Assembly: GCA_964418775.1 (NCBI GenBank)
Contig: CAYQNA010000004.1
Location: forward strand, 14,230-78,229
From: an uncultured Gammaproteobacteria bacterium
GTDB lineage: Bacteria > Patescibacteriota > Patescibacteriia > Magasanikbacterales > UBA922
DNA: 64,000 nt
Direction: 5' to 3'
A program made the position numbers and the translations under genes. The notes beneath the pieces were generated by a model that saw only the letters and a list, made by a program, of their open reading frames with translations, searched no databases and was not told where the DNA came from. This document shows positions 1 through 64,000 of this stretch, one piece after another (position 1 is the stretch's first letter; each line of letters begins with the position of its first letter).

Positions 1-1576
1 AACGAACATTTCCCGCAAAATACGGCACACCATCAATCATACCCCTTACCCCTTTGCCTTTGCTGTTTTCAAAATCAACCACTGTTTTAATTACGATCCC
101 CTTTTCCTTGGCATAATTAACCACCGCTTGAGCAATTGGGTGTTCTGACTTATTTTCTAATGCCGCCAAGATGCCAACCACCTCGGTCTCGGTAAAGCCA
201 GAGGCCGCCTGTACTGAAGCCAATTCAGGCTTACCTTTGGTAATTGTACCAGTTTTATCAAGAATAATCGTCTGTACAGTCCGCAGCTTTTGCAAAGTAG
301 CCGCGTCTTTAATTAAAATCCCTAGACCAGCCCCCTTGCCTACCCCCACAATAATCGCGGTCGGGGTCGCCAAGCCCAACGCACACGGACACGCAATTAC
401 CAACACACCCACAAACGAAACTAGCCCATATGAAATCGCCTGGGTGATCCCCAAAAACTGAGCCCCAATTGTAAGCCACACCACCAACGCAAGCGTCGCA
501 ATCACAAGCACAATCGGTACAAACACTGCCGATATTTTGTCGGCTAAAGCTTGAATCGGAGCTTTACTCCCTTGGGCCTCGCCCACCATTTTTATAATGT
601 GTGCCAACATTGTTTCGGAGCCAATTTTAGTAGCGGTAAAAGTAAAGGAACCACTGGTGTTTAAAGTGCCAGCCACTACGGCTACACCAGCTTCTTTTAG
701 GACTGGGACCGGTTCGCCCGAAATCATCGACTCATCAACATACGACGACCCTGTCGCCACCACGCCATCAACCGGAATTTTTGAACCTGGCTTCACCACA
801 ATTACATCGCCTTTAACTACCTCTTCGATTGGCAACTCAATCTCGTGACCTGCGCGCCAAACCAGTGCGGTTTTGGCCTGCAAATTCAAGAGTTTTTTAA
901 TTGCGTCACCAGTTCTTAGTTTTGATTTAGCCTCCAAGTATTTTCCAAAGGTAATAAAGGCGATCACCACGATAGTTACATCGTAGTATGTATACTCGAC
1001 ATTCAAAAAAGGCCGCAACACATTTTCGAACGCACCAAGCACAAAGCTGTACAAAAAGGCGGCCAAGGTACCAATCCCAATCAACGTATCCATGTTAGCT
1101 TTGCCATACCGAAAAAAACGGTAAACTCCTAAAATATAAGGCATACCGGCGACGCACATTGTATATGTCGCAATGATGGGCAGCAAATGATGGAAGAAAA
1201 CCTTAAGCACCGAGGGCATTACGGCCACCACCCCAAACTCAGCCAGTGTGTCCCAACCCATAATCAAAGCACTCAGGACAGCCAAAGGGAAAATACTAAG
1301 GGTTTTAAAGCGCAAATCCGACACCACGGCGGCCTTTTCGTCAGTCCCTTGCTTGATATTTTGCTCAATTTCCAAAGAATATCCTAACGGACGAATAGTT
1401 TCGGATAAAGTAGCTGCTTCCACCACACCATTATCAAAGCTTATCGACGCCGTTTCTGTGCCGTAATTTACACTTACCATCTCAACCCCAGGCACCTTTT
1501 TTAAAGTGCGCGTGATTATGGCGGCACAACTAGCACAGTGCATTCCCTTAACTGGAAAACTTTGCGTTGTAGACAT
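1..1576 (-). CDS. copA: Heavy-metal (copper) translocating P1B-type ATPase, N-terminal ~525 aa; C-terminus lies beyond window start
   Basis: Minus-strand translation from ATG at 1576 gives MSTTQSFPVKGMHCASCAAI (HMA GMxCxxC). The CPC motif (revcomp of ~330-420) and DKTGTIT phosphorylation motif (revcomp of ~250-270) are present. The ORF is open to position 1 and is not in the ORF track because it runs off the edge. Confidence 0.85.
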   Translation of the reverse strand, partial: MSTTQSFPVKGMHCASCAAIITRTLKKVPGVEMVSVNYGTETASISFDNGVVEAATLSETIRPLGYSLEIEQNIKQGTDEKAAVVSDLRFKTLSIFPLAVLSALIMGWDTLAEFGVVAVMPSVLKVFFHHLLPIIATYTMCVAGMPYILGVYRFFRYGKANMDTLIGIGTLAAFLYSFVLGAFENVLRPFLNVEYTYYDVTIVVIAFITFGKYLEAKSKLRTGDAIKKLLNLQAKTALVWRAGHEIELPIEEVVKGDVIVVKPGSKIPVDGVVATGSSYVDESMISGEPVPVLKEAGVAVVAGTLNTSGSFTFTATKIGSETMLAHIIKMVGEAQGSKAPIQALADKISAVFVPIVLVIATLALVVWLTIGAQFLGITQAISYGLVSFVGVLVIACPCALGLATPTAIIVGVGKGAGLGILIKDAATLQKLRTVQTIILDKTGTITKGKPELASVQAASGFTETEVVGILAALENKSEHPIAQAVVNYAKEKGIVIKTVVDFENSKGKGVRGMIDGVPYFAGNVR

Positions 1577-1594
1577 ATTCCCAAGCGTTAATGA

Positions 1595-1870
1595 TTAACG
1601 TTTGCCTTTGTTAGACAAACGATACATTTTCATGACTTCATCGATTGCTTTTTTGTGCTGTCCAGATTTCATTTGTTCGACCACGTGCGTGGACAAATGG
1701 TTTTCTAATAATGTTTCTTCAAAACTCGTTAGCGCCTGTTTAATCGCCATTATCTGGATAATAATATCCACGCAATATTCGTGATTCTCGGTCATTTTTT
1801 GCACACCCCGGATTTGGCCCTCGATAATTTTTAAACGCCGGGCTAATTTTTTGTGAACATCATGATTCAT
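1595..1870 (-). CDS. csoR: CsoR/RcnR-family metal-sensing transcriptional repressor
   Basis: 91-aa helical protein with the conserved Cys/His pattern (…EYCVDII…H…) of the DUF156/CsoR family. It lies directly upstream of copA with a 19-nt gap, in the same operon. Confidence 0.7.
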   Translation of the reverse strand: MNHDVHKKLARRLKIIEGQIRGVQKMTENHEYCVDIIIQIMAIKQALTSFEETLLENHLSTHVVEQMKSGQHKKAIDEVMKMYRLSNKGKR

Positions 1871-1890
1871 ACAAAATAGGTTATAAACAA

Positions 1891-1918
1891 AATATACCCC
1901 CGGGGGGTATATTTGTCA
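1891..1918 (-). promoter_or_regulatory. CsoR-type operator: perfect GC-tract palindrome ATATACCCCCCGGGGGGTATAT (1893..1913) overlapping a TTGACA -35 box and -10 region upstream of csoR
   Basis: 21-bp perfect palindrome of the ATACCC-N-GGGTAT type known for CsoR operators, about 25 nt upstream of the csoR start. On the minus strand TTGACA directly precedes it. Confidence 0.5.
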
Positions 1919-1946
1919 AAGCAGTGGCTGTGGATAAAGGCGTGCT

Positions 1947-3122
1947 TTACTCTGGAAACTTTTGTGGTCTGACCAAATAAACTACCCAATAGGCTACAAT
2001 CCCACCCAAAAGCACTGCCGCTGCCAACCCATAGATCGGCACATACAACCCGATGACCTCCCACCCGCTAATCCAGCGCAAGGACACCGAGGCTTCGACA
2101 GTCTCAACATTTGCCAACAATTCTGAATCTTCTTTGTACCAATTATCTACTCGATCCTGGCTCGCTGACAAATTAGCGTCGTTCAACCGAAGGGCGGTTT
2201 CGTACCGAAAATTTTCTTGCGCCAACGCTTGCTTAGCTTGGTTTTGTTTATCTGTCACCAAGACGATTTGGTTAGACAGAATTTGCTGCTGTTCAGTGCT
2301 TGTGGTGGTAGTATACTGGTTACGCAAACCCTTGATTTGCCGGCTGAAACTATTGATTTGATTTTGCAAATTATTCACGAGCGACTGATGGTTTTTAACC
2401 AAGGCGTCGCGCTGCTGCTGCACGGTAAACAGAGTTTCTTCGGCTCGATTGGTCTGTTTTTCAATCACTTGTTTTTGTGATAAAAGATTTTCGGCGGAAA
2501 TATTTTCTTCAATAAATTTTGGTCGCACCAAGCCACGCATTTCTTCGGTAAATGCATCAAACTTATTTTTCGGAACTACAAACGAAATATAGGCTGACTC
2601 TTTATTCACTGAAATATCATCCACGCGCCCACCATACCCGCGCGCAATTGTTTGAATGCGTGTGGCCAAAGTTGAAACTTTGCGCGTGCGGATTGTTGCT
2701 TGATAATATGTTTTCAAAAATTCTCGAGTGTCGGAGATATTCTTTTCAAAACGATTAGCCGGCGGCGCCATCATCGCGACTGATTCTGTTACTGGATTCT
2801 GCGTTCGAGAATTATATAAGCTATCTTCTATTCCTACTGGCGCGGAGACGCTGTCATTCAGCAGAGCTAACGAGCCCGAACTAGTAGCCATGCGCATTCT
2901 GTCTATAGCAATATTTCCCATCACGGCAAAAACTCCTAAAACCGTGACGACTGACATTACATACTGTGCCCAATGAAAATGACGAGGTTTTTTATTTTGT
3001 CGTGATGGCTTAAGTGAAAATAGTGCGATGTTTTTCATTTCCAAATTGCGGGACGGAGTTTGTTGCTGCGATTTGCCCCACGCAGCCAAGCGGTCATTTG
3101 GATTGTGTGATTCGTGAGACAT
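1947..3122 (-). CDS. Membrane-anchored anti-sigma-factor-like protein (DUF4349-like, coiled-coil, N- and C-terminal TM segments)
   Basis: Its start overlaps the stop of the upstream ECF sigma gene (translational coupling). It has an N-terminal cytoplasmic segment, a TM helix, a Q/N-rich coiled coil and a C-terminal TM helix. Confidence 0.5.
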   Translation of the reverse strand: MSHESHNPNDRLAAWGKSQQQTPSRNLEMKNIALFSLKPSRQNKKPRHFHWAQYVMSVVTVLGVFAVMGNIAIDRMRMATSSGSLALLNDSVSAPVGIEDSLYNSRTQNPVTESVAMMAPPANRFEKNISDTREFLKTYYQATIRTRKVSTLATRIQTIARGYGGRVDDISVNKESAYISFVVPKNKFDAFTEEMRGLVRPKFIEENISAENLLSQKQVIEKQTNRAEETLFTVQQQRDALVKNHQSLVNNLQNQINSFSRQIKGLRNQYTTTTSTEQQQILSNQIVLVTDKQNQAKQALAQENFRYETALRLNDANLSASQDRVDNWYKEDSELLANVETVEASVSLRWISGWEVIGLYVPIYGLAAAVLLGGIVAYWVVYLVRPQKFPE

Positions 3123-3123
3123 A

Positions 3124-3681
3124 TTACGCAGTAATTAAGAGGGCGCGTGTTTTAGCCAGGGTGCGATGCACGCGCAAACGGGCGGCCAATGGTGAAATGG
3201 AAAGCACGCTGGCAATTTCGTTAAATGATAAATCGACAATGTAACGCAGGCGCAAAATTTCTTGTTCAGTTTCGGACAAATTAACCATCATTTTTTCCAC
3301 CATTAATTTGTCGCTTAGTTCACCAGTAATATCAGTTTGGTCTGGAATATCATGTGTTTCGGTTTCAATTGACACCTCGCGGCCGCCCTTGCGCCAATGC
3401 TGTTTGCACTCATTACGCGCAATCGCAAATAGCCAAGCGCTAAAACGCACGCCGCGAAGTTGAAATTTGTCGAGTGAACCAATCGCCTTGAGCCACGTGT
3501 CCTGAGCCACATCCTCGGCCAGGCGCGCGTCGCGCAGCGTATTAACCAGGTAGCCATACAGCTTTGGGGTAATCGCGTCCCACAGCGCCCCCAAAGCCGC
3601 CTGCTCCCCAGCCTTGGCCCGGGTCACCAGGGCCAGTTCTTCGTCAAGCAACATAGATCGATTATTGTGCCATTCTATCAA
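3124..3681 (-). CDS. RNA polymerase ECF-type sigma-70 factor
   Basis: Region 2 (…DVAQDTWLKAI…) and region 4 HTH (…LRLRYIVDLSFNEIASVLSISPLAARLRVHRTLAKTR). Confidence 0.8.
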   Translation of the reverse strand: MIEWHNNRSMLLDEELALVTRAKAGEQAALGALWDAITPKLYGYLVNTLRDARLAEDVAQDTWLKAIGSLDKFQLRGVRFSAWLFAIARNECKQHWRKGGREVSIETETHDIPDQTDITGELSDKLMVEKMMVNLSETEQEILRLRYIVDLSFNEIASVLSISPLAARLRVHRTLAKTRALLITA

Positions 3682-3709
3682 GGATAATGCGGCTTGGACC
3701 CAAAATGTT

Positions 3710-4810
3710 TCAGTCTATTTCTAAAGCATCCAAAAAAGCGCGGTGCCACTCGTTGGCTGGGTCGTATTTGCCCATCAAAAAGCGGTCCTGTTCCTGTGGG
3801 TATTTTTTGATAACCTCAAGGATGTCGTAATATCCATTCAAATACATAACGTCTTTGGTCCAGCACAATCCCCGACTTTGGCCAGTGGTGCCGCGGAAAA
3901 TTTTCTCTACCCGTGTCCAGGCATCAGCAGCCGGGTTTTCGGCAGCACTGAGATATTCAGTAAAAAATTCAAACAATTCACGGAATGTGCGCGGCTTACC
4001 ATCCACACCTTTAACCAGCGCCACACCAAGATAATTCTGAATACTGGGCCAAAATGCTTGCGGATAGACTTGTGACTCTTCGTATTTCCCCAAACCCTCG
4101 TCCCCTTTTATATAGTGGTCAAGGCCGAGCGTGAGTAATTGCAAATTTGTGTTCTCCGCATTTTTGCGACGGATAATGTGCACACCGACTTCGTGACGCA
4201 CGAGCGCTTCCAAATGCGTACGACTAATGCGACGTGATTGTGGAATAAATAATGTTTTTGTTTCTTGATTAAGGTGAACAAATGCATTGGTGTTTTCCGT
4301 ATCGCGCACAATATTCCAACCCTCAATTTTGTAATCAACAAACGCGGCCCGAAAACGCGCTTCAATTTCATCAGCCTGGACATATCCCAATTCTACGGGC
4401 GGTAATTTTTTAAAGAATTCATTTTGATTAATTATTTCTGAGGAGTAATCCCCAAATTCTTGCACACTAATTTTGGCAAACATGGCGTCATCTCCCCTAC
4501 TCACTGCTTCGAGCAAATCAACGTGCGCCATTTTTTCGGCAAGAACACGCACATACGCTTCTCTCACCCACTCATTTTTCTCTTCGCGTTCAATTTCACT
4601 CAGCAAATTTTCCAACTGCGATTTTTTCTGCGCAAAATTAAAATCGCGCAATTTTGGATAGGTAAAATACGGATTTTCAATCTCGCCACGCAAAAATAAA
4701 TCGCGCTGCTGCGTACGTTCAGCCGGATCAAGCACTAACAAATCTACATACGAAATATGGGCAATCGCCGTAAACTTAGCAAACCAATGCGTATCCAAAT
4801 AAGACTTCAT
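3710..4810 (-). CDS. HExxH-containing protein resembling the DUF1704 / 'QEGLA-motif' family (putative zincin-like hydrolase)
   Basis: 366 aa with HEVGVH and a DEGLGKYEE motif. The family assignment is from memory of motif patterns only. Confidence 0.4.
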   Translation of the reverse strand: MKSYLDTHWFAKFTAIAHISYVDLLVLDPAERTQQRDLFLRGEIENPYFTYPKLRDFNFAQKKSQLENLLSEIEREEKNEWVREAYVRVLAEKMAHVDLLEAVSRGDDAMFAKISVQEFGDYSSEIINQNEFFKKLPPVELGYVQADEIEARFRAAFVDYKIEGWNIVRDTENTNAFVHLNQETKTLFIPQSRRISRTHLEALVRHEVGVHIIRRKNAENTNLQLLTLGLDHYIKGDEGLGKYEESQVYPQAFWPSIQNYLGVALVKGVDGKPRTFRELFEFFTEYLSAAENPAADAWTRVEKIFRGTTGQSRGLCWTKDVMYLNGYYDILEVIKKYPQEQDRFLMGKYDPANEWHRAFLDALEID

Positions 4811-5018
4811 ATGTCAAACAGTATATTTGATATCCATGCATAAGTCCACAAACAAAAAAGCACCACCGAAGTGATGCGTTTTTGTCTTCGAGTGATGGGT
4901 ACACTCGTGACACTTTCATGCTCTCCTTATTGGCAAGAAAGGGTAAAAGAACGGTGACACTCCCAACCCATCAACTGGCCCATACGGTTGCCAGTTGTGG
5001 AAGTGAAACTATGTGCGC

Positions 5019-5564
5019 TCAGTCGAGCCTTTTCCTTTTGACTATACGCTCGTACTCCTTCCTTAAAGCGCACCGCGCACGATTAAGACGAGATTTGACT
5101 GTACCGATGGGGACGCCAAGTCGCTTCGCAATATCTTGGTAATCCCTATCGGATAGAACGAGGATCGCTTGGCGCTGCGGAGGAAGTCTCTTTAGCGCTA
5201 CGGACACCCACTCTTCCATATCGCCGCAAAGACCTTTGTCTTCCAAGACACCCCCGGCACTCCTCACAACTAGCGCGGTGTCGACCACCTCGAACCGTAC
5301 CCGCCTGCTTTTAACGTAATTAAGACAGGCATTTCTAGTGATCGTGGCGATCCAAGTTGTCAATGAACCCCGAGATCCGTCGTAAGTCGACAACGCTCTG
5401 TACACCTTAAGGAATACAGTCTGCACCAGGTCTTCAGTGTCAGCGCCTATACGAAAACGCCGACAAATCGTAGTTACCAGACCGACATACCCCAGGTATA
5501 GCTTTTCAAAAGCCTTCTCGTTGCCGTCCACACAAAGCCGAACGAGCTCAGCTTCATCCAACAT
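5019..5564 (-). CDS. RNA polymerase ECF-type sigma factor (second copy)
   Basis: Sigma region 2/4 motifs (…LVQTVFLKVYRAL…; …LSDRDYQDIAKRLGVPIGTVKSRLNRAR…). The start is placed at the internal Met (MLDEAELVRL), which has an AGGGGG RBS 7 nt upstream. The longer ORF reaching 5705 adds a non-sigma N-terminus and overlaps the promoter. Confidence 0.75.
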   Translation of the reverse strand: MLDEAELVRLCVDGNEKAFEKLYLGYVGLVTTICRRFRIGADTEDLVQTVFLKVYRALSTYDGSRGSLTTWIATITRNACLNYVKSRRVRFEVVDTALVVRSAGGVLEDKGLCGDMEEWVSVALKRLPPQRQAILVLSDRDYQDIAKRLGVPIGTVKSRLNRARCALRKEYERIVKRKRLD

Positions 5565-5609
5565 CGCGCCCCCTGTTTGATTGTGAATACTATTCTTAAG
5601 AAACACAAA

Positions 5610-5636
5610 CTTATACCACACACACGTTTTTGTCAA
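5610..5636 (-). promoter_or_regulatory. Sigma-70-like promoter (TTGACA – 15/16 nt – TGgTATAAG) upstream of second ECF sigma gene
   Basis: Near-consensus -35/-10 with an extended -10 TG, about 40 nt upstream of the start at 5564 (read on the minus strand). Confidence 0.35.
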
Positions 5637-5695
5637 GGATAAGCTAAATAAAAAAGCAACACGGCTAGTGTGCCCATGTAGACGTATGCAACTGG

Positions 5696-6250
5696 TCAAT
5701 GGCAATAAAATTCAGTACGCTCGTGGTCCAAGTGCGCATTCCAAAACAAATTCGCCACCTCGCGCGACCTAATTGGCCCCTCCTCCCTAACTACCCCATC
5801 GATCACAATTGTTTTTATAGTAATACCCTCTTCTTGTAATCCCGCAGCCACAGCCTGGTACAAGGTATGTACTGCTCCCTTGGACACAGATAACGCCAAT
5901 TTATTCGAATCAGGATTATCCTTGTACCCACCACCCGTAATAATCGAAGCCCCTACTGTATTTTTAAGATATGGCGCTGTTGCCTTAACGCAATTTAAAG
6001 CACCACCAACATTAGTTGCCAAAGCATCGCAAAAATCAAAAGTATCCAAATTCACCCACGACCCACGTGGGCTTTTTTTAACATTAAAAATAACACACGC
6101 AAGCGTTGGTAATGCTGGCACGAGTGTGTCGACTGCTTTTTTGGTGGCTTGAAAATCACGCACATCAGCCACAGCGGTAACAATAGGTATATTTTCTAAA
6201 CGCAAACAATCAGCCAGTTGGTCAAGTTTATGTTTATTTTGCGAGATCAC
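5696..6250 (-). CDS. SDR-family oxidoreductase-like protein lacking the N-terminal Rossmann glycine motif; possibly a frameshifted remnant
   Basis: C-terminal two-thirds resembles short-chain dehydrogenases (…NVGGALNCVKA…SVSKGAV…IDGVV…). The catalytic Tyr position is Leu. A short upstream ORF in another frame (6254..6345) encodes MTTTKTNKSLLLIGPGEHFGL, a degenerate TGxxxGxG segment. Confidence 0.4.
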   Translation of the reverse strand: MISQNKHKLDQLADCLRLENIPIVTAVADVRDFQATKKAVDTLVPALPTLACVIFNVKKSPRGSWVNLDTFDFCDALATNVGGALNCVKATAPYLKNTVGASIITGGGYKDNPDSNKLALSVSKGAVHTLYQAVAAGLQEEGITIKTIVIDGVVREEGPIRSREVANLFWNAHLDHERTEFYCH

Positions 6251-6350
6251 TCCGATCGCATAGCCCTCGGTGGCAAATTTCTAATGGGGTGCAGCCCAAA
6301 ATGTTCGCCCGGCCCAATCAACAGTAGGGATTTATTGGTTTTCGTAGTGG

Positions 6351-7226
6351 TCATAATCTAAGCACACTGTCATCGTACCTCAAAATGTCACCAGAGATGT
6401 GCCCTAAACAATTTTTCACCGCAGTCTGATTACCACTCTTTGCAAAATCAAAAAGTGCAATAAAATTGGTCAAAAAACGATAGGTAGTTGCCCGTTTCCA
6501 AAACGTTGGGTCAGCATCAATATAATAATGTTGGAAAAGATGTTGTTTCTTTGCGTCAATCTCCTCGAGCAAATGATGAAATTCATACGCCGGATCAGTG
6601 ATGCAAAAATCACTCCAATCAATCACTGAAATTAAGCCGGCGTCGTAAAAAACATGGTCAAGCGAAATATCTGCGTGCACCAAGGCGAGTGGTACATTTT
6701 TGTATTCAGGATGATTTAAGTATGAATCAAACAAATTTTGTGCATACTCTAATTGTGCGGCGGTAAACAAATATTTATGTTCAATTACTTCTTGATACAG
6801 CGCGGCACATTTTTCATACCAATTAACCTGCGGCAGCATGCTGAATGTCGTCGCATCAACCTTGTGTAAATTTGATAAAAATCCCGTGAGTTTGATTAAA
6901 AAATCTTCTTGTTCGGCTTTTTTTAATTTATCATACAACACACCCCGAACAAATGGATATTCAGCAAAAAACACACCACCCTCTTCGTGTAATGTCGGCG
7001 CAGGAATACATGCACCCAAATTTTGTTCAGCTAATTTTGGCAGTACAATTGCTTCGGCTTCCATCACTGCACGCCCATCTGGTTTTTTGGGCACGCGAAA
7101 AATCTTCTCGCGCGCTGCGTCCGAATACACGGCATTATCATACCCCTCGCCCACCAACACCCAACCACGCTCGGCTGCAAAATTTTCAAGTACTGACTTT
7201 TCCATACAAAACTTACAACCCCACAC
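6351..7226 (-). CDS. Phosphotransferase-family (APH/choline-kinase-like) small-molecule kinase
   Basis: Brenner/catalytic motifs LVHADISLDHVFYD and VIDWSDFCITDPAYEF, typical of aminoglycoside-phosphotransferase-like kinases. Confidence 0.6.
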   Translation of the reverse strand: MWGCKFCMEKSVLENFAAERGWVLVGEGYDNAVYSDAAREKIFRVPKKPDGRAVMEAEAIVLPKLAEQNLGACIPAPTLHEEGGVFFAEYPFVRGVLYDKLKKAEQEDFLIKLTGFLSNLHKVDATTFSMLPQVNWYEKCAALYQEVIEHKYLFTAAQLEYAQNLFDSYLNHPEYKNVPLALVHADISLDHVFYDAGLISVIDWSDFCITDPAYEFHHLLEEIDAKKQHLFQHYYIDADPTFWKRATTYRFLTNFIALFDFAKSGNQTAVKNCLGHISGDILRYDDSVLRL

Positions 7227-7959
7227 CCGCCCCTTTCATCACTCGGTCAACATAAGAGAACAAATCAACTAATTGGTACGCCTCGTATTCGGCCGAGAAT
7301 AAAGCCCGCACTCGCGCACACTGCCGATTAACAGTCTTAACCACTTCTGGTTTTGTAATTCCCAAAGTTATAATTGTAGAAACCCCCTCGGCTCTATCCT
7401 TCTGCTCATCAGTAACATCGTCCAAGAGCTGAATAAGATAACCCAATTCACGGTAACACTCCTTTCTTTTTTCAGACAGAGCCGGGCTGACTTCCAAGGC
7501 AAACAAAAGCAATGTGCCACCACCTTTTCTTTTTTCAATGTCTTCGACTTCGGCCAAAGAAACTTCTGGATTCCGCTGGCGAATAGAATCCAATTGAGCT
7601 TGGGTCACTTCCTGCAACGCCGCAAACGCAGTGTCATTTAAATTATCCCGAACTATTTTAATTCCCGAGGCAACGACTGGCGGCAAATCTACGCCGTCAA
7701 TTTCACCAGCGACCGCTTTCTTAACATCCTCACCCATCTGTCTGGAATGACGGATATCGTATTTATCAAATTGCGCATCAAAAGCACTCATCGCACCCCC
7801 AATTGCGCCAGCTGCCATTTCTTGTTTTTTGTTTAAACCCACACCCTCCAGGCCAGCAATGAGCTTCATGAGCTCCACACCATATTCAATCCCCTTTTCC
7901 CGGCCACGTCCGAGTTCAGCAGATACTAAGCCAATTGATCCCTCGCCATGCATTCTCAT
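7213..7959 (-). CDS. Polyprenyl-synthetase-like (isoprenoid synthase fold) protein with a degenerate first Asp-rich motif
   Basis: The C-terminal half carries a SARM-like LGYLIQLLDDVTDEQKD and a following GK..TLP-like segment. The N-terminal FARM position reads FDAQFDKYD. It overlaps the downstream kinase gene by 14 nt. Confidence 0.35.
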   Translation of the reverse strand: MRMHGEGSIGLVSAELGRGREKGIEYGVELMKLIAGLEGVGLNKKQEMAAGAIGGAMSAFDAQFDKYDIRHSRQMGEDVKKAVAGEIDGVDLPPVVASGIKIVRDNLNDTAFAALQEVTQAQLDSIRQRNPEVSLAEVEDIEKRKGGGTLLLFALEVSPALSEKRKECYRELGYLIQLLDDVTDEQKDRAEGVSTIITLGITKPEVVKTVNRQCARVRALFSAEYEAYQLVDLFSYVDRVMKGAGVGL

Positions 7960-8021
7960 ATGAGTGTTATTATAGATGGATATTTACTCTAGGATACCAA
8001 ATAACGGCGGAAGTTCAAAAT

Positions 8022-8043
8022 AAAAAAACACCCGAATTGGGTG
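8022..8043 (-). terminator. Intrinsic terminator (CACCC-GAATT-GGGTG hairpin + U-run on minus strand) at the island boundary
   Basis: Hairpin followed by T7 on the minus strand, immediately outside the attR repeat. Confidence 0.4.
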
Positions 8044-8049
8044 CTTTAC

Positions 8050-8094
8050 TAGAGCCACAGACCAGGATTGAACTGGTGACCTCGTCCTTACCAT
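8050..8094 (-). repeat. 45-bp direct repeat of the 3' part of tRNA-Thr(GGU) (positions 32-73 + 3 nt), intron-less; putative attR of the integrated island
   Basis: ATGGTAAGGACGAGGTCACCAGTTCAATCCTGGTCTGTGGCTCTA on the minus strand. It is identical to exon 2 plus the last 5 nt of exon 1 of the tRNA at 14623..14893. No tRNA 5' half is attached. Confidence 0.7.
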
Positions 8095-8292
8095 CAAACA
8101 ACCATACCCTGTTTCTCTCTTTTATGGCTAAGATAAAAGGAAATTTTGGGCACTTTGGCTATTTGCTGACTAGAACCAGATGACCTGTTCCCTGCCGCTG
8201 CAAACTCTTTTTTAAACCCCGTTAAATTGGGGTTATCGCAGCAAGATTTGTCTTGAATTAACAGTTTAATCATACCACAAACATATTCAGGG

Positions 8293-9057
8293 TCAAGCAG
8301 GTATTGAATCAACAAGCTCTTTAATTGCAGCAGTCTTCCAAACAAACCCAATATCAGATTCTTTATTTATTCGTCCGCTGTATATCCCAACAAGTCGCAC
8401 AGATTCCTGACTAGTGTTTAAAACCACATTTCCGTCTTCATAGCGCACCATCCCTCCTCTGTAGTAGACAATTACAGGTGACCCAGATTGCCCTGGCCTT
8501 GTGCGAGAATCAATTAAAAATAAAGGCAAGTCACGGTAGTTAATCGGAGGCTCTGAAGCTACAAATCCTGTAACCCAGATTGCAAATAAGCCACCAGCGG
8601 CTTGAGCGAATGGAAAACCTATGATATTTAATCGGTCTGCTGGCCCATACGCAATTGCAGGCGAGGCCTCTTCCAAACTATACGGAATAATGCTCACCCC
8701 TTCTAAATCAGAGAGTGGTAGAGCAACAAAATCAGCTCGCGAGCCTAATACTGGGTGTTCAATCCACCGCGGCACCTCATTACTGTCGAATAAGGGCTCA
8801 ATTTTTTCAATCCAAGAGCCTACCCGCGCAGTATGGTTATGGTAAATCAGAAACTCATTAGGGATCGCACCTGTTGTAGATAGTAGCTCACCAGTATCTT
8901 GATGACGACCAGTTACATTATGGCGGTTAGTAATAAAGTAAGGCTTTTGCGCGGAAGAATAAACTAAAAAACCTGTACCAGAAGAAATCTCCTGCCCATT
9001 AAAGCGGGTCCTCAGGAAAAGTGACATTAATGAATACTGACTAATAACAGTGGACAT
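8293..9057 (-). CDS. Trypsin-like (chymotrypsin-fold) serine peptidase
   Basis: GTGFLV…H…D…GQSGSPV catalytic-triad context (GDSGGP-like serine motif). No obvious signal peptide. Confidence 0.6.
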   Translation of the reverse strand: MSTVISQYSLMSLFLRTRFNGQEISSGTGFLVYSSAQKPYFITNRHNVTGRHQDTGELLSTTGAIPNEFLIYHNHTARVGSWIEKIEPLFDSNEVPRWIEHPVLGSRADFVALPLSDLEGVSIIPYSLEEASPAIAYGPADRLNIIGFPFAQAAGGLFAIWVTGFVASEPPINYRDLPLFLIDSRTRPGQSGSPVIVYYRGGMVRYEDGNVVLNTSQESVRLVGIYSGRINKESDIGFVWKTAAIKELVDSIPA

Positions 9058-9089
9058 AGATTTTATGATTGCAGACTAAACCTAGTTTT

Positions 9090-10034
9090 TTACAGAAGAT
9101 TATCAAAGGTAATCCGATTTACATCGTCAAGCATAGCCCTGTTTGGAAGTCCACGCAAGTAGGCACACGTCATATTTATGTCTGAATGCCCGAGCAATTG
9201 CCTTAACTTGAATATGTCAGTTCCAGAATTCAGGAGGTTAATAGCAAAGGTGTGACGAAACTTATGTGGGTTAAACTTAACACCACTTTCTCTGACGACC
9301 AAAGCAATAAAGTGCTTAAAACCGTGCATAGTAAACCTCTTATCTTCACCACTCACGACCCATAAATAAGGCGTGGTATAACGTCCTTTTCTTCGCTCGA
9401 CCAAGTACTCCTTTAGAGCAACTAAAACCTTTTGATTTAGAGGTATCCAGCGGTCACGTTTTGATTTTGAGCTTTCGGCCCTAACCCTTAATTCCTTTTT
9501 ATCCAAATCAATATCAACCAGGTGGATTCCAATAAGCTCGCCTTTTCGGATTCCACAATTAAGAAGCACAGACAGAATGGCTAAATTTCTTCGCTTAATA
9601 AGGGTATTTTTCCACTTTATGTTAAAGGAGACTGCATTAAATATGCTTTCTATACTCTCTTTTGGGATGAACTCACGCTTAGAGTAAATCACTTCTGGGT
9701 ACGGAATCCCAGAAAAAGGCCCATTACTGATATGTCCCCGCTCCCTAAGCCAGTCAAAAAATTTATTAAGTTTACTGCGATATGTAGCGACCGTTGAATT
9801 TTTAATACCCTTTTTAATCTTCCCCCTACCTACCCTACGTTCTCTTTTTTCTAGAGTACGAAAAAAATCAATCATTTTAGGCGGCGTGAGATCTGCCAAT
9901 TCTAAATCTGGATAAATTTTTAAAAGAAGCGTGAAACAGGCCCGATACCCCCTCAGGGTTTCCTCTCGCAACTTCTCGGCATAACGGCACTCCTCAATAA
10001 ATTCCTCAAAAAGCTGACTAATAGTCTTACTCAT
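9090..10034 (-). CDS. Tyrosine-type site-specific recombinase/integrase
   Basis: C-terminal catalytic motifs HKFRHTFA…LLGHSDINMTCAYL (R-H-R-Y) and an N-terminal SAM-like core-binding domain. Confidence 0.85.
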   Translation of the reverse strand: MSKTISQLFEEFIEECRYAEKLREETLRGYRACFTLLLKIYPDLELADLTPPKMIDFFRTLEKRERRVGRGKIKKGIKNSTVATYRSKLNKFFDWLRERGHISNGPFSGIPYPEVIYSKREFIPKESIESIFNAVSFNIKWKNTLIKRRNLAILSVLLNCGIRKGELIGIHLVDIDLDKKELRVRAESSKSKRDRWIPLNQKVLVALKEYLVERRKGRYTTPYLWVVSGEDKRFTMHGFKHFIALVVRESGVKFNPHKFRHTFAINLLNSGTDIFKLRQLLGHSDINMTCAYLRGLPNRAMLDDVNRITFDNLL

Positions 10035-10157
10035 ACAAAAAAGTTAATAATTACATTTGTATGAATTGAGGATAAAACAAAAAACAAACGTGTGCTAACG
10101 TTTGCTGAGTAAAATATTGGCTTATTTTAGATAAGAAACAGTACCCTGTGAGTAACT

Positions 10158-10946
10158 TTAGGAAACTTTTTCAGATTTCCATCTTAAACAGGCGCTGGAG
10201 TAGCGCTCCAGAGTAATAAACTCACCTATGTCAGAAACACCATTGTGCTGCAAATCGTAATAACACTGACGAATATAGGCCCATACTTTCTCAGGGGATT
10301 TATTTTCAATTTTACGGTTACGCTTTGGCAGTCTGTTTCTGTGTTGTACTAAATAACGATAAATACGGTCACCATCTACTGTGAAATCTGGGTTACGAAC
10401 CTTGATACAGGCTTCCAGAAATAGATAGCGCCGAGTACCATCGGCTTCAATTATGAGCTCGTCACTACCACGTCTATAAATACCTACCCACTCTTTAAGA
10501 TACAGAGCAAGATCGTCTTGAGCAGACTTATTTTTTGCAGTCTCTGTTCTGGTGTCCACACTATCATTTCCTGTGTTTTCATAGCCCAAAAGCAATGTTT
10601 CCAAAACCCGCTTTTTTACTCCAGAAAACAAAACGAGCTTTTCTAGTATTTCGCTAGAATACGGTATTTTTTGGTCTAAAATTAAATTCTTTTTAAGAGT
10701 GTCAGCTCCTGAATTAAAGTAATCTTTCCAGACCTTAGTTTTTGGCCCTAAACCCATACCCTTAAACACGTTTTCAACTTCTGCATCTGTTTTTACAAGC
10801 TTTAAAACAGTGTGGTAGATATCTTCTTGAATTTCAGGCAGATCAAGCGGTAATGCCGCTACATTGGGCATTTTAGACTCCAAAAAATAACTGCAAAAAT
10901 TCAGATCCTCTAGCAACTCTCCCAATCTTTTAGCGGTGTAATTCAT
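10158..10946 (-). CDS. Hypothetical protein (island cargo)
   Basis: 262-aa ORF with coding-like composition and no recognisable motifs. A degenerate att-core-like sequence lies immediately upstream (10948..10968). Confidence 0.5.
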   Translation of the reverse strand: MNYTAKRLGELLEDLNFCSYFLESKMPNVAALPLDLPEIQEDIYHTVLKLVKTDAEVENVFKGMGLGPKTKVWKDYFNSGADTLKKNLILDQKIPYSSEILEKLVLFSGVKKRVLETLLLGYENTGNDSVDTRTETAKNKSAQDDLALYLKEWVGIYRRGSDELIIEADGTRRYLFLEACIKVRNPDFTVDGDRIYRYLVQHRNRLPKRNRKIENKSPEKVWAYIRQCYYDLQHNGVSDIGEFITLERYSSACLRWKSEKVS

Positions 10947-11029
10947 ATGACCTCATCTTACCAAAACCACCCCAAAAATCCAGAGTAACCAAAAAGAAGG
11001 CTTTCGGCCTTCCTCTTGGATCCCGCACC

Positions 11030-11830
11030 TCAGTTTTGAATGGTTCTTAGGATACCATTACCAAAATAAAGATAACTACCCAAACCATAAACCCACTGTT
11101 CCTCCACGCTACCAGAACTAATTGTTTTATTAATATCAGTAGGCCGACCCCAGGCAGCAACCACTTGCTCCTGTGTCATTCCAATCCTGACCTTTTTGTT
11201 AGCTACGGCTCCACAAATATCCCTCTCCCAGCCTGGGTGTTCGGCACACACCTTACCTACTTTCTCTTGCTCGGCATTTTTCTTAGCAATTGTGGCTGCC
11301 TGTTCTTTGCAAAATGGATTTTGCGACTTTTTAATGCACGCGCAAAAGCCATTCCCATCCTCATTCCCCAAAATGCTATAGTTTTCGGTAGAACTAGCTA
11401 GGGATACCTTTTTAAGCACCTCTGAGGTGGTGTATTTAGAGTTAGGGTCAATAACACACACCTGGTCAATAGGTTTTTTAAGTGGTGATGTAACCCAGAT
11501 AACAAAATCACCCTTTTTCCAAAACGTAGAAGTAGCGCCTGACAGGGTACCGTTCCCCATCTTCCTTGAGGTTATCAGCGCATCTAACCCCACGTCTGAC
11601 GTAGGCGCACCCAATATTTCCTCTGCCTTGCTGCGATCAACATCAAATAGAGCTTTAGCGTCAAAAGCAGGTGTTTCTAGTGAGGCCACAAAATTCGCTC
11701 GGTCAGCTTTATTACTTTCATTAATAAATAGGCCTAGTATATTGATTATCCCAAAAAATCCAATCACGCAGGCTACTATAATACCGCAGGTTGAATGCTT
11801 CTTAGTAGGCGTACCAGCTTGCTGCTCCAT
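11030..11830 (-). CDS. Membrane-anchored hypothetical protein with Cys-rich middle region and BLIP/SmpA-like C-terminal motif (GMTQEQVVAAWGRP)
   Basis: N-terminal TM helix (IIVACVIGFFGIINILGLFI) and multiple Cys residues. Confidence 0.5.
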   Translation of the reverse strand: MEQQAGTPTKKHSTCGIIVACVIGFFGIINILGLFINESNKADRANFVASLETPAFDAKALFDVDRSKAEEILGAPTSDVGLDALITSRKMGNGTLSGATSTFWKKGDFVIWVTSPLKKPIDQVCVIDPNSKYTTSEVLKKVSLASSTENYSILGNEDGNGFCACIKKSQNPFCKEQAATIAKKNAEQEKVGKVCAEHPGWERDICGAVANKKVRIGMTQEQVVAAWGRPTDINKTISSGSVEEQWVYGLGSYLYFGNGILRTIQN

Positions 11831-11849
11831 ATAAAAAAGTTAAATATAA

Positions 11850-12040
11850 AATTGAAAAACAAAAAAGGCCCACCGTACTTTGACGGCACCCTTGCGGGGG
11901 CCCAGCACCGTTTCCAGTGCTGACTGCAACAACAATATCAAAGACGGTGAAGCCGTCTCTATGTTGTTGCAGTTTCTCGACCGTGCCTGGGGCTACTCGC
12001 CCCTAGGGTTAGGTCATATAAATTGTGCTTATAGACTACG
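11850..12040 (-). other. Structured non-coding block (multiple hairpins incl. 11-bp stem CTGCAACAACA…TGTTGTTGCAG) flanked by two minus-strand terminators; candidate small RNA or recombination site
   Basis: No ORF. At least four consecutive stem-loops are visible. There is a GC-clamp hairpin plus U-run at its 3' end (minus-strand sense, ~11866..11905). Confidence 0.3.
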
Positions 12041-12066
12041 ACAATGACATCTAAAAGTCAAATTAA

Positions 12067-12090
12067 TAAAAAAACCTTGCGAAATGCAAG
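12067..12090 (-). terminator. Intrinsic terminator (CCTTGC-ATTTC-GCAAGG + U8) downstream of the NTase/2TM gene pair
   Basis: Perfect 6-bp stem with an 8-U tract on the minus strand, 23 nt after the stop of 12113..12769. Confidence 0.5.
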
Positions 12091-12112
12091 GCTGATCTTA
12101 AAACACAAGCGA

Positions 12113-12769
12113 CTAAAAATGACGGTTAATTTCTTTGCTATGAAATTTGCAAATCAATTGACCGTGTGTTTTTCTATCACGACTGTCGTTATAATAATCC
12201 CCCTCCAGCCTCTTACCATTTACATCTTTAAAAAACTTTAGTTTGGCGCTCCCACTATGGGTCCTCATACTCAGATTACTCCTAACAGTGGATGGTTTAT
12301 TATGATAAATATAAAAAATTGACCAGACATCAAATTCATCTTTTCCAAAATTTGCTACGACACTATACGAGCAGGATTGCTGTGTATATAAATTTACTAA
12401 TATATTGGAAAAATTTTGAGTCACCTCCAAAAAACCATCATACTTATTATTACCTGACGGATCAGAAAAACTAGAAATAATTTCACACTTATACCGTCCC
12501 CCAATATATGGGATACGATGAAGCCAGCAAAAAGGCCTGAGACGCCATAACAACTTTTCGTGGGTTTTTAAAATTAAGAACAGCAGCACTGGCACTGTGA
12601 GAGGTTGAATAAGTCCCCACTGGACTAGCTGCTCAACCCAACCAAAATGGACCATACTTAACACAGATTCTGTTAAATCTGCGACATAGTTAAGCGGATA
12701 AATCAAAAACAATATTGCCAGTATGTAGAACTTATAAATTGGATTTTTTGTTTGCATACTAACGTACAC
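12113..12769 (-). CDS. Small membrane protein: two N-terminal TM helices + ~130-aa beta-rich C-terminal domain; candidate Cap15-like (2TM-β-barrel) CBASS effector
   Basis: TM segments IYKFYILAILFLIYPLNYV and LIQPLTVPVLLFLILKT. It overlaps the upstream NTase gene by 11 nt (an operon). Confidence 0.45.
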   Translation of the reverse strand: MYVSMQTKNPIYKFYILAILFLIYPLNYVADLTESVLSMVHFGWVEQLVQWGLIQPLTVPVLLFLILKTHEKLLWRLRPFCWLHRIPYIGGRYKCEIISSFSDPSGNNKYDGFLEVTQNFSNILVNLYTQQSCSYSVVANFGKDEFDVWSIFYIYHNKPSTVRSNLSMRTHSGSAKLKFFKDVNGKRLEGDYYNDSRDRKTHGQLICKFHSKEINRHF

Positions 12770-13637
12770 CTAAAGCTTTTTTCCATTTATCTTCTGCAAA
12801 AGTCACCGAACGCGCCTGATAAGCGTCTATTCCATCCCGAAGTGAAAGAGCTAACCTTGTTTCAAAGTTAGAACGTGCATTCGCGGGCCAATTAGACAAA
12901 ATGTTTTCGTGTCCGCAAACACTTAAAACAGAACCACCCGGCACGTCAAGTTTTTCCAGAATAGAATGGGAAATTCTTAAAAAAGAGCTTGGAGGGTCAC
13001 TCAAAAAAAATCTATTTTCTGCCCCATAAACCAGCGCTTCAATTTTGTGAGAGGAAATAATTTCATTTTTCGGCCCAAAATGATTGATGGCCCAGTTTTT
13101 GAACATACGGACCATTGGTTTATACCTCTCCCCAGTATCCTGATTTTTTTGTACACCGTTCTTATAGTGAATACGCGGGCGACTAACCTTTTCCACTGCA
13201 TCTCTAAAGGAGTAAATACAGATAGGATCAGCTGTGTGGTCAGGAGAAACCATAACAGCAGGAACCACATCAACACTAAAGGCACCACTAATTTTTATAC
13301 ACTTGTCACCACGTTTTACTGTCCAAGAATAACGTTTTTGATCCCCTAAGACAGTTTCAATCTCAGAAAATATCTGTTCCCAATCTATACTCTGCGGGAA
13401 ACTGTAGCCTGAGTGAACTCCGCTAAAGGTGTCAAGCCTAACAGCAACAATATCAACGTCGTTAATATCAGAAATTGCTGTATCATTTTTATACGAACCC
13501 TGAAGGAAGGTATGGTGGGTCGTTCCAAGAAGCTCTTGGATATAATTCTGCAAAATGGCGACACTGCTGATTTTTGCAGGTGTAGGCCCTGCTGTGTAGG
13601 GCTTGACTAAGTGATCGGGTATCTGGTGAGCTGGCAT
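12759..13637 (-). CDS. cGAS/DncV-like nucleotidyltransferase (CD-NTase / SMODS-like), putative cyclic-oligonucleotide synthase
   Basis: Pol-beta NTase signature GSYKNDTAISDINDVDIV (GS…[DE]h[DE]h), followed about 60 aa later by the third acidic motif SVDVVPAV. The protein has about 290 aa with a C-terminal helical region. Confidence 0.55.
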   Translation of the reverse strand: MPAHQIPDHLVKPYTAGPTPAKISSVAILQNYIQELLGTTHHTFLQGSYKNDTAISDINDVDIVAVRLDTFSGVHSGYSFPQSIDWEQIFSEIETVLGDQKRYSWTVKRGDKCIKISGAFSVDVVPAVMVSPDHTADPICIYSFRDAVEKVSRPRIHYKNGVQKNQDTGERYKPMVRMFKNWAINHFGPKNEIISSHKIEALVYGAENRFFLSDPPSSFLRISHSILEKLDVPGGSVLSVCGHENILSNWPANARSNFETRLALSLRDGIDAYQARSVTFAEDKWKKALGVR

Positions 13638-13679
13638 ATTTATTTAAAAATCCTTACCTCATCATACACCTTTTTTAAT

Positions 13680-14600
13680 TTAAATCAATGACTGGGAATT
13701 AAGCGGGTGTTTCCCTATCTGTCCCCTCAAGTGCTCGGCGCTCGCCGCCAGGTAAATAGTGGTTGTCTTAATGTCACTGTGCCCCATCATTTTTGACAAC
13801 GAAAAAATATCGCACCCACCCTCCAGCATTAAAGTAGCGAATGTGTGGCGTAGCTTGTGAATTCCAAACCTAAGGCCAGACGCGTTCATTATATTTCTGG
13901 TCAGAACTTTTAGGCCGTTTTCAGTAAAAGCGCAATCACGATTAAGTGAAGTAAAGAACTCGGGGCATTTTTTATTAAGGCGTTTACGCTCTGCCAGATA
14001 CTTGGTCAGGCTTTCGGCCAAGGTAAACGAAATTGGAATAACACGGTCCTTACCACCCTTGCCCTGGTTTACGAACAGGGACATATTTTGCAGATCAACG
14101 TCCTGGTATTTAAGGCTTAACAACTCTTTGCGGCGTATGCCTGTAAACAAGAACATTGAAAATATGGCGTGGTTGCGGTAACGCTGGTAACGATATTTGT
14201 ACGGGTAATTATAAGCCACCTCCAGCAGTCGCATTGCGTCCTGTTTAGTTAGCTTGGGTGGAAGTTTTTTATTAATCTTAGGTAACTCAATATCGTCCAT
14301 TGGATTTTTGTCCAAAAATTTATTTTCAACACACCAGCGAAAAAATACCACCAATGTTTTGTGGTAAGTCACAAATGAATTTGCCGACCATTTCTTTTCC
14401 GTCCGACCCCAAAAAAAGTAGTTACGCGTATTGTCCTCTGTCACCTCCTCTATCTCCTTAATGCCCGCGTGGGCGGCATACAACTTAATGACCTTCCGAT
14501 ACCTGACCAAGGTGGTCTGGCTAAACCCGCGAAAATACTTTGAATACTCGCAAAACCTTTCCCCCAATAAAAAAATGTCCATAAAAACAAAATATCGCAA
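13680..14600 (-). CDS. Tyrosine-type site-specific recombinase/integrase (adjacent to tRNA-Thr attachment site)
   Basis: HKLRHTFAT…MMGHSDIKTTTIYL catalytic motifs. It is paralogous to the integrase at 9090..10034. The start could be Met7 (14582). Confidence 0.85.
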   Translation of the reverse strand: MRYFVFMDIFLLGERFCEYSKYFRGFSQTTLVRYRKVIKLYAAHAGIKEIEEVTEDNTRNYFFWGRTEKKWSANSFVTYHKTLVVFFRWCVENKFLDKNPMDDIELPKINKKLPPKLTKQDAMRLLEVAYNYPYKYRYQRYRNHAIFSMFLFTGIRRKELLSLKYQDVDLQNMSLFVNQGKGGKDRVIPISFTLAESLTKYLAERKRLNKKCPEFFTSLNRDCAFTENGLKVLTRNIMNASGLRFGIHKLRHTFATLMLEGGCDIFSLSKMMGHSDIKTTTIYLAASAEHLRGQIGKHPLNSQSLI

Positions 14601-14622
14601 ATCGCTGCGATATTTCTAGTAG

Positions 14623-14893
14623 AGCCACAGACCAGGATTGAACTGGTGACCTCGTCCTTCGTGTATACCTCTATTTCGTCCCCAGAGGGCTTTATAAGAG
14701 GGCTAGACTGTATCTTAGGCTTCCTTACGGGTCAGCCTCCCTTGTCAGTCGTTCGGGCGTAAAATACGCCACGGTCTTGGCCATTGCTGGCTATTAACCG
14801 TTATTCGGGCTTCACTGTTAGATTTCTCAGACAGTGGGCACATCTGTGTGCAGATATACCATGGACGCGCTCTACCAACTGAGCTACTGCGGC
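14623..14893 (-). tRNA. tRNA-Thr(GGU) interrupted by a 198-nt group I intron between anticodon-loop positions 36 and 37
   Basis: Exon 1 is GCCGCAGTAGCTCAGTTGGTAGAGCGCGTCCATGGT (14893..14858). Exon 2 is AAGGACGAGGTCACCAGTTCAATCCTGGTCTGTGGCT (14659..14623). Joined, they give a canonical 73-nt cloverleaf with anticodon GGT. Confidence 0.7.
14660..14857 (-). ncRNA. Group I self-splicing intron (small, Azoarcus/cyanobacterial tRNA-intron-like)
   Basis: The 5' exon ends in U and pairs as a U•G wobble in a 10-bp P1 (GGUAUAUCUG / CAGAUGUGCC). J8/7-P7 reads AAGATACAGTC (consensus AAGATATAGTC) with a compensatory GACTG/CAGTC P7. P2, P8 and P9 hairpins are present. The intron ends with G. Confidence 0.6.
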
Positions 14894-15006
14894 ATTGAAT
14901 TGTACGGACTTTTTAACCTGTCGCCCGCGGCCATATTTAGTTGGGAACAGGCCATATGTCTTGGGGCATTTCGCTAAAATTAGCCACGAAATACCACTTT
15001 ACATAC

Positions 15007-15054
15007 GACCTATTCCTTACCATGGACGCGCTCTACCAACTGAGCTACTGCGGC
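15007..15054 (-). pseudogene. Truncated tRNA-Thr(GGU) 5' fragment (positions 1-48, two mismatches in anticodon stem, no T-arm/acceptor 3' strand)
   Basis: GCCGCAGTAGCTCAGTTGGTAGAGCGCGTCCATGGTAAGGAATAGGTC, then unrelated sequence. It lies 124 nt upstream of the intact tRNA-Thr. Confidence 0.5.
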
Positions 15055-15152
15055 GAAATCCTGAGTGTCGTGCCGAGCTTGCTCGAGCATGACCGAAGGA
15101 TGAGCCGCAGCACGAAGTGCAGCGGCGACAAGGGCCTGGACCCTTTCTGTCG

Positions 15153-15226
15153 TGCGCGCCGAGGGATTCGAACCCCCGACCCTCTCGGTGTAAACGAGAT
15201 GCTCTAACCAACTGAGCTAGGCGCGC
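15153..15226 (-). tRNA. tRNA-Val(TAC)
   Basis: GCGCGCCTAGCTCAGTTGGTTAGAGCATCTCGTTTACACCGAGAGGGTCGGGGGTTCGAATCCCTCGGCGCGCA. The anticodon loop is TTTACAC. Confidence 0.85.
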
Positions 15227-15315
15227 TTAAAGTGTCAGTATTATAGGAAATCCCCAGAAATAAGTCAACCCCCTATTTTAAACCCCAAATTCTGGTATAC
15301 TATGGCCACACCCCT

Positions 15316-16809
15316 ATGGAATACCGGCAACATCGTGAACGGATTAGTGAATTTACCGACTCAGAATACCTGGGGAAAACTACCCAGGACATCTTGAAGC
15401 ACGCGTACTACGGGGCCGCATCTTTAGCAACTCTAGAGGAAAGTCAAAATAATCCAGGCGAAACCGAACGCTATGCTCGTACTTGGATTAGGATCGACAT
15501 TATGGCTTTATTTAATTATGGCTCAGGCAAAACAGGTTTAACGCTATGCACAGAAACCTGGTCCCAACCCGCCATCCAGGCAGGCTGGGAACAATTATTC
15601 AATGATGAGAAAATTCTCTATTCACCTCCCCTCACCCCCGAATTTGTCTGGGAAAATGTCACTCATAATTCTGAACTCCTGCAGCACTTCCCTGGTGATT
15701 TTGCGGAACAACTGCTTAGGGCCCACGTTGATCACATGAATAAACTGCAGGGGGAGTTTGAGGTCAATGAACTACCCACAATAATGACCGAGGTGGACGA
15801 AAAAATAATTCGCGCGATTAATAATCAGATTCTACCCATCACGATTGATCAATGGCAACACATTAAAGATAACACCAAGATCATTGTAATGGATACAATT
15901 AAAGGCGAAGAGATTGGGGGTAATGCCAATGGACCGGTAATCTCAATTACTTCGCAAGCATCTTTAGCCGAAAAGACTCATATTGCAATTCACGAATTTA
16001 TCCACCGTCTGAATGGCAGTATCATCAAAAAGACCACGACCACTGGCACCCCCAAATACGGTGACCCAGAAACAGACATTGATTATAACAATGTTCGCAG
16101 CGGATTATTGTTTACGACCCCATTCTATCGAACACCCAAACGGCAATGGATTAATGAGGCTGTTACCGAAGATACGGCTTTAGCAGTCGACAACCAAGAA
16201 TACAGTGAGTACTACGAGGCTGAGCGCCAGTTACTTGAGCTTCTCGTACAATCACTTGGGCCTTCTAGCCGAGAATTGTTGCGCACAGTTTATTTTGAGG
16301 ACCCGGGAGTTGAAGCAGAGAAAAACCTCACAGAGTATCGCGCTTTAACCCGTTTGGTTTTGGAAAAACTAGGCCCCGGTTTTTTAAATAATTTGGAAAA
16401 ATTTATTCATGGCCAACGGGGCAATGATGGGACCACCGTGGATCCAAGTACAGCCGCAGAAATTGCCGCCAAAAAATGGCAAAAGTTGGGTCTACATTTT
16501 CCTGAGTATTTGACAGAGTGGTGCAGACAACAGGGGGAAATCACCCAACTAGCCCTAGGCCTGATTGAAAGCGTTAAAACAGAGAACCCCGAGGCGCTTA
16601 GTAAGCTCGATAAATATTCCTCCCCACATGCATACGAAGAGGTATGGAAGACATATTTTAAGGCAAAAATCCCAAAACCCTCACAGTACCTTACTGCCAC
16701 CCTACATGATTTAGTTATCAAAAAGCTAACTTACACAACAACCCGTGCAGCTTACCGTACGAAATTTGGTATTGAGCCCAAAGATCCGCTCACTGACTAT
16801 ATTGGGTAA
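15316..16809 (+). CDS. Hypothetical protein with HExxH zinc-metallopeptidase motif (IAIHEFIHRL)
   Basis: 497 aa with a single HEFIH motif in a hydrophobic helix context. No signal peptide or TM helix is seen. Confidence 0.5.
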   Translation: MEYRQHRERISEFTDSEYLGKTTQDILKHAYYGAASLATLEESQNNPGETERYARTWIRIDIMALFNYGSGKTGLTLCTETWSQPAIQAGWEQLFNDEKILYSPPLTPEFVWENVTHNSELLQHFPGDFAEQLLRAHVDHMNKLQGEFEVNELPTIMTEVDEKIIRAINNQILPITIDQWQHIKDNTKIIVMDTIKGEEIGGNANGPVISITSQASLAEKTHIAIHEFIHRLNGSIIKKTTTTGTPKYGDPETDIDYNNVRSGLLFTTPFYRTPKRQWINEAVTEDTALAVDNQEYSEYYEAERQLLELLVQSLGPSSRELLRTVYFEDPGVEAEKNLTEYRALTRLVLEKLGPGFLNNLEKFIHGQRGNDGTTVDPSTAAEIAAKKWQKLGLHFPEYLTEWCRQQGEITQLALGLIESVKTENPEALSKLDKYSSPHAYEEVWKTYFKAKIPKPSQYLTATLHDLVIKKLTYTTTRAAYRTKFGIEPKDPLTDYIG

Positions 16810-16828
16810 ACAAGATGATCTAACTAAC

Positions 16829-17728
16829 TCAGCTTTTTGGCTTATTTTTAGCTTTTTCAGCCGCGTATTCTTCCTTAACTTCTTGCCAAAACAACCGAGC
16901 GCGCTGCTCGTTTTGCCCCACTCCAAACCGACGCAACATTGACACCTGGACTGGAGTTAAGGCAATTCCCGCATCCTGCAAATCAAAATACCCCCGGTCA
17001 TTGGTATCATAAAATGGATTTCGGGGATCACGCTGTGCCTCGGCCAACAAGTCTGGATTCTGCTGGTAGTACTCGTTTAACGCTGCCTCGGTATTCCCTT
17101 GTGTTTGCAGCTCTGCCCATGCGCCTGGCGGCAAATATTCAATTACTGATTTGGCTTCGACCACAGGCACATCCACATACCCCAAGTTCCAGGCCACAAA
17201 TTCGTTTACTAAAAATTCCTGGGCTGCCGGGGCACCATCTTCGCGATTTATTGTTTGATACAAAGTTTCGTACGTTGGATCGACTGCAAACAACCAGTTC
17301 GCAATTTTTTCTTCACCGTGCGCCTGAATAAGCGCGGTCGTTAATTCACTTTTTTCTTGGTTGTCAAAAAAATCCCACTGCTGATGTGTTAATTCGTGCG
17401 CAATTTTACGGACCACCGTTGATTCTTTTCCCTGCAATGAATGTTCGTAATACGCCATTACCCCAAATTCAGGCGCATCAGGTTTCTTGCGCCCATCACG
17501 AGAATGTGTGTTTACATACGAAAAACCATCGCCCGCCTGATTTCGGTACTCGATCACCGGCAATCCAAGCGCCTCCACTTCACGGCGCTCCTGGTGTGAT
17601 TCTGGCTCCGAGTCAGTGTAATACGACTCAGTCTCTGTTTTGTCACTGTGCTCAGCGCGCGCCTCGCGCCCACCCATCATCATTCCGGCCACAAACGCCA
17701 AGCCACTGCGCCAAAATTCACGGGGCAT
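16829..17728 (-). CDS. Putative secreted zincin-like metallopeptidase (HELTH motif; DUF4157-like AHELTHQQ signature)
   Basis: The N-terminus is signal-peptide-like (…GLAFVAGMMMGGREARA). It carries a VVRKIAHELTHQQWD motif. Confidence 0.45.
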   Translation of the reverse strand: MPREFWRSGLAFVAGMMMGGREARAEHSDKTETESYYTDSEPESHQERREVEALGLPVIEYRNQAGDGFSYVNTHSRDGRKKPDAPEFGVMAYYEHSLQGKESTVVRKIAHELTHQQWDFFDNQEKSELTTALIQAHGEEKIANWLFAVDPTYETLYQTINREDGAPAAQEFLVNEFVAWNLGYVDVPVVEAKSVIEYLPPGAWAELQTQGNTEAALNEYYQQNPDLLAEAQRDPRNPFYDTNDRGYFDLQDAGIALTPVQVSMLRRFGVGQNEQRARLFWQEVKEEYAAEKAKNKPKS

Positions 17729-17731
17729 ATT

Positions 17732-18448
17732 TTATTTTGACACTTCGACTTCGGCCGCAGCGTTAAGTTCGATTCCCGGGAACTGAGTTTTTAAGTCTGC
17801 TAATTTTTTTTGCAAACCCTGTTGAACATACCGCGCTTCGGCACTATCTGCCATACCAGCCTGGCGAAAACCGCGTAAAGTGCGCAACATACTATCGGCT
17901 GTAGTTAGCTGCAAATTGACTCGTTCACGCATTAGGTTAAGTTGGGCTGGATTAGAGACTTTTTCCGTTAACCAATCTGGAAAACCACTAACCTCGCCAA
18001 AAGCCATTGTAGTCGCGCCTGATTCAGCACTTGAGTTAAACTCCGCGGTCCATTCTGTTTTATCACCAGTAGTTTCGGAATACAATTTTGACTGTGTTAG
18101 CACTTCGTCACCAGGCTGTCCTGGGGTTGGATCTTCCAGTAGGACTATTTTGGTGGCTACGGTGTCTACGTTTACACCCTCTGTCGATTCTTGTTCGTGT
18201 TTTTGGAGAACAGCCACCCGACCACCTTCGAAATTTTTATCAATCTTCTCTACCCCCGCAGTTGCTTCGGCCGATGGCGGCGCAGCCTCGGCCCGACCAG
18301 CAGCAGACAAACCAATGGTTAAAACTAAGGTTGCCCAAACACCCTGTGCCCGTTCACGTAACGCCGACAATAACGATGGTTCTTCGGCACCGGATTCTGG
18401 TCGCGCCTTAAAATTACGTGCTTCTTCGGGGATAAATTGTTCAGACAT
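17732..18448 (-). CDS. Membrane-anchored hypothetical protein (single N-terminal TM helix, extracytoplasmic domain)
   Basis: TM segment VWATLVLTIGLSAAG. The stop is 4 nt before the start of the HELTH protein, suggesting co-transcription. Confidence 0.5.
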   Translation of the reverse strand: MSEQFIPEEARNFKARPESGAEEPSLLSALRERAQGVWATLVLTIGLSAAGRAEAAPPSAEATAGVEKIDKNFEGGRVAVLQKHEQESTEGVNVDTVATKIVLLEDPTPGQPGDEVLTQSKLYSETTGDKTEWTAEFNSSAESGATTMAFGEVSGFPDWLTEKVSNPAQLNLMRERVNLQLTTADSMLRTLRGFRQAGMADSAEARYVQQGLQKKLADLKTQFPGIELNAAAEVEVSK

Positions 18449-18506
18449 ATTTAACTTTTAAGAATACTCATAAACTGTAGCAAGTGTGATTATTGCTGTC
18501 AACAAA

Positions 18507-19370
18507 TTAAAGCTGGCATTTTGGGCAAAAATGGGTGCCCCGACCAGCCAAGGTGACCTTTTTAATTGGGGTTTGGCAACGGCGGCATGGCTCCCCTTTT
18601 TTACCATACACCTCCAGAAATTTCAGAAACCCACCCTTTTGGCCATGACCATCAACAAAGTGATTAAAGGTTGTACCCCGATGTTTAACGCCAAGTTCAA
18701 TCACATCATGACACGCCTGCCACAATTTTTTTAATTCTTTTTCTGTTAACGTATTAACGCGCCGCCCAGGCTGAATTTTGGCGCGCCACAACGCCTCGTC
18801 CACATAAATATTACCCATGCCCGAAATTACCGCTTGATTCAACAACACAGCTTTAATATTTGTTTTACGGCCCGCGAGCGCTTTTTTAAAATTGGACCAA
18901 GTAAAATTGTCTGTCAGCGGCTCAATTCCATAGCCGCTTTTAATTTTCTCTAATTCGGCGCGGCTCGCTAATTTCAAATATCCAAACAAACGCAAGTCAT
19001 TAAAAAATAAGTGCGCTCCGTTTTTAAATGTAATGATTAAACGTGTGTGTTTATTTGGTAATTCAGCGTCTTGCTTGGACAATGAGTGTCCGCCAGCCAA
19101 AACCGTTTTGCCTGACTGATAAATCATTTGCCCAGTCATTTTTAAATGCACCAAAATGACCTCATCAATTCCGTTCAATTCAATAATGAGCAATTTGCCG
19201 ATACGCGCAATTGCTTTGACTGAATCACCGTGCAATTTTTTGGTTAATTGCGCTGCACTCAAAGGCCGAATTGTTTTGGAATGCAAAACCTCCACACTAG
19301 TAATGGGGAGGTTTAGTAGCGCTCGCTCCAAATCGCGGCGCACGGTTTCGACTTCGGGTAATTCTGGCAT
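18507..19370 (-). CDS. mutM: Formamidopyrimidine-DNA glycosylase
   Basis: N-terminal MPELPEVE catalytic Pro2/Glu3, H2TH and a C-terminal CxxC…CxxC zinc finger. Confidence 0.9.
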   Translation of the reverse strand: MPELPEVETVRRDLERALLNLPITSVEVLHSKTIRPLSAAQLTKKLHGDSVKAIARIGKLLIIELNGIDEVILVHLKMTGQMIYQSGKTVLAGGHSLSKQDAELPNKHTRLIITFKNGAHLFFNDLRLFGYLKLASRAELEKIKSGYGIEPLTDNFTWSNFKKALAGRKTNIKAVLLNQAVISGMGNIYVDEALWRAKIQPGRRVNTLTEKELKKLWQACHDVIELGVKHRGTTFNHFVDGHGQKGGFLKFLEVYGKKGEPCRRCQTPIKKVTLAGRGTHFCPKCQL

Positions 19371-19372
19371 TT

Positions 19373-19600
19373 TTACATTTTATTGCCTGGCATGCGACAA
19401 GCTTTGCAACGGCCGCCAAAGAGCATGAAAAAGGCGGACAAACCAACGAGTGCGTACACGACGCGTTCGACCATTGGCCAACTACTAAACAAATAGCTCA
19501 CCAAATTAAAATCGAAAAATCCAACAAGGCCCCAGTTAAGGGCGCCGACCCAGACCAACACCCACGCGATTTTGTGTCCAACACACATTGATTTCATCAT
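19373..19600 (-). CDS. DUF378-family small membrane protein
   Basis: Conserved GALNWGLVGFF…FNLV motif. Confidence 0.7.
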   Translation of the reverse strand: MMKSMCVGHKIAWVLVWVGALNWGLVGFFDFNLVSYLFSSWPMVERVVYALVGLSAFFMLFGGRCKACRMPGNKM

Positions 19601-19684
19601 ACGACGAAATTAAAAATAAAACGCTTGTGGCATGTACAGGGTTCGTGTACTATTGAAGTATACACATTTAAGACCAAAACGCCT

Positions 19685-20149
19685 ATGGAACTTATCCACT
19701 CCCCAGCGCCGGAATTTAGCCTCCAAGACCAGGCCGGCCAAACGCATTCTTTGGCTCAATATAAGGGGCAAACCGTGCTGTTATACTTTTATCCAAAAGA
19801 TGACACGCCAGGTTGCACAACTGAGGCCTGTTCGTTCCGCGACCGTTTGAGCGAACTTACCGACGCGGGTGTAGTTGTGCTTGGTGTAAGTGGCGATGAC
19901 GTGAAATCGCACGACAAATTTGCCAAAAAATTCAGCCTCAACTTCCCTATTCTCGCCGACACTGCCCACGCGGTTGGCCTGGCCTATGGCGTGTATGGCG
20001 GAAAATCAATGTTTGGCAAAGTTTTCGATGGCTACCGCCGCGAATCATTCCTCATCAACAAAGATGGCATAATCGTGAAGCATTACCCAGCCGTCAAACC
20101 CGAAGAACACGTGGCCGAGGTTTTGACAGATCTAAAATCCCTCGCCTAA
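19685..20149 (+). CDS. bcp: Thiol peroxidase / peroxiredoxin Bcp
   Basis: FYPKDDTPGCTTEAC peroxidatic-Cys motif. The start is chosen at the internal ATG (MELIHSPAPEF…) typical of Bcp. The track ORF starts at TTG 19625. Confidence 0.85.
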   Translation: MELIHSPAPEFSLQDQAGQTHSLAQYKGQTVLLYFYPKDDTPGCTTEACSFRDRLSELTDAGVVVLGVSGDDVKSHDKFAKKFSLNFPILADTAHAVGLAYGVYGGKSMFGKVFDGYRRESFLINKDGIIVKHYPAVKPEEHVAEVLTDLKSLA

Positions 20150-21054
20150 TTAATTGTTTGAATCGCAAAGTACTCTGCGAATTTTTGTGGGAAGTCACGT
20201 AATTGACGCATATCAACCACGAGGTTGTGGCCTGCAACCACGGACTTAAATTTTCCGTCCATATAATTGATTCCGCCCAAGCCGGGGTTGCCTAACCCAC
20301 CGCCATATCCCACACTGCACCGCACTGGCACGGGCTTACCAAAAGCAATCGTCTTTCTACTCTTGTGACCATCCAAAGCAGTTTGTTCAATTGAAATACC
20401 AGTAGCATTTACCAACGGCGGTTTTTCCCATAACTGATCAGGATTGTCTGCCTTAAAATCTTCACAGTCAGCATCGACTACGAGCGTAGCTGTATATTCG
20501 GCTTGCAAAGATTGAGCGACGTAGGTGCGCACTGTTAAAGTACCGTCAAACGTGCTCTGTTTAGCATAAAACTTGGGCTGCCAGTCTTTGGTATTCACCG
20601 TGATATGTCGCGTTGTCCCAGCTTCACAGGGCGATTCATCTTGAGTAATAACAACCTCATCAGACATGGCGGTTGGTTCCCACGATGCACTGCCGCAAGG
20701 ACCAGGATTGAATTCTTCTTGCACCGTAAAGTAGGGGCCGCTTTTATCAATGCGCCAAACAACCAACGAAGTCGCTGTATCCATGTACTCCGGATTTGCC
20801 TGTCTAATACCAAGCCAAACAGTGCCAGTAGTTTCATAAAGCCCATCAGGACTATATTGACCCATGATAGTGGCAAAATAGTTGTTGATTGTTGATGAAA
20901 CAGGGGTAGTGTCTGTGGTGGATGGTTCGACTTTTTTTACACTGTTTTCGCGCGTAGCCAATGAATTATGCAAAACTGACAAGCTACCGACAACTACAAA
21001 CAAAGCGCCGCCAATAATCACACCCAACAAAATTTGCAGCAAAGATTTTTTCAT
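20146..21054 (-). CDS. Membrane-anchored hypothetical protein (N-terminal TM, extracytoplasmic Cys-containing domain, Gly-rich C-terminus)
   Basis: The start is set at MKKSLLQILLGVIIGG. The longer ORF would overlap tRNA-Tyr. Confidence 0.5.
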   Translation of the reverse strand: MKKSLLQILLGVIIGGALFVVVGSLSVLHNSLATRENSVKKVEPSTTDTTPVSSTINNYFATIMGQYSPDGLYETTGTVWLGIRQANPEYMDTATSLVVWRIDKSGPYFTVQEEFNPGPCGSASWEPTAMSDEVVITQDESPCEAGTTRHITVNTKDWQPKFYAKQSTFDGTLTVRTYVAQSLQAEYTATLVVDADCEDFKADNPDQLWEKPPLVNATGISIEQTALDGHKSRKTIAFGKPVPVRCSVGYGGGLGNPGLGGINYMDGKFKSVVAGHNLVVDMRQLRDFPQKFAEYFAIQTIN

Positions 21055-21114
21055 ATGTGCCCAGTATACGCTTGGTGAAAATTTTTTACAAAAAAATCCC
21101 CGAAGGGATTGTTG

Positions 21115-21198
21115 TGGGTGGGGTGGGGATCGAACCCACGAAGGCACAAGGCCAGCAGATTTACAGTCTGCCCCATTTGACCGCTCTGGAACCCACCC
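21115..21198 (-). tRNA. tRNA-Tyr(GTA), long variable arm
   Basis: GGGTGGGTTCCAGAGCGGTCAAATGGGGCAGACTGTAAATCTGC…GGTTCGATCCCCACCCCACCCA cloverleaf. Confidence 0.85.
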
Positions 21199-21234
21199 GG
21201 GTTCGAAGTTGTAAAAACGTCCTGATGGACGTTG

Positions 21235-21307
21235 AGCCGCCTGACGGATTTGAACCGACGACCCACAGTTTACAAAACTGTTGCTCTACCAGCTGAGCTA
21301 AGGCGGC
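21235..21307 (-). tRNA. tRNA-Thr(TGT)
   Basis: GCCGCCTTAGCTCAGCTGGTAGAGCAACAGTTTTGTAAACTGTGGGTCGTCGGTTCAAATCCGTCAGGCGGCT. Confidence 0.85.
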
Positions 21308-21314
21308 GTAAGGC

Positions 21315-22208
21315 TTAGCCCAGCGCGTCAATGCGTTCGCGGAAGGCTGCCAATTTGTGGTTTTCTGGATTTACGGCCCGGAGCTGGCGATAGCCCTCTT
21401 CGGCCAAATTTTTATCCTCCGCTAGTATACTCGCTTCAATAAAATTGTCAAGATATTTGGGATTCTGGGGCTCCAGGATAACGGCCTGTTGAATGGCCTC
21501 GAGCGCGGTTTCAGGCTGTTTTAATTGGGTCAAAAGGTCGGCCAGTTTGGCAAAACGCGAGGCCACATGGTCGTTGATCAGCACGGCCTGTTGATAATAT
21601 TCGACTGACGCATCGAGCTTGCCCTCGTGCTCAGCGATTTCAGCCAGGCGCAAGAGCGCACTGTCGTCGCGTGGGTCGAGGTAGAGCACAAAACGGTAGG
21701 TTTGTTTGGCTTCTTCAAATTGGTCTTGAGCAAAATACGCGCCCGCAAGTGCACGATAGGCGGTAACATTGCGTTCATCAAGACGGATGGCTGCAATTAA
21801 TTTCTTTTCGGCGTTATTCCAATCACGCGCTTCGGCCGCATTTAGGCCTTCTTGTAAAAGAGTACGAAGAACCTGTTCTTCTTCGGCCGTGAGCGGCTTA
21901 TTCAGACGGTGCTGGCTACCGTGCTCCAAAAGTTTATTCTCCACAGCCTGGAACGTTTGGCGAAACCGTAATTGAATAATACGCCAACGGCGACCAAGTG
22001 GTTTAAACCAGCCCGCTTGCTGTCCGCGGCGCTTAACCCCCTGCTCTTCGGCGCGTTTGCGCAGAAATTCGTCTTTTTTTTGACTCATTTTTTCTTCAGG
22101 CAAACCAGATGGATCAAGCACAGTGAGCTGCTCAAAATGACGCACAAACAAAAAACCAAGTACGCACAGGGCAATAAGCAACAAAAGCGCAGCAATGATC
22201 CACAACAT
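21315..22208 (-). CDS. TPR-repeat protein with N-terminal membrane anchor
   Basis: N-terminal TM helix (LWIIAALLLLIALCVLGFLFV) and multiple 34-aa TPR-like repeats (…AYRALAGAYFAQDQFEEAKQTYRFVLYLDP…). Confidence 0.7.
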   Translation of the reverse strand: MLWIIAALLLLIALCVLGFLFVRHFEQLTVLDPSGLPEEKMSQKKDEFLRKRAEEQGVKRRGQQAGWFKPLGRRWRIIQLRFRQTFQAVENKLLEHGSQHRLNKPLTAEEEQVLRTLLQEGLNAAEARDWNNAEKKLIAAIRLDERNVTAYRALAGAYFAQDQFEEAKQTYRFVLYLDPRDDSALLRLAEIAEHEGKLDASVEYYQQAVLINDHVASRFAKLADLLTQLKQPETALEAIQQAVILEPQNPKYLDNFIEASILAEDKNLAEEGYRQLRAVNPENHKLAAFRERIDALG

Positions 22209-22209
22209 A

Positions 22210-22944
22210 TTAGGAAATAGCGTTAATCAATTCAGCCAGAGCATTGGCTTGGACTGAGTGTGTACCTACTAATACACCGGAAAGGCTGGTGCAATTCCAG
22301 TAGGAAGCTATATTTTGTGGCTGTACACTGCCTCCGTACAAAATTGGCGCGCTGCGCTGCCAGGTTTTTTGCAAATATAATTGGAGCCAACCAGCCACGT
22401 CTTCGGCATCGGCTGGTGTACATGGTGTGCCGCTACCAATCGCCCACACGGGTTCGTAGGCAATAATGAGCGGGGCGTCAGCAGGCCATTTTTCTTCTCC
22501 TAACACAGCGGTAAGTTGTTGCTGCAAACGATATTGACGCTTACCAGCAGCGGCATCGTCCGCAGTTTCGCCAATACACAAAATCGGCGTAAGGCCAGCG
22601 GCCCAGGCAGCGGCTAATTTTTTGGCCACACCATGGTCGCTCTCGTCAAGCACATGACGATGTTCCGAATGACCAATCAACACAAACTCGGCCCCTGCCT
22701 CGCGCAAAAATACCGCTGCTGTTTCGCCTGTATACGCACCCGGTGGTGCCCACGAAATATTTTGTGCGCCCAATTGCCACGTGGTCCCAGCGAGCAGCGA
22801 TTTAACTTCGCGGAACGACAAGGTGCTAGGAAAAACCGCTGCCGTCACTGTGTTCGGCACAGTCACGGCCGCAGTGGCACGCGCCAAGTCCGCACTTGCG
22901 TCTGGACTCAGGTACGCTTTCCAATTGGCAAAAAAATATTTCAT
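22210..22944 (-). CDS. tpiA: Triosephosphate isomerase
   Basis: AYEPVWAIGSGTP signature. Confidence 0.9.
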   Translation of the reverse strand: MKYFFANWKAYLSPDASADLARATAAVTVPNTVTAAVFPSTLSFREVKSLLAGTTWQLGAQNISWAPPGAYTGETAAVFLREAGAEFVLIGHSEHRHVLDESDHGVAKKLAAAWAAGLTPILCIGETADDAAAGKRQYRLQQQLTAVLGEEKWPADAPLIIAYEPVWAIGSGTPCTPADAEDVAGWLQLYLQKTWQRSAPILYGGSVQPQNIASYWNCTSLSGVLVGTHSVQANALAELINAIS

Positions 22945-22945
22945 A

Positions 22946-24202
22946 CTAGAAGTTTACGGCTTCTGGTTTAATGTCACCGATAATGGCGAGGCGCATTTGG
23001 TTTGGGCGGAATAATTGCTTGGCGAGCGCCTGAATTTGTTTGGCCGTGACTTTATCAATCATGGCGAGACGTTCTTCGGGTGTGTAAATTTTGTCCATAA
23101 ACATGGCCTGACGTGCATACCAGTCAGCTTGACTGCTCGAGTCTTCGAGCGACAAAGTCAAAGCACCACGAATGTGAGTTTTTGCATCAGCGAGTTCTTG
23201 TGCACTCACTGGTTTGGTGGCTATTTTATTAAGTTCGTCTTTGATGCAAGCCAGGGCTTTGTTGATATTTTTTGCTTCAAGCCCGGCACGCACATACGCA
23301 TAGCCAGTATCGCGGAAACTGTCGATGCCACTGCGTACATTATACGCTAGGCCACGACGTTCGCGCACTTGAATAAACAAACGTGAACTCATGGAGCCGC
23401 CCAAAATTGTGTTCATGAGGGCAGCTACGGGTTGGCGCGCGTCTGTATGGTTAAACGCTGGAAAACCAAGCATCATTTGGGCCTGGTCAGTGACTTTGTG
23501 ACGAATGCGGAAGCGGTCGGCTTTGCTGGTGCCGCCAAATTCACCGGCTTTATATGTACCGAATTTTTGGGTACGACTTTTTTTGGCCCCAAAATATTTG
23601 GCCACCCGCTCGCGGGTGGCTTCGGTAATTTTTCCGGCCAAAATAATAGTCATGTTGGCTGGGTCATAGTGACTGTCGCGGAATTTAAGCACCTCGTCGC
23701 GTTTGTACGCATTGACGAGCGCGGGCGTGCCGCCAATATCCCAACCCAACGGTCCATCGAACATGACGCTTTCAAACAACGAATCAATGCTCATGACTGG
23801 ATTATCATTGTACATGCGTAGCTCTTCGCCAATCACATTTTTTTCGCGCTCCATTTCTTTGGCATCGAACTTTGAGTTGTACAGCATGTCAGCCAAAATA
23901 TCCACGAGCGTTTCGGTGTATTCGGCGTCGGCTTTGACATAATACCCAGTGTATTCTTTGCCAGTAAACGCGTTGTATTCGGCGCCCAAGCGGTCAATTT
24001 CGCGCGTGAGCGTGAGCGTGTTTTTGCGCTTCTCCGTCCCCTTGAACATCAGGTGTTCAATGTAGTGCGACACGCCGTTTAACTTGGCTGGCTCGTAGCG
24101 CGAACCAACCGGAAACATAATCATACCAGTCACCGACTGCGTGTCGGCTTGTGGTACCAAGATAACACGGGCTTTGTTGGGTAATTGGTATGATTCAAAC
24201 AT
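22946..24202 (-). CDS. M16-family (pitrilysin/insulinase-like) zinc peptidase
   Basis: Inverted zinc motif HYIEHLMFKGT (HxxEH) near the N-terminus. Length 418 aa. Confidence 0.8.
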   Translation of the reverse strand: MFESYQLPNKARVILVPQADTQSVTGMIMFPVGSRYEPAKLNGVSHYIEHLMFKGTEKRKNTLTLTREIDRLGAEYNAFTGKEYTGYYVKADAEYTETLVDILADMLYNSKFDAKEMEREKNVIGEELRMYNDNPVMSIDSLFESVMFDGPLGWDIGGTPALVNAYKRDEVLKFRDSHYDPANMTIILAGKITEATRERVAKYFGAKKSRTQKFGTYKAGEFGGTSKADRFRIRHKVTDQAQMMLGFPAFNHTDARQPVAALMNTILGGSMSSRLFIQVRERRGLAYNVRSGIDSFRDTGYAYVRAGLEAKNINKALACIKDELNKIATKPVSAQELADAKTHIRGALTLSLEDSSSQADWYARQAMFMDKIYTPEERLAMIDKVTAKQIQALAKQLFRPNQMRLAIIGDIKPEAVNF

Positions 24203-24208
24203 ATTTGC

Positions 24209-25579
24209 TTATGATAATTTATTGCGTAAATATTCCACCAGGTCGGCAATGGCCACGCGTTCTTGTGCCATTGTGTCGCGGTCGCGCACTGTCACGGCCT
24301 TGTCTTCGAGCGAGTCAAAGTCCATGGTCACGCAGAATGGTGTGCCGATTTCGTCCTGGCGACGGTAGCGTTTACCAATGCTTTGTGTTTCGTCGTACTC
24401 AATGTTCCAATGTTTGCGGAGCGTTGCCGCCAATTCTTGCGCTGGGCCCGATAATTCAGGCTTTTTCGACAATGGCAACACGGCCACTTTAATTGGCGCC
24501 AAATGTTTTGGGAACTTCATCACCACGCGCGCTTCGCTCTCCCCTTCTTCTGCCGTTGGCGCATCTTCCACATGGTAGGCCTCGAGCAAGCAAACCAAGA
24601 GCATGCGGTCAATCCCAAAGGTTGGTTCAATCACGTGTGGCAAAAACTTTTCGTTCGTTACCGGGTCAGTGTACTGCAAATCCTCGCCGCTCACCGCCTG
24701 GTGACGCGACAAATCAAAGTCAGTGCGGTACGCAATGCCATGCAATTCCTTGAGACCAAATGGGTATTTATATTCCACGTCCACAGTGCGCTTACTGTAG
24801 TGGGCGCGTTCGCCATCTTCGATCTCGTGCCACACCAAATTATTCATGTCGATTTGCATCACGTCTTGCCACCAGCGTTTAATTTCACTAAGCCACATTT
24901 CGAAAATCGGTTCCCAATCTTTGGGGTTAATGAAATATTCAAATTCACCAATTTCAAATTCGCGCGTGCGGAAAATAAAGTTTCCCGGGGTAATTTCGTT
25001 GCGGAAATTTTTACCAATCTGCGCAATGCCAAATGGCAAACGGCGACGCGTGGTTTGAGCCACGTTTTTAAAGTTCACAAACATCCCGGCCGCAGTTTCG
25101 GGGCGCAAATACGCGACCGACGAATCATCCTCGGTCGAACCAATAAAGGTTTTGAACATCAAGTTGAAATTCTTGGACGGCGCAAATTGACCACCACAAT
25201 TTGGACATGGTACCTCTTCGATGGTGATTGGCTTTTCTTTGTCATAGCCTGGTTCAGCACTACGGGCCTCCAGCAAATGGTCAGTGCGGAAGCGGTGGTG
25301 GCACTGTTTACATTCAGCCAGCGGGTCACTAAAGTTTTGCAAGTGGCCAGACGCTTCCCACACTTTTGGGTTCATGATAATCGCCGTGTCCATGGGCACC
25401 ATATCCGCGCGTTCTTGCACAAAAAATTTCCACCACGCGGCCTTGATGTTTTGCTTCAAAAGGTGGCCGAGTGGACCGTAGTCCCAGCTATTAGCCAAGC
25501 CCCCGTAGATTTCGGAGCCTGGAAAAATAAAACCGCGCCGTTTGGCGAGCGACAAAATGTCGTCCATTGATTTAGCCAT
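24209..25579 (-). CDS. glyQS: Glycine--tRNA ligase (homodimeric α2 type)
   Basis: Class II aaRS motifs and strong overall resemblance to α2 GlyRS (…FRNEITPGNFIFRTREFE…). It is preceded by a T-box leader. Confidence 0.9.
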   Translation of the reverse strand: MAKSMDDILSLAKRRGFIFPGSEIYGGLANSWDYGPLGHLLKQNIKAAWWKFFVQERADMVPMDTAIIMNPKVWEASGHLQNFSDPLAECKQCHHRFRTDHLLEARSAEPGYDKEKPITIEEVPCPNCGGQFAPSKNFNLMFKTFIGSTEDDSSVAYLRPETAAGMFVNFKNVAQTTRRRLPFGIAQIGKNFRNEITPGNFIFRTREFEIGEFEYFINPKDWEPIFEMWLSEIKRWWQDVMQIDMNNLVWHEIEDGERAHYSKRTVDVEYKYPFGLKELHGIAYRTDFDLSRHQAVSGEDLQYTDPVTNEKFLPHVIEPTFGIDRMLLVCLLEAYHVEDAPTAEEGESEARVVMKFPKHLAPIKVAVLPLSKKPELSGPAQELAATLRKHWNIEYDETQSIGKRYRRQDEIGTPFCVTMDFDSLEDKAVTVRDRDTMAQERVAIADLVEYLRNKLS

Positions 25580-25587
25580 ATGTAGTA

Positions 25588-25800
25588 ATTATACTGTAAA
25601 ATTTGCATTAAAAAAAGACCGTTGACGGTCTTGGGTCCCAAATGGGAGGTTCCACCCAAGTTCTCCCGAAGGAGCACTTTAGTGCGTTGTCTGCCAGCTC
25701 CCAGGAGCCACCCTGTTCAGCACTAGCCTTCTTACTATAGCAGAGTCTGGGAATGTGTCAATAGTACCGCGCCGCGTTAATATTGACCCGCACACAAACC
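25588..25800 (-). promoter_or_regulatory. T-box riboswitch leader (tRNA-Gly responsive) upstream of glyQS
   Basis: The minus-strand leader contains AAGAAGGCU (candidate GGC specifier). The T-box core reads ACTTGGGTGGAACC (consensus AGGGUGGNACC, with a UGGA bulge complementary to UCCA). The antiterminator 3' strand CCCAAG overlaps the terminator stem. Confidence 0.65.
25609..25630 (-). terminator. T-box expression-platform terminator (AAGACCG-UCAA-CGGUCUU + U-run)
   Basis: 7-bp stem followed by U7, 30 nt upstream of the glyQS start codon. It is mutually exclusive with the antiterminator helix. Confidence 0.6.
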
Positions 25801-25813
25801 GAGCTTATACTGA

Positions 25814-26338
25814 GTGCTTAGCTTTTTAATTTCACAATCTATGCAAGGAGGGCATAATTTTGCGTTTATTGATAGTCAGAATTTAAATAAAAGTATTGAA
25901 AAACAAGGCTGGACACTTGATTATCAAAGATTCAGAATTTATTTAAAAGAGAAATATGATATCCAGGAGGCTTTTTTATTTTTCGGTTATTTAAAAAATC
26001 ACCAAGCCACTTACCATTCACTCAAAAAATGGGGTTACAAAATAATCTTTAAGCCAGTCGTATTCGGGCCCAATGGTAAACCAAAAGGTAATATTGATGG
26101 GGAGCTGATACTTCACACCATGATTCAATACACTAATTTTAACAAAGCAGTCATCGTAAGTGGCGATGGTGATTTTTATTGTTTAATTGAATATTTAAAA
26201 TCACAAGATAAACTTGCTTACATCATTATTCCGAGCGCGCATGAGTACTCAAAACTACTCCGGCCCTTTATGCAGGACCATGGTTTGTACATGCGCGATC
26301 TTCGAGGCAAAGTTGAATACGAAAAATCCTCTAATTAG
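25814..26338 (+). CDS. NYN-domain (LabA-like) protein, putative RNase
   Basis: FAFIDSQNL … VIVSGDGDF motifs typical of NYN/LabA. The start may be the internal ATG at 25841. Confidence 0.7.
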   Translation: MLSFLISQSMQGGHNFAFIDSQNLNKSIEKQGWTLDYQRFRIYLKEKYDIQEAFLFFGYLKNHQATYHSLKKWGYKIIFKPVVFGPNGKPKGNIDGELILHTMIQYTNFNKAVIVSGDGDFYCLIEYLKSQDKLAYIIIPSAHEYSKLLRPFMQDHGLYMRDLRGKVEYEKSSN

Positions 26339-26432
26339 AGGATTTTTCGTTGAGAGGCATTATCCGTCGGACTAACCCTAGGCGTGTCCTCTCTCTCAGT
26401 TATTTACATAATAACCTACAGCCTAAAGCTTG

Positions 26433-26660
26433 TCAAGCTTCGCCACGACGCAATCGTGCGAGTTCATCGATTAGTTGATGTAGTTTTTTCACTGCCTCGG
26501 GTTTGGCACCAGCTGGTTCAGTCAGGCGCGCGAGACTGCGCACGGCTACTTGGAATAAGTCGCCAAAGTACGCTTCGTTTAGCGCTGCCCGAGTGCGCTT
26601 GGTTTGGGGTTGGTCACGCAGAACCCGGATTAAGGGGTTCAGCATATATGTGCGTGGCAT
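26433..26660 (-). CDS. Small helical hypothetical protein
   Basis: 75-aa ORF with helical, Arg/Leu-rich composition. No motif was recognised. A competing + strand ORF (26384..26665) exists. Confidence 0.3.
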   Translation of the reverse strand: MPRTYMLNPLIRVLRDQPQTKRTRAALNEAYFGDLFQVAVRSLARLTEPAGAKPEAVKKLHQLIDELARLRRGEA

Positions 26661-26661
26661 A

Positions 26662-27402
26662 CTAGTTGTACACTACGTCAACACTCGCCCACTTGTTGCC
26701 ACCCACAATCACGTGATCAACAATGCCAATCCCAATAATTTTACCAACCTGCACGAGCTGTTCGGTAATCTCAATGTCAGCTTCGCTGGCCTTGGTAATT
26801 CCCGACGGATGATTGTGCACCAAAATAATCCCGGCTGCCCCGTATTCAATCGCGGGTTTAAACACCTCGCGCGGGTGAATTAAATTAGCATTAATGGTGC
26901 CAATCGAAATTACTTCGTCGTGAATGACACGGTAATGCGTATTCAAATAAATGCCGCGCAAATGTTCTTTGGGTAAACGCTCCATGTCGCGCACATAATT
27001 GTGAACATCTTTGCCCGTGCGCAACACCGCCAAACCCGAAGTACGTTGTGGGTAAAAACGGCGCCCCAACTCGCCACAGGCCACGATTTGCGCCGCTTTG
27101 GTGAGTGGAATTCCCAAATCCTCGGCCAAACGGGTTGGGTTGGTTTGACTAAAAATGGTCCGCTCGCCGTACTCTTTTACAATCCGCGTGGCCATGGTCA
27201 TCACGTCCTCGCGCGTGGTGCCCGTGCCCAGCACAACAGCCAACAATTCCTGCACTGACAAATTACCTGGACCGGTTTTGACCAGGCGCTCGCGGGGACG
27301 GTCCTCGTCGGCCATGTCCCGAATTTTCATAACATAAGTCCGGCCCTGGTCGACCATTTGATTGGTCACGACAGCAGCCTGTTCTAACATTGTATATGCC
27401 AT
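26662..27402 (-). CDS. radC: RadC-family JAB/MPN-domain protein
   Basis: JAMM motif ILVHNHPSG plus an N-terminal HhH-like region (…DRPRERLVKTGPGNLSVQELLAVVLGTGT). The start may be Met25 (27330). Confidence 0.8.
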   Translation of the reverse strand: MAYTMLEQAAVVTNQMVDQGRTYVMKIRDMADEDRPRERLVKTGPGNLSVQELLAVVLGTGTTREDVMTMATRIVKEYGERTIFSQTNPTRLAEDLGIPLTKAAQIVACGELGRRFYPQRTSGLAVLRTGKDVHNYVRDMERLPKEHLRGIYLNTHYRVIHDEVISIGTINANLIHPREVFKPAIEYGAAGIILVHNHPSGITKASEADIEITEQLVQVGKIIGIGIVDHVIVGGNKWASVDVVYN

Positions 27403-27513
27403 AGAAGTTAATTAACGCGCTCTTGCCCCTATAATACACCTTTTCCCTAGGGCCAGCAAACCCGGCCCAGGGTTGACGACACACCCTATTTTGGATATAA
27501 TCGCCCCACTGCT

Positions 27514-27600
27514 GGAGAGATGGCTGAGCGGTTTAAGGCGACAGTCTTGAAAACTGTTGAGGATGCAAGTCCTCCGTGGGTTCGAATCCCACTCTCTCCG
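27514..27600 (+). tRNA. tRNA-Ser(TGA), type II
   Basis: GGAGAGATGGCTGAGCGGTTTAAGGCGACAGTCTTGAAAACTGT…GGGTTCGAATCCCACTCTCTCCG. Confidence 0.85.
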
Positions 27601-27624
27601 CTTGGTGCACATTGACAATTCACT

Positions 27625-27711
27625 GGAGAGTTGGCTGAGTGGTCGATAGCAACAGTTTACTAAACTGTAGTCCCTTTACGGGGACCGGGGGTTCGAATCC
27701 CTCACTCTCCG
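27625..27711 (+). tRNA. Type II (Ser-like) tRNA whose anticodon loop reads TTACTAA, i.e. anticodon ACT (unusual A34)
   Basis: GGAGAGTTGGCTGAGTGGTCGATAGCAACAGTTTACTAAACTGTAGTCCCTTTACGGGGACCGGGGGTTCGAATCCCTCACTCTCCG. The anticodon stem is a clean 5-bp ACAGT/ACTGT. Confidence 0.6.
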
Positions 27712-27743
27712 CGAAAACAGGCAAAATCACCAAAAAACACCAT

Positions 27744-27828
27744 GGAGAGGTGTCAGAGTGGCCGATCGTGCAGCTTTGCTAAAGCTGTGTTCCGCAAGGA
27801 ACCGCGGGTTCGAATCCCGCCCTCTCCG
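27744..27828 (+). tRNA. tRNA-Ser(GCT), type II
   Basis: GGAGAGGTGTCAGAGTGGCCGATCGTGCAGCTTTGCTAAAGCTG…GGGTTCGAATCCCGCCCTCTCCG. Confidence 0.85.
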
Positions 27829-27869
27829 CACATTGTCAACGCACAATTTAAACCTTAAGGGTAACCACT

Positions 27870-28295
27870 ATGACCGCGATAAACCCCTACATCAACTTCA
27901 ACGGTAATGCCGAAGAGGCTTTTTTGTTTTACCAATCTGTTTTTGGTGGCGAATTTACTAGCCTCGTTCGTTTCAAAGACTTGGCCAGTGCTGAATTTCC
28001 AATTCCCGAAAATGAAGCGAACAAAATCATGCGCATTGTGTTGCCAATTGGTAACAGTGTTTTGATTGCTAATGATATTCCCGAAGTCATGGGACGCGTC
28101 AACGAAAATGAAAACCGCAGCAAAATCGCGGTGAGTGCAGACACAAAAGAAGAAGCCGAAAGAATTTTCAATGGACTCTCGGTGGGCGGCACGGTGGAAA
28201 TGCCCATGGACCAAAGCCCTTGGGGCACGTACTTTGCCATGTTTAGAGACAAGTACGGGATTGAGTGGACCGTGGAATTTGATCCAAAACAATAA
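27870..28295 (+). CDS. VOC-family (glyoxalase/bleomycin-resistance fold, PhnB-like) protein
   Basis: 141 aa. It has a typical PhnB-like N-terminus (INPYINFNGNAEEAFLFYQSVFGGEF) and an overall VOC pattern. Confidence 0.75.
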   Translation: MTAINPYINFNGNAEEAFLFYQSVFGGEFTSLVRFKDLASAEFPIPENEANKIMRIVLPIGNSVLIANDIPEVMGRVNENENRSKIAVSADTKEEAERIFNGLSVGGTVEMPMDQSPWGTYFAMFRDKYGIEWTVEFDPKQ

Positions 28296-28307
28296 TTAGT
28301 ACATCGT

Positions 28308-28745
28308 ATGGCTGAATTGAAAACACAAGTAAATAAAGCCAGTGTTTCGAAATTTTTGAACACGATCACCGACGAGCAAAAGCGCGCAGATTGTTTGGTG
28401 ATTTCGCGAATGATGGAAAAAGCCACTAAATCCAAACCCGAAATGTGGGGCACGGCGATTGTTGGTTTTGGGCGCATGACGTACACATATGCCAACGGCA
28501 AAGAGGGCGAATGGATGCTGATTGGTTTTTCGCCACGCAAAGGTTACATTGCACTCTATGGTTTAAAAGTGTTCAGCATGGCCGAGGGTAAATTAAAAAC
28601 AGACAAGGGAGCCAATGATTTCCTTTTAAAACTAGGTAAATACAAGGAAGGCGGCGGCTGCATCTACATCAACAAACTGGCTGACGTAAACACCAAAGAG
28701 CTTGAGAAAATTATTAAGCTCGCAGTTGGCCGAAAAAAAAGTTGA
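28308..28745 (+). CDS. DUF1801-like (YdhG-like) protein
   Basis: WGTAIVGFGRMTYTY and N-terminal …DEQKRADCL… motifs characteristic of the family. Confidence 0.6.
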   Translation: MAELKTQVNKASVSKFLNTITDEQKRADCLVISRMMEKATKSKPEMWGTAIVGFGRMTYTYANGKEGEWMLIGFSPRKGYIALYGLKVFSMAEGKLKTDKGANDFLLKLGKYKEGGGCIYINKLADVNTKELEKIIKLAVGRKKS

Positions 28746-28748
28746 TAG

Positions 28749-29206
28749 ATGTGTATGAAAATCTATTTTGCCGGCTCAATTCGCGGCGGACGCGAAGACA
28801 AAGATTTATACCTGGAGATCATCAAAAAACTCGCTGTCTACGGTCAAGTACTTACTGAACATGTTGGTAAAAAACCCTTTCGGAAATGGGTGAAACCGGC
28901 CCGTCGGATGAGTTTATTTTTGCCCGCGACTTGGCTTGGCTCAACGATGCCGATGTGGTAGTGGCCGAAGTAACCACACCCTCACTTGGGGTTGGCTACG
29001 AGCTTGGGTACACCAGCGGCAAAAAACCGATTCTAGCCCTCTACCGTCCGCGTGAAAATGCTCGTGTTTCGGCCATGATTAGCGGGTGTCCTGAAATTCG
29101 TATCAGTCAGTACAGCAAACTTGATGACGTGGATAGTTTACTCGCTGATTTTTTCAAACAAATTGAGCAAACATTTTCTCTCACGACAAAGTGCGACAAT
29201 AAGTAG
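28749..29206 (+). pseudogene. Nucleoside 2-deoxyribosyltransferase-like / DNPH1(Rcl)-like N-hydrolase, disrupted by a -1 frameshift in an A6 homopolymer (~28868..28873)
   Basis: Frame 1 encodes KIYFAGSIRGGREDKDLY…VLTEHVGKK. Frame 2 continues GETGPSDEFIFARDLAWLNDADVVVAEVTTPSLGVGYELGY. Inserting one A in the A6 run fuses them into a full-length protein. Confidence 0.65.
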
Positions 29207-29238
29207 AAAAACCTATCAAAAAAGCGTATACTGTAGGC

Positions 29239-30492
29239 ATGCCCAAAAAGCCTGTCAACATTTTTTGGAAATTTACCCCCTTCTGGCTGTTTTTGTTGTT
29301 GTTTAAATTTGGCGGGGGCTTACATTACTCATTAATTTCACCCTTAGGTGAACAGATATATCCTCTTTGGATAGTTGGCTTACTAATGGGCGGTAGCGCA
29401 TTTACACAACTACTTTTTGATGTACCGGCCGGCCATATCTTAGACCGATACGGATACCGCCGCATGCTGTTGATAACCACAGCGGTCTTTATGTTAGCAG
29501 CCGCATGCTTGCTTTTTGGACTAAGTCGCATCACCTATGTGACCAGTATTTGCATTTCTATTTTTGGCTGGCTTTTTTTTGGGCCAGGCGAAAGTGCATA
29601 TACATTAGCTCACGCACCCAAAGAAGCAACCGGTAAATTTATCTCATTTCGTGACATAGCCGGTGCCACAGGAGTAATGATTGCAGGCGCTTTTGTCCCT
29701 TTTGGCTTATTACTTAAACCAAGTACGCTTGGAGCCGTATTGTTTATCTTACTTGGTCTAGCCTTTTTGGCAATCTGGTTTAGCCCGCCCGACGCCAAGC
29801 CAATCCACAGAGAAATTAAAATCCCGACTCAAGCACACTATGTTCGCCGACACTCATTTAGCGCCCTCTGCTTAGTAATAAAAAAATTAAATCCGGCCAG
29901 CAGCACCCTACTGCTCCTAAATTTAGCGGCTGGTATTTTTTATGGTGCGGTCTGGTTTGTAGTGCCGCTTGTGATTGCTCACCACGATGATGCTGGAGCT
30001 CTTAGCATGGGCTTAAGTGTTTTTGATTTTGCCATTGTTTTGTTGGGCTACATAATTGGCAATCTAGCCGATAAATTCAATCGCCGTAAACTTGTCTTTA
30101 TTGGTTTGTTAATCTTTGCTTTTTCTGGACTACTTATTGGTTTTAACTTTGGTATTTTATTTTTGCTATTTGGTTTTCTGGCTACAGCTGGTGATGAATT
30201 GGCCGGTCTATCCCTATGGTCTTGGTTATACACTTTGGACAAAAATCATGCCCATGATGGAGCGGTAGCTGGTGTCTTAAGTTTAGCGCTTGATCTCGGT
30301 TGGGCAATAGGCCCAATCGCCGCTGGTTTTATGTACACACAGCTTGGACCAACATGGACTATTACCTACGGCGCCATCCCGATTGTTTTGGTTTGGGGTT
30401 TGTACACACTAATGGCCCACCGTCATCAACCACGTCAGCCTTGGCCAGGCACGATTCCTGTCCGCCCACGACGCCTGCGTCACAAAACCTAG
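29239..30492 (+). CDS. MFS-family transporter
   Basis: 12 predicted TM helices with an MFS-like loop (…DRYGYRRMLL…). Confidence 0.8.
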   Translation: MPKKPVNIFWKFTPFWLFLLLFKFGGGLHYSLISPLGEQIYPLWIVGLLMGGSAFTQLLFDVPAGHILDRYGYRRMLLITTAVFMLAAACLLFGLSRITYVTSICISIFGWLFFGPGESAYTLAHAPKEATGKFISFRDIAGATGVMIAGAFVPFGLLLKPSTLGAVLFILLGLAFLAIWFSPPDAKPIHREIKIPTQAHYVRRHSFSALCLVIKKLNPASSTLLLLNLAAGIFYGAVWFVVPLVIAHHDDAGALSMGLSVFDFAIVLLGYIIGNLADKFNRRKLVFIGLLIFAFSGLLIGFNFGILFLLFGFLATAGDELAGLSLWSWLYTLDKNHAHDGAVAGVLSLALDLGWAIGPIAAGFMYTQLGPTWTITYGAIPIVLVWGLYTLMAHRHQPRQPWPGTIPVRPRRLRHKT

Positions 30493-30526
30493 ACACCCAC
30501 ACCCAAAGCGCCTATACTGAACGGGT

Positions 30527-31129
30527 ATGGATGTCCAGACAATCCAAACCTACAACCAAATGGCCGCCGCCTACGATGCCGAAACTGCGGATTTTTGGGA
30601 TAAATTCCCGCGCGATTTTTTTGATTCGTTTGCACAATCTGTTCACGGCACTATTCTTAATGTTGGGTGTGGACCAGGTCGCGATGCGCTCCTGCTGCAA
30701 GAACGAGGCCTAAACTTAACATGCCTCGATGCGTCCGAAACCATGGTCAAAATCTGCCAGGACAAGGGGCTGCACGCGGTGGTGGGTGATTTTTTGCAGT
30801 TGCCATTTGCCCCTAATTCATTTAATGGTGTGTGGGCATACACTTCGCTCCTCCATGTACCCAAAACACAAGTCGACACCGCGTTCGCCGAGATTAGCCG
30901 CGTCCTAACACCCAAAGGCATGCTTGGGTTAGGGTTAATCGAAGGCACTACCGAAGAATATAAACTTGGTGTCAAAAATACCGGCGTTACGATGCCACGC
31001 TGGTTTAGTTACTACACCAAACAAGAGGTTGAGGTGCTGTTAACTAAACACAACTTCACGATTAAATCGTTCGTAAACTTCCAACCAAGCAAGCGCATGT
31101 ATTTAAATTTTATTGCGCAGAAAAATTGA
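30527..31129 (+). CDS. Class I SAM-dependent methyltransferase
   Basis: Motif I ILNVGCGPGRDALLL and a following acidic loop. Confidence 0.8.
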   Translation: MDVQTIQTYNQMAAAYDAETADFWDKFPRDFFDSFAQSVHGTILNVGCGPGRDALLLQERGLNLTCLDASETMVKICQDKGLHAVVGDFLQLPFAPNSFNGVWAYTSLLHVPKTQVDTAFAEISRVLTPKGMLGLGLIEGTTEEYKLGVKNTGVTMPRWFSYYTKQEVEVLLTKHNFTIKSFVNFQPSKRMYLNFIAQKN

Positions 31130-31132
31130 AAC

Positions 31133-32125
31133 ATGCATTACGTCCCTGAATTCTACTATTTATATAATCAACCCGAGTTTCCATTGGCAAAGGCCATTCG
31201 GATTATAGCCACCCACCTGGCCCAATTTTGCTCCTATTACGAAGCCAGATTAATAGTTCCGAATAAGGGAGTTTTGGTTACAGAAAAACGCGGTGAGCTT
31301 CCAGCTTCTTCAAGCAAAAAAGTACAATTCGTTGCCGAATTATTACAATGGTTCATTAACAATTCCGAATTCCCTGATTTGTTTTGTTTACGTTTATATA
31401 ACGAACCACGCACCCCTCAAGAATGCGCAATTTTTGACCACAGTGATGACACGTGTTGCTGGGTTTTAAATATTTCTGAGACACAATTCACCTCGCTGCA
31501 GTATGCATGGCAAGAGGCAGGGTTGCCACGCGATTTATTTTACCCCGAAAAACAAACGATTATTGTGACTAAACCACTGGATTGGTTTGGTCGTGCTCTG
31601 ACGCACATTGGTTTTACATTTAATGGTGGTCGTCATTACACACCCAAACAATGGGCGGAAAAAATGTCGCGTGCCACAATTAGTATTAAATTATTGAGTG
31701 GAAAAAATATTCCAACTGCAATTGCAATGGCGCAAACTATTTTCAATTCTTCCCCCGAAGAAACAGTCGCCTATTTAAACCCAGCGGACTGGAAACAAAA
31801 GATTAAAAACGGTGCACTTTTGTTTGGCGCCACAGTTGATACAATCCCAGCTGGTTTTGTATTTGCCTACCCAATCGAGGCAAAGCGTTTACATATCTGG
31901 CACGCTGGTGTTTTGCCCGAATATCGCGGACACAAAATTTGGTCAGAACTGTATCAAGCAGTTGAAGCCAAAGCGCGCGAACTCGGTTACCTAGAACTCA
32001 CGCTCCACACGTACCCGGACCGTTTTCCTGAAATGTATAATTTCGCCCAGAAAAACGGGTTTATACCATACGTGCCAAATCGAGAGCCAGAACCAGACAA
32101 AACATACTTCCTAAAAACTATCTAA
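31133..32125 (+). CDS. Two-domain protein: N-terminal domain of unknown function + C-terminal GNAT N-acetyltransferase
   Basis: GNAT motif A region LHIWHAGVLPEYRGHKIWSELYQAVEAKARELGYLELTL. Confidence 0.55.
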   Translation: MHYVPEFYYLYNQPEFPLAKAIRIIATHLAQFCSYYEARLIVPNKGVLVTEKRGELPASSSKKVQFVAELLQWFINNSEFPDLFCLRLYNEPRTPQECAIFDHSDDTCCWVLNISETQFTSLQYAWQEAGLPRDLFYPEKQTIIVTKPLDWFGRALTHIGFTFNGGRHYTPKQWAEKMSRATISIKLLSGKNIPTAIAMAQTIFNSSPEETVAYLNPADWKQKIKNGALLFGATVDTIPAGFVFAYPIEAKRLHIWHAGVLPEYRGHKIWSELYQAVEAKARELGYLELTLHTYPDRFPEMYNFAQKNGFIPYVPNREPEPDKTYFLKTI

Positions 32126-32127
32126 AT

Positions 32128-32562
32128 ATGCCTGAAACAATTTCTATTTTCTCGCTTCAGAATCCTTCATCAGCTTCACCAATGGCGCGTGATGCGTTTT
32201 ACCAGGCCCAGGTTGATTCTTTTAAACGTGGTGAAAAGCCAACGCAAGCGATTGGTATTTTTGACGTGCTTTTGTTTACAGAAAACAAAGAAATTATTTT
32301 GCAAAAACGCTCGCCGAAAAAATCACACAACCCATATTTAATTGATAAAACCGTGGGCGGCCATATTCAATACGGCGACTCGGTTTTTTACACGGCCATG
32401 ATCGAAAGTGTTCAAGAACTTAAAATTCCCTCGGTCACTTTGCGCGATGGCGAAGATTTCATGCGTACGCTAACAACGTTACGCAATTATTTGGAAAATG
32501 TGGCGGTCCTCGAGTTAATCGATAACAAGTCCACAGATCAACACGCTTCTGGAAAAAATTAG
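32128..32562 (+). CDS. Hypothetical protein (possible degenerate Nudix-like fold)
   Basis: AIGIFDVLLF…KTVGGHIQYGDS…MIESVQELKI loosely resembles a Nudix box but lacks the REx2EE residues. Confidence 0.3.
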   Translation: MPETISIFSLQNPSSASPMARDAFYQAQVDSFKRGEKPTQAIGIFDVLLFTENKEIILQKRSPKKSHNPYLIDKTVGGHIQYGDSVFYTAMIESVQELKIPSVTLRDGEDFMRTLTTLRNYLENVAVLELIDNKSTDQHASGKN

Positions 32563-32586
32563 TTAGGGCCTGTATACTAGGCCCAT

Positions 32587-33570
32587 ATGCATGAAGACCA
32601 ACTTTTGTCCCAAAAAGCGTTCGCCGCCCTGTCCAAAGACGTTAACCAAACTGTGAGCCAATATTCGTGGTTAGGCCAATATGGCAATGAATTCCTGTGG
32701 TTTGGGCTGCGCTTGGCCTTATTTTTCTCGGGCTTTGGCTTATTTAGCTTAAGCCACGTTTGGTGGACACGCCTTGCTAGCATTGCCATAATCGCCTATG
32801 CATTTTACGGTATTGGCATCACTGGCACACACGAAAGTCGCCACAATGCGTTTGTGCGCACGCGCCGCGCCAACGAACGTTGGGGTTATTTTTTTGGTGA
32901 TTTTTGGAGTGGCGAAAGCAGCCTGTGGTGGTATTCACACCACGTGCAAGACCACCATGTGTACACAAACATTCACGGCAAAGACGAAGAATACTTCTCG
33001 TTTCCTTGGATCAATCGCTACATTTATTTTTTTCTCGCACCATACTTGATGCTTTTTTTGCTTGTGTACGGAAGCATTAAATTTTTGTGGGGCAAATGGC
33101 GCGATTTGTCCGTGTATTCAGTTTTAGCAATTGCCGGCTACGCGTTCCAAACCTGGTTGTTCGCATTTACGGTATCGTGGCCATGGGCAATTTTTTGCAC
33201 CTGGCTTATGCGCAGTTTTTATTCGCCTGTATTCATGCACCTTGCACTTTTTAACCACATTGGGCTCGAGCGCCTTTTGGAAAAAATTCCCTGGCTTCCC
33301 CACCAAACCAAAACCACACGCAACCTAAAACCAAATTGGTTCTTGGTTGGCATGGGCGGCAATGCGTTTGTGCATCGTCACATCGAGCACCACCTCTTCC
33401 CCAGCATTTCCAATCGCATGCTTGTAAAGATTCACCCGCTTGTTCAGAGCGCGCTTAAAAACGAGGGCTATATGTATATCGAACAAACGTACAGCGAGTG
33501 TTTGCGCCTGTGCCTGGTGAATTACAAACAACTCTTCCTCAAAGGCCCGCCACCAATTATGGTGCGCTAG
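32587..33570 (+). CDS. Membrane fatty-acid desaturase-family protein (three His boxes)
   Basis: HESRHNAF, HHVQDHHVYTN and HRHIEHHLFP histidine boxes. Multiple TM helices. Confidence 0.75.
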   Translation: MHEDQLLSQKAFAALSKDVNQTVSQYSWLGQYGNEFLWFGLRLALFFSGFGLFSLSHVWWTRLASIAIIAYAFYGIGITGTHESRHNAFVRTRRANERWGYFFGDFWSGESSLWWYSHHVQDHHVYTNIHGKDEEYFSFPWINRYIYFFLAPYLMLFLLVYGSIKFLWGKWRDLSVYSVLAIAGYAFQTWLFAFTVSWPWAIFCTWLMRSFYSPVFMHLALFNHIGLERLLEKIPWLPHQTKTTRNLKPNWFLVGMGGNAFVHRHIEHHLFPSISNRMLVKIHPLVQSALKNEGYMYIEQTYSECLRLCLVNYKQLFLKGPPPIMVR

Positions 33571-33633
33571 TGTCTGCCCAACCTCGTCGTTTACATCACA
33601 AATCTAGACTGAACAAAAGCAGCAACGCATTAC

Positions 33634-34677
33634 ATGTTTTATCGCAATATTCTAAAACCAATTTTATTTCGCTTTGACCCGGAGGATGTTCATGATGCCT
33701 TTACGTGGTTCGGCGAACAGGCGGGGCGCTTTGCCTTAGCGCGCTGGTTAGTGTCGGTTGTGTATGGATATCGTGGCCCGAATATTGCCCGCACTGTCGA
33801 TGGTTTAACGTATCGCACCCCTCTTATTTTATCAGCCGGGTTTGATTATAATGCCCGTTTAACGCGTATTTTACCAGCCATTGGTTTTGGTGGGGTCGAG
33901 GTGGGTTCGGTGACAGCACGCCCCTGCGCTGGCAACCCCAAACCACGCTTAACACGTCTGCCGCAATCGCAAAGTATTCTGGTAAACAAAGGTTTACGCA
34001 ACGAGGGTGTTGACGCCATCATCGCGCGCCTGGCTCGCACACCCCGCGTGCCTGGATTTGTGATTGGTGTATCGATCGCGCGCACCAACGACGCCGCCTC
34101 AGCCACTGTGGCGGCTGGTGTAGCCGATTATTTGTACAGTTACCAGCGCCTCAACGAAACCAATACCGGCGACTACTACACCATTAACATTTCGTGCCCC
34201 AACGCGTTTGGCGGCGAAGCCTTTGCCACCCCAGAATTACTAGACAAATTGTTAATCGCTCTGCGCACGGTCCGCTCATCCAAACCGTTGTACTTAAAAA
34301 TGCCAATTTCGGTGCCATGGGAAACTATTGATCAGCTTATTGCGGTCGGCCTTAAACACCACATTAACGGCATTATTATTGGCAATTTACAAAAAGATTA
34401 CCAAACCCTTGCTGTACGCACCGAAGCCCCGGCCACATATTGCGGTGGTTTATCTGGCGCTCCAACTCGCGCGCGCTCAAATGAATATATCACTCTTGCT
34501 CACCAAAAATACGGCGACCACTTAACCATTATCGGCTGCGGTGGCATTTTTTCACCAGCCGATGCTCGCGCCAAATTGCAAGCGGGCGCCGGATTGTTGC
34601 AACTGGTCACGGGTTTAATTTTCCATGGACCCGGTATCCTCAAAAAAATTGCCGCTGATTTATCTCGTACCATCTAA
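33634..34677 (+). CDS. pyrD: Dihydroorotate dehydrogenase (quinone), class 2
   Basis: …AGFDYNARL…GFGGVEVGSVTARPCAGNPKPRLTRL…NKGLRNEGVD… signature segments. Confidence 0.85.
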   Translation: MFYRNILKPILFRFDPEDVHDAFTWFGEQAGRFALARWLVSVVYGYRGPNIARTVDGLTYRTPLILSAGFDYNARLTRILPAIGFGGVEVGSVTARPCAGNPKPRLTRLPQSQSILVNKGLRNEGVDAIIARLARTPRVPGFVIGVSIARTNDAASATVAAGVADYLYSYQRLNETNTGDYYTINISCPNAFGGEAFATPELLDKLLIALRTVRSSKPLYLKMPISVPWETIDQLIAVGLKHHINGIIIGNLQKDYQTLAVRTEAPATYCGGLSGAPTRARSNEYITLAHQKYGDHLTIIGCGGIFSPADARAKLQAGAGLLQLVTGLIFHGPGILKKIAADLSRTI

Positions 34678-34680
34678 TCG

Positions 34681-36138
34681 CTACAACGAACCGCGACACG
34701 CTGGTGAACTCGTAACAGTGGTCAAGAAAATATAATCTGTAGTAGTCGCTAGCACACACCCCGCAAATGGGGTGTGTTTTAATTCTGCCAGCGTGCTCGT
34801 TGTAACCCACCACCAAGGGTAGGTCTGCGGTTTCGCAATATAATGAGCCGACACACCCGCACTAACATTAAACAATTCCCACTGACGCACAGAATGCGTG
34901 TGCCAATACAGGGCCGGCAGCACACGGCCAAATGTCCAACTGCGCACACCATACACAATGAGTGGCTGATTTGGTCCAATAAACGCTTCGGCTTTGTGCA
35001 CAATTGTTTCCACTTGTCGGTCACTGTATACAAAATAGGTGTACACCACATTGGTTCGCGACAAACCAAACACGAGCAAAATTGCACCCAAAAAACCTAG
35101 CAATTTGGGAGACAAATACTCATTTTCCCACACTTGATACACCAACCAACCCATGGCCGCAAACAGCGCCGGAATAGCCGGCACCGCATACCAACTTAAC
35201 TTTGTGCTCAACAAATACGGCGGCACAACCGTGATAATTACCCACGCTGCCCACTCCCAATTTTTCGGATAGCGCGTGGACAAAATGACCCACACCGCAC
35301 TCAGGAATAAAATCGCAGCATACCCACTCCCCAATTGATTTTTGAAAAAGTCTGAATAAAACCACAGTCCTCCACCATGCCCATCAACCTCGCCAGTAAT
35401 GCGCTCCAAAAATTGCTCGCGCCAATACACACGCACATAATCAGTCGGATTACTGTGGTATTGCACCCCATGCCAAGCCAACCAGGGCACAATTGCGAGT
35501 GCGATTGCGCCAATAAAACTAAGGACGCGACGAGTATCTTTATTTTGCCAAAAATGAATTGTTTCACCAATCACTAAAAATCCCAAAAATGGTAAAGCCC
35601 AAACCCCGCGCGTCATTAGGAACGCACCAAACAACGCCACCGCTGGCCACACGCGCTTGGGCCAGCGAATATAAGCCGCTGGAATCGCCACGCTAAAAAA
35701 CAATGTTAATGCCTCTAAATCCGCGGTCCCGAGCATGTGGCGATACCACAACAGTGGCGCGCTCCACATGAGCACGGAAACAGTTACCGCAATGATGCGC
35801 GGCAGACGCGTGCGGAGTAACCAATAAAAAATTGGCGCCGTTGCCACAGTGGCAAGGAGCGCGGGCAAACGGAGCGCCCACAAATTCCAACCAAACACTT
35901 TAATTGCACTGGCCATTAACCAAAACCCCAGCGGCTCTTTATCAAACCAGGGCGCGCCCTGCAACACCAAATGCAACCAATTGCCCGAACGCGCAATCTC
36001 GCCCGCAATATTGGCATACAGCCCCTCGTCCCAATCAGCCAAAGGCCGCACAGCCGCAAATAGCACAAAACACAGGCCAGTCACGCCGGCCAAAAGCCCA
36101 CTCACCCACTGGTCAATTTTTGCCCACGGCTCACGCAT
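34681..36138 (-). CDS. PMT/ArnT-family (GT39/GT83-like) membrane glycosyltransferase
   Basis: N-terminal DEGLYANIAGEI…WFDKEPLGFWLMA motif and more than 10 TM helices. Confidence 0.7.
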   Translation of the reverse strand: MREPWAKIDQWVSGLLAGVTGLCFVLFAAVRPLADWDEGLYANIAGEIARSGNWLHLVLQGAPWFDKEPLGFWLMASAIKVFGWNLWALRLPALLATVATAPIFYWLLRTRLPRIIAVTVSVLMWSAPLLWYRHMLGTADLEALTLFFSVAIPAAYIRWPKRVWPAVALFGAFLMTRGVWALPFLGFLVIGETIHFWQNKDTRRVLSFIGAIALAIVPWLAWHGVQYHSNPTDYVRVYWREQFLERITGEVDGHGGGLWFYSDFFKNQLGSGYAAILFLSAVWVILSTRYPKNWEWAAWVIITVVPPYLLSTKLSWYAVPAIPALFAAMGWLVYQVWENEYLSPKLLGFLGAILLVFGLSRTNVVYTYFVYSDRQVETIVHKAEAFIGPNQPLIVYGVRSWTFGRVLPALYWHTHSVRQWELFNVSAGVSAHYIAKPQTYPWWWVTTSTLAELKHTPFAGCVLATTTDYIFLTTVTSSPACRGSL

Positions 36139-36208
36139 AATTGCCTGTATTATGGAGCTTTTTTAGCCTCTGGTCAAACTCGAACCAGTCTGGTAGAGTG
36201 AAGGCACT

Positions 36209-36694
36209 ATGGAAATACTTTCAATCGTAAACGATAAAGATGAGGTTATTGGGGAAGCTGCACGGCCCGATATTTATGCTGGAAATCATCTACACCGAAT
36301 TGCGCACGTATTGGTTTTTAATGACCAAGGCGAAATGGCTTTGCAAAAACGCAGTGCTAATTTGAGATTTTGTCCTGACCACTGGTCCACAGCGGTTGGT
36401 GGTCATGTACTAGCAGGTGAAACATATGAAAATGCCGCTGCTCGTGAATTTCAAGAAGAGCTTGGCGTCTCTGCTCCCCTAGAGTTCTTAGCTAAAGATT
36501 TTTACCAACCCGAAGGTAGTATTCACAAATTCATGACCACGTTTACGGCCACATTTAACGGTCCATTTAACCCTGACCCAAACGAAGTAAGTGAAGTGGA
36601 TTTTTTCCCAATTGCCGAAATCAAGGCCAAAGTTGATCGGGGCGAAAAATTCCACCCTGAATTATTATATTTGTTAAAAAAATATTATTTCTAA
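36209..36694 (+). CDS. NUDIX hydrolase
   Basis: Canonical Nudix box GGHVLAGETYENAAAREFQEELGV. Confidence 0.8.
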   Translation: MEILSIVNDKDEVIGEAARPDIYAGNHLHRIAHVLVFNDQGEMALQKRSANLRFCPDHWSTAVGGHVLAGETYENAAAREFQEELGVSAPLEFLAKDFYQPEGSIHKFMTTFTATFNGPFNPDPNEVSEVDFFPIAEIKAKVDRGEKFHPELLYLLKKYYF

Positions 36695-36695
36695 T

Positions 36696-37118
36696 ATGCC
36701 AGCAGCCAAAGGACACAAAGTAAAAGTACATTACACCGGCACTCTTAGTGACGGGACTCAATTCGACAGTTCAGTAGGTCGCGAACCACTGGAATTTACG
36801 GTTGGTAGCGGCCAAGTAATTGCTGGTTTTGATGCGGCGGTTATTGATTTGGAGCCAGGTCAGAGTCGCACGGTCAATATTCCGGCTGACCAAGCCTATG
36901 GTCCGGTGCGCACCGAATTAGTCATGAAAGTACCACGTACCAAATTGCCACCAGACATGCAGGTTACGGTTGGTCAGGAATTATATTTGCCACAGGGTGC
37001 AAGTTTTGTGCCTGTAACTGTGGCCGCGCTTGATGACGAAACTGTGACAATTGACGCCAATCACCGCTTGGCTGGCAAAGATTTAACATTTGTGATCGAA
37101 CTCGTGGAAATTCTTTAA
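36696..37118 (+). CDS. slyD: FKBP-type peptidyl-prolyl cis-trans isomerase (SlyD-like)
   Basis: VKVHYTGTLSDGTQFDSS…PLEFTVGSGQVIAGFD FKBP signature. Confidence 0.85.
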   Translation: MPAAKGHKVKVHYTGTLSDGTQFDSSVGREPLEFTVGSGQVIAGFDAAVIDLEPGQSRTVNIPADQAYGPVRTELVMKVPRTKLPPDMQVTVGQELYLPQGASFVPVTVAALDDETVTIDANHRLAGKDLTFVIELVEIL

Positions 37119-37765
37119 CCACGTGCCAATGTTAGACCATGTACGAGCGCACCCGCATCAGCCATCACTTTCGCGGCCGCCTGCATCGTACTACCCGTAG
37201 TATACACATCGTCAATTAACCAAACATTCCGGTCCTTAACCAGGGCCGGTTTTTTTATTACAAACGCCTTGTCCATATTTTTCAAACGTCCCGCGCGGTC
37301 CAATTTTGCTTGTTGTTTGGTGGCGCGCTTGCGCACAATCATATCTTCGCGGAGCGGCACACCAAATCCAGCCGCCACGGCAAACGCAATCACGGCCGCC
37401 TGATTAAACCCACGCTCGGCCAAACGTCGTCGATGCAATGGAATCGGAATTACCAAATCCGGTCGCGCAATTGGTGTGTTTTGTGCACACCACCGATATA
37501 CGAGCCGCTGCACTGCGCCAGCCGCGGCGGCCGCATATTGATATTTTAAATGCTCAATTAATTTGCCAACCCCACTATCAGTTTCATATTTGGCGAGCGA
37601 ACGCACCGCACTCAAACCACTCGTATTCACTTCTAAAAACAAGCCTGGCACAGCAATTTTCGTCTCGCATTCTGTGCACAACAGCGCGCCCTCCTGCTCG
37701 CAAACCAAACAAAACTGTGGGAACACCGCGTCCCACAGCCAATTTGTAATTCCCCCCTTTAGCAT
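37115..37765 (-). CDS. comF: ComF-family phosphoribosyltransferase-domain protein (competence protein ComFC-like)
   Basis: N-terminal zinc ribbon CLVCEQEGALLCTECE and PRTase motif VWLIDDVYTTGSTM. Confidence 0.8.
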   Translation of the reverse strand: MLKGGITNWLWDAVFPQFCLVCEQEGALLCTECETKIAVPGLFLEVNTSGLSAVRSLAKYETDSGVGKLIEHLKYQYAAAAAGAVQRLVYRWCAQNTPIARPDLVIPIPLHRRRLAERGFNQAAVIAFAVAAGFGVPLREDMIVRKRATKQQAKLDRAGRLKNMDKAFVIKKPALVKDRNVWLIDDVYTTGSTMQAAAKVMADAGALVHGLTLARG

Positions 37766-37768
37766 AGT

Positions 37769-38350
37769 TTAGTCCCAGTAAAACGCATTAACTTTCCATG
37801 TGCCGCCAACTTTTACCAATTCCACACGACCCGTGCGTTGACGTAATAGGTCTGCTTGCCCTGCCTGACTAATTGTTTCTTGCACGCCCACATTTACAGT
37901 CGCGGCATCGGCCTCGCGCTTGGCGAGCGTAGTACTAAGTACACTAGCCGTCACACCTTGGTATGTGCTACTAGCCGTTAGACCCTGGCGCGACACCCAC
38001 TCCATCAAACTCAGCGTACTGATTGGCTCGACATCACTTAAGTTACGATTACCATTTTGGTTTGAATAAGTGGCAAAACGTTCCACAAAAATGCTGGCTA
38101 ACTGACGTACATAGCGCTCTTCGGCATTCTCATCTTTTGGTTCAGTGATTGGAACATCGCCAAAGCGTGGTACTTCGTCGGACAGGGCTGGTGGTGTTAC
38201 CGGCACATCGAACGTACTCGACGGTGTCTCTGTATTAATTGGTGTAATTGGTTTAGCGCGGCGGCTCCACCATACTCCAAAAATAATTAACGCAATCACG
38301 AGCGCAATCGCGCTAATAATTAAGGCCAACCGTTGACGTAAAGTAAGCAT
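37769..38350 (-). CDS. Membrane-anchored hypothetical protein (cluster-associated)
   Basis: N-terminal TM helix (LALIISAIALVIALIIFGVWW) and a Thr/Ser-rich extracytoplasmic domain. Confidence 0.5.
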   Translation of the reverse strand: MLTLRQRLALIISAIALVIALIIFGVWWSRRAKPITPINTETPSSTFDVPVTPPALSDEVPRFGDVPITEPKDENAEERYVRQLASIFVERFATYSNQNGNRNLSDVEPISTLSLMEWVSRQGLTASSTYQGVTASVLSTTLAKREADAATVNVGVQETISQAGQADLLRQRTGRVELVKVGGTWKVNAFYWD

Positions 38351-38361
38351 ACAAAAAATGA

Positions 38362-40233
38362 TTAACTGCGACCCTGCGGACGATTTTGCATTTGTGCTTC
38401 GTATTCGCGCTTAGCTTTTTCCATTTGCAAAAGCTGCTTCGGGTCAGACGTAATTAGTTGATCTTCGGTGTACGACGCGACAATTTTAATCGCCGCGTGT
38501 TTATTGCCGGCAAAGAAAATCCCCTCACCCACCGCACTCTCGAGGAGCAGGTATTTTTCACCTTCGGTCAACATAAACACGCGCTGGATCATATCCACCG
38601 CGGCTGGAGATTGACGGAGCAGTAACTGCAACGACGAGTTGGTCACAATTGCTTGACCATATTGCGAGCGCAAAAAGTCGTTCACGTCTTGCGTAATCGT
38701 AGTCACGCCCAAATAATATTTGCGACACCGTTTTACCAGCGCGTAAATAAACTTGGCACTGTCTTCGTGCGTCATGAGCCACCAGGCTTCGTCAATCACG
38801 AGCACACGTTTTTTTTGCTCGGACCGCACAATATTCCAAATGTGGTTGATGAGCGAGTAAATTGCCATTGGACGCAGTTCGTCTTCCAAATCGCGCACAC
38901 TAAAAATCACGAGTTGATTTTTTACATTTACGTTGGTTGGTGAATTGAACAAGCCCGCAAACGTACCCTCGGTATACTTACGCAACTTCAACACCAATTG
39001 TTCGGCACCTTCCATGCCTTCCAAAATATCAAGTAAATCCTGCATGATTGGCGGCTCAACCGTGGCCAAGTCAGACAGTGGTGTAATATCTTTTTTCGCA
39101 TACGTTTCCAGGAGCGCACGGTCCAAAATCGAATCTTCTTGTGGTGTAATTGCCCCAAACATAATCCGCAGCATACCCTTGATCGTAATAACTGCACTGC
39201 GAATAATATCCTCGGTCGAAATTTGCTGACCAACTGGCCGCGGCAAATCAAACGGATTGACCTTACTTTCGCTGGCGAGCGAAATGTTCACATAGGTACC
39301 ACCTACCGCTTCGCACAAATGCACGTATTCCATTTCCGGGTCAATGACAATAATTTCTGCACCCATCATTAAACTGCGGAGCACCTCAAGCTTCACCGCA
39401 TATGACTTACCCGCACCAGATGTCGCGAACACCACCATGTTTGCATTCTGGAGCGAGAAACGATCAAACAAAATCAAACTATTATTATGGCGATTAATGC
39501 CATACAAAATCCCATCATCACTGGTAAGTTCGGACGAAATAAATGGGAATGATGACGCAATCGGTGACGAGTTCATGTTGAACGTAATCGCGAGTTCATC
39601 AATACCCAGCGGCAGCGTGGACGTAAAACCCTGCTCAGCTTGATACAAAACGTTTTTACTATAAATCAACCGCGCCCCAAACAAATTTTCAATTTCTTCA
39701 GTCAGTTTTTCCAATTCTTTTTTGTCCTGACTATACATGGTTACGTAAAACGCAAATTGGAAAAAATGCTCCACACCTTGCGTCAAGTCATCGCGCAATT
39801 GTTCAATATCGCGGAGCGCCGTTTCGCGCAGCGGGTCGCGTGGCGCACCTTTTTCCGCATCGGCCGAAAGCTGCGCCTGCAGTGCACCCACTTTTTTCTT
39901 CAGCTGTTTCAAAATAATCGCCGACTTCACCGGATAAAAGAACATGCTAATATCCATGGTGTAGTTGAGGTTCAAAATTGGCGCACTCCAACCAACCGCA
40001 ATGTAGCGCGGATATGTGACTACAAACGTGGTGCGTAAATACGTGGTGCCCAACTGGATAAAGCTCGATTCCACTGAAAACGCAGATGGCGCAATCAAGT
40101 CGCGAATTGCCACCGTACCCTCGCGATAGACTTTTTCCTCTTGTACGGTCGCGAGTTCGGATGCTAATTCAGGCCCATTTTTATTGGGCTTCATGACCTT
40201 GCGACTGTTGGGTTGAATGGGCTTGAATGGCAT
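38362..40233 (-). CDS. VirB4/TraC/PrgJ-like T4SS ATPase
   Basis: Walker A VVFATSGAGKSYAVK and Walker B LVIDEAWWLM (the DEAW box typical of VirB4). The start is placed at MPFKPIQ, immediately after the upstream gene's stop. Confidence 0.75.
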   Translation of the reverse strand: MPFKPIQPNSRKVMKPNKNGPELASELATVQEEKVYREGTVAIRDLIAPSAFSVESSFIQLGTTYLRTTFVVTYPRYIAVGWSAPILNLNYTMDISMFFYPVKSAIILKQLKKKVGALQAQLSADAEKGAPRDPLRETALRDIEQLRDDLTQGVEHFFQFAFYVTMYSQDKKELEKLTEEIENLFGARLIYSKNVLYQAEQGFTSTLPLGIDELAITFNMNSSPIASSFPFISSELTSDDGILYGINRHNNSLILFDRFSLQNANMVVFATSGAGKSYAVKLEVLRSLMMGAEIIVIDPEMEYVHLCEAVGGTYVNISLASESKVNPFDLPRPVGQQISTEDIIRSAVITIKGMLRIMFGAITPQEDSILDRALLETYAKKDITPLSDLATVEPPIMQDLLDILEGMEGAEQLVLKLRKYTEGTFAGLFNSPTNVNVKNQLVIFSVRDLEDELRPMAIYSLINHIWNIVRSEQKKRVLVIDEAWWLMTHEDSAKFIYALVKRCRKYYLGVTTITQDVNDFLRSQYGQAIVTNSSLQLLLRQSPAAVDMIQRVFMLTEGEKYLLLESAVGEGIFFAGNKHAAIKIVASYTEDQLITSDPKQLLQMEKAKREYEAQMQNRPQGRS

Positions 40234-40234
40234 A

Positions 40235-40927
40235 CTAAACGTTTTCGATTTGGATATCTTGCACATTGCCCAAGGTTTCGGCAAACGCAATGTCTGGATT
40301 ATAAGTCGCGTAATACAATTCGATCAGCGCCTGCGTGTCCAGTTCAACTGGGGTTAGGCCAATGCTACTCAGACCGCCCATAATTTGCCGCACACGCGAC
40401 TGCAGTTCGCCACGGCGGGCCTGAAAACGCTCGTCCTTTAACCGCACACTACTGGCCGGACGCAACACTTCTTTAAACCGCGACCAAAAACTTTTACTTT
40501 TGTTCGACAGTGGGTCATACGGAATCACCACATAATACCGCTTGGTCATAATTTGCCCGATTTCCACTAATTCTTCCACAAAAGCCCGATAATCCGCAGT
40601 TTGTACGCGCAGCAATTCATTGGTTTGTTCTTTTTCCAAAAGACGCATTTTTTCCAAATACGGTTTAATTTGTAATTTGCGCGACTGCACGACAACCTGA
40701 ATCGGGTAATCAATTGCATTTAAAAAACTGACGTACGATGAGATAATCGCGTTCTGTTCATCTTCGGATTTAAGCGCAAAATTCAAACTCGACACGAGCA
40801 AAACAGAACGCAGTGTGCCGTCTTTTAAAATCACAACCCCATCACGAATTTCCGCAATTGGCAAATTCGCCTGCGTGGGCGGGCGGGTGTTCTTTTTCTT
40901 TTTTTTCATTTCTTGTTTGTCAGCCAT
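40235..40927 (-). CDS. T4SS-associated protein resembling the N-terminal domain of VirB4/PrgJ-type ATPases
   Basis: IAEIRDGVVILKDGTLRSVLLVSSLNFALKSEDEQNAII pattern and a poly-Lys N-terminus. It is directly upstream of and coupled with the ATPase. Confidence 0.4.
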   Translation of the reverse strand: MADKQEMKKKKKNTRPPTQANLPIAEIRDGVVILKDGTLRSVLLVSSLNFALKSEDEQNAIISSYVSFLNAIDYPIQVVVQSRKLQIKPYLEKMRLLEKEQTNELLRVQTADYRAFVEELVEIGQIMTKRYYVVIPYDPLSNKSKSFWSRFKEVLRPASSVRLKDERFQARRGELQSRVRQIMGGLSSIGLTPVELDTQALIELYYATYNPDIAFAETLGNVQDIQIENV

Positions 40928-40929
40928 AT

Positions 40930-41364
40930 TTAGATATGGTCATCGGGCCGATAAAAACCACCTGTGTTTGCCAGTAACGCCAGATCGCGAATGCGTTCAC
41001 GTTTGGCTGGCACGGTTTTGGTTACCTCCACAAACTCAACCTCCGTCCCCTCTTTGCGCAAATATTCCAGCTCAGCATCAGTGTAATACTTGCCCCACAC
41101 ACGTAAACTCGGGCGACGCATGGTCTGGAAAATGTTGAGCAAAAAGTAATGAAATGTTTGGCCATTCACTTTTACAAACGCGAGCACAAGCGCGCCACCG
41201 CCAACGAGCGCGAGAATTAAAATAAATAAAGCCATGTCGCCAAACCGAAACGCCAGGAACACAATAATCCCGGCCGTAAGCAAAATTAAAAATTGGCGGG
41301 TCGTGATTGGCCCAAAAATTTTGTCTTCCACCTCGATAAATTGTGGCACGACAAATTGTTGCAT
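40930..41364 (-). CDS. Small 2-TM membrane protein (VirB3/PrgI-like position)
   Basis: Two hydrophobic helices. It precedes the VirB4-like genes, as PrgI/VirB3 do. The start is at MQQFVVP. Confidence 0.4.
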   Translation of the reverse strand: MQQFVVPQFIEVEDKIFGPITTRQFLILLTAGIIVFLAFRFGDMALFILILALVGGGALVLAFVKVNGQTFHYFLLNIFQTMRRPSLRVWGKYYTDAELEYLRKEGTEVEFVEVTKTVPAKRERIRDLALLANTGGFYRPDDHI

Positions 41365-41365
41365 A

Positions 41366-42403
41366 TTACAGCATGATTTCGCGATTAGCCGCATTGATTG
41401 CCAACCATTCGTCCACAGTCATAACTCCAGTTTCACTGACAATTTCGGCCACGGCACGTTTTTCGTTCACAGCACGCACTGCAATTTGCAAATATTGTTG
41501 CAACAACGGACTTTGTTGCCACGCATTCACCGCGTCCATGTAAAGCAAAAATGATTCACCGCGCCAACCATTAAATTTGGCCAGAAACGCGGCCTCGGCG
41601 GCGCTAGTTTGCGCTCCCAAACGACGCCAGTCAGTAATTGTAAAACTTTGCATTTCCTCGGCCGGACCAGTGAGCGGGGTGGCGGCCACCCGAATGTCCT
41701 GGACCACGCGCGGTGAAACCGGCGACATGGTTGGTGGCTCTGGTACAACCACAGGAGCCGGTGTGGGCTCAATTTTAGGCATTACTGGGGTATTAAAACG
41801 CAATGGCCGTGGTGGCTGCTCCGAGAGTGAGTCAGTAAACGCCTGGCTCGCAGGGGCACTCAGAGGCACTTCCAGGGCAGGCTTGACTGCCGGACGTTCG
41901 GCCACTGGTGCTGGCGCATCGTTTTTCCTGAACTTTCCCATGACCATCAACACCCCTGCCGCCACCTCGGTTTCCAAACCCAAACCACCTTTGGCTGCTG
42001 GTGCCGTGGCATAGTGCAAAAATTGCTCATTGTCGCGCACGCCTTTTAACCATGAGGCAATGAGCGACTGCGCTCGCCCCCACAAATCATTCGCCACCAT
42101 CAATTTACTGTCGCGCACAATCTGACGCACCACATCGTCCGTAATCGCTGGCGGTGCTTGCATAATTTCCGCACTCCGCACTTCGGTCGGCGCAATTGTT
42201 TCTTCGAGCAGCGGTGTTTCGCGCGCAGCCACAATTTCACTGTTCGGATCCAGTTTTACTGGTGGCAAAACCGTTGGCTTCATTGGTTCAACATCAATCT
42301 TTGGTTCAGTTGGTGCCGCGTGCATCTTTTTGAACTCAGACAAAGGGACGCGCACTGTAGTGCCGTCCGGTTTTTTGACTGAGATCATTGGTTCTGCAGC
42401 CAT
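41366..42403 (-). CDS. Proline-rich hypothetical protein (cluster-associated)
   Basis: 345-aa ORF with a Pro/Ala/Val-rich central region. No motif was recognised. Confidence 0.45.
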   Translation of the reverse strand: MAAEPMISVKKPDGTTVRVPLSEFKKMHAAPTEPKIDVEPMKPTVLPPVKLDPNSEIVAARETPLLEETIAPTEVRSAEIMQAPPAITDDVVRQIVRDSKLMVANDLWGRAQSLIASWLKGVRDNEQFLHYATAPAAKGGLGLETEVAAGVLMVMGKFRKNDAPAPVAERPAVKPALEVPLSAPASQAFTDSLSEQPPRPLRFNTPVMPKIEPTPAPVVVPEPPTMSPVSPRVVQDIRVAATPLTGPAEEMQSFTITDWRRLGAQTSAAEAAFLAKFNGWRGESFLLYMDAVNAWQQSPLLQQYLQIAVRAVNEKRAVAEIVSETGVMTVDEWLAINAANREIML

Positions 42404-42404
42404 A

Positions 42405-43349
42405 TTAAGTTAATAAAGCCTCGTTCCACTGGAATTTTCCTGTGCCTTCGTCAAAATAATACAATTCGCGAATCTGGTCATCGCCCTGATCAGTCGCGAG
42501 CGAATCCAAGAGCGCCAACACCCCATCCAAATTCGTAAATTCCCCACTCACATCACGCGTAAACCGCGCTTCAATCATGTTTTTAATGTCTGCGTAATTT
42601 ACTTGAGCAGCCTGAGGTTGCTCCACAACAGTTTTTGCAATTTCTTCTTTTTCTGTGGACAGGGGCTTTTCAGCGTACCGCTCGGGATTCATAAAACCAT
42701 CAACCACAAACCAAACATCTTTTGGTTCCACGCCCAAGAAAAAATTTACCAAACCCGCAAAGCGATCAAAAAAAACTTCTGGGGTTACCAGCCAATAGGC
42801 CTCTGTTCCTGGTTCAATCTCGGTAAAAGCAGGCTTAATCTTAGAAAATAGTTCAGCTGATCGAAGTGAGTCGGTATTCTCTTTGTTAATAATACGCAGG
42901 TCACTGATTGATTGAAGAACAGTCACAGGACTCTGTTTAACTAGACTAATCGTAGCTGTTGAGGCAAAAAATGATTCTTGAATTTTTGAATAGGCAGACT
43001 CAATCGCTTGAGGATCTACCAAACTATTTAGGTATAATACCAATTCCTGCCAGACATCAAAATCCAGACGCAATGCCGTGGGAATTTGTCGGCCAAAGGC
43101 TATTCCAGCAACATCTTCAAGAGAGAGCTGATTCAGACGACGCCAGGTCAAATCCGTATACCAACGAAAGTACGACCAGCGATATTGCCAATCTACACCC
43201 GGTTCTGCTTTTGCAAAAAAAGCATGCCACACTTTCCAGGCTTCGGTCCGATTATCTGGGTCAGGTAAAATTTCAGATTCATACCAAACTTGAGCCGTGG
43301 CTAAGTTACCGGAGTCTAAAGTTTGTATTTCTAAAAATTGAGTATTCAT
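42405..43349 (-). CDS. Hypothetical protein (cluster-associated)
   Basis: 314-aa ORF, tightly linked (stop/start adjacency) with neighbouring genes. Confidence 0.45.
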   Translation of the reverse strand: MNTQFLEIQTLDSGNLATAQVWYESEILPDPDNRTEAWKVWHAFFAKAEPGVDWQYRWSYFRWYTDLTWRRLNQLSLEDVAGIAFGRQIPTALRLDFDVWQELVLYLNSLVDPQAIESAYSKIQESFFASTATISLVKQSPVTVLQSISDLRIINKENTDSLRSAELFSKIKPAFTEIEPGTEAYWLVTPEVFFDRFAGLVNFFLGVEPKDVWFVVDGFMNPERYAEKPLSTEKEEIAKTVVEQPQAAQVNYADIKNMIEARFTRDVSGEFTNLDGVLALLDSLATDQGDDQIRELYYFDEGTGKFQWNEALLT

Positions 43350-43362
43350 AGACTAGAAGGTG

Positions 43363-46314
43363 CTACTCCGTTTTAAGCAGATCATCCAACTCATTCTTAG
43401 TGATCCCAGTAGCATTAGCATTAGCCTTGATTTTTTTTGTAAACTCTTCGATGAAACCCAATTGAGCCTTAAAGGCATCCTCCGCCATAACCTTCTTCAT
43501 TTCCTTGAGAGCCTTAACATAGCTGGCCGCATTTCCACTGTTCACCTCAGCCTCATTCCATGAGGCGTGGATAGAACGTTCCATGGTTGTGATAGCGCGC
43601 TTATCCTTACCAGCATAGAGACCGGCAATTGCCGCCACACCACGATCAGAGAAACCACTAAGAACCTGTGAGCCATTGCGGTTTATTGAGTTACCAAAAG
43701 AGGTAACACGATCGACTTTTTGAGCACGGTCGGCGTAATACTTTGTATTACCAATCGAGTTGTCTGCAGCAGAATCCCATAAAAACTTAACTTTGCCATT
43801 TTCAACTACCTCCTTGACCAAACCAACACCTGACATGTCGCCCTTCATTGCTGCCCCTTTAAAGCCATCAGACAAAGCGCGCAAAGCAGCCTGCGCTTGC
43901 TCTTCGGTGAACATTGCCATCCACTCATTGATTGCGTCAGCTTCGGCACCAACATTAATTTTTTTACCCAACTGCCGCGATAACTCAGCCGCCAAACGAT
44001 TATCATCATTTATTTCACCACCTTCTGGTAAGAAATTAACTGCTTTCAAAGCCTTAAAACGACCATCACGCCCTGATTCAACGTCAGAATTAATATTTAC
44101 TGTTGCCAAAGCTACTTTTTGTCTCCGTAATTTTGCAATTTCATTGGGATCAGTGCTGGCGGCTAGCTTTTCTGCCAAAATTACTTCCTGTTCAGTGCGC
44201 TCCTTGTAGTTCAAATTTTGATAAAGTTCTTTATCTTTGCCCAAGCGCTGCACAGCTGCGGCTTTTCTAACCGCATCTGCACGCAACAAGTCACCGCGGC
44301 GATCATAAGCTTGAGCCCTGGACTCAGCCACTTGATCATTTAAATTCATTTGCTCTTCCTCACTCAAGTTCTTGACATCATACACGCCAGCCCTGCGACG
44401 TGCAGCTTCCTGTATTTTATCCGAGTCAATCTTAAGGGATTCCTTGGTACGCTCCAAACCAGCCTTAGCATCGTACACCCCAAGATCGCGTCTCTGTTCC
44501 TCTAACTGCACTTCAGAGTGCGCAGACAAAGTATCTTTAGCCTTCTCGGCACTTGCCTTGGCTTTAGCAATCGTTTTTTCCAACTCAGTTAATTTGCCGC
44601 CACCGCGCTTTTCCTCCTGATCAAGTATATAGCGTTCACCTTCAGCATATTTCTGGTCTTTCTTGGCACCAGCCATTTCTTCGGCCTTGTGTGCCAAAAT
44701 ACCCCAGTCAAGCTTGGCCCGACCACCGGCAGAATCACTGGTGCTGTAGTTTTCTTCGATATATGTCTTTTGGGCTTCAACGGCCTTTTCCCAGTCTTCG
44801 GACTTCTTGTCCGCGCGTCCGCTGGTTTGAATCACTGACGCACCAATCAAACGCAAACCACGCATAAACATACCCCCTGATTTGGCCTCAATCTCTGCTT
44901 TCTTTTCGTTGTACTGATCGTCGGTCAAATCGCCCATTGCCCGTTTCTTTTGCAAATCGCGAATTTTTTTGGTTGGGTCTTCCAAATTTTTAGCAATATT
45001 ATTCGCACCAATCGCGAGTTTACCAATTTGCATTTTGGCCATATTCCCATAATTGGTCAACGCGCGACCACCAAGCAGCGGCGCACCCCAAACGACCTTG
45101 CTTGCACCTGTTTTGAGCGTATCAGCACCCCGACCAGCAATCCACTGCCCCACCGCCACACCAGTCGCAATGGTGGCCGCTTTTTTACCAAATGACCAAG
45201 CATCCGAAATCATGTCACTACCCCACACACCAGTTTCTTCGGTTGTCTTTACGCCCACACGCAAAAACGCCAACGCAATCAGGAAGTTGGCCATGTTTTC
45301 CCAAGTACTGACTTTGGATAACGATAGCTTGGTTGGCTCATTACTATCCGCAAAATTTGCCCCAAACAGTTCAACGCTTTTAGTGCCGTCAATTTTATTA
45401 TTATCCGGAATCTCCTCCTGAATAGAGGCCAAAATTTGTCCAGTACCTAGGGTTGCAAACGCCAGCCACAAGAAAAACACCATGATTGGCGCTACAATGA
45501 CATTGTTTGTAAACTCACTCCACCATCGCTCGGCATACGACTGGGTCTTAGGCAAAACACCCAAAATATACGCCAATGGCGACAAAATAATCAGTGCCCA
45601 CAGACTGACCACGCGCGCCATCATTACATACACATACGAGCCCATGACAAAGGCAGCCATGATTGCAAACAACATTGCGACCATTGTACCAGCCAAAATT
45701 TCCACATTGAACTCGGTGTTCACATCCGGATTCACGCCCACCATTTGGGTAATCTGGTCAAGCTTAAACATGTTGATCAGGTTACCACCGGCAGTAGCCG
45801 AAATAGCGTTTAGGAACGTCATTGTAAACACGTGCGCCACGTCAATGAACAACTGAGCAATCAGGTTACTGAAGTTAATAAAAATCGCGGCAAAAATCAG
45901 CTTTACCAGATTCTTTTTCCACTCATACTCCTCGAGTCCCAAAATAGTACCGAACGCAATCACCAGTAGTGCAACTACAAAGAACATGTTGGCCACATCG
46001 CGCACCATAACCCAACCTAACTGGACCACATCAACGTCAATGTAATTATTATAACTAGCAATCGCAATGAAAAAGCGCAAAAAAAATATGGACAGCCCAA
46101 TCGACAAGTTGGCAATCGCCAACCCAATTTGGGCCAAGCTATTAATTAACCAATTTACACCCCCTTCTATAAGCTCTGCACTAACCGGCTTAATCGACAC
46201 TAAAAGAAGTACTGTAATCACAGACGCAAAAAACGCCCAGCCAAAACGAGACTTAAGCGTGGTTGGCCACACTGCGCGAAGTTTTTCGAGCGTCAGAGCA
46301 AAAGCGTGCCGCAT
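43363..46314 (-). CDS. Large polytopic membrane protein with long charged coiled-coil region (VirB6/TrbL-like candidate)
   Basis: 983 aa. The N-terminal ~450 aa has about 10 TM helices. It is followed by a K/E/A-rich coiled coil and a C-terminal soluble domain. Confidence 0.5.
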   Translation of the reverse strand: MRHAFALTLEKLRAVWPTTLKSRFGWAFFASVITVLLLVSIKPVSAELIEGGVNWLINSLAQIGLAIANLSIGLSIFFLRFFIAIASYNNYIDVDVVQLGWVMVRDVANMFFVVALLVIAFGTILGLEEYEWKKNLVKLIFAAIFINFSNLIAQLFIDVAHVFTMTFLNAISATAGGNLINMFKLDQITQMVGVNPDVNTEFNVEILAGTMVAMLFAIMAAFVMGSYVYVMMARVVSLWALIILSPLAYILGVLPKTQSYAERWWSEFTNNVIVAPIMVFFLWLAFATLGTGQILASIQEEIPDNNKIDGTKSVELFGANFADSNEPTKLSLSKVSTWENMANFLIALAFLRVGVKTTEETGVWGSDMISDAWSFGKKAATIATGVAVGQWIAGRGADTLKTGASKVVWGAPLLGGRALTNYGNMAKMQIGKLAIGANNIAKNLEDPTKKIRDLQKKRAMGDLTDDQYNEKKAEIEAKSGGMFMRGLRLIGASVIQTSGRADKKSEDWEKAVEAQKTYIEENYSTSDSAGGRAKLDWGILAHKAEEMAGAKKDQKYAEGERYILDQEEKRGGGKLTELEKTIAKAKASAEKAKDTLSAHSEVQLEEQRRDLGVYDAKAGLERTKESLKIDSDKIQEAARRRAGVYDVKNLSEEEQMNLNDQVAESRAQAYDRRGDLLRADAVRKAAAVQRLGKDKELYQNLNYKERTEQEVILAEKLAASTDPNEIAKLRRQKVALATVNINSDVESGRDGRFKALKAVNFLPEGGEINDDNRLAAELSRQLGKKINVGAEADAINEWMAMFTEEQAQAALRALSDGFKGAAMKGDMSGVGLVKEVVENGKVKFLWDSAADNSIGNTKYYADRAQKVDRVTSFGNSINRNGSQVLSGFSDRGVAAIAGLYAGKDKRAITTMERSIHASWNEAEVNSGNAASYVKALKEMKKVMAEDAFKAQLGFIEEFTKKIKANANATGITKNELDDLLKTE

Positions 46315-46390
46315 GCAAAAAAAATTAGATGACAGTAGTATATCACATTCTAATTTTCCGTACTACTCGCAACGAGAACTTCAACCCTAC

Positions 46391-47425
46391 TTATGCACAC
46401 TTTCGAAGCTTGGCAATATAAAAGCCCTCGATGTCACGGGTTGGATTGATACGAAGTGTATTTTTTAAAGCCACAGGAAAGTCTTTGTCTTTCCAGCTTT
46501 TCAAGGCTGGTAATGGTTGGGCCATGGGCACTGTAATTGGCTCAACCGAAACATCAGGGAAACGCTCGAGTAAGCGAGCAATCTGAACTTCATTCTCTTC
46601 GGGCGCAAATGTGCACGTAGAATACACTAGCGTCCCGCCTGGTTTAAGCGCCCCCCAGGCCGCAAACAACAAACTGCGTTGCTTAAACGCCATTTCCTTA
46701 ATTTTGCGCTCGCTCCAATAGCCAAACGTCTTAGGGTCACCCTCGACAAATCGGGCTTCGGCACTACAGGGTGCATCAAGCAGAATTTTATCAAAATAAT
46801 TCGGATATTCACGGCACAGGTCAGCCCCATGCTCCAACCGAAGTGTGAATTTCCAGTCCCCATCCTCGGGTTTGGGCACACCATCGCCCACACCCAGGAG
46901 TTCCATGTTGTGTTTAAGCTTAAAAAACCGCACTTTATTATTATCATTGGCCACTAATTCACCCCGGCGCCCCATCATGGCCGCCATTTGTGAAGTTTTG
47001 CTGCCCGGAGCTGCAGTCAGATCCAAAACCTTCTCGCCTGGTTGTGGATCAAGCACCAGTGGTGGCGACATGCTCGCCAAACTTTGAATGTAAATCTTGC
47101 CGTCCAAATACGTTTGGGTTTCAGTCAGTTCGCGCTTTGTCCGACTGCGCAAAACATACGCGTCCGCATACCATGGCACACGCTCGAGCTTAAACCCATC
47201 TTGCTGCAAATACTGCACCAGTTGGTCTGGTTGTTTTTTGCCATATGCATCCACTGCGACTGACACCTTAAGACGGTTGATGCGTAATGTAGTCGGCCGT
47301 GTCACAAACGTGGCCCGCGCCTGCGCAGCCAAAGACGGCCCGACCATGGTGTCGAGCCGCTCCGCAAACCCCTCGGGCAAACTGCCCACTGATTTTCCGT
47401 TGTTTTTGCCTTTGCCCTTCCCCAT
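46391..47425 (-). CDS. RsmB/NOL1/NOP2/Sun-family RNA m5C methyltransferase
   Basis: SAM motif DLTAAPGSKTSQMAAMM and catalytic LLDAPCSAEA. The start is placed at MGKGKGKNNG, which abuts the asnS stop. Confidence 0.8.
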   Translation of the reverse strand: MGKGKGKNNGKSVGSLPEGFAERLDTMVGPSLAAQARATFVTRPTTLRINRLKVSVAVDAYGKKQPDQLVQYLQQDGFKLERVPWYADAYVLRSRTKRELTETQTYLDGKIYIQSLASMSPPLVLDPQPGEKVLDLTAAPGSKTSQMAAMMGRRGELVANDNNKVRFFKLKHNMELLGVGDGVPKPEDGDWKFTLRLEHGADLCREYPNYFDKILLDAPCSAEARFVEGDPKTFGYWSERKIKEMAFKQRSLLFAAWGALKPGGTLVYSTCTFAPEENEVQIARLLERFPDVSVEPITVPMAQPLPALKSWKDKDFPVALKNTLRINPTRDIEGFYIAKLRKCA

Positions 47426-47426
47426 A

Positions 47427-48725
47427 TTATGGGCGCATGCGGTTAAGCATACGTGGGAATGGAATTGTTTCACGAATATGGTGCACACCCGTAATCCAGC
47501 GGATCGTACGTTCCAAACCAATTCCAAAACCACTGTGTTCTACAGAGCCAAATTTGCGTGTGTTCAAATACCACTCATACTCAGCCTGCGGATAATTACG
47601 TGTCACAATTTCGTTGAGGAGCACATCATAGCTCGTCTCGCGCTGACTACCACCAATAATTTCCCGACCTTCTTCGGGTGCGATCAAGTCGGCGTTACGT
47701 GCACGTTTTACCCCATCTTCGTCCACATAGCTCTTCATGTAAAACGCCTTGACGGCAAATGGATAATCCTCAATAAAAATCGGCAATTGGTACTTGTTGC
47801 CCAAATAAATCTCTTCTTCGGTGGCCATGTCATCGAGCGGGTCAACCTTGATACCGTCAGCCGCCAAAATCGCTTTGGCTTCTTTGTGCTTAAGGTGTAT
47901 AAATGGTTCGTTTACCAAGCGCTGCAAAATCGTGGTGTCGCGTTCCAAAATTTTTAATTCTTCCGAACAATTCGCGAGTACATCTTCAACAATACGTTTT
48001 ACCATGCGTTCCTGCACATCCATGTTGGCCACTTGGTCGCCGAACGCCATTTCCGCGTCCATCATCCAGAGTTCAGACAAGTGGTGGCGCGTCTTGCTTT
48101 TTTCGGCGCGGAACACTGGCCCAAAGTCATACACTTTTCCAAATGCCATAATGCCAGCCTCGCTGTACAATTGGCCAGATTGCGTCAAATACATTGGCTC
48201 GCCATAGTAATCGAGCTGGAACAACTGTGTTGTATCCTCGCAACTTGTCGGTTGCAAAATTGGCGTATCAAAACGCAAGAAACCTTCTTCGTGGAAGAAA
48301 TTTGTAATCGACAAAAATACTTGATTGCGAATGCGCAGTACGGCCCACGGTGTTTTAGCACGCAAATACAGGTCGCGGTTATCGAACAAAAATTCCGGAC
48401 CATGTTCTTTGTGTGCAATCGGATATTCCGGTGCAATTTGCAAAACCTCGACTTCGTTTACCTGCAGCTCGTACACATTTTCCTTTTTTGGGTGCTTGGA
48501 AACTTCACCTGTCACCTTGAGCGACGATTCCTGGGTCAGCTTGGTCACATTTTCCCACACCTCAGCTTGTACCGAATCCTTGGCTACCACAGCCTGAATA
48601 AAGCCCGACCCATCACGTATTTCCAAAAACGCAATCGAGCCCGACGAACGCGAGTTATACAACCAGCCCTGCAAAGTCACGGTTTGGCCCACAAACTGGG
48701 CAATTTTGCTAATTTCAGTCACCAT
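47427..48725 (-). CDS. asnS: Asparagine--tRNA ligase
   Basis: OB-fold anticodon-binding N-terminus and class IIb motif FRAEKSKTRHHLSELWMMDAEMAF (AsnRS-type). Confidence 0.85.
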   Translation of the reverse strand: MVTEISKIAQFVGQTVTLQGWLYNSRSSGSIAFLEIRDGSGFIQAVVAKDSVQAEVWENVTKLTQESSLKVTGEVSKHPKKENVYELQVNEVEVLQIAPEYPIAHKEHGPEFLFDNRDLYLRAKTPWAVLRIRNQVFLSITNFFHEEGFLRFDTPILQPTSCEDTTQLFQLDYYGEPMYLTQSGQLYSEAGIMAFGKVYDFGPVFRAEKSKTRHHLSELWMMDAEMAFGDQVANMDVQERMVKRIVEDVLANCSEELKILERDTTILQRLVNEPFIHLKHKEAKAILAADGIKVDPLDDMATEEEIYLGNKYQLPIFIEDYPFAVKAFYMKSYVDEDGVKRARNADLIAPEEGREIIGGSQRETSYDVLLNEIVTRNYPQAEYEWYLNTRKFGSVEHSGFGIGLERTIRWITGVHHIRETIPFPRMLNRMRP

Positions 48726-48772
48726 AAAAACAAATAAGAATGCAGGTATCCTAGCCCAAAACCCGCAATAAT

Positions 48773-49525
48773 TCAAGCCCAGTTCCGCAAGCCTAACTCC
48801 GAATGATACTGTGCAAAACTAAAAATAATTTGATGCAAAATTTGCGACTCATTTTCGTCTGGCACCCACTCCCCTAACTTTGGCCACTCGGTTTGATATA
48901 GCCACACCAGCCGATACACCAGGTCAATGTCGAGCCAGAAAAAATTACCTTGTTCGTACACGTCTGGGTGCGCCCCGCACACCAAACCACCAGCTGGCAC
49001 AGAAAAACCAACCCGACGGCGCTCGCTAGCTTCAATTGCTTCGCGCATTAAATCACTGACCGGGCGGACGCAAACCAAACATTGATTAAGTTCAGCCGTA
49101 AAACCTAACAAAGCCAACAAACGCAAAGCCAACGCATCAACGATCAGCGGTGGTACTACCTCGACTCTATCCAAATACGCGAGCCACTCTTTTAATAAAC
49201 TAAAAATCTGGCGGTCTGGCACACGTTCACCCAGTACATGATTGGCAAACGCCACCCCCTGTCCCAGCCGTTTTATGTGCGCCAGGTCACGGCGCGCGCC
49301 AAATGACGCGGCCACAGTTTGGGTTTTAGCTAAATGCAAGCGCTCGCGCCCCGGAATTAACGCACACTCGATAATTGTCCCAGGCTCTACATGTGCAGAC
49401 TGCCGGCTCGTAATTTTTTTATTGCTGCGTGCCAAGGCCTCGACTTTGCCAAGCTCATACGCAAACAAAGTCACGGCTTCATCAAACTCGCGCACTGGCC
49501 GGCGCGCCAGCACAATGGCCTGCAT
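48773..49525 (-). CDS. recO: DNA repair protein RecO
   Basis: N-terminal OB fold (AIVLARRPVREFDEAVTLF) and a central Cys zinc motif (CLVC…C…). Confidence 0.8.
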   Translation of the reverse strand: MQAIVLARRPVREFDEAVTLFAYELGKVEALARSNKKITSRQSAHVEPGTIIECALIPGRERLHLAKTQTVAASFGARRDLAHIKRLGQGVAFANHVLGERVPDRQIFSLLKEWLAYLDRVEVVPPLIVDALALRLLALLGFTAELNQCLVCVRPVSDLMREAIEASERRRVGFSVPAGGLVCGAHPDVYEQGNFFWLDIDLVYRLVWLYQTEWPKLGEWVPDENESQILHQIIFSFAQYHSELGLRNWA

Positions 49526-49526
49526 A

Positions 49527-49886
49527 TTACCGCTGATCCAAAAAGGACTGAAGAATAATCATGGCTGATTTTTCGTCGCGCGATGCGCCCTCGGCACCCA
49601 TACGCGCGGCTGCGGCTGTGGAAAAACGTTCATCAACAAATTGCACAGGTGCCAAATTTTCCAATTGTGCACCAATCGCGCGCACCTCACTCACCCATTC
49701 AGTTTCACCAGCCTCCAAATCGAGCGGCAAACCAATTACGACCTGCGTAATTTTTTCTTTGGCAATAATATCGCGCACTTCATCCACACTTGCCACCACC
49801 CCAAACGGCAACACCACACCCAAACCCGGCTCGCACCAAGCCAGACCCCAGCGCTTTTTACCCACATCAATCGCCAAAATACTCAT
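49527..49886 (-). CDS. ruvX: Holliday-junction resolvase-like YqgF/RuvX
   Basis: ILAIDVGKKRWGLA N-terminus and …FVDERFST… motif. Confidence 0.85.
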   Translation of the reverse strand: MSILAIDVGKKRWGLAWCEPGLGVVLPFGVVASVDEVRDIIAKEKITQVVIGLPLDLEAGETEWVSEVRAIGAQLENLAPVQFVDERFSTAAAARMGAEGASRDEKSAMIILQSFLDQR

Positions 49887-49887
49887 A

Positions 49888-50691
49888 CTACTTTTCGCTA
49901 GGTCGACGCGTCACTACCTGCGGTCCATCTTTGGTAATAATAATCGTGTGTTCAAAATGCGCATTCCACTTGCGGTCGGTTGGCAAAATGGTCCATTTAT
50001 CCGGGCCGATTGTGACCTTGTGCGTACCCAACGTAATCATTGGCTCAATCGCAATCACAACCCCTGGCTGCAAAATCCAAGTTTCCAAATCAGCATCATA
50101 ATAATTAGGCACGCGGGGCTCTTCGTGCACAGCATGACCAACCCCATGACCCACTAAATCGCGCACAATCCCATATTTCCCCTGGCTATGCACATACTGC
50201 TCAATCGCTCGCCCAATGTCCGCCACGGTTTTACCCGGCTGCGCGGCCGCAATTCCCATTTCCATTGATTGGCGTGTGACCGCAAGCAACTTTTTTATTT
50301 CTTCGGAAACCTCACCAACTGGAATTGTCAGGGCCGTGTCTGTAAAAAAACCTTTTTTGCCCGCCACTGGCGCTGGATATTGCATGCCAATATCCAAACT
50401 AATAATATCGCCAGACTGAATAATTTTTTCTTTGGTGGCAATGCCGTGAACTAATTCCTCATTACGCGAAAAACAGAGTGTTGACGGAAAGGCCGGATCA
50501 CTCCGGTGCGACTTATAGCCCTTGAACGCTGGCACACCGCCAGCGGCGCGAATTAATCGTTCAGCCTCAACATCAATTTCCCAGGCACTCACACCTGGTT
50601 TAACCATGGTCGACAATTGATCCAAAATTTCGCCCATGATTTGACCGCCCTCAGCAATCAATTGTAATTCAGCGGGTTTTTTGATGTACAT
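49888..50691 (-). CDS. map: Methionine aminopeptidase type I
   Basis: Metal-binding motifs incl. GHGVGHAVHEEP. Confidence 0.9.
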   Translation of the reverse strand: MYIKKPAELQLIAEGGQIMGEILDQLSTMVKPGVSAWEIDVEAERLIRAAGGVPAFKGYKSHRSDPAFPSTLCFSRNEELVHGIATKEKIIQSGDIISLDIGMQYPAPVAGKKGFFTDTALTIPVGEVSEEIKKLLAVTRQSMEMGIAAAQPGKTVADIGRAIEQYVHSQGKYGIVRDLVGHGVGHAVHEEPRVPNYYDADLETWILQPGVVIAIEPMITLGTHKVTIGPDKWTILPTDRKWNAHFEHTIIITKDGPQVVTRRPSEK

Positions 50692-50699
50692 AATTCTAC

Positions 50700-51362
50700 T
50701 TATTCCAAAACTTTAGCAATATCAACAGCTACATGTTCAATATCTTGCGTGGCATCAACCGTAGCAAGCACACCGCAACTCTCGTAAAAATCAACCAGTG
50801 GCTTAAGCGCCGCATTACCCTGGTCACGCAAACGTTCGCGCACAACTTCGGGCTGGTCATCAGGACGTTTAACTACTGGCGCCTGACACTTTGGACACTT
50901 CGTTAACTCCGGCTCGCCAGCTTCTGGATAAGTCAAAATAAAATTGCACTGCGTGCACACGCCGCGACGCGACAAACGGATTACACTCACTTCATCAGGC
51001 ATGGACAAATGAATCGCTTGCACTTCATTTACTAAATCACTGGTTTCGAAAAACTTCTGGTACTGCTGGGCCTGTTCCAAATTGCGAATCGCACCATCCA
51101 AAATCACTCCGCGACCAGCGGCAATTTCCTGCGTAATCTCGTGGAATACCAAACGGTAAATCAATTCATTATCAACCAAATGACCACTCTTCATAGCCGC
51201 AATCTTGGCTTTGTCTGCTGGGTCAGCGTTTGGGTCAGCATCGAGTCTGCGCAAAAGCACGCCCGTAGAAATATGTCGGTGGCCAAATTTTTCCGTAATA
51301 AAGCTGGCTTGCGTTCCCTTTCCGCTACCAGGGATTCCCAGCAGCACCACGATCTTTTTCAT
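50700..51362 (-). CDS. adk: Adenylate kinase (with zinc-binding lid)
   Basis: P-loop GIPGSGKGTQ and lid Cys4 (CTQC…CPKC). Confidence 0.9.
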   Translation of the reverse strand: MKKIVVLLGIPGSGKGTQASFITEKFGHRHISTGVLLRRLDADPNADPADKAKIAAMKSGHLVDNELIYRLVFHEITQEIAAGRGVILDGAIRNLEQAQQYQKFFETSDLVNEVQAIHLSMPDEVSVIRLSRRGVCTQCNFILTYPEAGEPELTKCPKCQAPVVKRPDDQPEVVRERLRDQGNAALKPLVDFYESCGVLATVDATQDIEHVAVDIAKVLE

Positions 51363-51712
51363 TGCTGTGTAAAAAAATGTTTAAACGCGTCACGTACGGC
51401 CCAGTGGTCATTTTTACTGATTTTTCCCTGGGTTACCAGACGCTGCAGAGCTTGGTCAATTTGGCGCAACGATACAAAGCCATCGTTACCACGAACCTGC
51501 AAAATTGCCTCGTGGATAACGTGCTGCTCCTCGGCCGTAAGGGTCGAAATATGGGCCCGAGACACCAAATGGTGAACATCGAGCTCAGACAGGGCCCGAG
51601 CCTGGCCAGAGTACTGGTCAGAGCCAGTGCCAAACAAAAAACTCATGAAACCCATACCACTTAAAAAATCGCTTAAATTAGCGAATTTATAGGCAATACG
51701 CTCCTTATCCAC
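51359..51712 (-). CDS. Hypothetical protein inserted between secY and adk
   Basis: 117-aa ORF overlapping the adk start by 4 nt. No motif was recognised. Confidence 0.4.
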   Translation of the reverse strand: MDKERIAYKFANLSDFLSGMGFMSFLFGTGSDQYSGQARALSELDVHHLVSRAHISTLTAEEQHVIHEAILQVRGNDGFVSLRQIDQALQRLVTQGKISKNDHWAVRDAFKHFFTQQ

Positions 51713-51764
51713 GGCAAGCGGAGGCAGTATAGCAGAACATTCCTACATTGACAAATCCCCCATT

Positions 51765-52316
51765 TTGGGGTATACTATGAGGTCCGTTTTAAAGTCGAAA
51801 GACAGTCAGTCAACCCAATCAACGGACACAGGAGGAGAGCCCGTGATAACCCCGAGTCGACAGCTACCCCCACCGCCAGGTGGGGACTCCGGGGGGCCGA
51901 TCACGGTCCCCTTCCGCCCCCCGACCGAGGCGGAGATCCGCAAAATCGTGGCCGAGGAGCTGAAAAAACAGGCTACCGAGGCGAAGGCAAAGACCCAGCG
52001 AGAAAAAGACGAGGCCAGCCTCGAGGAGGCAGTGGCAACGGCCGATCACACGGCGTCCATGAGGACAGCGTGGGCAGTCTGCTTCTGGGCGTTCCTCGCC
52101 GCAGCCGTGATCGTAGCCATCGTTGGGCTGTGCATGCTCAAGTTCGGCTACATCCTGTACACGGCCCTCCTCGGGGGCGTCGCCCGCCTGTTCTACGCGT
52201 GGAACAAAAGGGCCGACCGCGCTTGGTCGACTTTGACAGGTGACGTGAACGCCCGACACGAAAAGCTCCACGGCGGACACGGCCACGGCGGCGGGGACCA
52301 CAAGCCCCACAAGTAG
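51765..52316 (+). CDS. Small membrane protein with Pro-rich N-terminus and His/Gly-rich C-terminal tail, encoded in an anomalously GC-rich (~63%) 670-bp insert
   Basis: TM helix WAVCFWAFLAAAVIVAIVGLCML and C-terminal HGGHGHGGGDHKPHK. The GC content contrasts with the ~50% of the flanks. Confidence 0.45.
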   Translation: MGYTMRSVLKSKDSQSTQSTDTGGEPVITPSRQLPPPPGGDSGGPITVPFRPPTEAEIRKIVAEELKKQATEAKAKTQREKDEASLEEAVATADHTASMRTAWAVCFWAFLAAAVIVAIVGLCMLKFGYILYTALLGGVARLFYAWNKRADRAWSTLTGDVNARHEKLHGGHGHGGGDHKPHK

Positions 52317-52468
52317 CGCGACGCGCACCGGACAGGTCTGCTAGGTAGCAGCTGTCGCAACGGCACGCGACACGTGAACGGAGTGGAGCGAGAACAACCG
52401 ATTCCTCGACCCATTCCCACGAGTAACAAAACATTTGTTGCTGGTGGGAGTCGAGAAATCGTAAATAT

Positions 52469-52494
52469 AAAACCCCGAGCGATCGGGGTTTTAT
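52469..52494. terminator. Bidirectional intrinsic terminator (AAAA-CCCCGA-GCGA-UCGGGG-UUUU) between the GC-rich ORF and secY
   Basis: 6-bp GC stem flanked by A4 and U4 tracts. Confidence 0.6.
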
Positions 52495-52515
52495 TATTGT
52501 TATTTTTTTTAGGCT

Positions 52516-53787
52516 TTAAACGCGGTCGTACTCGTACATGGTCATTTGCGCGTCGATTTGTTTGGCAGTTTCAATGGCCACACTCACAACGATAAGCAAA
52601 CTCGTACCACCAATCACGAGCGACTGTGAACCAGTGAACGCACGCACAAGGAGTGGTAAAATCGCGATGATGCCCAAGAACAACGCACCTGGGAACAACA
52701 AACGATTCATGGTCTTGGCAATGTAAGTCTCAGTTTCTTTACCAGGACGAACACCTGGGATAAACGCACCCTGACGTTGCAAGTTCTCGGCCATTTTTTG
52801 TGGCTGGAATACAACCGACGTGTAGAAATACGTGAACCCAAACACCATGACAAAGTACAAGATACCGTAGAACAGCTGGTTGTTGAAAAGCTGAATCACC
52901 TCGGCAGCAGCGCGACCAACCCAACCTGGGTTATTCACAAAGAATTGTGCCACGAGTGGTGGAAAGAGCACAACCGAAATTGCAAAGATAATTGGAATCA
53001 CACCAGCCATGTTTACGCGGAGTGGCAAGTGACTCTTGGTACCACCAAAAAAGCGGTTGCCCTGCACCTGCTTGGCATAATTGATTGGAATATTACGTTG
53101 ACCTTCGCTAATCACCACCACGCCAACAATGGTCACCACAGCCATGACTGCAAACAAAATATAGGTGAGCAAGTCAGAGGCATTGTAGTTTACAAACAAA
53201 GTTTGCAACTGCGTTGGCAAGGCCGAGACGATACCAGCGAAGATGAGGAGTGACAAACCATTACCAATTTTGCGCTCGGTAATAATTTCGCCAAGCCACA
53301 TGAGGAACACAGTACCCGCAGTCACCGTGAGCAAAATGCCCATGAACTGCCAGGTATTCAAATCACCAAGCAAACCAGCTTGCTGCTGACGGAGCAATTT
53401 GATCATGCTAAAACCCTGTAAAAACGCGAGTGGCACCGTAGCCAAACGAGTATACATGTTGATTTTTTGCTGACCAGACTCCCCTTCTTTGGAGATTTCT
53501 TCCAAGCGAGGCACCACCATGGTAAGGAGTTGGAAAATAATCGAAGCCGTGATGTATGGACCAACGCCCATGAGCACGATTGAAAAATTTTCCATTGTAC
53601 CACCCGAGAACAAGTTCAAGAGGCCCAAAAATTGGTTACTCTCGAGCACGCGCTGGAGTGCACCTGGGTTAACCCCAGGAACTGGAATATGAGCGGCCGC
53701 GCGGAACACGACCAACATCAGGAGAACAAACAAAATATTGTTGCGCAGGGCCTTGATTTTCCAAATGCGCTGGAATTTTTCCCACAT
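52516..53787 (-). CDS. secY: Preprotein translocase subunit SecY
   Basis: 10 TM helices and overall SecY pattern. Confidence 0.9.
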   Translation of the reverse strand: MWEKFQRIWKIKALRNNILFVLLMLVVFRAAAHIPVPGVNPGALQRVLESNQFLGLLNLFSGGTMENFSIVLMGVGPYITASIIFQLLTMVVPRLEEISKEGESGQQKINMYTRLATVPLAFLQGFSMIKLLRQQQAGLLGDLNTWQFMGILLTVTAGTVFLMWLGEIITERKIGNGLSLLIFAGIVSALPTQLQTLFVNYNASDLLTYILFAVMAVVTIVGVVVISEGQRNIPINYAKQVQGNRFFGGTKSHLPLRVNMAGVIPIIFAISVVLFPPLVAQFFVNNPGWVGRAAAEVIQLFNNQLFYGILYFVMVFGFTYFYTSVVFQPQKMAENLQRQGAFIPGVRPGKETETYIAKTMNRLLFPGALFLGIIAILPLLVRAFTGSQSLVIGGTSLLIVVSVAIETAKQIDAQMTMYEYDRV

Positions 53788-53831
53788 ACGCGATAATCAA
53801 TAAACAGGCCGGACTAGGCCGGCCTGATGTT

Positions 53832-54275
53832 TTAGAACACTACTTTACCACCGGTTTTTTCAATGGCTGCAACTGCGCCCTTGGACGCAAGGCAACCCTG
53901 AACAGTGACGGCTTTGGTGAGTTTACCACTAGCAACGATTTTAACACCGTTGTTAATTGTGCTCACGATTTTGCGCTTAGCAAGCCAAACCGGCGTAATT
54001 GTTTGGTTGGCAACTGCAACGCGTTCCAAAGTGGTTAAATTAACCAACTCTGGCTTAGCATACATGCTCTTGAAACCACGGTTCTTTGGGACCTTCATCA
54101 AAGTGCGACGCAAACCAAGCACTTTAAGGCCACCGCGGCCACCAGTACGGGCCTTTTGACCCTTGGTACCTTTACCAGCGGTTGTACCTTTTTGCGAGGC
54201 ATTGCCACGGCCAACACGACGAGCACTGCGCGATACGCGACGGCCCGGGTTAAGTGTGTGGAGGGATAATGTCAT
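53832..54275 (-). CDS. rplO: 50S ribosomal protein L15
   Basis: Gly/Lys-rich N-terminus (…GRGNASQKGTTAGKGTKGQKARTGG…). Confidence 0.9.
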   Translation of the reverse strand: MTLSLHTLNPGRRVSRSARRVGRGNASQKGTTAGKGTKGQKARTGGRGGLKVLGLRRTLMKVPKNRGFKSMYAKPELVNLTTLERVAVANQTITPVWLAKRKIVSTINNGVKIVASGKLTKAVTVQGCLASKGAVAAIEKTGGKVVF

Positions 54276-54284
54276 AGGAGTAGA

Positions 54285-54878
54285 CTAAGCTTTAGCTTCG
54301 GCCTGCTTGGCTGGAGCGCGACGCACTACGCGTGGTGCTGACTTAGCTGGAGCAACTTCTTCCGAAGCAACTGAGGCAGCCACAGGAGCCAACTTGATGC
54401 GAGCAGTCTTAAAGCGATTCAAAGCAGCAAACACGGCTTTGATGTTGGCGATCTTGTTGTTGGTCTTACCGATCATTTTAGCCGATACGTTTGGTACACC
54501 AGCAAGTTCGAGCACGTTGCGTACTACACTGCCGGCAATAATACCCGAACCGCGTGGAGCTGGTTTGATCATGATTTTGGCAGCCTTGAACTTGGCTTCG
54601 ACGCGGTGAGGTACGCTTTCCTTTACCAAAGGAATGCGGATCATGTTCTTGCGAGCATTGTTCACAGCTTTTTCAACAGCCAATTGTACGTCCTTGCCTT
54701 TGCGTACGCCATAGCCAACACGGCCATTGCGGTCGCCAATAAGTACACAAGCGCGGAAGCTGAGCTGTTTACCACCCTTGGTCACGCGCGTAACGCGGGA
54801 CAAGTCAACGATAAACTGGTCAAACTCTGGCTTTTCTTTTGGTGGTCTGGGCTTGCGGTCCCGTTTTCCCTTATCCAT
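54285..54878 (-). CDS. rpsE: 30S ribosomal protein S5 (with ~30-aa Ala/Pro-rich C-terminal extension)
   Basis: …FRACVLIGDRNGRVGYGVRKGKDVQLAVEKA… S5 signature. Confidence 0.9.
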   Translation of the reverse strand: MDKGKRDRKPRPPKEKPEFDQFIVDLSRVTRVTKGGKQLSFRACVLIGDRNGRVGYGVRKGKDVQLAVEKAVNNARKNMIRIPLVKESVPHRVEAKFKAAKIMIKPAPRGSGIIAGSVVRNVLELAGVPNVSAKMIGKTNNKIANIKAVFAALNRFKTARIKLAPVAASVASEEVAPAKSAPRVVRRAPAKQAEAKA

Positions 54879-54890
54879 AGTCTGAGAATA

Positions 54891-55256
54891 TTAAAATTGC
54901 AAACCGCCGTCGCGTGCGCCTTCGGCAACTGCCTTAACGCGGCCGTGATAACGGAAACCGGCACGATCGAACACAATGGTAGTGATCTTGGCCGCAGCTG
55001 CGAGTTCGGCAATTTTCTTGCCAACCAAGTATGCTTCGGCTGATTTACCCTTGCGTTCACCAGCATCGCCACCTTTGGCCAATGTTTTACTGTGCACGCT
55101 AGCCACAGTGCGGCCAGTCGTGTCATCAATCAACTGAGCAAAGATGTTAAGCAAACTGCGGTGCACGTTCAAGCGTGGGCGTTCCGCTGTGCCGCTGATG
55201 CGGGCACGGATGCGGCCTTGGCGCAAACGACGTTTTTGTTGAGTAGTAGTCTTCAT
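54891..55256 (-). CDS. rplR: 50S ribosomal protein L18
   Basis: …RLNVHRSLLNIFAQLIDD… L18 pattern. Confidence 0.9.
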   Translation of the reverse strand: MKTTTQQKRRLRQGRIRARISGTAERPRLNVHRSLLNIFAQLIDDTTGRTVASVHSKTLAKGGDAGERKGKSAEAYLVGKKIAELAAAAKITTIVFDRAGFRYHGRVKAVAEGARDGGLQF

Positions 55257-55268
55257 ACAAAATCAGGA

Positions 55269-55811
55269 TTAACCCTTAGCTGCAGTCTTACCAGCCTTGC
55301 GACGGATAGTTTCAGTAGCGTACTTGATACCCTTACCCTTATATGGTTCAGGTTTCTTAACCGCACGCAACTTTGCAGCGACATTACCCAACTGTTCGCG
55401 GTCAAAGCCAGTTAAACGGATCTGGTTTTTTTCCACGCTAGCAACAATGCCGGCTGGAATTGGGAAAATAACTGGGTGAGAAAAACCAACTTCGAGCTTA
55501 AGGTCTTTGCCTTGCATAGCAACGCGATAACCTACGCCGTTGATTTCTAAGTCTTTGGTAAAGCCTTCGGTTACGCCTTTCACCATGTTCTTAAGGTGAG
55601 CACCAGTTGTGCCCCAGAGCGAACGTTCAGATTTTTCATCTGGGTTCTGAACTGCGGCAGTAACTGTGTTGTCAGCAACTGTGACAGTAACCATGGCTGG
55701 AAAATTACGAGTGACCTCGCCTTTTGGACCTTTTACAGTCACAACGCCATTGTTAACGGTTACAGTAACGCCGCTCGGAATGGTAATGATTTGTTTGCCA
55801 ATGCGGGACAT
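55269..55811 (-). CDS. rplF: 50S ribosomal protein L6
   Basis: Start at MSRIGKQIITIPSGVTVTV (internal Met of the track ORF). Confidence 0.9.
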   Translation of the reverse strand: MSRIGKQIITIPSGVTVTVNNGVVTVKGPKGEVTRNFPAMVTVTVADNTVTAAVQNPDEKSERSLWGTTGAHLKNMVKGVTEGFTKDLEINGVGYRVAMQGKDLKLEVGFSHPVIFPIPAGIVASVEKNQIRLTGFDREQLGNVAAKLRAVKKPEPYKGKGIKYATETIRRKAGKTAAKG

Positions 55812-55818
55812 ATGCGTA

Positions 55819-56211
55819 TTAGTAAACCGTGCAAATAACCTCGCCGCCAAGGCCAAGTTTCTTGGCTTCGGTAACGGTCATCATACCACGAGAAGTCGAA
55901 ACAACAGCTGTGCCATAACCCGAGAGCACAGTTGGGAGTTCGTCTGCCTTGCGGTACATGCGGTGGCCAGGCTTGCTGGCGCGGTCAATGGCTTGGATTG
56001 CTGGCTCCTTGCCATTGTATTTAAGTTCAACTACAAGCTGAGCTACTGGTTTTGCGTCAACGCGGTTGACACCAGCAACATAACCCTCGCGGTGCAAAAT
56101 TTCCACGATCGCGAGTTTGAGTTTAGAAAATGGAATGCTTACCTGGCGCTTACCTGCCATCTGGCCGTTGCGAATCCGGGTGAGCATGTCGGCAATTGTA
56201 TCAGTCATCAT
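55819..56211 (-). CDS. rpsH: 30S ribosomal protein S8
   Basis: MMTDTIADMLTRIRNG N-terminus. Confidence 0.9.
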   Translation of the reverse strand: MMTDTIADMLTRIRNGQMAGKRQVSIPFSKLKLAIVEILHREGYVAGVNRVDAKPVAQLVVELKYNGKEPAIQAIDRASKPGHRMYRKADELPTVLSGYGTAVVSTSRGMMTVTEAKKLGLGGEVICTVY

Positions 56212-56225
56212 AGGGGTTCAATTAA

Positions 56226-56411
56226 TTACCAGCTGGACTTGCGAATGCCCGGAATAAGTCCCTGGTTGGCCAATTCGCGGAAGCAGATGCGGCACATGTT
56301 GAATGGACGCAAATACGAACGCTTGCGGCCGCATTTCCAGCAGCGGCGCACCACGCGAGTGCTGTACTTTGGCTTTTTGGCCGATTTGGCAATTTGTGCT
56401 TGTGTAGCCAT
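56226..56411 (-). CDS. rpsZ: 30S ribosomal protein S14, zinc-binding type Z
   Basis: 61 aa with a CxxC…CxxC zinc ribbon. Confidence 0.9.
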   Translation of the reverse strand: MATQAQIAKSAKKPKYSTRVVRRCWKCGRKRSYLRPFNMCRICFRELANQGLIPGIRKSSW

Positions 56412-56417
56412 AGAAAA

Positions 56418-56966
56418 TTACTTTTTGCGGAATGGGAAGCCCAAGTGGGTCAGCAAGGCGCGACCTTCTTCCTTGGACGTGGCCGTAGTAGCCACAGTGA
56501 TTTCCATACCATGGATAATATCATTGGCATCCACACCGGCAATTTCCGGGAAAGCCAAATGTTCTTTAAAACCCAAAGTGTAGTTGCCGCGGGCATCAAA
56601 GGCAGTTGGACTAATACCGCGGAAGTCGCGCACGCGAGGCAAGGTCAAGGAGACCAACTTGTCCAAAAATTCGTACATGCGTGGACCGCGGAGTGTAACC
56701 GAGGCGCCAACTGGCATGCCTTCACGAATTTTGAAGTTGGAAATTGATTTCTTGGCTTTGTTGCGTACTGGTTTTTGACCACTGATCTGGGTCAAAGTGC
56801 GTTCCACGCTTTCGATGAACTTTTCTTCTTTGGCGTGGCGACCAAAACCAACATTAATCACAACCTTGGATACGCGAGGCACCTGCATGATGTTGCTGTA
56901 ACCGCGTTCAGCCTTGAGGGCTGGGACCACGGTTTTTTTGTAGGCTGTATATAAACGGGATTCCAT
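56418..56966 (-). CDS. rplE: 50S ribosomal protein L5
   Basis: Start at MESRLYTAYKK…MQVPRVSKVVINVG. Confidence 0.9.
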   Translation of the reverse strand: MESRLYTAYKKTVVPALKAERGYSNIMQVPRVSKVVINVGFGRHAKEEKFIESVERTLTQISGQKPVRNKAKKSISNFKIREGMPVGASVTLRGPRMYEFLDKLVSLTLPRVRDFRGISPTAFDARGNYTLGFKEHLAFPEIAGVDANDIIHGMEITVATTATSKEEGRALLTHLGFPFRKK

Positions 56967-56976
56967 AAGTGGTAGC

Positions 56977-57294
56977 TTAAGCAATAATTTCACCACTGGC
57001 GCGAGCAACGCGCTTCTTTTCGCCACCCTCGGTCTTGAAACCAACACGGGTTGGACGATTAGTTTTAGCATCTACCAACATCACCTTGCTGATGGCCATA
57101 GGTGCCGAAAAATCAACTGCACGACCAGCCTCGCTACCACGAGTACGGCGCAGGTGCTTTTTGCGTTGGTTCATACCTTCCACGACCACAAATGTGCCGC
57201 GGCCGGCTACGGTCAGAACCTGGGTAACCTTGCCGGTTTTGCCATGGTCCTTGCCCGATAATACTTTTACGTTGTCGCCAGTTTTGATCTTCAT
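56977..57294 (-). CDS. rplX: 50S ribosomal protein L24
   Basis: MKIKTGDNVKVLSGKDHGKTGKV KOW motif. Confidence 0.9.
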   Translation of the reverse strand: MKIKTGDNVKVLSGKDHGKTGKVTQVLTVAGRGTFVVVEGMNQRKKHLRRTRGSEAGRAVDFSAPMAISKVMLVDAKTNRPTRVGFKTEGGEKKRVARASGEIIA

Positions 57295-57303
57295 AGGATA
57301 ATT

Positions 57304-57675
57304 CTAGAGAACTTCTGGAGCCAAAGACACGATTTTCTGGAAGCCTTTGGTGCGGAGTTCGCGAGCCACTGGTCCGAAAATACGACTGCCTTTTGGTTCA
57401 TTGTTCTTAGTATCGATAATGACAGCAGCGTTTTCGTCAAAACGGATGTAAGTACCGTCTTTACGGCGGGTTTCTTTGCGCTGACGGACAATAACCGCCT
57501 GAACAACTTCACCCTTTTTCACTGTGCCACGTGGGGCTGCTTCTTTTACAGAGCAGACAATAATGTCGCCAATGCGAGCGTAACGCTTCTGGAAACCACC
57601 AAGAACGCGGATACACATAAGCAGTTTGGCGCCGGTATTGTCGGCAACCTGGAGCATACTGCGGTGTTGAATCAT
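57304..57675 (-). CDS. rplN: 50S ribosomal protein L14
   Basis: [18 protein letters not shown]-terminus. Confidence 0.9.
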
Positions 57676-57698
57676 ATGCGCAAAATCAAGTATCAAAA

Positions 57699-58016
57699 TT
57701 ACGCCGCAGTTACCAAACGCCAGCGCTTAGTGCGGCTGAGCGGACGGCACTCTTCGAACGTTACGACTTGGCCAACTTTGGCTTCGTTATTTTCATCGTG
57801 AACCGCGTATTTGCGGCTAACCGAATACTGCTTGCGGTACTTGGCGTTTTCGCGGCGCATTTCTACGCGCACGCTAATCGTTTTTTGACCAGGAGCAGTT
57901 ACCACGACGCCGGTAAAACGGCGGTGGCGCTTTGGCTGAGCGGCTACTGGAGCAGCTGCAGTTGTAGTGGCCTTCTTGGCAGTCGCCTTTTTGGCCGGTG
58001 TTTTGGTAGTAGGCAT
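57699..58016 (-). CDS. rpsQ: 30S ribosomal protein S17 (with ~30-aa Lys/Ala/Thr-rich N-terminal extension)
   Basis: …[32 protein letters not shown]-terminus. Confidence 0.9.
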
Positions 58017-58027
58017 ACAATGGGAAA

Positions 58028-58219
58028 TTAAGCGGCCTTATTGGCGTTCTGCTGTGTACGGAGGCGAGCAATTGTGCGGCGAGCCACACGGATGCTGCGT
58101 ACAGCTGGCAATTGACGTTCGGCATTGCGAGCGCGCAAATTGCGCAGGGTTTCGCGCTGTTCGGCCAAGTTCTTGTGCAATTCTGCGCCCGACAATTTTT
58201 TGATATCTTGCTTGTCCAT
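58028..58219 (-). CDS. rpmC: 50S ribosomal protein L29
   Basis: 63-aa helical hairpin protein, …LSGAELHKNLAEQRETLRNLRA…. Confidence 0.85.
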   Translation of the reverse strand: MDKQDIKKLSGAELHKNLAEQRETLRNLRARNAERQLPAVRSIRVARRTIARLRTQQNANKAA

Positions 58220-58230
58220 AGTCGGTAGAA

Positions 58231-58650
58231 TTAGCGCTTAATAAACTTAGCCCGGAGTGGCAGCTTGTGAGCTGAGTCGAGCAAGGCTTCGCGTGCTTTG
58301 TCTTCTGGAATACCTTCCATTTCAAAGAGAACGGTACCTGGCTTAACAGTGCTTACATAATGGTCTGGCGAACCCTTACCACCACCCATCGGCTGTTCAT
58401 TACTTTTCACAGTCACTGGACGGTCTGGGAACACGCGGATCCAAATCTTACCACCGCGCTTAACGTAGCGAGTCAATACGCGACGGGCAGCTTCGATCTG
58501 GCGGGAAGTAACCCACGCATGGTCGAGTGCCAAGAGCGCAAAGCTACCAAAGGCAACAGTGTTAGTGCGAGTGGCCACGCCCTTGTTGTTGCGACGTGGT
58601 TTATGCCACTTGCGGTGTTTAACTTTTTTAGGTAGTAACATATAGGCCAA
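58231..58650 (-). CDS. rplP: 50S ribosomal protein L16
   Basis: [14 protein letters not shown]… pattern. Confidence 0.9.
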
Positions 58651-58655
58651 AACAA

Positions 58656-59339
58656 TTATTTCTTGGCTTCAGTAGTGGCCGCAGTTTGAGCTAAGCGGTC
58701 AATACGTTCGAATGATTCGCCTTTGTAGATCCACACCTTGATACCGATCGAACCATACATGGTCTGAGCTTTGCCATAAGCAAAGTCAACATTACTGCGG
58801 AGTGTAATCAAAGGAATCTTACCCTGAGACAATTTTTCACTGCGAGCAATCTCGGCACCATTCAAACGGCCACCCATGGAGATTTTCACACCCTGAGCAC
58901 CTGCCTTCATGACGCGTTCAATGTGCTGCTTCATCACACGGCGGAATGCCATGCGTGCCTCAATGTCTTTAGCAACACTGGTTGCTACGGCGTTAGCTGA
59001 CAATGATGGTGCAGTTACTTCCTGAACCTGCAAGCGAACTTTGTTCGACATTTGCAAGAAACGACGCTCCAAATCCTTGCGGAGTTGGTCCAAGCCCTGG
59101 CCGCCGCGACCAATGATTACGCCTGGTTTGCCAGCGTAAAGGGTAATGGTAATATTTTTTGGACCGCGTTCGATGTAAACTTCATCGAGAGCAGCTTCTT
59201 TGAATTTGGTTTGCAAGAATTCGCGGATGCGGATATCTTGTTCCAAATTCTTGGCATAGTCAGCACCACCCACCCAGCGCGAAGTCCAGGGGAAAAGTAC
59301 CGGCATGCGGTGAATTTTTGGATGAATCTTGTGACCCAT
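58656..59339 (-). CDS. rpsC: 30S ribosomal protein S3
   Basis: MGHKIHPKIHRM… with a KH domain. Confidence 0.9.
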   Translation of the reverse strand: MGHKIHPKIHRMPVLFPWTSRWVGGADYAKNLEQDIRIREFLQTKFKEAALDEVYIERGPKNITITLYAGKPGVIIGRGGQGLDQLRKDLERRFLQMSNKVRLQVQEVTAPSLSANAVATSVAKDIEARMAFRRVMKQHIERVMKAGAQGVKISMGGRLNGAEIARSEKLSQGKIPLITLRSNVDFAYGKAQTMYGSIGIKVWIYKGESFERIDRLAQTAATTEAKK

Positions 59340-59361
59340 AGCGCAAAGTCAAAGCGAATAA

Positions 59362-59790
59362 TTAAGCCTTTTTGGCACGAGGTGCGCGTGGCTTTTTAGC
59401 AACTGGCGCAGCCTCCTCGACCGCTTCGGCTTTTTCAGCCTTGGCAGTACCATTTCCACTCAGCACGAGTGTAACATGGGAAGTGCGCTTGCGGATTGGC
59501 GTGGCACGACCCATAGCGCGTGGCATCCAGCGGTGCAAAGTCGCACCACTGTTTACGGCTGTACTGGTAATCACCAAGGACGAAACTTCGGCCTGGTGGT
59601 TGTGGGTAGCATTGGCAATCGCTGACTGGAGCAATTTCATAACTGGACGAGCAGCGTGCTTGCGGGAGAATTGCAACTGTTGGACAGCTGCTTCGGCCGA
59701 CATGCCTTTGATAAGGTCAGTTACCAAACGAACCTTGCGTGGACTCATGCGGAAGTTGTTCAAATGTGCCTTGGTTTCGAAAGTAGTCAT
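59362..59790 (-). CDS. rplV: 50S ribosomal protein L22 (with basic C-terminal tail)
   Basis: …AKAHLNNFRMSPRKVRLVTDLIKG… pattern. Confidence 0.9.
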   Translation of the reverse strand: MTTFETKAHLNNFRMSPRKVRLVTDLIKGMSAEAAVQQLQFSRKHAARPVMKLLQSAIANATHNHQAEVSSLVITSTAVNSGATLHRWMPRAMGRATPIRKRTSHVTLVLSGNGTAKAEKAEAVEEAAPVAKKPRAPRAKKA

Positions 59791-59801
59791 ATTCAGGCAA
59801 T

Positions 59802-60122
59802 TTACTTCTTAGCAGCTGGAGCAGCTGCTGACTTGGCAGCAGGTGCTGCCTGTTCCTTGGCCATCTTACCACCATGACCCAAGAATTTGCGGGTTGGGGA
59901 AAATTCACCCAGTTTGTGGCCGACCATGTTTTCTTCCACATAAACCGAGGTAAATACTTTGCCGTTGTGCACAGCAAAAGTCATACCCACCATTTCTGGA
60001 GTGATAGTTGAGGAACGGGACCAAGTCTTGATTGGGGCGCGATTATTAGTCGCTTTAGCCACCTGAACCTTGGCCAATAGCTTGGCTTCGGTAAAAGGGC
60101 CTTTTTTTAAACTTCTGGACAT
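59802..60122 (-). CDS. rpsS: 30S ribosomal protein S19
   Basis: [10 protein letters not shown]…GHKLGEF… pattern. Confidence 0.9.
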
Positions 60123-60143
60123 ATTACAAAAGTGAACTAGGGA

Positions 60144-60986
60144 TTATTTGCCCCGAGCTGGACGACGGCTCAAAATGAGCTTGTCGCTGGCTTTGGAACG
60201 GCGAGACTTAACGCCGAGGGCTTTCTTACCCCACTTGGTCTTAGGACCACCCTTCAAACCGATTGGGTTGCGGCCCTCACCACCACCGTGTGGGTGGTCA
60301 ACTGGGTTCATAACCTTACCACGGACAACTGGACGCCACCCCTTGAGACGCTTGCGACCAGCTTTACCCAAGCGAACGAGCTTGTAGTCTGGGTTACCAA
60401 CCTGACCAACAGTGGCAGCGCATTCAGCGAGCACTAAGCGAACTTCACCAGATGGCAACTTAAGCTGGGCATAGCGACCTTCAAGTGTTTGAAACTGAGC
60501 CCCAACACCAGCCGAGCGCACGAGCTGACCGCCCTTGCCTGGTTCAAGCTCAATGTTATACACAAACAAACCAACTGGGATATGCTTAAGCGGCATGCGA
60601 GCACCAGTCGTGGCTTCGATCTGGTTTTTGGAAGACATAACACTGTCCCCTACTTTCATACCCTGAGGTACGATAACATAGGCCTTGGACTTGTCAGCGT
60701 ACTCAACGAGAGCAATGCGAGGACCACGGTTTGGATCGTATTCAATCGTAGCAATCTTGCCTGGTACATCGTAATTTGCCAAACGGAAGTCAACCAAACG
60801 GTAAAGACGCTTAGCGCCGCCGCCGCGATGGCGAACAGTAATAATACCACTGTGGTTGCGGCCGGCATTTTGCTTACGAACAGTGGTCAAAGATTTTACT
60901 GGCTTACTCGAAGTAACGTCAGAAAAATCCTGAACACTGCCCTGACGGCGACTATTAGTGGTGGATTTGTAGAGTTTAATCGGCAT
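60144..60986 (-). CDS. rplB: 50S ribosomal protein L2
   Basis: …VMNPVDHPHGGGEGR… signature. Confidence 0.9.
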   Translation of the reverse strand: MPIKLYKSTTNSRRQGSVQDFSDVTSSKPVKSLTTVRKQNAGRNHSGIITVRHRGGGAKRLYRLVDFRLANYDVPGKIATIEYDPNRGPRIALVEYADKSKAYVIVPQGMKVGDSVMSSKNQIEATTGARMPLKHIPVGLFVYNIELEPGKGGQLVRSAGVGAQFQTLEGRYAQLKLPSGEVRLVLAECAATVGQVGNPDYKLVRLGKAGRKRLKGWRPVVRGKVMNPVDHPHGGGEGRNPIGLKGGPKTKWGKKALGVKSRRSKASDKLILSRRPARGK

Positions 60987-60996
60987 ATAAATTCCG

Positions 60997-61344
60997 TTAG
61001 ACGCCAGTGTGAATACTGATCGTCTGACCAGCTGGCAAGGTCACAATGGCCTTTTTCCAGTCTTTGCGACGACCAATTGTGCGGCCAAAGCGTACTTCTT
61101 TACCTTCGACATTCACCGTGCGAACCTGTGTTGGGCGAACGCCGTACACTTGTTCAACCGCAGCAATAACCTGAGTCTTGGTAGCATCTTTGGTAACCAC
61201 AAAAGTGTACACACCTTTAGTTTCAGCATGGGCCGCTTTTTCACTCACCAATGGGCGAACAATTACGCGGTAGGCTGCACCCAAACGACCGGCTTTTTGA
61301 GCTGAGGCTTCGGTGACTGACTTGGTTTTTTTAGTAGTAGCCAT
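60997..61344 (-). CDS. rplW: 50S ribosomal protein L23
   Basis: …VRPLVSEKA…YTFVV…ATKTQV… pattern. Confidence 0.85.
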   Translation of the reverse strand: MATTKKTKSVTEASAQKAGRLGAAYRVIVRPLVSEKAAHAETKGVYTFVVTKDATKTQVIAAVEQVYGVRPTQVRTVNVEGKEVRFGRTIGRRKDWKKAIVTLPAGQTISIHTGV

Positions 61345-61351
61345 ATCAGTT

Positions 61352-61978
61352 TTAGTTTAAACGCTTCTCAAGCGCCTGAACTGCAGCGCGTGTAGCAATA
61401 ATGTATTGGTTCTGCAACAAGTCAGCGACGTTGAGTTCGGCAGCGCGAACTACTTCGGTCTTGGACAAGTTGTTTACGGCTTGGTGTGTGCTCTGTTCTG
61501 TAGTTGTCGTAACAATCAAAGCCGTGCGGCCAGCGCCTGGCAATTTTGCGCGCAAAGCAGACAAAGTTTTGGTCTTGGCATCGGTTGGAAGTGATTCAAC
61601 AATCACCAAACGAGCGTCGGCCAATTTGTCGCTAAGGCACATTTTAACTGCCAAAGAGTTGGTCTTCTTGTTGATTTTCTGTTTGTAGTTGCGGATCGAA
61701 AGTGGACCAAAAGTCACACCACCGCCCTTCCAGATTGGAGAGCGAATCGAACCATGACGAGCGCGACCAGTACCTTTTTGTTTCCAAGGTTTCTTACCAC
61801 CACCGCGAACTTCGCCGCGGCCTTTGGTGTCTGCCCAAGCTTCACGAGCATTGGCCATGAGCGATACAAATACTTGGTGCACCACGTCAACCTTTGGAGT
61901 TACCCCAAAAGTTGCGTCAGCCAAATCGATTTCGCCTGCAGCTTCGCCGGTTTGGTTAAAAAGTTTTACTTTTGCCAT
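61352..61978 (-). CDS. rplD: 50S ribosomal protein L4
   Basis: …GRGEVRGGGKKPWKQKGTGRARHGS… pattern. Confidence 0.9.
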   Translation of the reverse strand: MAKVKLFNQTGEAAGEIDLADATFGVTPKVDVVHQVFVSLMANAREAWADTKGRGEVRGGGKKPWKQKGTGRARHGSIRSPIWKGGGVTFGPLSIRNYKQKINKKTNSLAVKMCLSDKLADARLVIVESLPTDAKTKTLSALRAKLPGAGRTALIVTTTTEQSTHQAVNNLSKTEVVRAAELNVADLLQNQYIIATRAAVQALEKRLN

Positions 61979-61988
61979 ATAGTCAAAA

Positions 61989-62717
61989 TTAGGCTTGAGC
62001 TTCGGCAGTAGCTTCTTCGGCTACTGTTTCAGTGACTACTTCCGGAGCCGCGACCTCGGCTGGAGCTGGAGCTTCGACTGTAATTGAACCATTGTTGGTA
62101 GAAATTACAACCAAGCCATTGCGAGCACCTGGGATTGCACCCTTAACCCACAGTTCGTTAGTTTCTGGGTGGATTTCAACCACTTCCAAATTCTTAACTG
62201 TGATCTGGGCATCGCCCATGTGACCGGCCATGCGCATGTCTTTAAAAACGCGCTGCACACCACCGGCACCAATGGAACCAGGCATACGCAGGTTGTCTTT
62301 GTGACCGTGAGAGGCTGGACCACCGGCAAAGCCGTGGCGGCGCACTACACCCTGGAAGCCCTTACCTTTGGAAGTACCAACTACCTGGACTTTTTCGCCC
62401 TGGGTAAAGATACTGACCGTAAACCGGTCACCACGCTTAAGGTTGTGACCCTGTTCAATGGCCTGGCTGCGGAGGTAACGCACAGTGGCGCCCGGAGCAG
62501 TTTCCAAACCCTGAACATGGCCGCGTTCGGCGCGGTTCAATCTAAATGTTTTCTGTTCGCCAAAACCAATCTGCACGGCAGTAACACTGTCATTTTCAAC
62601 TGTCTTGACTTGTGTTACAACGCACGGGCCGGCTTGGACACGGGTAACCGGAACAACTGTTCCGTTGGCGGAAAAAACCTGTGTCATGCCAATTTTTTTT
62701 CCCAAGATAAACTTCAT
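61989..62717 (-). CDS. rplC: 50S ribosomal protein L3
   Basis: Start at MKFILGKKIGMTQVF, with a C-terminal Ala/Glu/Val-rich extension. Confidence 0.9.
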   Translation of the reverse strand: MKFILGKKIGMTQVFSANGTVVPVTRVQAGPCVVTQVKTVENDSVTAVQIGFGEQKTFRLNRAERGHVQGLETAPGATVRYLRSQAIEQGHNLKRGDRFTVSIFTQGEKVQVVGTSKGKGFQGVVRRHGFAGGPASHGHKDNLRMPGSIGAGGVQRVFKDMRMAGHMGDAQITVKNLEVVEIHPETNELWVKGAIPGARNGLVVISTNNGSITVEAPAPAEVAAPEVVTETVAEEATAEAQA

Positions 62718-62726
62718 ATCCTGCAC

Positions 62727-63017
62727 GCTAGTATTAAAAAACTAGAAGGTGAAACAGTATAAAACGGGATTACCCACAACCTGGGTTTCTCTAATCCTCA
62801 ATAGTGTTTCGCCTTCTAGCCTCTTGTTTGCCTATTGCTAGGCAAAAATTTTGGCTTAATTAAGGTAAATTTGATCTTATCACCTCAAACGCGCGTGTGC
62901 TCTCGCCAGATGTTTTTCCGAAGAATCTTATCTGTGCCAAGACACGAACGAAATTAGAATACGACTATTGTACTAGAAAACTGACCAATTGTCAAGGGGA
63001 AAACCGCCAGACACGTT
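62727..63017 (-). other. Unusually long (290-nt) rpsJ–rplC spacer containing a 15-bp inverted repeat (62742..62756 / 62805..62819) forming a long hairpin; candidate regulatory RNA element
   Basis: No ORF. The inverted repeat CTAGAAGGTGAAACA…TGTTTCGCCTTCTAG has one mismatch. rpsJ and rplC are normally only tens of nt apart. Confidence 0.35.
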
Positions 63018-63353
63018 TTACATCATTTTGATCTCAACATCGACGCCACTAGGAAGGTTCAAGTTCATGAGTGCGTCCACAGCTTTTGGGGTTGGATTGA
63101 GGATATCAATCAAACGCTTGTGGGTACGCATTTCATACTGTTCCTGCGCAGTTTTGTGGATGAAGGTGGCGCGGTTAACGCTGTACTTCTGGATTTGCGT
63201 TGGGAGCGGTACTGGACCAACTACCTGGACGCCATTACGTTCGGCCGTGTCAATGATGGTCTTTGTAGCCCCATCAATGATTTTGTGGTCGTACGCTTTG
63301 ATCTTGATGCGGACACGTGGACCGCTGCTGGCTGTTTTTTCGCTGGTTGACAT
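63018..63353 (-). CDS. rpsJ: 30S ribosomal protein S10
   Basis: Start at [27 protein letters not shown] (internal Met). The longer track ORF overlaps the tuf terminator. Confidence 0.9.
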
Positions 63354-63355
63354 AG

Positions 63356-63403
63356 AGACAAAGAACAAGGCAAAGACCCCGCTGTCCTTATGGACGAGCG
63401 GGG
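63356..63403 (-). terminator. Intrinsic terminator downstream of tuf (CCCCGCUCGUCC-AUAA-GGACAGCGGGG + U-rich tract)
   Basis: GC-rich imperfect 11-bp stem followed by UCUUUGCCUUGUUCUUUGUCUCU on the minus strand, between tuf and rpsJ. Confidence 0.5.
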
Positions 63404-63417
63404 CCTTGAGCCTGGTA

Positions 63418-64000
63418 TTAGGCAATAATCTTGGTTACAACACCTGCACCAACGGTGCGACCACCTTCGCGGATAGCGAAGCGCATCTTCTCTTCGATAC
63501 CTACTGGTACGATGAGCTTGATGTGGAGGTTGGCAGTATCGCCAGGCATTACCATTTCAGTACCGGCTGGCAATGTGATATCACCAGTAACGTCGGTAGT
63601 ACGGATGTAGAACTGTGGCTTGTAGCCGTTGAAGAATGGCTTGTGGCGACCACCTTCTTCTTTGGTCAAAGCGTAAACTTCGGCCTCGAATTCAGTGTGA
63701 GCCTTGATAGTGCCAGTTTTAGCAAGCACCATACCGCGCATAACTTCGTCTTTCTTAGTACCGCGGAGCAAGAGACCAGCGTTGTCACCGGCCATACCTT
63801 CCTGGAGGGACTTGTTGAACATTTCAACACCAGTGATGGTTGTTTTCATCACGTCTGGTTGCATACCAACGATTTCAACTTCGTCACCAACCTTGATGCG
63901 GCCGCGTTCGATACGACCAGTAACTACAGTACCACGACCTTCAATGGAGAAGACGTCTTCAATAGGCATGAAGAATGGCTTGTCCAAGTCGCGTTCTGGC
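63418..64000 (-). CDS. tuf: Elongation factor Tu, C-terminal part (N-terminus beyond window end)
   Basis: Domains II/III …[17 protein letters not shown]…EMVMPGD…[12 protein letters not shown]…. Confidence 0.9.

Follow-up and report, generated by a model that had tools for sequence, protein, structure and literature searches.

A single integrative element of 6,929 bp (positions 8095–15023 of the window, the whole 64,000-nucleotide stretch of DNA analysed here) is the best explanation, with a probability of about 0.85 for the reading as a whole, of an interrupted tRNA-Thr(GGU) gene and of a complete tRNA-Thr(GGU) gene that lies inside the insertion. The element recombined with the intron-less tRNA-Thr(GGU) of its host, probably a Patescibacteria (CPR) bacterium, inside the 10-bp anticodon-loop core ATGGTAAGGA. 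Its own tRNA gene is present and well formed, and would act as a functional replacement for the gene that is broken. The strategy of breaking a tRNA and bringing another, described only in 2024 in actinophages, evidently extends to small non-phage defence islands of Patescibacteria.

The empty site is found in L206, a close relative in which a protein of the flank is 93% identical to that of the window. In L206, tRNA-Val is separated by a spacer of 98 nt from an intact intron-less tRNA-Thr(ggt), which is followed by a terminator and by a gene shared with the window; no intron-bearing tRNA-Thr gene was found at the corresponding position. The window is collinear with L206 on the left up to ..CCATGGTAAGGA and on the right from ATGGTAAGGACGAGG.., and its counterpart of the L206 tRNA-Thr(GGU) gene is split inside the core, two copies of which occupy 15014–15023 (attL) and 8085–8094 (attR). 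The core spans the anticodon loop and extends three bases into the 3′ anticodon stem. Comparison of the empty site with the split gene places attB inside a host tRNA gene, and the common core has the shortness that marks tRNA-dependent integration. A sequence-only reading of the same DNA had proposed a search for relatives lacking the insertion, and its outcome bears out that reading's central claim of an island integrated site-specifically at tRNA-Thr(GGU). Neither an excised circle nor a restored attB was detected for this organism.

Table 1. Features of the element and of its flanks, in window coordinates.
Feature	Position	Strand	Basis or remark
Host terminator of the tRNA-Val/tRNA-Thr unit; terminator-like hairpin outside the right boundary	8025..8047	-	Conserved in L206
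Host tRNA-Thr(GGU) 3′ half, positions 32-73, intron-less, begins with attR core	8053..8094	-	L206 collinearity from core
attP left arm, ends ..GTTTG before core	8095..8292	-	Comparison with related loci
Trypsin-like serine protease	8293..9057	-	Pfam Trypsin_2 9.6e-09; PADLOC PDC-S45 5.7e-17
int2, Xer-like tyrosine recombinase, near element right end	9090..10034	-	Pfam 2.4e-31
262-aa cargo ORF	10158..10946	-	No family match
Core-like sequence TGGTAAG-ATGAGGTCA (tRNA sense)	10948..10963	-	Overlaps ribosome-binding site and start codon of next ORF
266-aa cargo ORF	11030..11830	-	No significant family match
LOOT RNA, Rfam RF03000	11885..12015	-	75.9 bits against cut-off 46.4, full length
CBASS effector Cap15, 2TM and cyclic-dinucleotide receptor domain	12113..12769	-	Pfam Cap15_CD_rec 5.5e-23; PADLOC 2TM effector 1.1e-33
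CBASS CD-NTase (oligonucleotide cyclase)	12759..13637	-	Pfam SMODS; PADLOC Cyclase 8.6e-26
int1, Xer-like tyrosine recombinase, element left end	13680..14600	-	Pfam Phage_integrase 1e-30
Terminator-like hairpin directly 3′ of the element's tRNA, between tRNA and int1	14589..14616	-	
Element-borne complete tRNA-Thr(GGU)	14623..14893	-	ARAGORN -i; 18-sequence alignment
tRNA-Thr(GGU) exon 2	14623-14659	-	
tRNA-Thr(GGU) group I intron, 198 nt	14660-14857	-	
tRNA-Thr(GGU) exon 1	14858-14893	-	
attP right arm: degenerate mimic of tRNA 3′ half (GGAAT-AGGTC...), then spacer	14894..15013	-	Aligns with contiguous attP-like junctions
Host tRNA-Thr(GGU) 5′ half, positions 1-41, intron-less, ends in attL core	15014..15054	-	L206 collinearity to core
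Host tRNA-Val(UAC), first gene of the host tRNA-Val/tRNA-Thr unit	15153..15226	-	ARAGORN, Rfam; arrangement as in L206
Promoter-like site before tRNA-Val	15240-15268	-	Promoter scan, 11/12 match

Two repeats connect the element-borne gene with the host halves. Positions 8050–8089 match 14620–14659 exactly over 40 bp (a longer frame, 8047–8089 against 14617–14659, covers 43 bp with one mismatch), and the copy at 8050–8094, which reads ATGGTAAGGACG... in the tRNA sense, runs 5 nt further (ACCAT on the plus strand) and crosses the intron site without an intron. The 45-bp direct repeat reported earlier is therefore real, but exact over 40 bp, its remaining 5 nt skipping the intron. A second repeat had been overlooked: the tRNA 5′ half at 14857–14893 is copied exactly at 15018–15054 (37/37), in a form that reads through an intron-less anticodon loop. 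The earlier observations that a tyrosine integrase adjoins the full tRNA, that a displaced tRNA 3′ fragment lies at the far end and that this fragment is intron-less all hold. Of the terminators that had been placed outside both boundaries, the right-hand one is where it was said to be, but the other lies inside the island.

At the left junction no tRNA is rebuilt, because the arm beside the host 5′ half merely mimics a tRNA 3′ half. Indeed, the junction (14982–15054) is without a T arm and scores 18.7 bits with the Rfam tRNA model against a cut-off of 29, ARAGORN makes no call on it either by default or with introns allowed, and the island does not regenerate its target there. Joined in silico, the element ends align to the contiguous attP-like junctions that L020 and L014 contain; homology among related loci begins exactly past ..CCATGGTAA, and the left arm carries a family motif, AACAGGTC, at 8182–8189. 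The element tRNA follows the junction 121 nt downstream, in the orientation of the host 5′ half, and could be read from the host tRNA-Val promoter.

With introns allowed, ARAGORN calls this gene as tRNA-Thr(ggt) at 14622–14893 on the minus strand, with a 198-nt intron at position 37, directly following GGU (position 36/37); default ARAGORN and the Rfam tRNA model do not detect it. The complete gene lies within the insertion, and compensatory changes among 18 relatives preserve its cloverleaf. The alignment of 18 sequences gives 97.4% paired cells, against 33–45% in slid controls, and compensatory changes in 39 of 69 pairs, values reached by none of 500 shuffles. All helices from P1 to P9 were found, including the conserved group I core (P3–P8, P4–P6, P7 and J8/7). 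In P1, columns 34–39 pair with 61–66, the splice-site U.G is invariant (18/18) and the inner pairs covary; compensatory changes also occur in P2, P4, P5, P6, P8 and P9, and no variation is seen in P7 or in most of P3. The terminal G (omega G) is invariant and directly precedes the invariant AA of exon 2, and the J8/7–P7 sequence AAGAUACAGUC resembles AAGAUAUAGUC of Tetrahymena. This covariation supports assignment of the intron to group I. The Rfam model RF00028 (Intron_gpI) gave no match on 14500–15150 even at E<=10, nor any at its gathering score in 10 related loci; since it gives none, we infer self-splicing from structure alone, and a mature tRNA would require it.

Bacterial tRNA group I introns are known from cyanobacterial tRNA-Leu(UAA) and tRNA-fMet, Azoarcus tRNA-Ile and Agrobacterium tRNA-Arg. 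The present intron is like them in its length of about 200 nt, its lack of an ORF, its anticodon-loop position, the inclusion of the anticodon in P1, the splice-site U.G, the P3–P9 core and the terminal G. It differs in its gene, tRNA-Thr(GGU) of Patescibacteria, in being missed by RF00028 and in travelling on an integrative element. The literature searched yielded no paper describing a tRNA-Thr(GGU) group I intron of Patescibacteria. Neither the intron-bearing tRNA-Thr nor the split halves are picked up by default tRNA finders or by Rfam, so metagenome-assembled genomes (MAGs) of Patescibacteria may score as lacking tRNA-Thr(GGU), and tRNA-splitting islands may be mis-delimited in them.

The two Xer-like recombinases are 30% identical, and their conserved catalytic motifs align by eye in the pairwise alignment; int1 probably starts at the ATG at 14582. 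Their closest solved structures are XerC-like, XerA and XerD, and NCBIfam XerA, XerC and XerD scores are below the cut-offs for both (169 and 162 bits for int1, and 116 and 118 for int2, against 335 and 330 for XerC and XerD). Among the best 80 of the 265 int1 relatives, which are 59–81% identical, most lie beside tRNA-Thr or tRNA-Lys. Relatives of int2, 35–52% identical to it, accompany int1 relatives in about 35 related loci, where the two lie at the opposite ends of one element or on either side of an intact attP-like junction; in an excised circle the pair would flank attP. By analogy with XerC and XerD, int1 and int2 probably act jointly. They share with XerC/XerD and IMEX the use of two paralogous simple Xer-type tyrosine recombinases, but both are encoded by the element, score below the XerC, XerD and XerA cut-offs and target a tRNA anticodon loop rather than dif.

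The dozens of related loci with the two-integrase layout are probably all from Patescibacteria. A single element with int1 at the left and int2 at the right recurs among them (as in L004, L008, L016, L023, L026, L033, L035, L049 and L058), and more than 15 integrase-linked loci have a second copy of the 5′ half 150–200 nt upstream of the full tRNA. Host and element tRNAs behave as separate genes in L004 and L008, judged by their sequences. The outer halves of L004 are complementary to one another (GCCGTTG/CAACGGC and TCTCC/GGAGA), and the inner full tRNA has GCCGTTT/AAACGGC and TTTCC/GGAAA; in L008 one insertion is nested inside another like a Russian doll, its target being an element-borne tRNA without an intron, and the innermost copy has the intron. 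Four loci (L004, L032, L034 and L044) share the layout seen here, but their replacement tRNAs are intron-less, the intron form accounting for about 80% of the replacement-type elements found. In one related locus, the int2-attP-int1 module is intact and is accompanied by genes for a relaxase and a coupling protein, and the strategy probably also operates in conjugative elements of Patescibacteria.

The sequence-only reading had drawn the insertion differently, with the intron-containing tRNA as the resident gene, an intron-less attP fragment recombining with it within the 40-bp exon-2 identity and an island of about 6.5 kb (8050–14622) bounded on the left by the tRNA at 14623–14893. An integrase directly downstream of a full tRNA, with a 3′ fragment at the far end, is indeed the classic layout, and intron-bearing tRNA-Thr(GGU) is common as a stand-alone gene in Patescibacteria. 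This arrangement is nevertheless very improbable: the L206 site is intron-less and the tRNA with the intron belongs to the inserted DNA, the left breakpoint is the core at 15014–15023, in the anticodon loop and not in exon 2, and the exact 5′-half copy at 15018–15054 is left unexplained. That copy accompanies every integrase-adjacent intron-bearing tRNA among the genome loci and only one other; of 119 genome loci with the intron-bearing tRNA, a near-full-length duplicate (−150 to −200) occurs in 7 with an adjacent integrase and in L141, in which no integrase was detected. The same reading took the two integrases, both of which are present, as a hint of tandem elements, which could be drawn as 10964–15023 (int1, CBASS, LOOT and the 266-aa ORF) and 8095–10947 (the 262-aa ORF, int2 and the protease), joined at the core-like sequence 10948–10963. 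That sequence matches 15/17 positions with one gap in the orientation of the real cores, and attP-like junctions between elements do occur elsewhere (L014 and L020). Its local alignment score of 12 is marginal, however, being equalled or exceeded by 14 of 300 dinucleotide shuffles, it lies one base closer to AGGTC than real sites do, and a ribosome-binding site and start codon occupy the same place; it probably arose by chance. Each half would moreover miss one partner of the canonical int1-left, int2-right element, and the break in the assembly near 10990 stems from low-coverage, fragmented contigs rather than from a variant junction. Tandem insertion is thus unlikely, and the recurrence of the integrase pair elsewhere makes it unnecessary.

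Within the single-element reading, the role of the intron is less certain. The intron interrupts the 7-nt anticodon-loop overlap of the attachment core (ATGGT|AA), and because the core is divided, integrases of this family should not be able to use the replacement gene as a target. We tentatively propose that the group I intron shields tRNA-Thr(GGU) from widespread tRNA-splitting elements, self-targeting and rival alike; such protection would cover both self-integration and the insertion of a second element. Alternatively, and at somewhat under even odds, the architecture is the same and the intron has no part in integration, having been inherited with a tRNA captured from, or converted by, an intron-native lineage. 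At least 119 species-representative Patescibacteria genomes, most of them element-free, have the intron in tRNA-Thr(GGU), element-borne and stand-alone copies interleave in a crude neighbour-joining tree, and the four intron-less replacement tRNAs show that the layout does not require a shield. Against a neutral intron stand its position, within the core where strand exchange must happen, the predominance of the intron form among replacement-type elements and the only nested insertion seen, that of L008, which entered an intron-less copy. The exons of the element tRNA are identical to the host-lineage tRNA of L206, as are those of L003 to its own host-lineage tRNA, though the acceptor stem of L003 differs from that of the window. 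Such identity is unexpected for a freely moving element and needs gene conversion or long co-residence. If shielding is real, integration pressure would help to explain retention of the intron in the native tRNA-Thr(GGU) of many Patescibacteria, giving a bacterial tRNA intron a selective function and making it one product of an arms race in which hosts face tRNA-targeting mobile elements. Splitting of an attachment site offers a testable reason for the persistence of bacterial tRNA introns. In the minimal genomes of Patescibacteria, each tRNA gene is probably present in a single copy.

The element resembles classical Islander-type islands in its tRNA-adjacent integrase, its 3′ fragment as a distal direct repeat, its anticodon-loop crossover and its accessory and defence cargo, but the target gene is not restored at the junction; the element brings a separate, complete gene, and the displaced 5′ half stays behind on the other side. 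An anticodon-loop sublocation class of tRNA-integrating islands was reportedly set out by Williams in 2002. A closer parallel is tRNA-dependent lysogeny in the actinobacteriophages Fionnbharth, Cluster L and Gaia, in which a tyrosine integrase recombines at an attB within a host tRNA gene (Guerrero-Bustamante & Hatfull 2024, PMC10865867). There, as here, the common core is just about 10 bp, so that the tRNA is not rebuilt at the junction, and a complete tRNA is carried. Both integrase families also have 'standard' relatives with a functional 3′ half in their attP, namely Boilgate and Omega among the actinophages (PMC10865867) and L063 and L072 here. The present element differs in being a non-phage element of 6.9 kb without virion or repressor genes, in its host (Patescibacteria, not Actinobacteria) and its target, tRNA-Thr(GGU), in its recombinases, a pair of Xer-like enzymes that lack an arm-binding domain in place of a single lambda-like Int, and in its replacement tRNA, which sits right beside attP with a group I intron splitting the core. 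What is new relative to the actinophage logic is the non-phage element, the recombinase pair and the core-splitting intron.

No phage structural, lysis or repressor genes are among the element's 7 ORFs, and IMG/VR holds no close relatives of the element. Family matches identify a type I CBASS in the cargo (cyclase and Cap15, with neither Cap2 nor Cap3); the two ORFs overlap by 11 nt, the NCBIfam CBASS cyclase score of the CD-NTase is below its cut-off and neighbouring ORFs have no other CBASS matches. The protease matches PDC-S45, a PADLOC candidate defence family. The 266-aa and 262-aa ORFs have no family match in Pfam, NCBIfam or PADLOC, and the former has no relative in the related loci. 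A search model derived from 4 copies detected the LOOT RNA in 19 of the 79 sources with int1-family elements, always downstream of int1, and gave zero matches in 676 kb of control Patescibacteria DNA. This orphan RNA thereby gains a genomic context, inside two-recombinase elements.

The direct repeat that was the basis for proposing an integrated island is borne out: the 40 bp at 8050-8089 recur unchanged at 14620-14659, and allowing one mismatch lengthens the repeat to 43 bp. Beyond it, the 8050-8094 copy runs on as ...CTTACCAT on the plus strand, that is, in tRNA sense, ATGGTAAGGACG..., with an anticodon loop without an intron. At 14623-14893, no tRNA is called by default ARAGORN or by Rfam; with introns allowed, ARAGORN reports a tRNA-Thr(ggt) carrying a 198-nt intron at position 37. 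A second repeat had been overlooked. The 5′ half of this tRNA (14857-14893) recurs exactly at 15018-15054 (37/37), and the latter passes uninterrupted through the loop (..CCATGGTAAGGA) before diverging. Together with the sequence that follows, this copy reaches only 18.7 bits with the Rfam tRNA model, below its cut-off of 29, and shows no T arm.

Comparison with a related genome, the check proposed in the sequence-only reading, revealed the empty site in L206, a locus of a close relative (GCA_964390625.1, CAYMID010000042.1) that encodes a 93%-identical homologue of the right-flank protein. The order there is promoter-like sequence, tRNA-Val(tac), 98-nt spacer, intact intron-less tRNA-Thr(ggt), terminator and a gene for a 248-aa protein. 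The window is collinear with L206 as far as ..CCATGGTAAGGA at the left junction and starting at ATGGTAAGGACGAGG.. at the right junction; the host tRNA-Thr gene is therefore intron-less and was split inside a 10-bp core. The 497-aa left-flank protein gave no match in a genome scan, and exact matches to the 248-aa flank protein came only from short contigs, broken at the tRNA repeat. The earlier interpretation thus stands in part: an element is integrated at tRNA-Thr, but the intron-containing tRNA, previously regarded as resident, falls within the insertion, the left boundary moves outwards to the left-hand core copy, and the crossover lies in the core rather than in the exon-2 identity. These junctions show that the element inserted site-specifically in the anticodon loop and that the junction rebuilds no tRNA. 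A complete, conserved replacement tRNA gene with its own hairpin terminator lies 121 nt downstream.

Coordinates and loci of features in the window and in related loci
Feature	Sequence or loci	Position	Strand	Remark
Inserted element	window	8095-15023		6,929 bp
Core copies	window	15014-15023; 8085-8094
Host tRNA-Thr, 5′ half	window	15014-15054
Host tRNA-Thr, 3′ half	window	8053-8094
Replacement tRNA-Thr(GGU)	window	14623-14893	-
int1, tyrosine recombinase	window	13680-14600	-
int2, tyrosine recombinase	window	9090-10034	-
LOOT RNA (RF03000)	window	11885-12015	-	Rfam
Right-flank protein	window	7213-7959
Three tandem tRNA-Ser genes	window	27514-27829	+
TraG/VirB4-like P-loop ATPase	window	38362-40290	-	neighbours to ~46300
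Host half; element tRNA exons	L003	405-441; 576-611
Nested tRNA halves	L008	9400-9960; 13270-13420
ArdC-like, coupling and relaxase genes	L069	6557-7465; 12065-13366; 14189-15061		also in L045
Threefold tRNA 3′-end fragment	L100	5047-5340		tRNA sense; ~2661-2954 as stored
Order int1, cargo, int2	window, L004, L008, L016, L023, L026, L033, L035, L049, L058
Contiguous int2, attP-like site, int1	L013, L018, L020, L021, L030, L045, L052, L054, L063, L066, L069, L072, L080
LOOT RNA	window, L004, L016, L023, L026, L031-L033, L035, L040, L042, L044, L049, L050, L058, L065, L067, L075, L076

Since the Rfam group I model (RF00028) gave no match on the intron at the gathering score or at E<=10, its class was assessed by covariation. 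RNAalifold applied to 18 aligned sequences returns the cloverleaf together with P1, P2, P4, P5, P6, P7, P8 and P9, to which P3 was added as a pseudoknot before pairing statistics were calculated. In this fold 97.4% of cells are paired, compared with 33-45% after shifting the partners by 1-3 columns, and at 39 of the 69 pairs both sides have changed; the observed pairing values were reached by none of 500 shuffles. GGU forms the end of the 5′ exon, with its U in an invariant U.G pair of P1, and an invariant G ends the intron. On these comparative criteria the intron is classed as group I. All five anticodon-stem pairs covary across it, which argues for a functional spliced tRNA under selection. 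An archaeal-type bulge-helix-bulge intron at 37/38 was rejected: the P1-P9 fold, the U.G pair and the terminal G agree with group I, and the host is bacterial. In the literature library searched, no paper on tRNA introns in Patescibacteria was found.

The same split-tRNA architecture recurs widely. Metagenome contigs hold 265 relatives of int1, the recombinase next to the replacement tRNA, and among the best 80, retained at 59-81% identity, many lie directly downstream of a tRNA-Thr(GGU), with or without the intron, and others adjoin Thr(CGU), Thr(UGU) or Lys genes. More than 15 int1-related loci carry a duplicate of the tRNA 5′ half 150-200 nt upstream of the full tRNA. Aligned loci show no relatedness upstream of this half; homology begins exactly after ..CCATGGTAA, and the arm that follows retains only five bases and then AGGTC of a true tRNA. 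From loci L004 and L008 it is clear that the inner full tRNA is a gene distinct from the one to which the outer halves belong. The outer halves of L004 are complementary to one another (GCCGTTG/CAACGGC in the acceptor, TCTCC/GGAGA in the anticodon stem), whereas its inner tRNA has GCCGTTT/AAACGGC and TTTCC/GGAAA, two differences each compensated inside its own gene. L008 is nested: two successive upstream 5′ halves pair in reverse order with two downstream 3′ halves (GCCGTTG with CAACGGC; GCCCGGG with CTCGGGC), and the innermost full tRNA gene is intron-bearing. This locus is a Russian-doll insertion, the older element between the paired halves being almost wholly deleted. Joined in silico, the ends of the window's element align with the contiguous attP-like junctions of L020 and L014 and with the reconstructed junctions of L004 and L008. 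Shared features are rAACAGGTC ~100 nt upstream, TTrATGGTAA, five bases followed by GGTC, and, close to the tRNA, another AAACAGGTC.

tRNA-Thr genes interrupted after GGU by a group I intron of ~190 nt are themselves widespread: scanning species-representative genomes with the intron core pattern yielded at least 119 loci (L083-L201). Record titles of 80 of these name mostly Patescibacteria lineages and a few others. Where a tRNA is callable, the pattern match lies inside it with an intron of ~190 nt; ARAGORN identifies the majority as Thr(ggt) and gives the others a wrong label. The gene is probably under-annotated in these metagenome-assembled genomes, as default ARAGORN and the Rfam tRNA and group I models miss it. 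An int1 relative adjoins the tRNA in only 7 of the at least 119 loci listed, so in this phylum the intron-containing tRNA is commonly found as a stand-alone gene. The upstream 5′-half duplicate is present in all 7 integrase-adjacent loci, and among the loci listed only L141 has a comparable one without a detected integrase; the duplicated half marks the element, not the host. In L100, three copies of a 22-nt tRNA 3′-end fragment, with a spacing of 139 nt, lie 129-407 nt beyond the end of the intron-containing tRNA.

In a crude neighbour-joining tree, copies carried by elements are intermingled with stand-alone ones, which argues against a single capture event. The element's tRNA exons in the window are identical to both host halves and to the host-lineage tRNA of L206. 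Host half and element exons are likewise identical in L003, and the acceptor stems of L003 and the window differ at two compensated pairs. To judge from these sequences, the identity suggests that the broken host gene and its replacement have evolved in concert; gene conversion or long co-residence could account for it.

The alignment of the two integrases called for in the sequence-only reading shows these paralogues to be 30% identical, with conserved catalytic motifs in register by eye. That reading took the pair, together with a core-like sequence in mid-island, as a hint of two tandem elements. Two integrases can be explained without them: about 35 of the int1 loci also contain an int2 relative (35-52% identity), and three layouts are seen. 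In one, the tRNA and int1 are followed by 1-9 kb of cargo and int2, the distal 3′ half lying ~200 nt beyond int2 in L004 and L008; in another, int2, an intact attP-like site and int1 are contiguous; in the third, int1 and int2 are convergent. The mid-island sequence, moreover, is a marginal match, equalled in 14 of 300 shuffles; its spacing is one base short and it overlaps a start codon, and it was rejected as proof of tandem insertion. An assembly break near 10990 was also rejected as a variant junction, as neighbouring contigs abut there at low coverage. Both recombinases are Xer-like, yet score below the XerA, XerC and XerD cut-offs. That they are the host XerC/XerD is ruled out by their position inside the insertion and absence from the empty site, and the rarity of int1 relatives beside stand-alone intron-tRNAs also speaks against it. 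Along almost their whole length, both integrases match PDB 9i5v chain 14, whose given name, 'Ribosome-associated translation inhibitor RaiA', may be wrong. An exact look-up of int1 (two alternative starts) and of the cargo CD-NTase found no record.

A phage origin was dropped because an IMG/VR scan with int1 returned no close relatives, its hits being only 24-27% identical. In L069, genes for an ArdC-like anti-restriction protein, a T4SS coupling protein and a MobA/VirD2 relaxase flank the int2-attP-int1 module. These elements are integrative, sometimes conjugative or mobilizable, and not phages. Modules of the L069/L045 type lie on contigs of 72-192 kb, where the intact attP could point to a plasmid form, to elements in tandem array or to an effect of assembly. 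The arm of some contiguous sites consists of an entire tRNA 3′ half that looks functional, from Thr(GGU) in L063 and L072 and from Lys(UUU) in L045; the family therefore has ordinary tRNA-restoring members besides the replacement type.

Among the cargo, the CD-NTase and a Cap15 2TM effector form, by family match, a type I CBASS, and the trypsin-like protein matches the PADLOC candidate PDC-S45. The 262-aa and 266-aa ORFs had no matches in Pfam, NCBIfam or PADLOC. A LOOT model built from four copies finds this RNA in 19 of the 79 sources holding int1-family elements, on either strand, invariably downstream of int1 and between both integrases wherever int2 is visible. The 676 kb of control DNA surrounding stand-alone intron-tRNAs gave no match to the model. 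LOOT is a recurrent passenger of two-recombinase elements.

In the mechanism we propose, int1 and int2 would act jointly on the core, the replacement tRNA would be transcribable from the host tRNA-Val promoter, and the intron would splice itself out. Because the intron splits ATGGTAA between ATGGT and AA, the replacement gene might escape targeting by this integrase family, a suggestion we hold tentatively and at rather less than even odds; such a shield would block self-insertion and nesting of the L008 type. By analogy, the element appears to follow the logic of tRNA-dependent lysogeny, in which a short core is used, the junction is not reconstructed, a cognate tRNA is carried on the element, and one integrase family holds standard and dependent relatives (PMC10865867). 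In contrast to that system, the element here is not a phage, its host belongs to the Patescibacteria, it has a pair of Xer-like recombinases, and its replacement gene lies beside attP and is interrupted at the crossover point by a group I intron.

Elsewhere in the window, ARAGORN gives the middle of the three tandem tRNA-Ser genes the anticodon ACT, with A at position 34, an unusual assignment for tRNA-Ser in bacteria. The TraG/VirB4-like ATPase adjoins a 983-aa protein without a Pfam match, and this region, ~25 kb from the island, may represent a type IV secretion or DNA-uptake cluster.

Follow-up and report, generated by a model that had tools for sequence, protein, structure and literature searches.

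A probable type I-B CBASS operon carried by a mobile tRNA-Thr island in a Patescibacteria chromosome

[quoted passage not shown] The window, meaning the whole stretch of DNA that was analysed, is 64,000 nucleotides long. Both proteins belong to the families named, the catalytic residues are intact, and the genes have the anatomy of an operon, are conserved as a pair and lack accessory genes; furthermore, the host is a member of the CPR and the island is mobile. The pair is thus a known, experimentally characterised kind of system and a member of a CPR-centred sublineage, and it leaves the current understanding of CBASS itself unchanged.

Its significance lies in the host. A complete CBASS of the abortive-infection kind is a recurrent, horizontally mobile cargo in the ultra-small, host-dependent Patescibacteria, and no oddity there. 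The pair also adds a concrete, testable two-gene system to a group with a mixed defence literature: according to one study, the number of defence systems so far identified in Patescibacteria is very small (PMC12366544), whereas a groundwater survey reported a high density of defence systems per Mb in CPR, with CBASS among the accessory families and not singled out for CPR (PMC12259885). The features of the operon are as follows.

13661..13688 (-): sigma-70-like promoter match, TTGATT-16-TATGAT, 9/12; a consensus match only, located between the stop codon of the integrase and the start codon of the cyclase
12759..13637 (-): CD-NTase, clade E-like (CdnE), 292 aa; catalytic G47 S48 / D60 x D62 / D123; lids S152, H157, D283-K-W285
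12113..12757 (-): Cap15 / S-2TM-beta effector, 214 aa from the probable start ATG 12757; two TM segments and a Cap15_CD_rec beta domain
12073..12093 (-): intrinsic-terminator-like hairpin and T-run, 20 nt past the effector stop; a consensus match only

The cyclase and its effector

The upstream gene encodes a protein of 292 aa with the motifs GSYKNDTAISDINDVDIV (residues 47-64) and SVDVVPA (residues 121-127), and the spacing from D62 to D123 is 61 residues. A first-pass annotation of the window had read these motifs, about 60 aa apart, as the pol-β triad in its CD-NTase/SMODS arrangement. That reading holds: the ORF and both motifs were found as described, and G47 S48, D60-V-D62 and D123, which fit the Pol-beta-type active-site pattern G[S/G]...[D/E]x[D/E]...D, are invariant in two alignments of relatives (26/26 and 120/120). 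The profile comparison suggested at the same time, against SMODS, cGAS/DncV/OAS and MNT families, came out in favour of SMODS (PF18144), which was matched at 30.2 bits, narrowly above the gathering score of 26.5. The sole other Pfam match was to the DncV-like NTFase family (18.4 bits), and MNT, aminoglycoside, Pol beta and PAP families were all absent from the Pfam matches at E<=1. Also, 36 of the PADLOC "Cyclase" models matched the protein, the best with E = 8.6e-26. The scores against the NCBIfam equivalogs fell far under the cutoffs (CBASS_cyclase_a, 26.7/200; CBASS_cyclase_b, 57.8/200; DS2_2_antiphage, 59.6/350 bits), which marks a divergent subfamily, related to these but distinct.

Database searching with the cyclase returned one identical NCBI protein (P0001) and 252 relatives. 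The cGAS/DncV C-terminal helical domain, CD_NTase_C (PF26305), is precomputed on the identical protein and on all of the best 120 of the 252 relatives, and one relative bears the UniRef name [quoted passage not shown]. The AlphaFold (AF2) model, built from 26 sequences (pLDDT 93.7, pTM 0.89), has a helical C-terminal lobe, with helices at 154-289. When this model was compared with the PDB by Foldseek, the top 50 matches were CD-NTases without exception (50/50), the best being RmCdnE (R. marinus), LpCdnE (L. pneumophila), EmCdnE (E. meningoseptica), EfCdnE and ClCdnE, and the match to CdnE structures extends over the full length (TM about 0.70-0.74 over ~300 columns). A profile of the cyclase family, searched against PDB sequences, matched 6E0K/6E0L (1e-30), 6E0M-O (2e-29) and 7X4F, 7X4C and 7X4A (9e-24 to 3e-19). 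In both comparisons, profile and fold, clade E enzymes outrank CdnD, CdnB, CdnC, CdnG and DncV. The cGAS/DncV-like helical C-terminal lobe, which in CD-NTases forms the bilobed cage, is thus found both by PF26305 and in the modelled fold, and we assign the 292-aa protein, from its sequence and predicted structure, to the CD-NTases and, by its nearest reference enzymes, to clade E. The alternative that had been left standing, another minimal-nucleotidyltransferase lineage without a cGAS-like helical lobe, is contradicted by the lobe itself, by the full-length CdnE fold, by the SMODS match and by the lack of any such family among the Pfam matches.

The downstream protein is identified by homology as a Cap15/S-2TMβ effector. 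Cap15_CD_rec (PF18153) was matched over residues 85-208, scoring 82 bits where the cutoff is 31.2 (E = 5.5e-23), and the PADLOC "2TM Effector" models, whose matches reach into the N-terminus, gave a best E of 1e-33; a PADLOC search had been recommended at the outset, and both genes answer to it. Compared with the Cap15 crystal structure (PDB 7N34), the single sequence scored E = 1.9e-9 and a profile of 27 effectors E = 1.9e-29, with 129/131 residues covered. These 27 were assembled from genes adjoining cyclase homologues, a direct word-indexed search having given just two proteins. Kyte-Doolittle hydropathy analysis revealed two peaks of at least 1.5, centred at about residues 20-24 and 57-60, and no third hydrophobic segment past residue 85 (maximum 0.64). 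The initial description of two N-terminal TM helices followed by a β-rich, Cap15-type C-terminal domain is therefore upheld. We take the beta-barrel from sequence homology, since the structure model, built from two sequences, has a pLDDT of 48 and is unusable.

The junction of the two genes reads GGT GTA CGT TAG T ATG, with the ATG at 12757 lying 1 nt past the cyclase stop and AGGTG about 9 nt upstream of it. An alternative start, GTG 12769, opens an ORF at 12113..12769(-) that encodes 218 aa and overlaps the cyclase by 11 nt, and this was the form first annotated. The ORF exists as such; the overlap, however, is valid solely with the GTG start, because the ATG follows the cyclase stop. The NCBI protein identical to the effector (P0121) is 214 aa long, a length that implies ATG 12757, and the effector probably starts there, without overlap.

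To assess conservation of the pair, GTDB species representatives were scanned with the cyclase, which returned 74 loci. Of these, 20 share at least 46% identity, and in 15 of the 20 the cyclase is followed on its own strand, at a distance of -3 to 78 nt, by a Cap15 homologue. Two of the five others (L008, L017) end at contig edges, and in three close relatives that could be evaluated (L012, L015, L029) the cyclase occurs with Cap15 undetected. The pair recurs at 31-41% identity in Myxococcota, Actinomycetota and Chloroflexota, and where genes had been called in relatives, a gene with SMODS and CD_NTase_C is directly followed by one with Cap15_CD_rec. Conservation as a pair, on which the original proposal had been made to depend, is thus observed in close and distant relatives alike. 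When every gene of the island, together with 10 flanking ORFs, was searched with Pfam and PADLOC, there was no match to Cap2, Cap3, HORMA, TRIP13, type IV or other CBASS accessory families, and the absence of Cap2, Cap3 and HORMA genes from the neighbourhood places the operon in type I-B. The type I assignment and the separate terminator of the pair, both proposed beforehand, agree with these results and with the hairpin and T-run beyond the effector.

Host, prevalence and the mobile island

The window encodes GlyRS, AsnRS, SecY and a VirB4-like ATPase. At 77-83% identity, nearly every named relative of the GlyRS comes from Candidatus Magasanikbacteria, Parcubacteria or Patescibacteria, and on this sequence relationship we assign the host to the CPR / Patescibacteria, as Magasanikbacteria-like; the CPR host that the annotation had put forward conditionally is thereby confirmed. 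A GlyRS of 95% identity (P0123) lies on a contig that stops short of the island site and is thus uninformative about the empty site.

The named relatives of the cyclase at 41-63% identity, and likewise the genome loci close to it, come almost entirely from Patescibacteria MAGs, with Magasanikbacteria, Paceibacterota, Adlerbacteria, Nomurabacteria, Peribacteria and 'Saccharibacteria' represented. The CdnE-Cap15 pair is therefore common in Patescibacteria and not exceptional, and the rarity in CPR that had earlier been expected of such a system is not borne out, the best ~120 cyclase relatives being overwhelmingly Patescibacteria MAGs. An exhaustive search through 1.84 billion cluster representatives placed the entire CPR cyclase clade in one 50%-identity cluster (P0025) and retrieved only 16 clusters at E<=1e-30; the clade is accordingly a compact lineage. 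A scan of viral contigs with the cyclase gave best relatives only 26-32% identical, so that carriage of the CPR clade by phages is unsupported.

The island spans ~8095–15006, has as its target a tRNA-Thr(GGT) gene, and carries the following features in addition to the operon; the flanking tRNA-Val is included for orientation.

15152-15226 (-): tRNA-Val, intact; outside the island, upstream of the attL remnant on the minus strand
15007..15054 (-): attL, remnant 5' half and anticodon loop of the resident tRNA-Thr(GGT); diverges past the core
14622..14893 (-): island-borne tRNA-Thr(GGT), split by an intron-like insert of 198 nt (14660-14857) that follows the anticodon
13680..14582 (-): IntA, Xer-like tyrosine integrase; probable ATG 14582, the ORF reaching TTG 14600
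11885..12015 (-): LOOT RNA (RF03000), full length; own terminator 11888-11871; island cargo
11030-11830 (-): 266-aa TM protein, island cargo
10158-10946 (-): 262-aa protein of no named family, island cargo
9090-10034 (-): IntB, second Xer-like integrase, island cargo
8293-9057 (-): trypsin-like protein, island cargo; PADLOC PDC-S45, E = 6e-17
8047..8094 (-): attR, displaced anticodon loop and 3' half of the resident tRNA-Thr(GGT), intron-less; the terminator of the tRNA follows

Several lines of evidence define the borders. A direct repeat of 43 nt, 42/43 identical, is found at 8047-8089 and 14617-14659, and GC content is 37-40% within the island against 45-50% outside. On the minus strand the order is tRNA-Val, the attL remnant, a second identical tRNA-Thr 5' half, the 198-nt insert, the 3' half and IntA, and so on to attR. 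When the attL remnant and the distal fragment were joined in silico, a valid tRNA-Thr(GGT) resulted. Furthermore, in two metagenome contigs (L084, L089) the tRNA-Val, an intact tRNA-Thr(GGT) and the distal flank of the window are contiguous, and these contigs thus represent the empty site. On another contig (L088), an intact tRNA-Thr(GGT) lies beside an integrase 37% identical to IntA. A tyrosine integrase, tRNA-derived flanking repeats and an empty site in relatives, which together characterise tRNA-targeting islands, are all present. The first-pass annotation was thus right in placing the pair next to an integrase on a mobile island (IntA, in the ORF 13680-14600, with att repeats and empty sites) and in recognising a tRNA as the target of integration; the tRNA concerned, however, is tRNA-Thr(GGT) and not tRNA-Val. 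A model of two islands in tandem was considered and rejected, a third att copy being absent between IntA and IntB.

The nearest relative island (L096) shares a backbone of IntA (74% identity), CdnE (63%), Cap15 (52%), variable genes, IntB (58%), one further variable gene and a fragment resembling attR, and its variable cargo gave no defence or informative family match. In other relatives one of various tRNA genes is found no more than about 220 nt from the pair, or serine recombinase or restriction-modification genes adjoin it. As a separate observation, islands of this kind form a family that disrupts a tRNA gene and carries two integrases.

Signalling and rival readings

Ssc-CdnE03 and Cap15 of Staphylococcus schleiferi make up a tested two-gene type I-B CBASS that acts by abortive infection through membrane disruption, with cabRNA as the trigger and 3',2'-cGAMP as the product (PMC10686824). 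The pair of the window resembles it in consisting of two genes, one for a clade E CD-NTase and one for a Cap15 with two TM segments, without accessory genes, and differs in that its cyclase belongs to a CPR-centred subfamily. LpCdnE, EfCdnE and ClCdnE (PDB 7X4x), which are cyclic di-pyrimidine enzymes, are likewise encoded with Cap15 (PMC10442399). Relative to Cap15 itself (PDB 7N34/7N35), the C-terminal domain of the window effector aligns across the whole crystallised beta-barrel, and two N-terminal TM segments are present; in the effector alignment, CPR members are longer between the two TM helices than non-CPR members.

What the cyclase would synthesise, what would trigger it and whether the pair would protect its host from phage are all judged by analogy with these systems. 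On this analogy, the cyclase would be held inactive until phage infection and, once activated, would produce a cyclic dinucleotide by way of the D60/D62/D123 metal site. The effector, anchored in the membrane, would bind the cyclic dinucleotide in its C-terminal beta-barrel and would then oligomerise and breach the cytoplasmic membrane, and death of the infected cell would precede maturation of the phage progeny.

Which nucleotide might be made was approached through the specificity lids, defined in PMC10442399 as Asn at lid 1 (acceptor uracil), Asn/His at lid 2 and (R/Q)xW at lid 3 (donor pyrimidine). Read from the profile alignment to RmCdnE, the lids of the cyclase are Ser152 (lid 1), His157 (lid 2) and Asp283-Lys-Trp285 (lid 3). 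Of the 120 relatives, 108 have Asn and 12 have Ser at lid 1, 112 have His at lid 2 and 115 have Trp at lid 3; the R/Q position is variable. In keeping His at lid 2 and Trp at lid 3, the window protein and its family resemble the reference enzymes LpCdnE, EfCdnE, ClCdnE and RmCdnE/EmCdnE (PDB 6E0K-6E0O); identity to these enzymes, in contrast, is just ~19-24%, and the window cyclase has Ser152 in place of Asn and Asp283 in place of R/Q. Most of the cyclase family probably selects uracil as the acceptor. The cyclase of the window probably does not, and it may take a purine at the acceptor site, given the Ser at lid 1 instead of the uracil-selecting Asn. A di-pyrimidine product would not be expected from it, given Ser152 at lid 1 together with Asp283 at the R/Q position. 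The cyclase family is polymorphic at lid 1, with Asn replaced by Ser, and a polymorphism at a known specificity residue constitutes a natural experiment on signal diversification.

A more ambitious reading, which we hold to be rather doubtful, would make the pair the conserved cargo of an undescribed, CPR-restricted family of elements. Such elements would have two Xer-like integrases, would destroy the resident tRNA-Thr(GGT) and compensate for it with an island tRNA-Thr(GGT) containing a self-splicing 198-nt intron, and would carry the LOOT RNA; the signalling nucleotide would have diverged through the lid-1 change from Asn to Ser, so that co-circulating islands would use signals that do not cross-react.

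Other explanations depart further from the type I-B CBASS reading. Panoptes is a two-gene operon of an mCpol synthase, OptS, and an S-2TM-beta effector, OptE (PMC12657218), and it therefore shares with the window both the effector family and the two-gene layout. OptE is a close homologue of Cap15 with the opposite sign of signalling (PMC12657218), and the sign of regulation is not fixed by sequence; by this precedent the cyclase would be constitutively active, its nucleotide would hold the 2TM effector off, and phage sponges or nucleases would deplete the signal and release the effector. We nevertheless regard inverse signalling of this kind as very improbable. The synthases of Panoptes are mCpol (minimal CRISPR polymerase) proteins, a class different from CD-NTases and used with the opposite signalling logic, whereas the synthase of the window is a SMODS CD-NTase by sequence and fold and does not have the mCpol character of a Panoptes synthase. 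Also, the CD-NTase and Cap15 pairs that have been tested are all ligand-activated (PMC10686824; PMC10442399).

We give an equally small chance to the view that the pair chiefly serves the mobile element, as an addiction or exclusion module which would stabilise the island or block competitors and would have no role in phage defence. The pair is always in mobile contexts, among them integrases, a serine recombinase, tRNA-adjacent sites and the IntA-CdnE-Cap15 backbone of the nearest relative island, but this does not discriminate between the two roles, since such islands typically carry defence systems. Moreover, an antitoxin-like partner is absent, homologous systems that have been tested act against phage (PMC10686824), and the viral contigs are without close cyclase relatives.

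Least probable of all is a reading of the cyclase as some minimal nucleotidyltransferase outside CBASS (MNT, aminoglycoside, Pol beta/PAP) or of the pair as an inactive relic, for although the SMODS score is near threshold and the NCBIfam equivalog cutoffs are unreached, none of the MNT, Pol beta and PAP families appears among the Pfam matches at E<=1, the helical lobe and full-length CdnE fold are in place, the catalytic residues are invariant, both ORFs are intact and the pair is conserved across many CPR species.

Side elements of the island

Two further elements of the island lie on the same strand as the operon. The island-borne tRNA-Thr(GGT) has its 5' half at 14893-14858 and its 3' half at 14659-14622, the latter inside the att repeat copy at 14617-14659, and an intron-like insert thus occurs within a tRNA-Thr that is itself part of the mobile element. 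A search of the insert region with the Rfam model Intron_gpI gave no match at E<=10, with queries of 801 nt and 226 nt; the reading of the 198-nt insert as a group I intron is unconfirmed by Rfam and consists of boundary and motif resemblances only.

The second element is the LOOT RNA. It was considered as a component of the CBASS and rejected as such: it keeps no fixed place or strand with respect to the pair, and unrelated ORFs follow it. The LOOT RNA is, however, a recurrent element of CPR islands.

Fate of the target tRNA-Thr(GGT)

Integration of the island left its target tRNA unrestored. The resident tRNA-Thr(GGT) has been reduced to a 5' remnant (15007-15054) and a 3' fragment (8047-8094), and the sole complete copy is one with an intron-like insert, carried beside the integrase:

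14622-14893, minus strand, island-borne tRNA-Thr(GGT), split on the 3' side of the anticodon by 198 inserted nt, 14660-14857

In intron mode, ARAGORN reports this split gene as tRNA-Thr(ggt) i(37,198), and removal of the 198 nt yields a valid tRNA. The insert has a strong tendency to fold (z = -3.8), and its ends are compatible with U|...G| boundaries. Its UAAGAUACAGUC element and flanking helices resemble the P7/P8/J8-7 core of group I introns; a search of the insert against Rfam for a group I intron gave no matches.

Recombinases, trypsin-like protein and LOOT RNA

The island encodes two Xer-like tyrosine recombinases, with ~30% identity between them, and a trypsin-like protein at its distal end. 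Both recombinases are kept, at 74% and 58% identity, on L096, the nearest relative island:

13680-14582 and 9090-10034, Xer-like tyrosine recombinase pair of the window island
65-952 and 4432-5370, Xer-like tyrosine recombinase pair of L096
8293-9057, minus strand, trypsin-like (Trypsin_2) protein

The conservation of the pair on both islands suggests a two-recombinase element. The trypsin-like protein matches PDC-S45, a candidate defence family in PADLOC (E = 6e-17), as well as phrog_7688 (E = 1.5e-26), and may, on these profile matches, be a second item of defence cargo on the island.

A full-length LOOT RNA (Rfam RF03000) lies ~100 nt downstream of the Cap15 effector gene; among 25 related CPR loci, three (L009, L023 and L029) also carry LOOT, at 3-5 kb or less from the cyclase gene:

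11885-12015, minus strand, full-length LOOT RNA of the window, 75.9 bits
2967-3085, LOOT copy in L009
11210-11322, LOOT copy in L023
798-916, LOOT copy in L029

Every LOOT copy is followed, 22-63 nt further on, by an ORF on the same strand, and these ORFs are unrelated in type (unknown, HNH/VRR-NUC and T5orf172). LOOT looks like an RNA belonging to CPR mobile islands.

Cyclase lid residues and effector pairing

The lid positions of the window cyclase, a CdnE-type CD-NTase, are S152, H157 and D283-K284-W285. The family is divided at the residue by which CdnE picks the acceptor base: 108 of 120 sequences have Asn and the other 12, the window cyclase among them, have Ser. This split hints at signal diversification inside one CPR lineage. 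A Cap15 neighbour was not detected beside the close cyclase homologues in L006/L012 (a Peribacteria MAG), L015 and L029. The place of Cap15 downstream of the L006/L012 cyclase is taken by an IS1595 transposase and a P63C-domain gene, an arrangement that suggests decay or effector exchange.

Flanking region and tandem tRNA-Ser genes

Two further features of the window lie outside the island:

about 15281-18409, three ORFs of 497, 299 and 238 aa, across tRNA-Val from the island
27514-27829, plus strand, three tandem tRNA-Ser genes

All three ORFs were without matches in PADLOC and PHROGs, and the 497-aa ORF had none in NCBIfam either. L084, a metagenome contig with the empty site, has ~730 nt in place of this stretch, which makes it a second region of variable content beside the tRNA pair. 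The middle tRNA-Ser gene has the anticodon loop TTACTAA, giving the anticodon ACT, and adjoins a normal GCT copy; A34 is unusual in bacterial tRNA-Ser.

Follow-up and report, generated by a model that had tools for sequence, protein, structure and literature searches.

An intron-split tRNA-Thr(GGU) gene carried as cargo by an integrated tyrosine-integrase element in a patescibacterial genome

Group I introns located between positions 36 and 37 of tRNA-Thr(GGU) were recently described in three of 95 complete Patescibacteria genomes, the published examples being GCA_001029635.1, GCA_016700375.1 and GCA_030583745.1 (Nakagawa et al., 2026, mSystems, PMC13011429). According to that survey, the term "divergent group I introns" goes back to Castelle et al. 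(2018, Nat Rev Microbiol). The tRNA-Thr introns were missed by the Rfam model RF00028 and were found by the gpI_bact_tRNA.cm model of Williams (2020), while ARAGORN partly mis-called them as Arg(GCG) introns at 34/35. In the published tree they form a long branch together with IA-type patescibacterial tRNA introns. In addition, self-splicing was shown in vitro solely for the patescibacterial Asn and Asp 35/36 introns, and tRNA introns without homing endonucleases were inferred to transfer little horizontally between genomes (Nakagawa et al., 2026).

Among other bacterial tRNA introns, those of Azoarcus tRNA-Ile, Anabaena tRNA-Leu(UAA) and Agrobacterium tRNA-Arg resemble the intron described here in several respects: they occupy the anticodon loop after a U, include the anticodon in P1, measure about 200 nt and encode no endonuclease. 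These introns are detectable with RF00028 and belong to subgroup IC3, whereas the present intron is RF00028-negative and P3 in its family comprises 3-4 bp. A likeness to the Azoarcus intron, proposed in an earlier sequence-only reading of this DNA, is therefore a poor fit, since the published tree groups the tRNA-Thr introns with IA-type patescibacterial tRNA introns and not with Azoarcus-like IC3 introns.

Two further systems are relevant for the genomic context. Islander/TIGER-type tRNA islands (PMC4383910) share with the element described below a tyrosine integrase gene adjacent to a tRNA gene, crossover in the anticodon loop, short direct repeats, defence cargo and a relative whose site is empty. 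The usual tRNA island carries the 3' part of its target and rebuilds the gene upon integration. In contrast, the arm of the present element family (NNNNNAGGTC...) is a tRNA vestige that leaves a dead fragment behind, and the element brings a complete second tRNA-Thr. In the literature searched, no integrative-element context of a tRNA-Thr intron was found, and the nearest analogue was the tRNA-Thr(GGU) locus of Caldiarchaeum subterraneum, where a 5' fragment lies upstream of an intron-containing gene and a mobile segment that encodes a recombinase is involved (Sugahara et al., 2012, PMC3293823). That locus is archaeal, its introns are spliced by proteins and its recombinase separates the fragment from the gene. 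Furthermore, in the model of its authors the mobile element creates the intron, whereas in our locus a ribozyme-type intron is pre-existing cargo (Sugahara et al., 2012).

The locus was analysed within a 64-kb stretch of contig CAYQNA010000004.1 (64,000 nucleotides, hereafter the window). The SecY protein encoded in the window is 70-78% identical to Candidatus Magasanikbacteria proteins. A non-CPR origin was considered on account of ArnT-like and TraG-like matches and of non-CPR labels on element-bearing MAG contigs, and was ruled out by the SecY relatives. Exact database look-ups with the proteins of the window returned no record, and a flanking 497-aa protein considered as a synteny handle proved to be an orphan that matched only itself.

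The split tRNA-Thr(GGU) gene lies on the minus strand at 14893..14623 and is interrupted after U36 by 198 nt. Exon 1 (14858..14893, 36 nt) supplies tRNA positions 1-36, and its last three bases, GGU, constitute both the anticodon and the exon side of P1. It is followed by the group I-type intron (14660..14857, ATATCTG...ACACG) and by exon 2 (14623..14659), which supplies positions 37-73. When introns were allowed, ARAGORN recognized a tRNA-Thr(ggt) that folds into a perfect cloverleaf and is interrupted at 36-37 by a 198-nt intron; the gene was called neither by ARAGORN in default mode (no introns) nor by the Rfam tRNA model. The joined exons are identical over 73/73 positions to the intronless tRNA-Thr(GGU) of a relative, L240 (GCA_964390625.1). 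The sequence-only reading had thus placed the insert and its coordinates correctly, the gene being read from the minus strand. A single A is ambiguous at the boundary, which can be written as 36/37 or 37/38.

The insert folds into the P1-P9 layout of a group I intron. In P1 (GGUAUAUCUG/CAGAUGUGCC; 14860..14851 / 14846..14837), the segment GGU/AUAUCUG, with the slash marking the splice site, pairs with CAGAUGUGCC and places a U36.G wobble at the 5' splice site. This helix is followed by P2 (14836..14831 / 14818..14813), a pseudoknotted P3 formed by CCC and GGG (14809..14807 / 14741..14739), P4 (14801..14796 / 14776..14771), P5 with a GCAA loop (14791..14788 / 14783..14780) and P6 (14770..14765 / 14761..14756). 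The joining segment J6/7 and the 5' strand of P7 read CGAAC-GACUG (14755..14746), whereas J8/7 and the 3' strand read AAGAUA-CAGUC (14716..14706), so that P7 (GACUG/CAGUC) encloses P8 (14738..14734 / 14721..14717). P9 (14701..14697 / 14672..14668) precedes the terminal G (omega-G) at 14660, the last base of the intron. All minus-strand elements that had been named from the letters alone, i.e., P1 with U36.G, P2, P8, P9, P7 GACUG/CAGUC, J8/7 AAGAUA and the terminal G, are present. The core helices P3-P9 stand in canonical order, including the P3/P7 pseudoknot. Most helices already appear in the minimum-energy fold of the precursor, which was more stable than shuffled sequences (z -4.5; none of 200 shuffles folded as well). 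P3 measures 3 bp in the window copy and 4 bp in most relatives: 77 of 113 relatives have U-A or U.G as a fourth pair, where the window copy has G.A. A search by eye and with a table of flanking bases for a longer P3 or another partner for GGG yielded only this fourth pair, absent in the window.

Homologous introns were collected by scanning one genome per species with the insert-specific pattern GACTGACAAGGG-N15-45-TAAGATACAGTC, which gave at least 119 loci. In 114 of the 119 matches listed, the pattern fell within a tRNA-Thr(GGU) split after U36, as judged from ARAGORN and the exon ends. Matches to the core pattern are thus not due to chance, as these 114 loci share the same tRNA and the same split position. 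Among the matches listed, the introns measured 171-261 nt (median about 198 nt), and the hosts included Saccharibacteria, Paceibacteria/Parcubacteria, Nomura-, Yanofsky-, Harrison-, Taylor-, Wolfe-, Doudna- and Andersenbacteria, among others. The names Arg(GCG), His(GUG) and Pro(GGG) that ARAGORN gave to some homologues were rejected as boundary slips. Since exon 1 terminates in TGGT throughout and exon 2 always opens with AA followed by the complement of the anticodon stem, all homologues are tRNA-Thr(GGU). A further 18 family introns came from a search that started from the integrase (see below), bringing the family to more than 130 loci, almost all in Patescibacteria, that share this insert and its position. 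The tRNA-Thr(GGU) 36/37 intron family is thus present in at least 114 species-level genomes. Group I introns in tRNA-Thr, described as rare in the sequence-only reading, are therefore common within this phylum.

The fold was further evaluated in an alignment of 100 distinct introns (A1), in which pairs were counted against the structure read from the window copy. Standard pairs occupied 89.9% of the cells compared to 77.9% after shuffling, and none of 500 shuffles reached the observed value. The covariation score was 0.325, versus 0.116 for the shuffles and 0.06-0.09 when the partners were slid by 1-3 columns. Two-sided changes were seen in seven pairs of P1, six of P2, four each of P5, P6 and P9, and three of P8. 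P3, P4 and P7 were invariant and 100% paired and, since they never vary, contribute no covariation evidence; P7 and the 3' strand of P3 were fixed by the search pattern, while P4 and the 5' strand of P3 were free. The splice-site U.G and the terminal G occurred in 100/100 homologues; the splice-site picker demanded the terminal G, and the column nonetheless sits in a conserved ..G/AA context. None of the columns that are invariant across these 100 homologues, which span many CPR classes, is altered in the window copy.

With RF00028, the window intron gave no match at the gathering score, nor at E<=10 on 901 nt or on 236 nt. As a control, viral contigs were scanned with the pattern ACGACTR-N15-45-TAAGATAYAGTC, and the introns thus found were scored by RF00028 in the same tool at 50-92 bits. 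P7 covaries in these viral-contig introns (GACTG with CAGTC, GACTA with TAGTC). Because the same generic pattern retrieves RF00028-positive introns, the motifs on which the original group I proposal relied are genuine group I core signatures. The missing RF00028 match, a check proposed alongside that proposal, was accordingly rejected as a refutation: canonical introns score normally in the tool, the literature reports the same blind spot, and the check is uninformative for the tRNA-Thr 36/37 family. The RF00028 model expects a P3 of 7 bp, and the short P3 across the family is the likely cause of the failure. A link to canonical introns was provided by R1, a covariance model of the P3-P8 core of the family (A2). 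R1 scored the window intron at 109 bits and gave no other match in the 64-kb window. In 82 kb of viral loci it produced 19 full-length matches, 13 of them inside introns that RF00028 recognizes at gathering level, the best (L042) reaching 35.2 bits with an E-value of 5e-7.

Altogether, the P1-P9 layout, the covariation in 100 homologues, the cross-matches of the core model and the published descriptions uphold the assignment of a group I intron inserted after U36. By host gene, site, phylum and detection behaviour, the window intron is a member of the published tRNA-Thr(GGU) 36/37 family. It shares with the published introns the tRNA, the site, the phylum, the invisibility to RF00028, the Arg(GCG) mis-calls by ARAGORN and a comparable size and fold, and in these features the intron itself shows no difference from them. 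The present locus departs from the published survey in that an integrase element carries the split gene as cargo.

By analogy with the group I pathway, the anticodon GGU is predicted to pair with the internal guide GCC, such that U36.G within P1 would define the 5' splice site. This site would then be attacked by an external guanosine bound in P7, after which the terminal G (14660) would take the place of the external guanosine and the exons would be joined to a normal 73-nt tRNA-Thr(GGU). The guanosine-initiated, two-step splicing that would yield tRNA-Thr(GGU) is thus suggested by the features of the sequence. A fold of group I type that needs a protein cofactor, or removal of the insert through a different route, for instance by an endonuclease that cuts at 37/38, would be compatible with the minimal P3 and the short peripheral elements, which could render the fold marginal, and with the ambiguity between 36/37 and 37/38. 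Only the 36/37 boundary, however, provides a U before the site and a G as last base, both in 100/100 homologues and together with the conserved U.G of P1. Moreover, bacteria are not known to possess the tRNA splicing endonuclease, and related patescibacterial introns in Asn and Asp tRNAs self-splice in vitro. Dependence on a cofactor or on another removal pathway is accordingly considered highly improbable.

The relative L240 was found through a downstream APH-family protein with 80% identity, and it reveals how the split gene came to its present position. Its gene order comprises tRNA-Val(tac), a tRNA-Thr(ggt) that is intact and intronless, and then, as in the window, the terminator and the genes for a 248-aa protein and the APH protein. 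Deleting 8085..15013 from the window renders it colinear with L240, with a 157-nt gapless block across the junction and an identity of 490/537. The deleted segment, on the minus strand, corresponds to an integrated element of 6,929 bp with a GC content of 0.41 versus 0.48 in the rest of the window. It combines an integrase, direct repeats on both sides and a relative in which the site is unoccupied, as is typical of site-specific elements, and one copy of a 10-nt core, ATGGTAAGGA, stands at each end of the insertion. The attP of the element reads ggttgtttgATGGTAAGGAATAGGTC....

At the left junction (attL, 14982..15054, minus strand), which was delimited by the Rfam tRNA model, the repeat and the empty site of L240, the 5' part of the resident tRNA-Thr(GGU) is fused to the element arm GGAATAGGTCG.... 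Positions 1-41 of the resident gene occupy 15054..15014, with the core at 15023..15014. These first 41 nt equal exon 1 followed by AAGGA, i.e., an uninterrupted anticodon loop, after which the sequence diverges. The resulting 73-nt product is a pseudo-tRNA whose T arm is destroyed (18.7 bits with the Rfam tRNA model against a cut-off of 29), and ARAGORN called no tRNA at attL. At the right junction (attR, 8047..8094, minus strand), the core (8094..8085) continues into the resident tRNA-Thr(GGU), whose 3' half (8089..8047) is followed by the host terminator. This junction reads ...ggttgtttgATGGTAAGGACGAGG...GGCTCTA and thus presents an uninterrupted loop, a perfect 3' half and the terminator, 6.5 kb downstream of the split gene. 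The split gene itself lies about 120 nt inside the element, with the attL pseudo-tRNA about 125 nt upstream of it.

Together, the seamless excision and the L240 locus imply that the resident gene was intronless, that the intron-bearing gene arrived with the element, and that the anticodon loop of the resident was hit and not rebuilt. The element does not restore its target with a copy of its own, as the attL product is not a tRNA and a whole extra tRNA is supplied instead. Because the element arm does not rebuild the resident gene, the element-borne, intron-bearing copy is the only intact tRNA-Thr(GGU) at the locus. The split gene is therefore not the original copy of the cell but cargo of the element. 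A scenario raised earlier, in which an intronless copy is intact and the split copy dead, is reversed here, the intronless resident copy being the broken one.

A more conventional arrangement would have the intron-bearing gene as the resident, with an ordinary island at its 3' end (attL 14659..14617, attR 8089..8047) and the upstream fragment as an unrelated relic. Exon 2 does recur as a 43-nt direct repeat and an integrase follows right behind the tRNA, which would indeed give such a textbook layout. Nevertheless, the empty site of L240 is intronless and its 5' part corresponds to 15054..15014, not to exon 1 at 14893, and deletion of 8085..15013 restores an L240-like gene without gaps. Furthermore, attR carries ATGGT before AAGGACG, i.e., an uninterrupted anticodon loop, and the upstream half is not identical to exon 1 of the cargo gene in five homologous loci (L226, L144, L261, L286 and L270). 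A resident intron gene with a 3' island is excluded by the L240 empty site and retains hardly any credence.

A decayed or inactive group I remnant, with the split tRNA as a pseudogene passively carried by the element, was likewise weighed. The absence of an RF00028 match and the very short P3 would agree with such decay, and splicing in the tRNA-Thr family is a prediction. On the other hand, the columns invariant in 100 homologues are intact in the window copy, the helices are maintained by compensatory changes and the exons form a perfect cloverleaf identical to the functional gene of the relative. In addition, the resident copy is destroyed, so that losing both would strip the locus of tRNA-Thr(GGU). 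Decay is thus very unlikely. The most probable reading, to which we assign a probability of roughly 0.85, is that the insert is a patescibacterial tRNA-Thr(GGU) 36/37 group I intron, and that the split gene is cargo of a tyrosine-integrase element that broke an intronless resident gene. The element entered the anticodon loop of the intronless resident gene by recombination at the core ATGGTAAGGA.

The remaining genes of the element, all on the minus strand, are consistent with a mobile unit carrying a defence system. The tyrosine integrase int1 (13683..14600; Pfam Phage_integrase, 1e-30) starts about 22 nt past the cargo tRNA, beyond a terminator-like hairpin at 14616..14589. It is followed by a CBASS pair (12116..13637; Pfam, PADLOC), identified by a SMODS/CD-NTase cyclase (13637..12762; Pfam SMODS; PADLOC Cyclase, 9e-26) that adjoins an effector with a nucleotide-sensing domain, namely a Cap15-type 2TM effector (12769..12116; Pfam Cap15_CD_rec; PADLOC 2TM Effector, 1e-33). 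A LOOT RNA (RF03000) lies just downstream of this pair at 11885..12015 (75.9 bits; gathering score 46.4). At its far end, the element contains a second tyrosine recombinase (10034..9093; Pfam) and a trypsin-like protein (9057..8296; Pfam; PADLOC PDC-S45, 6e-17). Two ORFs of unknown kind also lie inside the element. In a blastn comparison of the locus with phage genomes, matches were confined to the tRNA parts.

Upstream of attL, the resident tRNA-Val(UAC) (15152..15226, minus strand) is the first gene of a tRNA-Val / tRNA-Thr unit that has the same arrangement in L240. A promoter scan revealed one promoter-like site ahead of tRNA-Val (15268..15240, minus strand), the only one in the region, and none in the 121-nt spacer before the cargo gene. 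The cargo gene is probably transcribed by read-through from the tRNA-Val promoter across the dead 5' fragment, with transcription ending at its own terminator.

The same layout recurs in about 25 other loci. Among the matches listed, eight of 111 motif-found loci have an intronless 5' half ending in ..TGGTAA at 117-140 nt upstream of the split gene, and the half then continues into an arm such as TAAATAGGTC. The 5' halves of these eight loci scored 25.5-38 compared to at most 22.5 for the controls. A homologue of int1 lies 28-77 nt downstream in eight motif-found loci among the matches listed. The mismatch between the upstream half and the cargo exon 1 in L226, L144, L261, L286 and L270, at several positions in L226 and L144, indicates that the half and the cargo gene are two separate genes. 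Two loci (L206 and L238) resemble intact attP sites. Most of the motif-found, intron-bearing tRNA-Thr genes among the matches listed have neither an integrase nor an attL nearby.

A complementary search, starting from the integrase, yielded 80 metagenome loci with integrases 59-81% identical to int1, 66 of which included enough upstream DNA. An intron-split tRNA-Thr(GGU) was located 24-51 nt before the integrase in 19 of these 66, and an intronless tRNA-Thr(GGU) occupied the same place in five. Other tRNAs by the integrase were Thr(CGU) (5/66), Thr(UGU) (1/66) and, about 120 nt away, tRNA-Lys (9/66); the rest had none. Of 17 loci with an intron-bearing cargo tRNA, 15 had an upstream host half, as did four of five with an intronless one, and this half was often unlike the cargo gene. 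All 18 introns extracted from these loci belong to the same family. The right junction was recovered in L248 (a 3.7-kb element with intron-bearing cargo) and in L243 (9.6 kb, intronless cargo), the elements of the other loci reaching past the DNA examined. The cargo status of the gene, the unrebuilt target and the recurrence of the arrangement are therefore direct observations, to which the following conjecture about the role of the intron can be added.

In the cargo gene, the intron sits inside the 7-nt crossover core (ATGGT/AA). As the intron splits this core, the cargo gene may be no substrate for its own integrase or for those of sister elements. Tentatively, integrase elements could be the vehicle that spreads an endonuclease-less tRNA-Thr intron in Patescibacteria, killing the resident gene and making the host depend on the element-borne copy, while the intron shields that copy from the integrase; we regard this combined scenario as rather unlikely to hold in full, and it is conjectural both that the intron has such a selective role and that elements disperse it. 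Five integrase-linked cargo genes do without an intron, and most motif-found intron genes stand without an integrase or attL nearby; both observations speak against a strict need for the intron. Interrupted tRNA genes are said to escape integration, an idea reportedly due to Randau and Soll in 2008. If true, the intron as shield might be a bacterial, ribozyme-based counterpart of that idea.

Taken by itself, the intron is one more instance of a described family, whereas the element context of an intron-split tRNA-Thr(GGU) appears to be new. For genome annotation, standard tools (Rfam, default ARAGORN) leave tRNA-Thr(GGU) "missing" in CPR genomes, and completeness estimates are distorted as a result. 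For the biology of the family, the locus documents a specific route of transfer, in which a tRNA gene travels with its intron as cargo and supplants an intronless resident, as opposed to the conclusion of the survey that such introns transfer little. This route is supported by the empty site in the relative and by the approximately 25 parallel cases. Two questions thereby become testable: whether the phylogeny of the intron tracks the integrase rather than the host, and whether a split att core protects a tRNA gene from integration.

Besides its cargo tRNA-Thr(GGU), the integrated element carries defence-related genes and a structured RNA. A CBASS pair, composed of a SMODS cyclase and a Cap15-like 2TM effector (12116-13637, minus strand), is located immediately upstream of a LOOT RNA (11885-12015, minus strand; RF03000, 75.9 bits), both within the element. 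The cargo is a minimal CBASS system, and the integrative element that bears it measures 6.9 kb and resides in a CPR host. LOOT is an orphan RNA motif, and its occurrence in a small mobile element that bears defence genes may hint at its role. A trypsin-like protein, the PADLOC candidate PDC-S45 (6e-17), is encoded at the distal end of the element together with a tyrosine recombinase, the second after int1 (8296-10034, minus strand). The integrated element does not look like a tandem pair, because no att-like tRNA remnant was found inside it.

The family of the integrase int1 seems to switch targets. Integrases of this family adjoin tRNA-Thr(CGU) at five loci (L280, L285, L304, L306 and L314). 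At three of these (L285, L304 and L314), an upstream fragment ending ..TTTCGTAA is followed by TAAACAG(G/T)TC; at L280 a clear upstream tRNA half was not found, and the upstream match at L306 is an intact, separate tRNA-Thr(GGU). At other loci (L255, L265, L272, L274, L276, L279, L282 and L320), same-family integrases lie about 120 nt from tRNA-Lys(UUU). In addition, a whole replacement gene seems to be supplied by int1-family elements for some targets only.

Intron-containing tRNA-Thr was also found as element cargo in contigs carrying non-CPR labels, namely Candidatus Methanoperedens nitroreducens (L206, NZ_JMIY01000006.1, 75.7 kb), a Simkania MAG (L213), Candidatus Kapaibacterium (L218, a 509-kb contig) and an Ignavibacteria MAG (L238). 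These labels could reflect mis-binning or contamination, or the range of the element could extend past the phylum; the att site of L206 appears unrecombined (..ggttgATGGTAAcgaacaggtc..).

Elsewhere in the window, a region of about 3.3 kb between fpg and tRNA-Val (15227-18507) holds three ORFs (238, 299 and 497 aa) without any Pfam match, the 497-aa protein matching only itself among 5.8 billion proteins. The relative with the empty integration site (L240) lacks this region, and its fpg directly adjoins tRNA-Val; the difference is a second insertion or deletion, besides the integrated element. A VirB4/CD1110-type conjugation ATPase beside a 983-aa ORF without family matches (38365-46314, minus strand) may mark a conjugative element or type IV secretion region, apart from the integrated element. 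Three tRNA-Ser genes lie in tandem (27514-27829, plus strand); ARAGORN assigns the middle one the anticodon ACT, which in bacteria would be unusual.

Regarding the intron itself, the top cross-match of the CPR family covariance model (35 bits) is a viral-contig group I intron (L042, 2936-3076, minus strand) that is accepted by RF00028 at 56 bits. Its P3 is of the short ACCCGA / UAGGGA type, as in the CPR family, and it may represent a bridge from the 'divergent' Thr introns to canonical group I introns. In four elements (L243, L271, L273 and L283), the cargo tRNA-Thr(GGU) is intronless yet not identical to the disrupted host copy, with most of the differences falling in the anticodon stem; these elements provide a natural control for claims of intron necessity.
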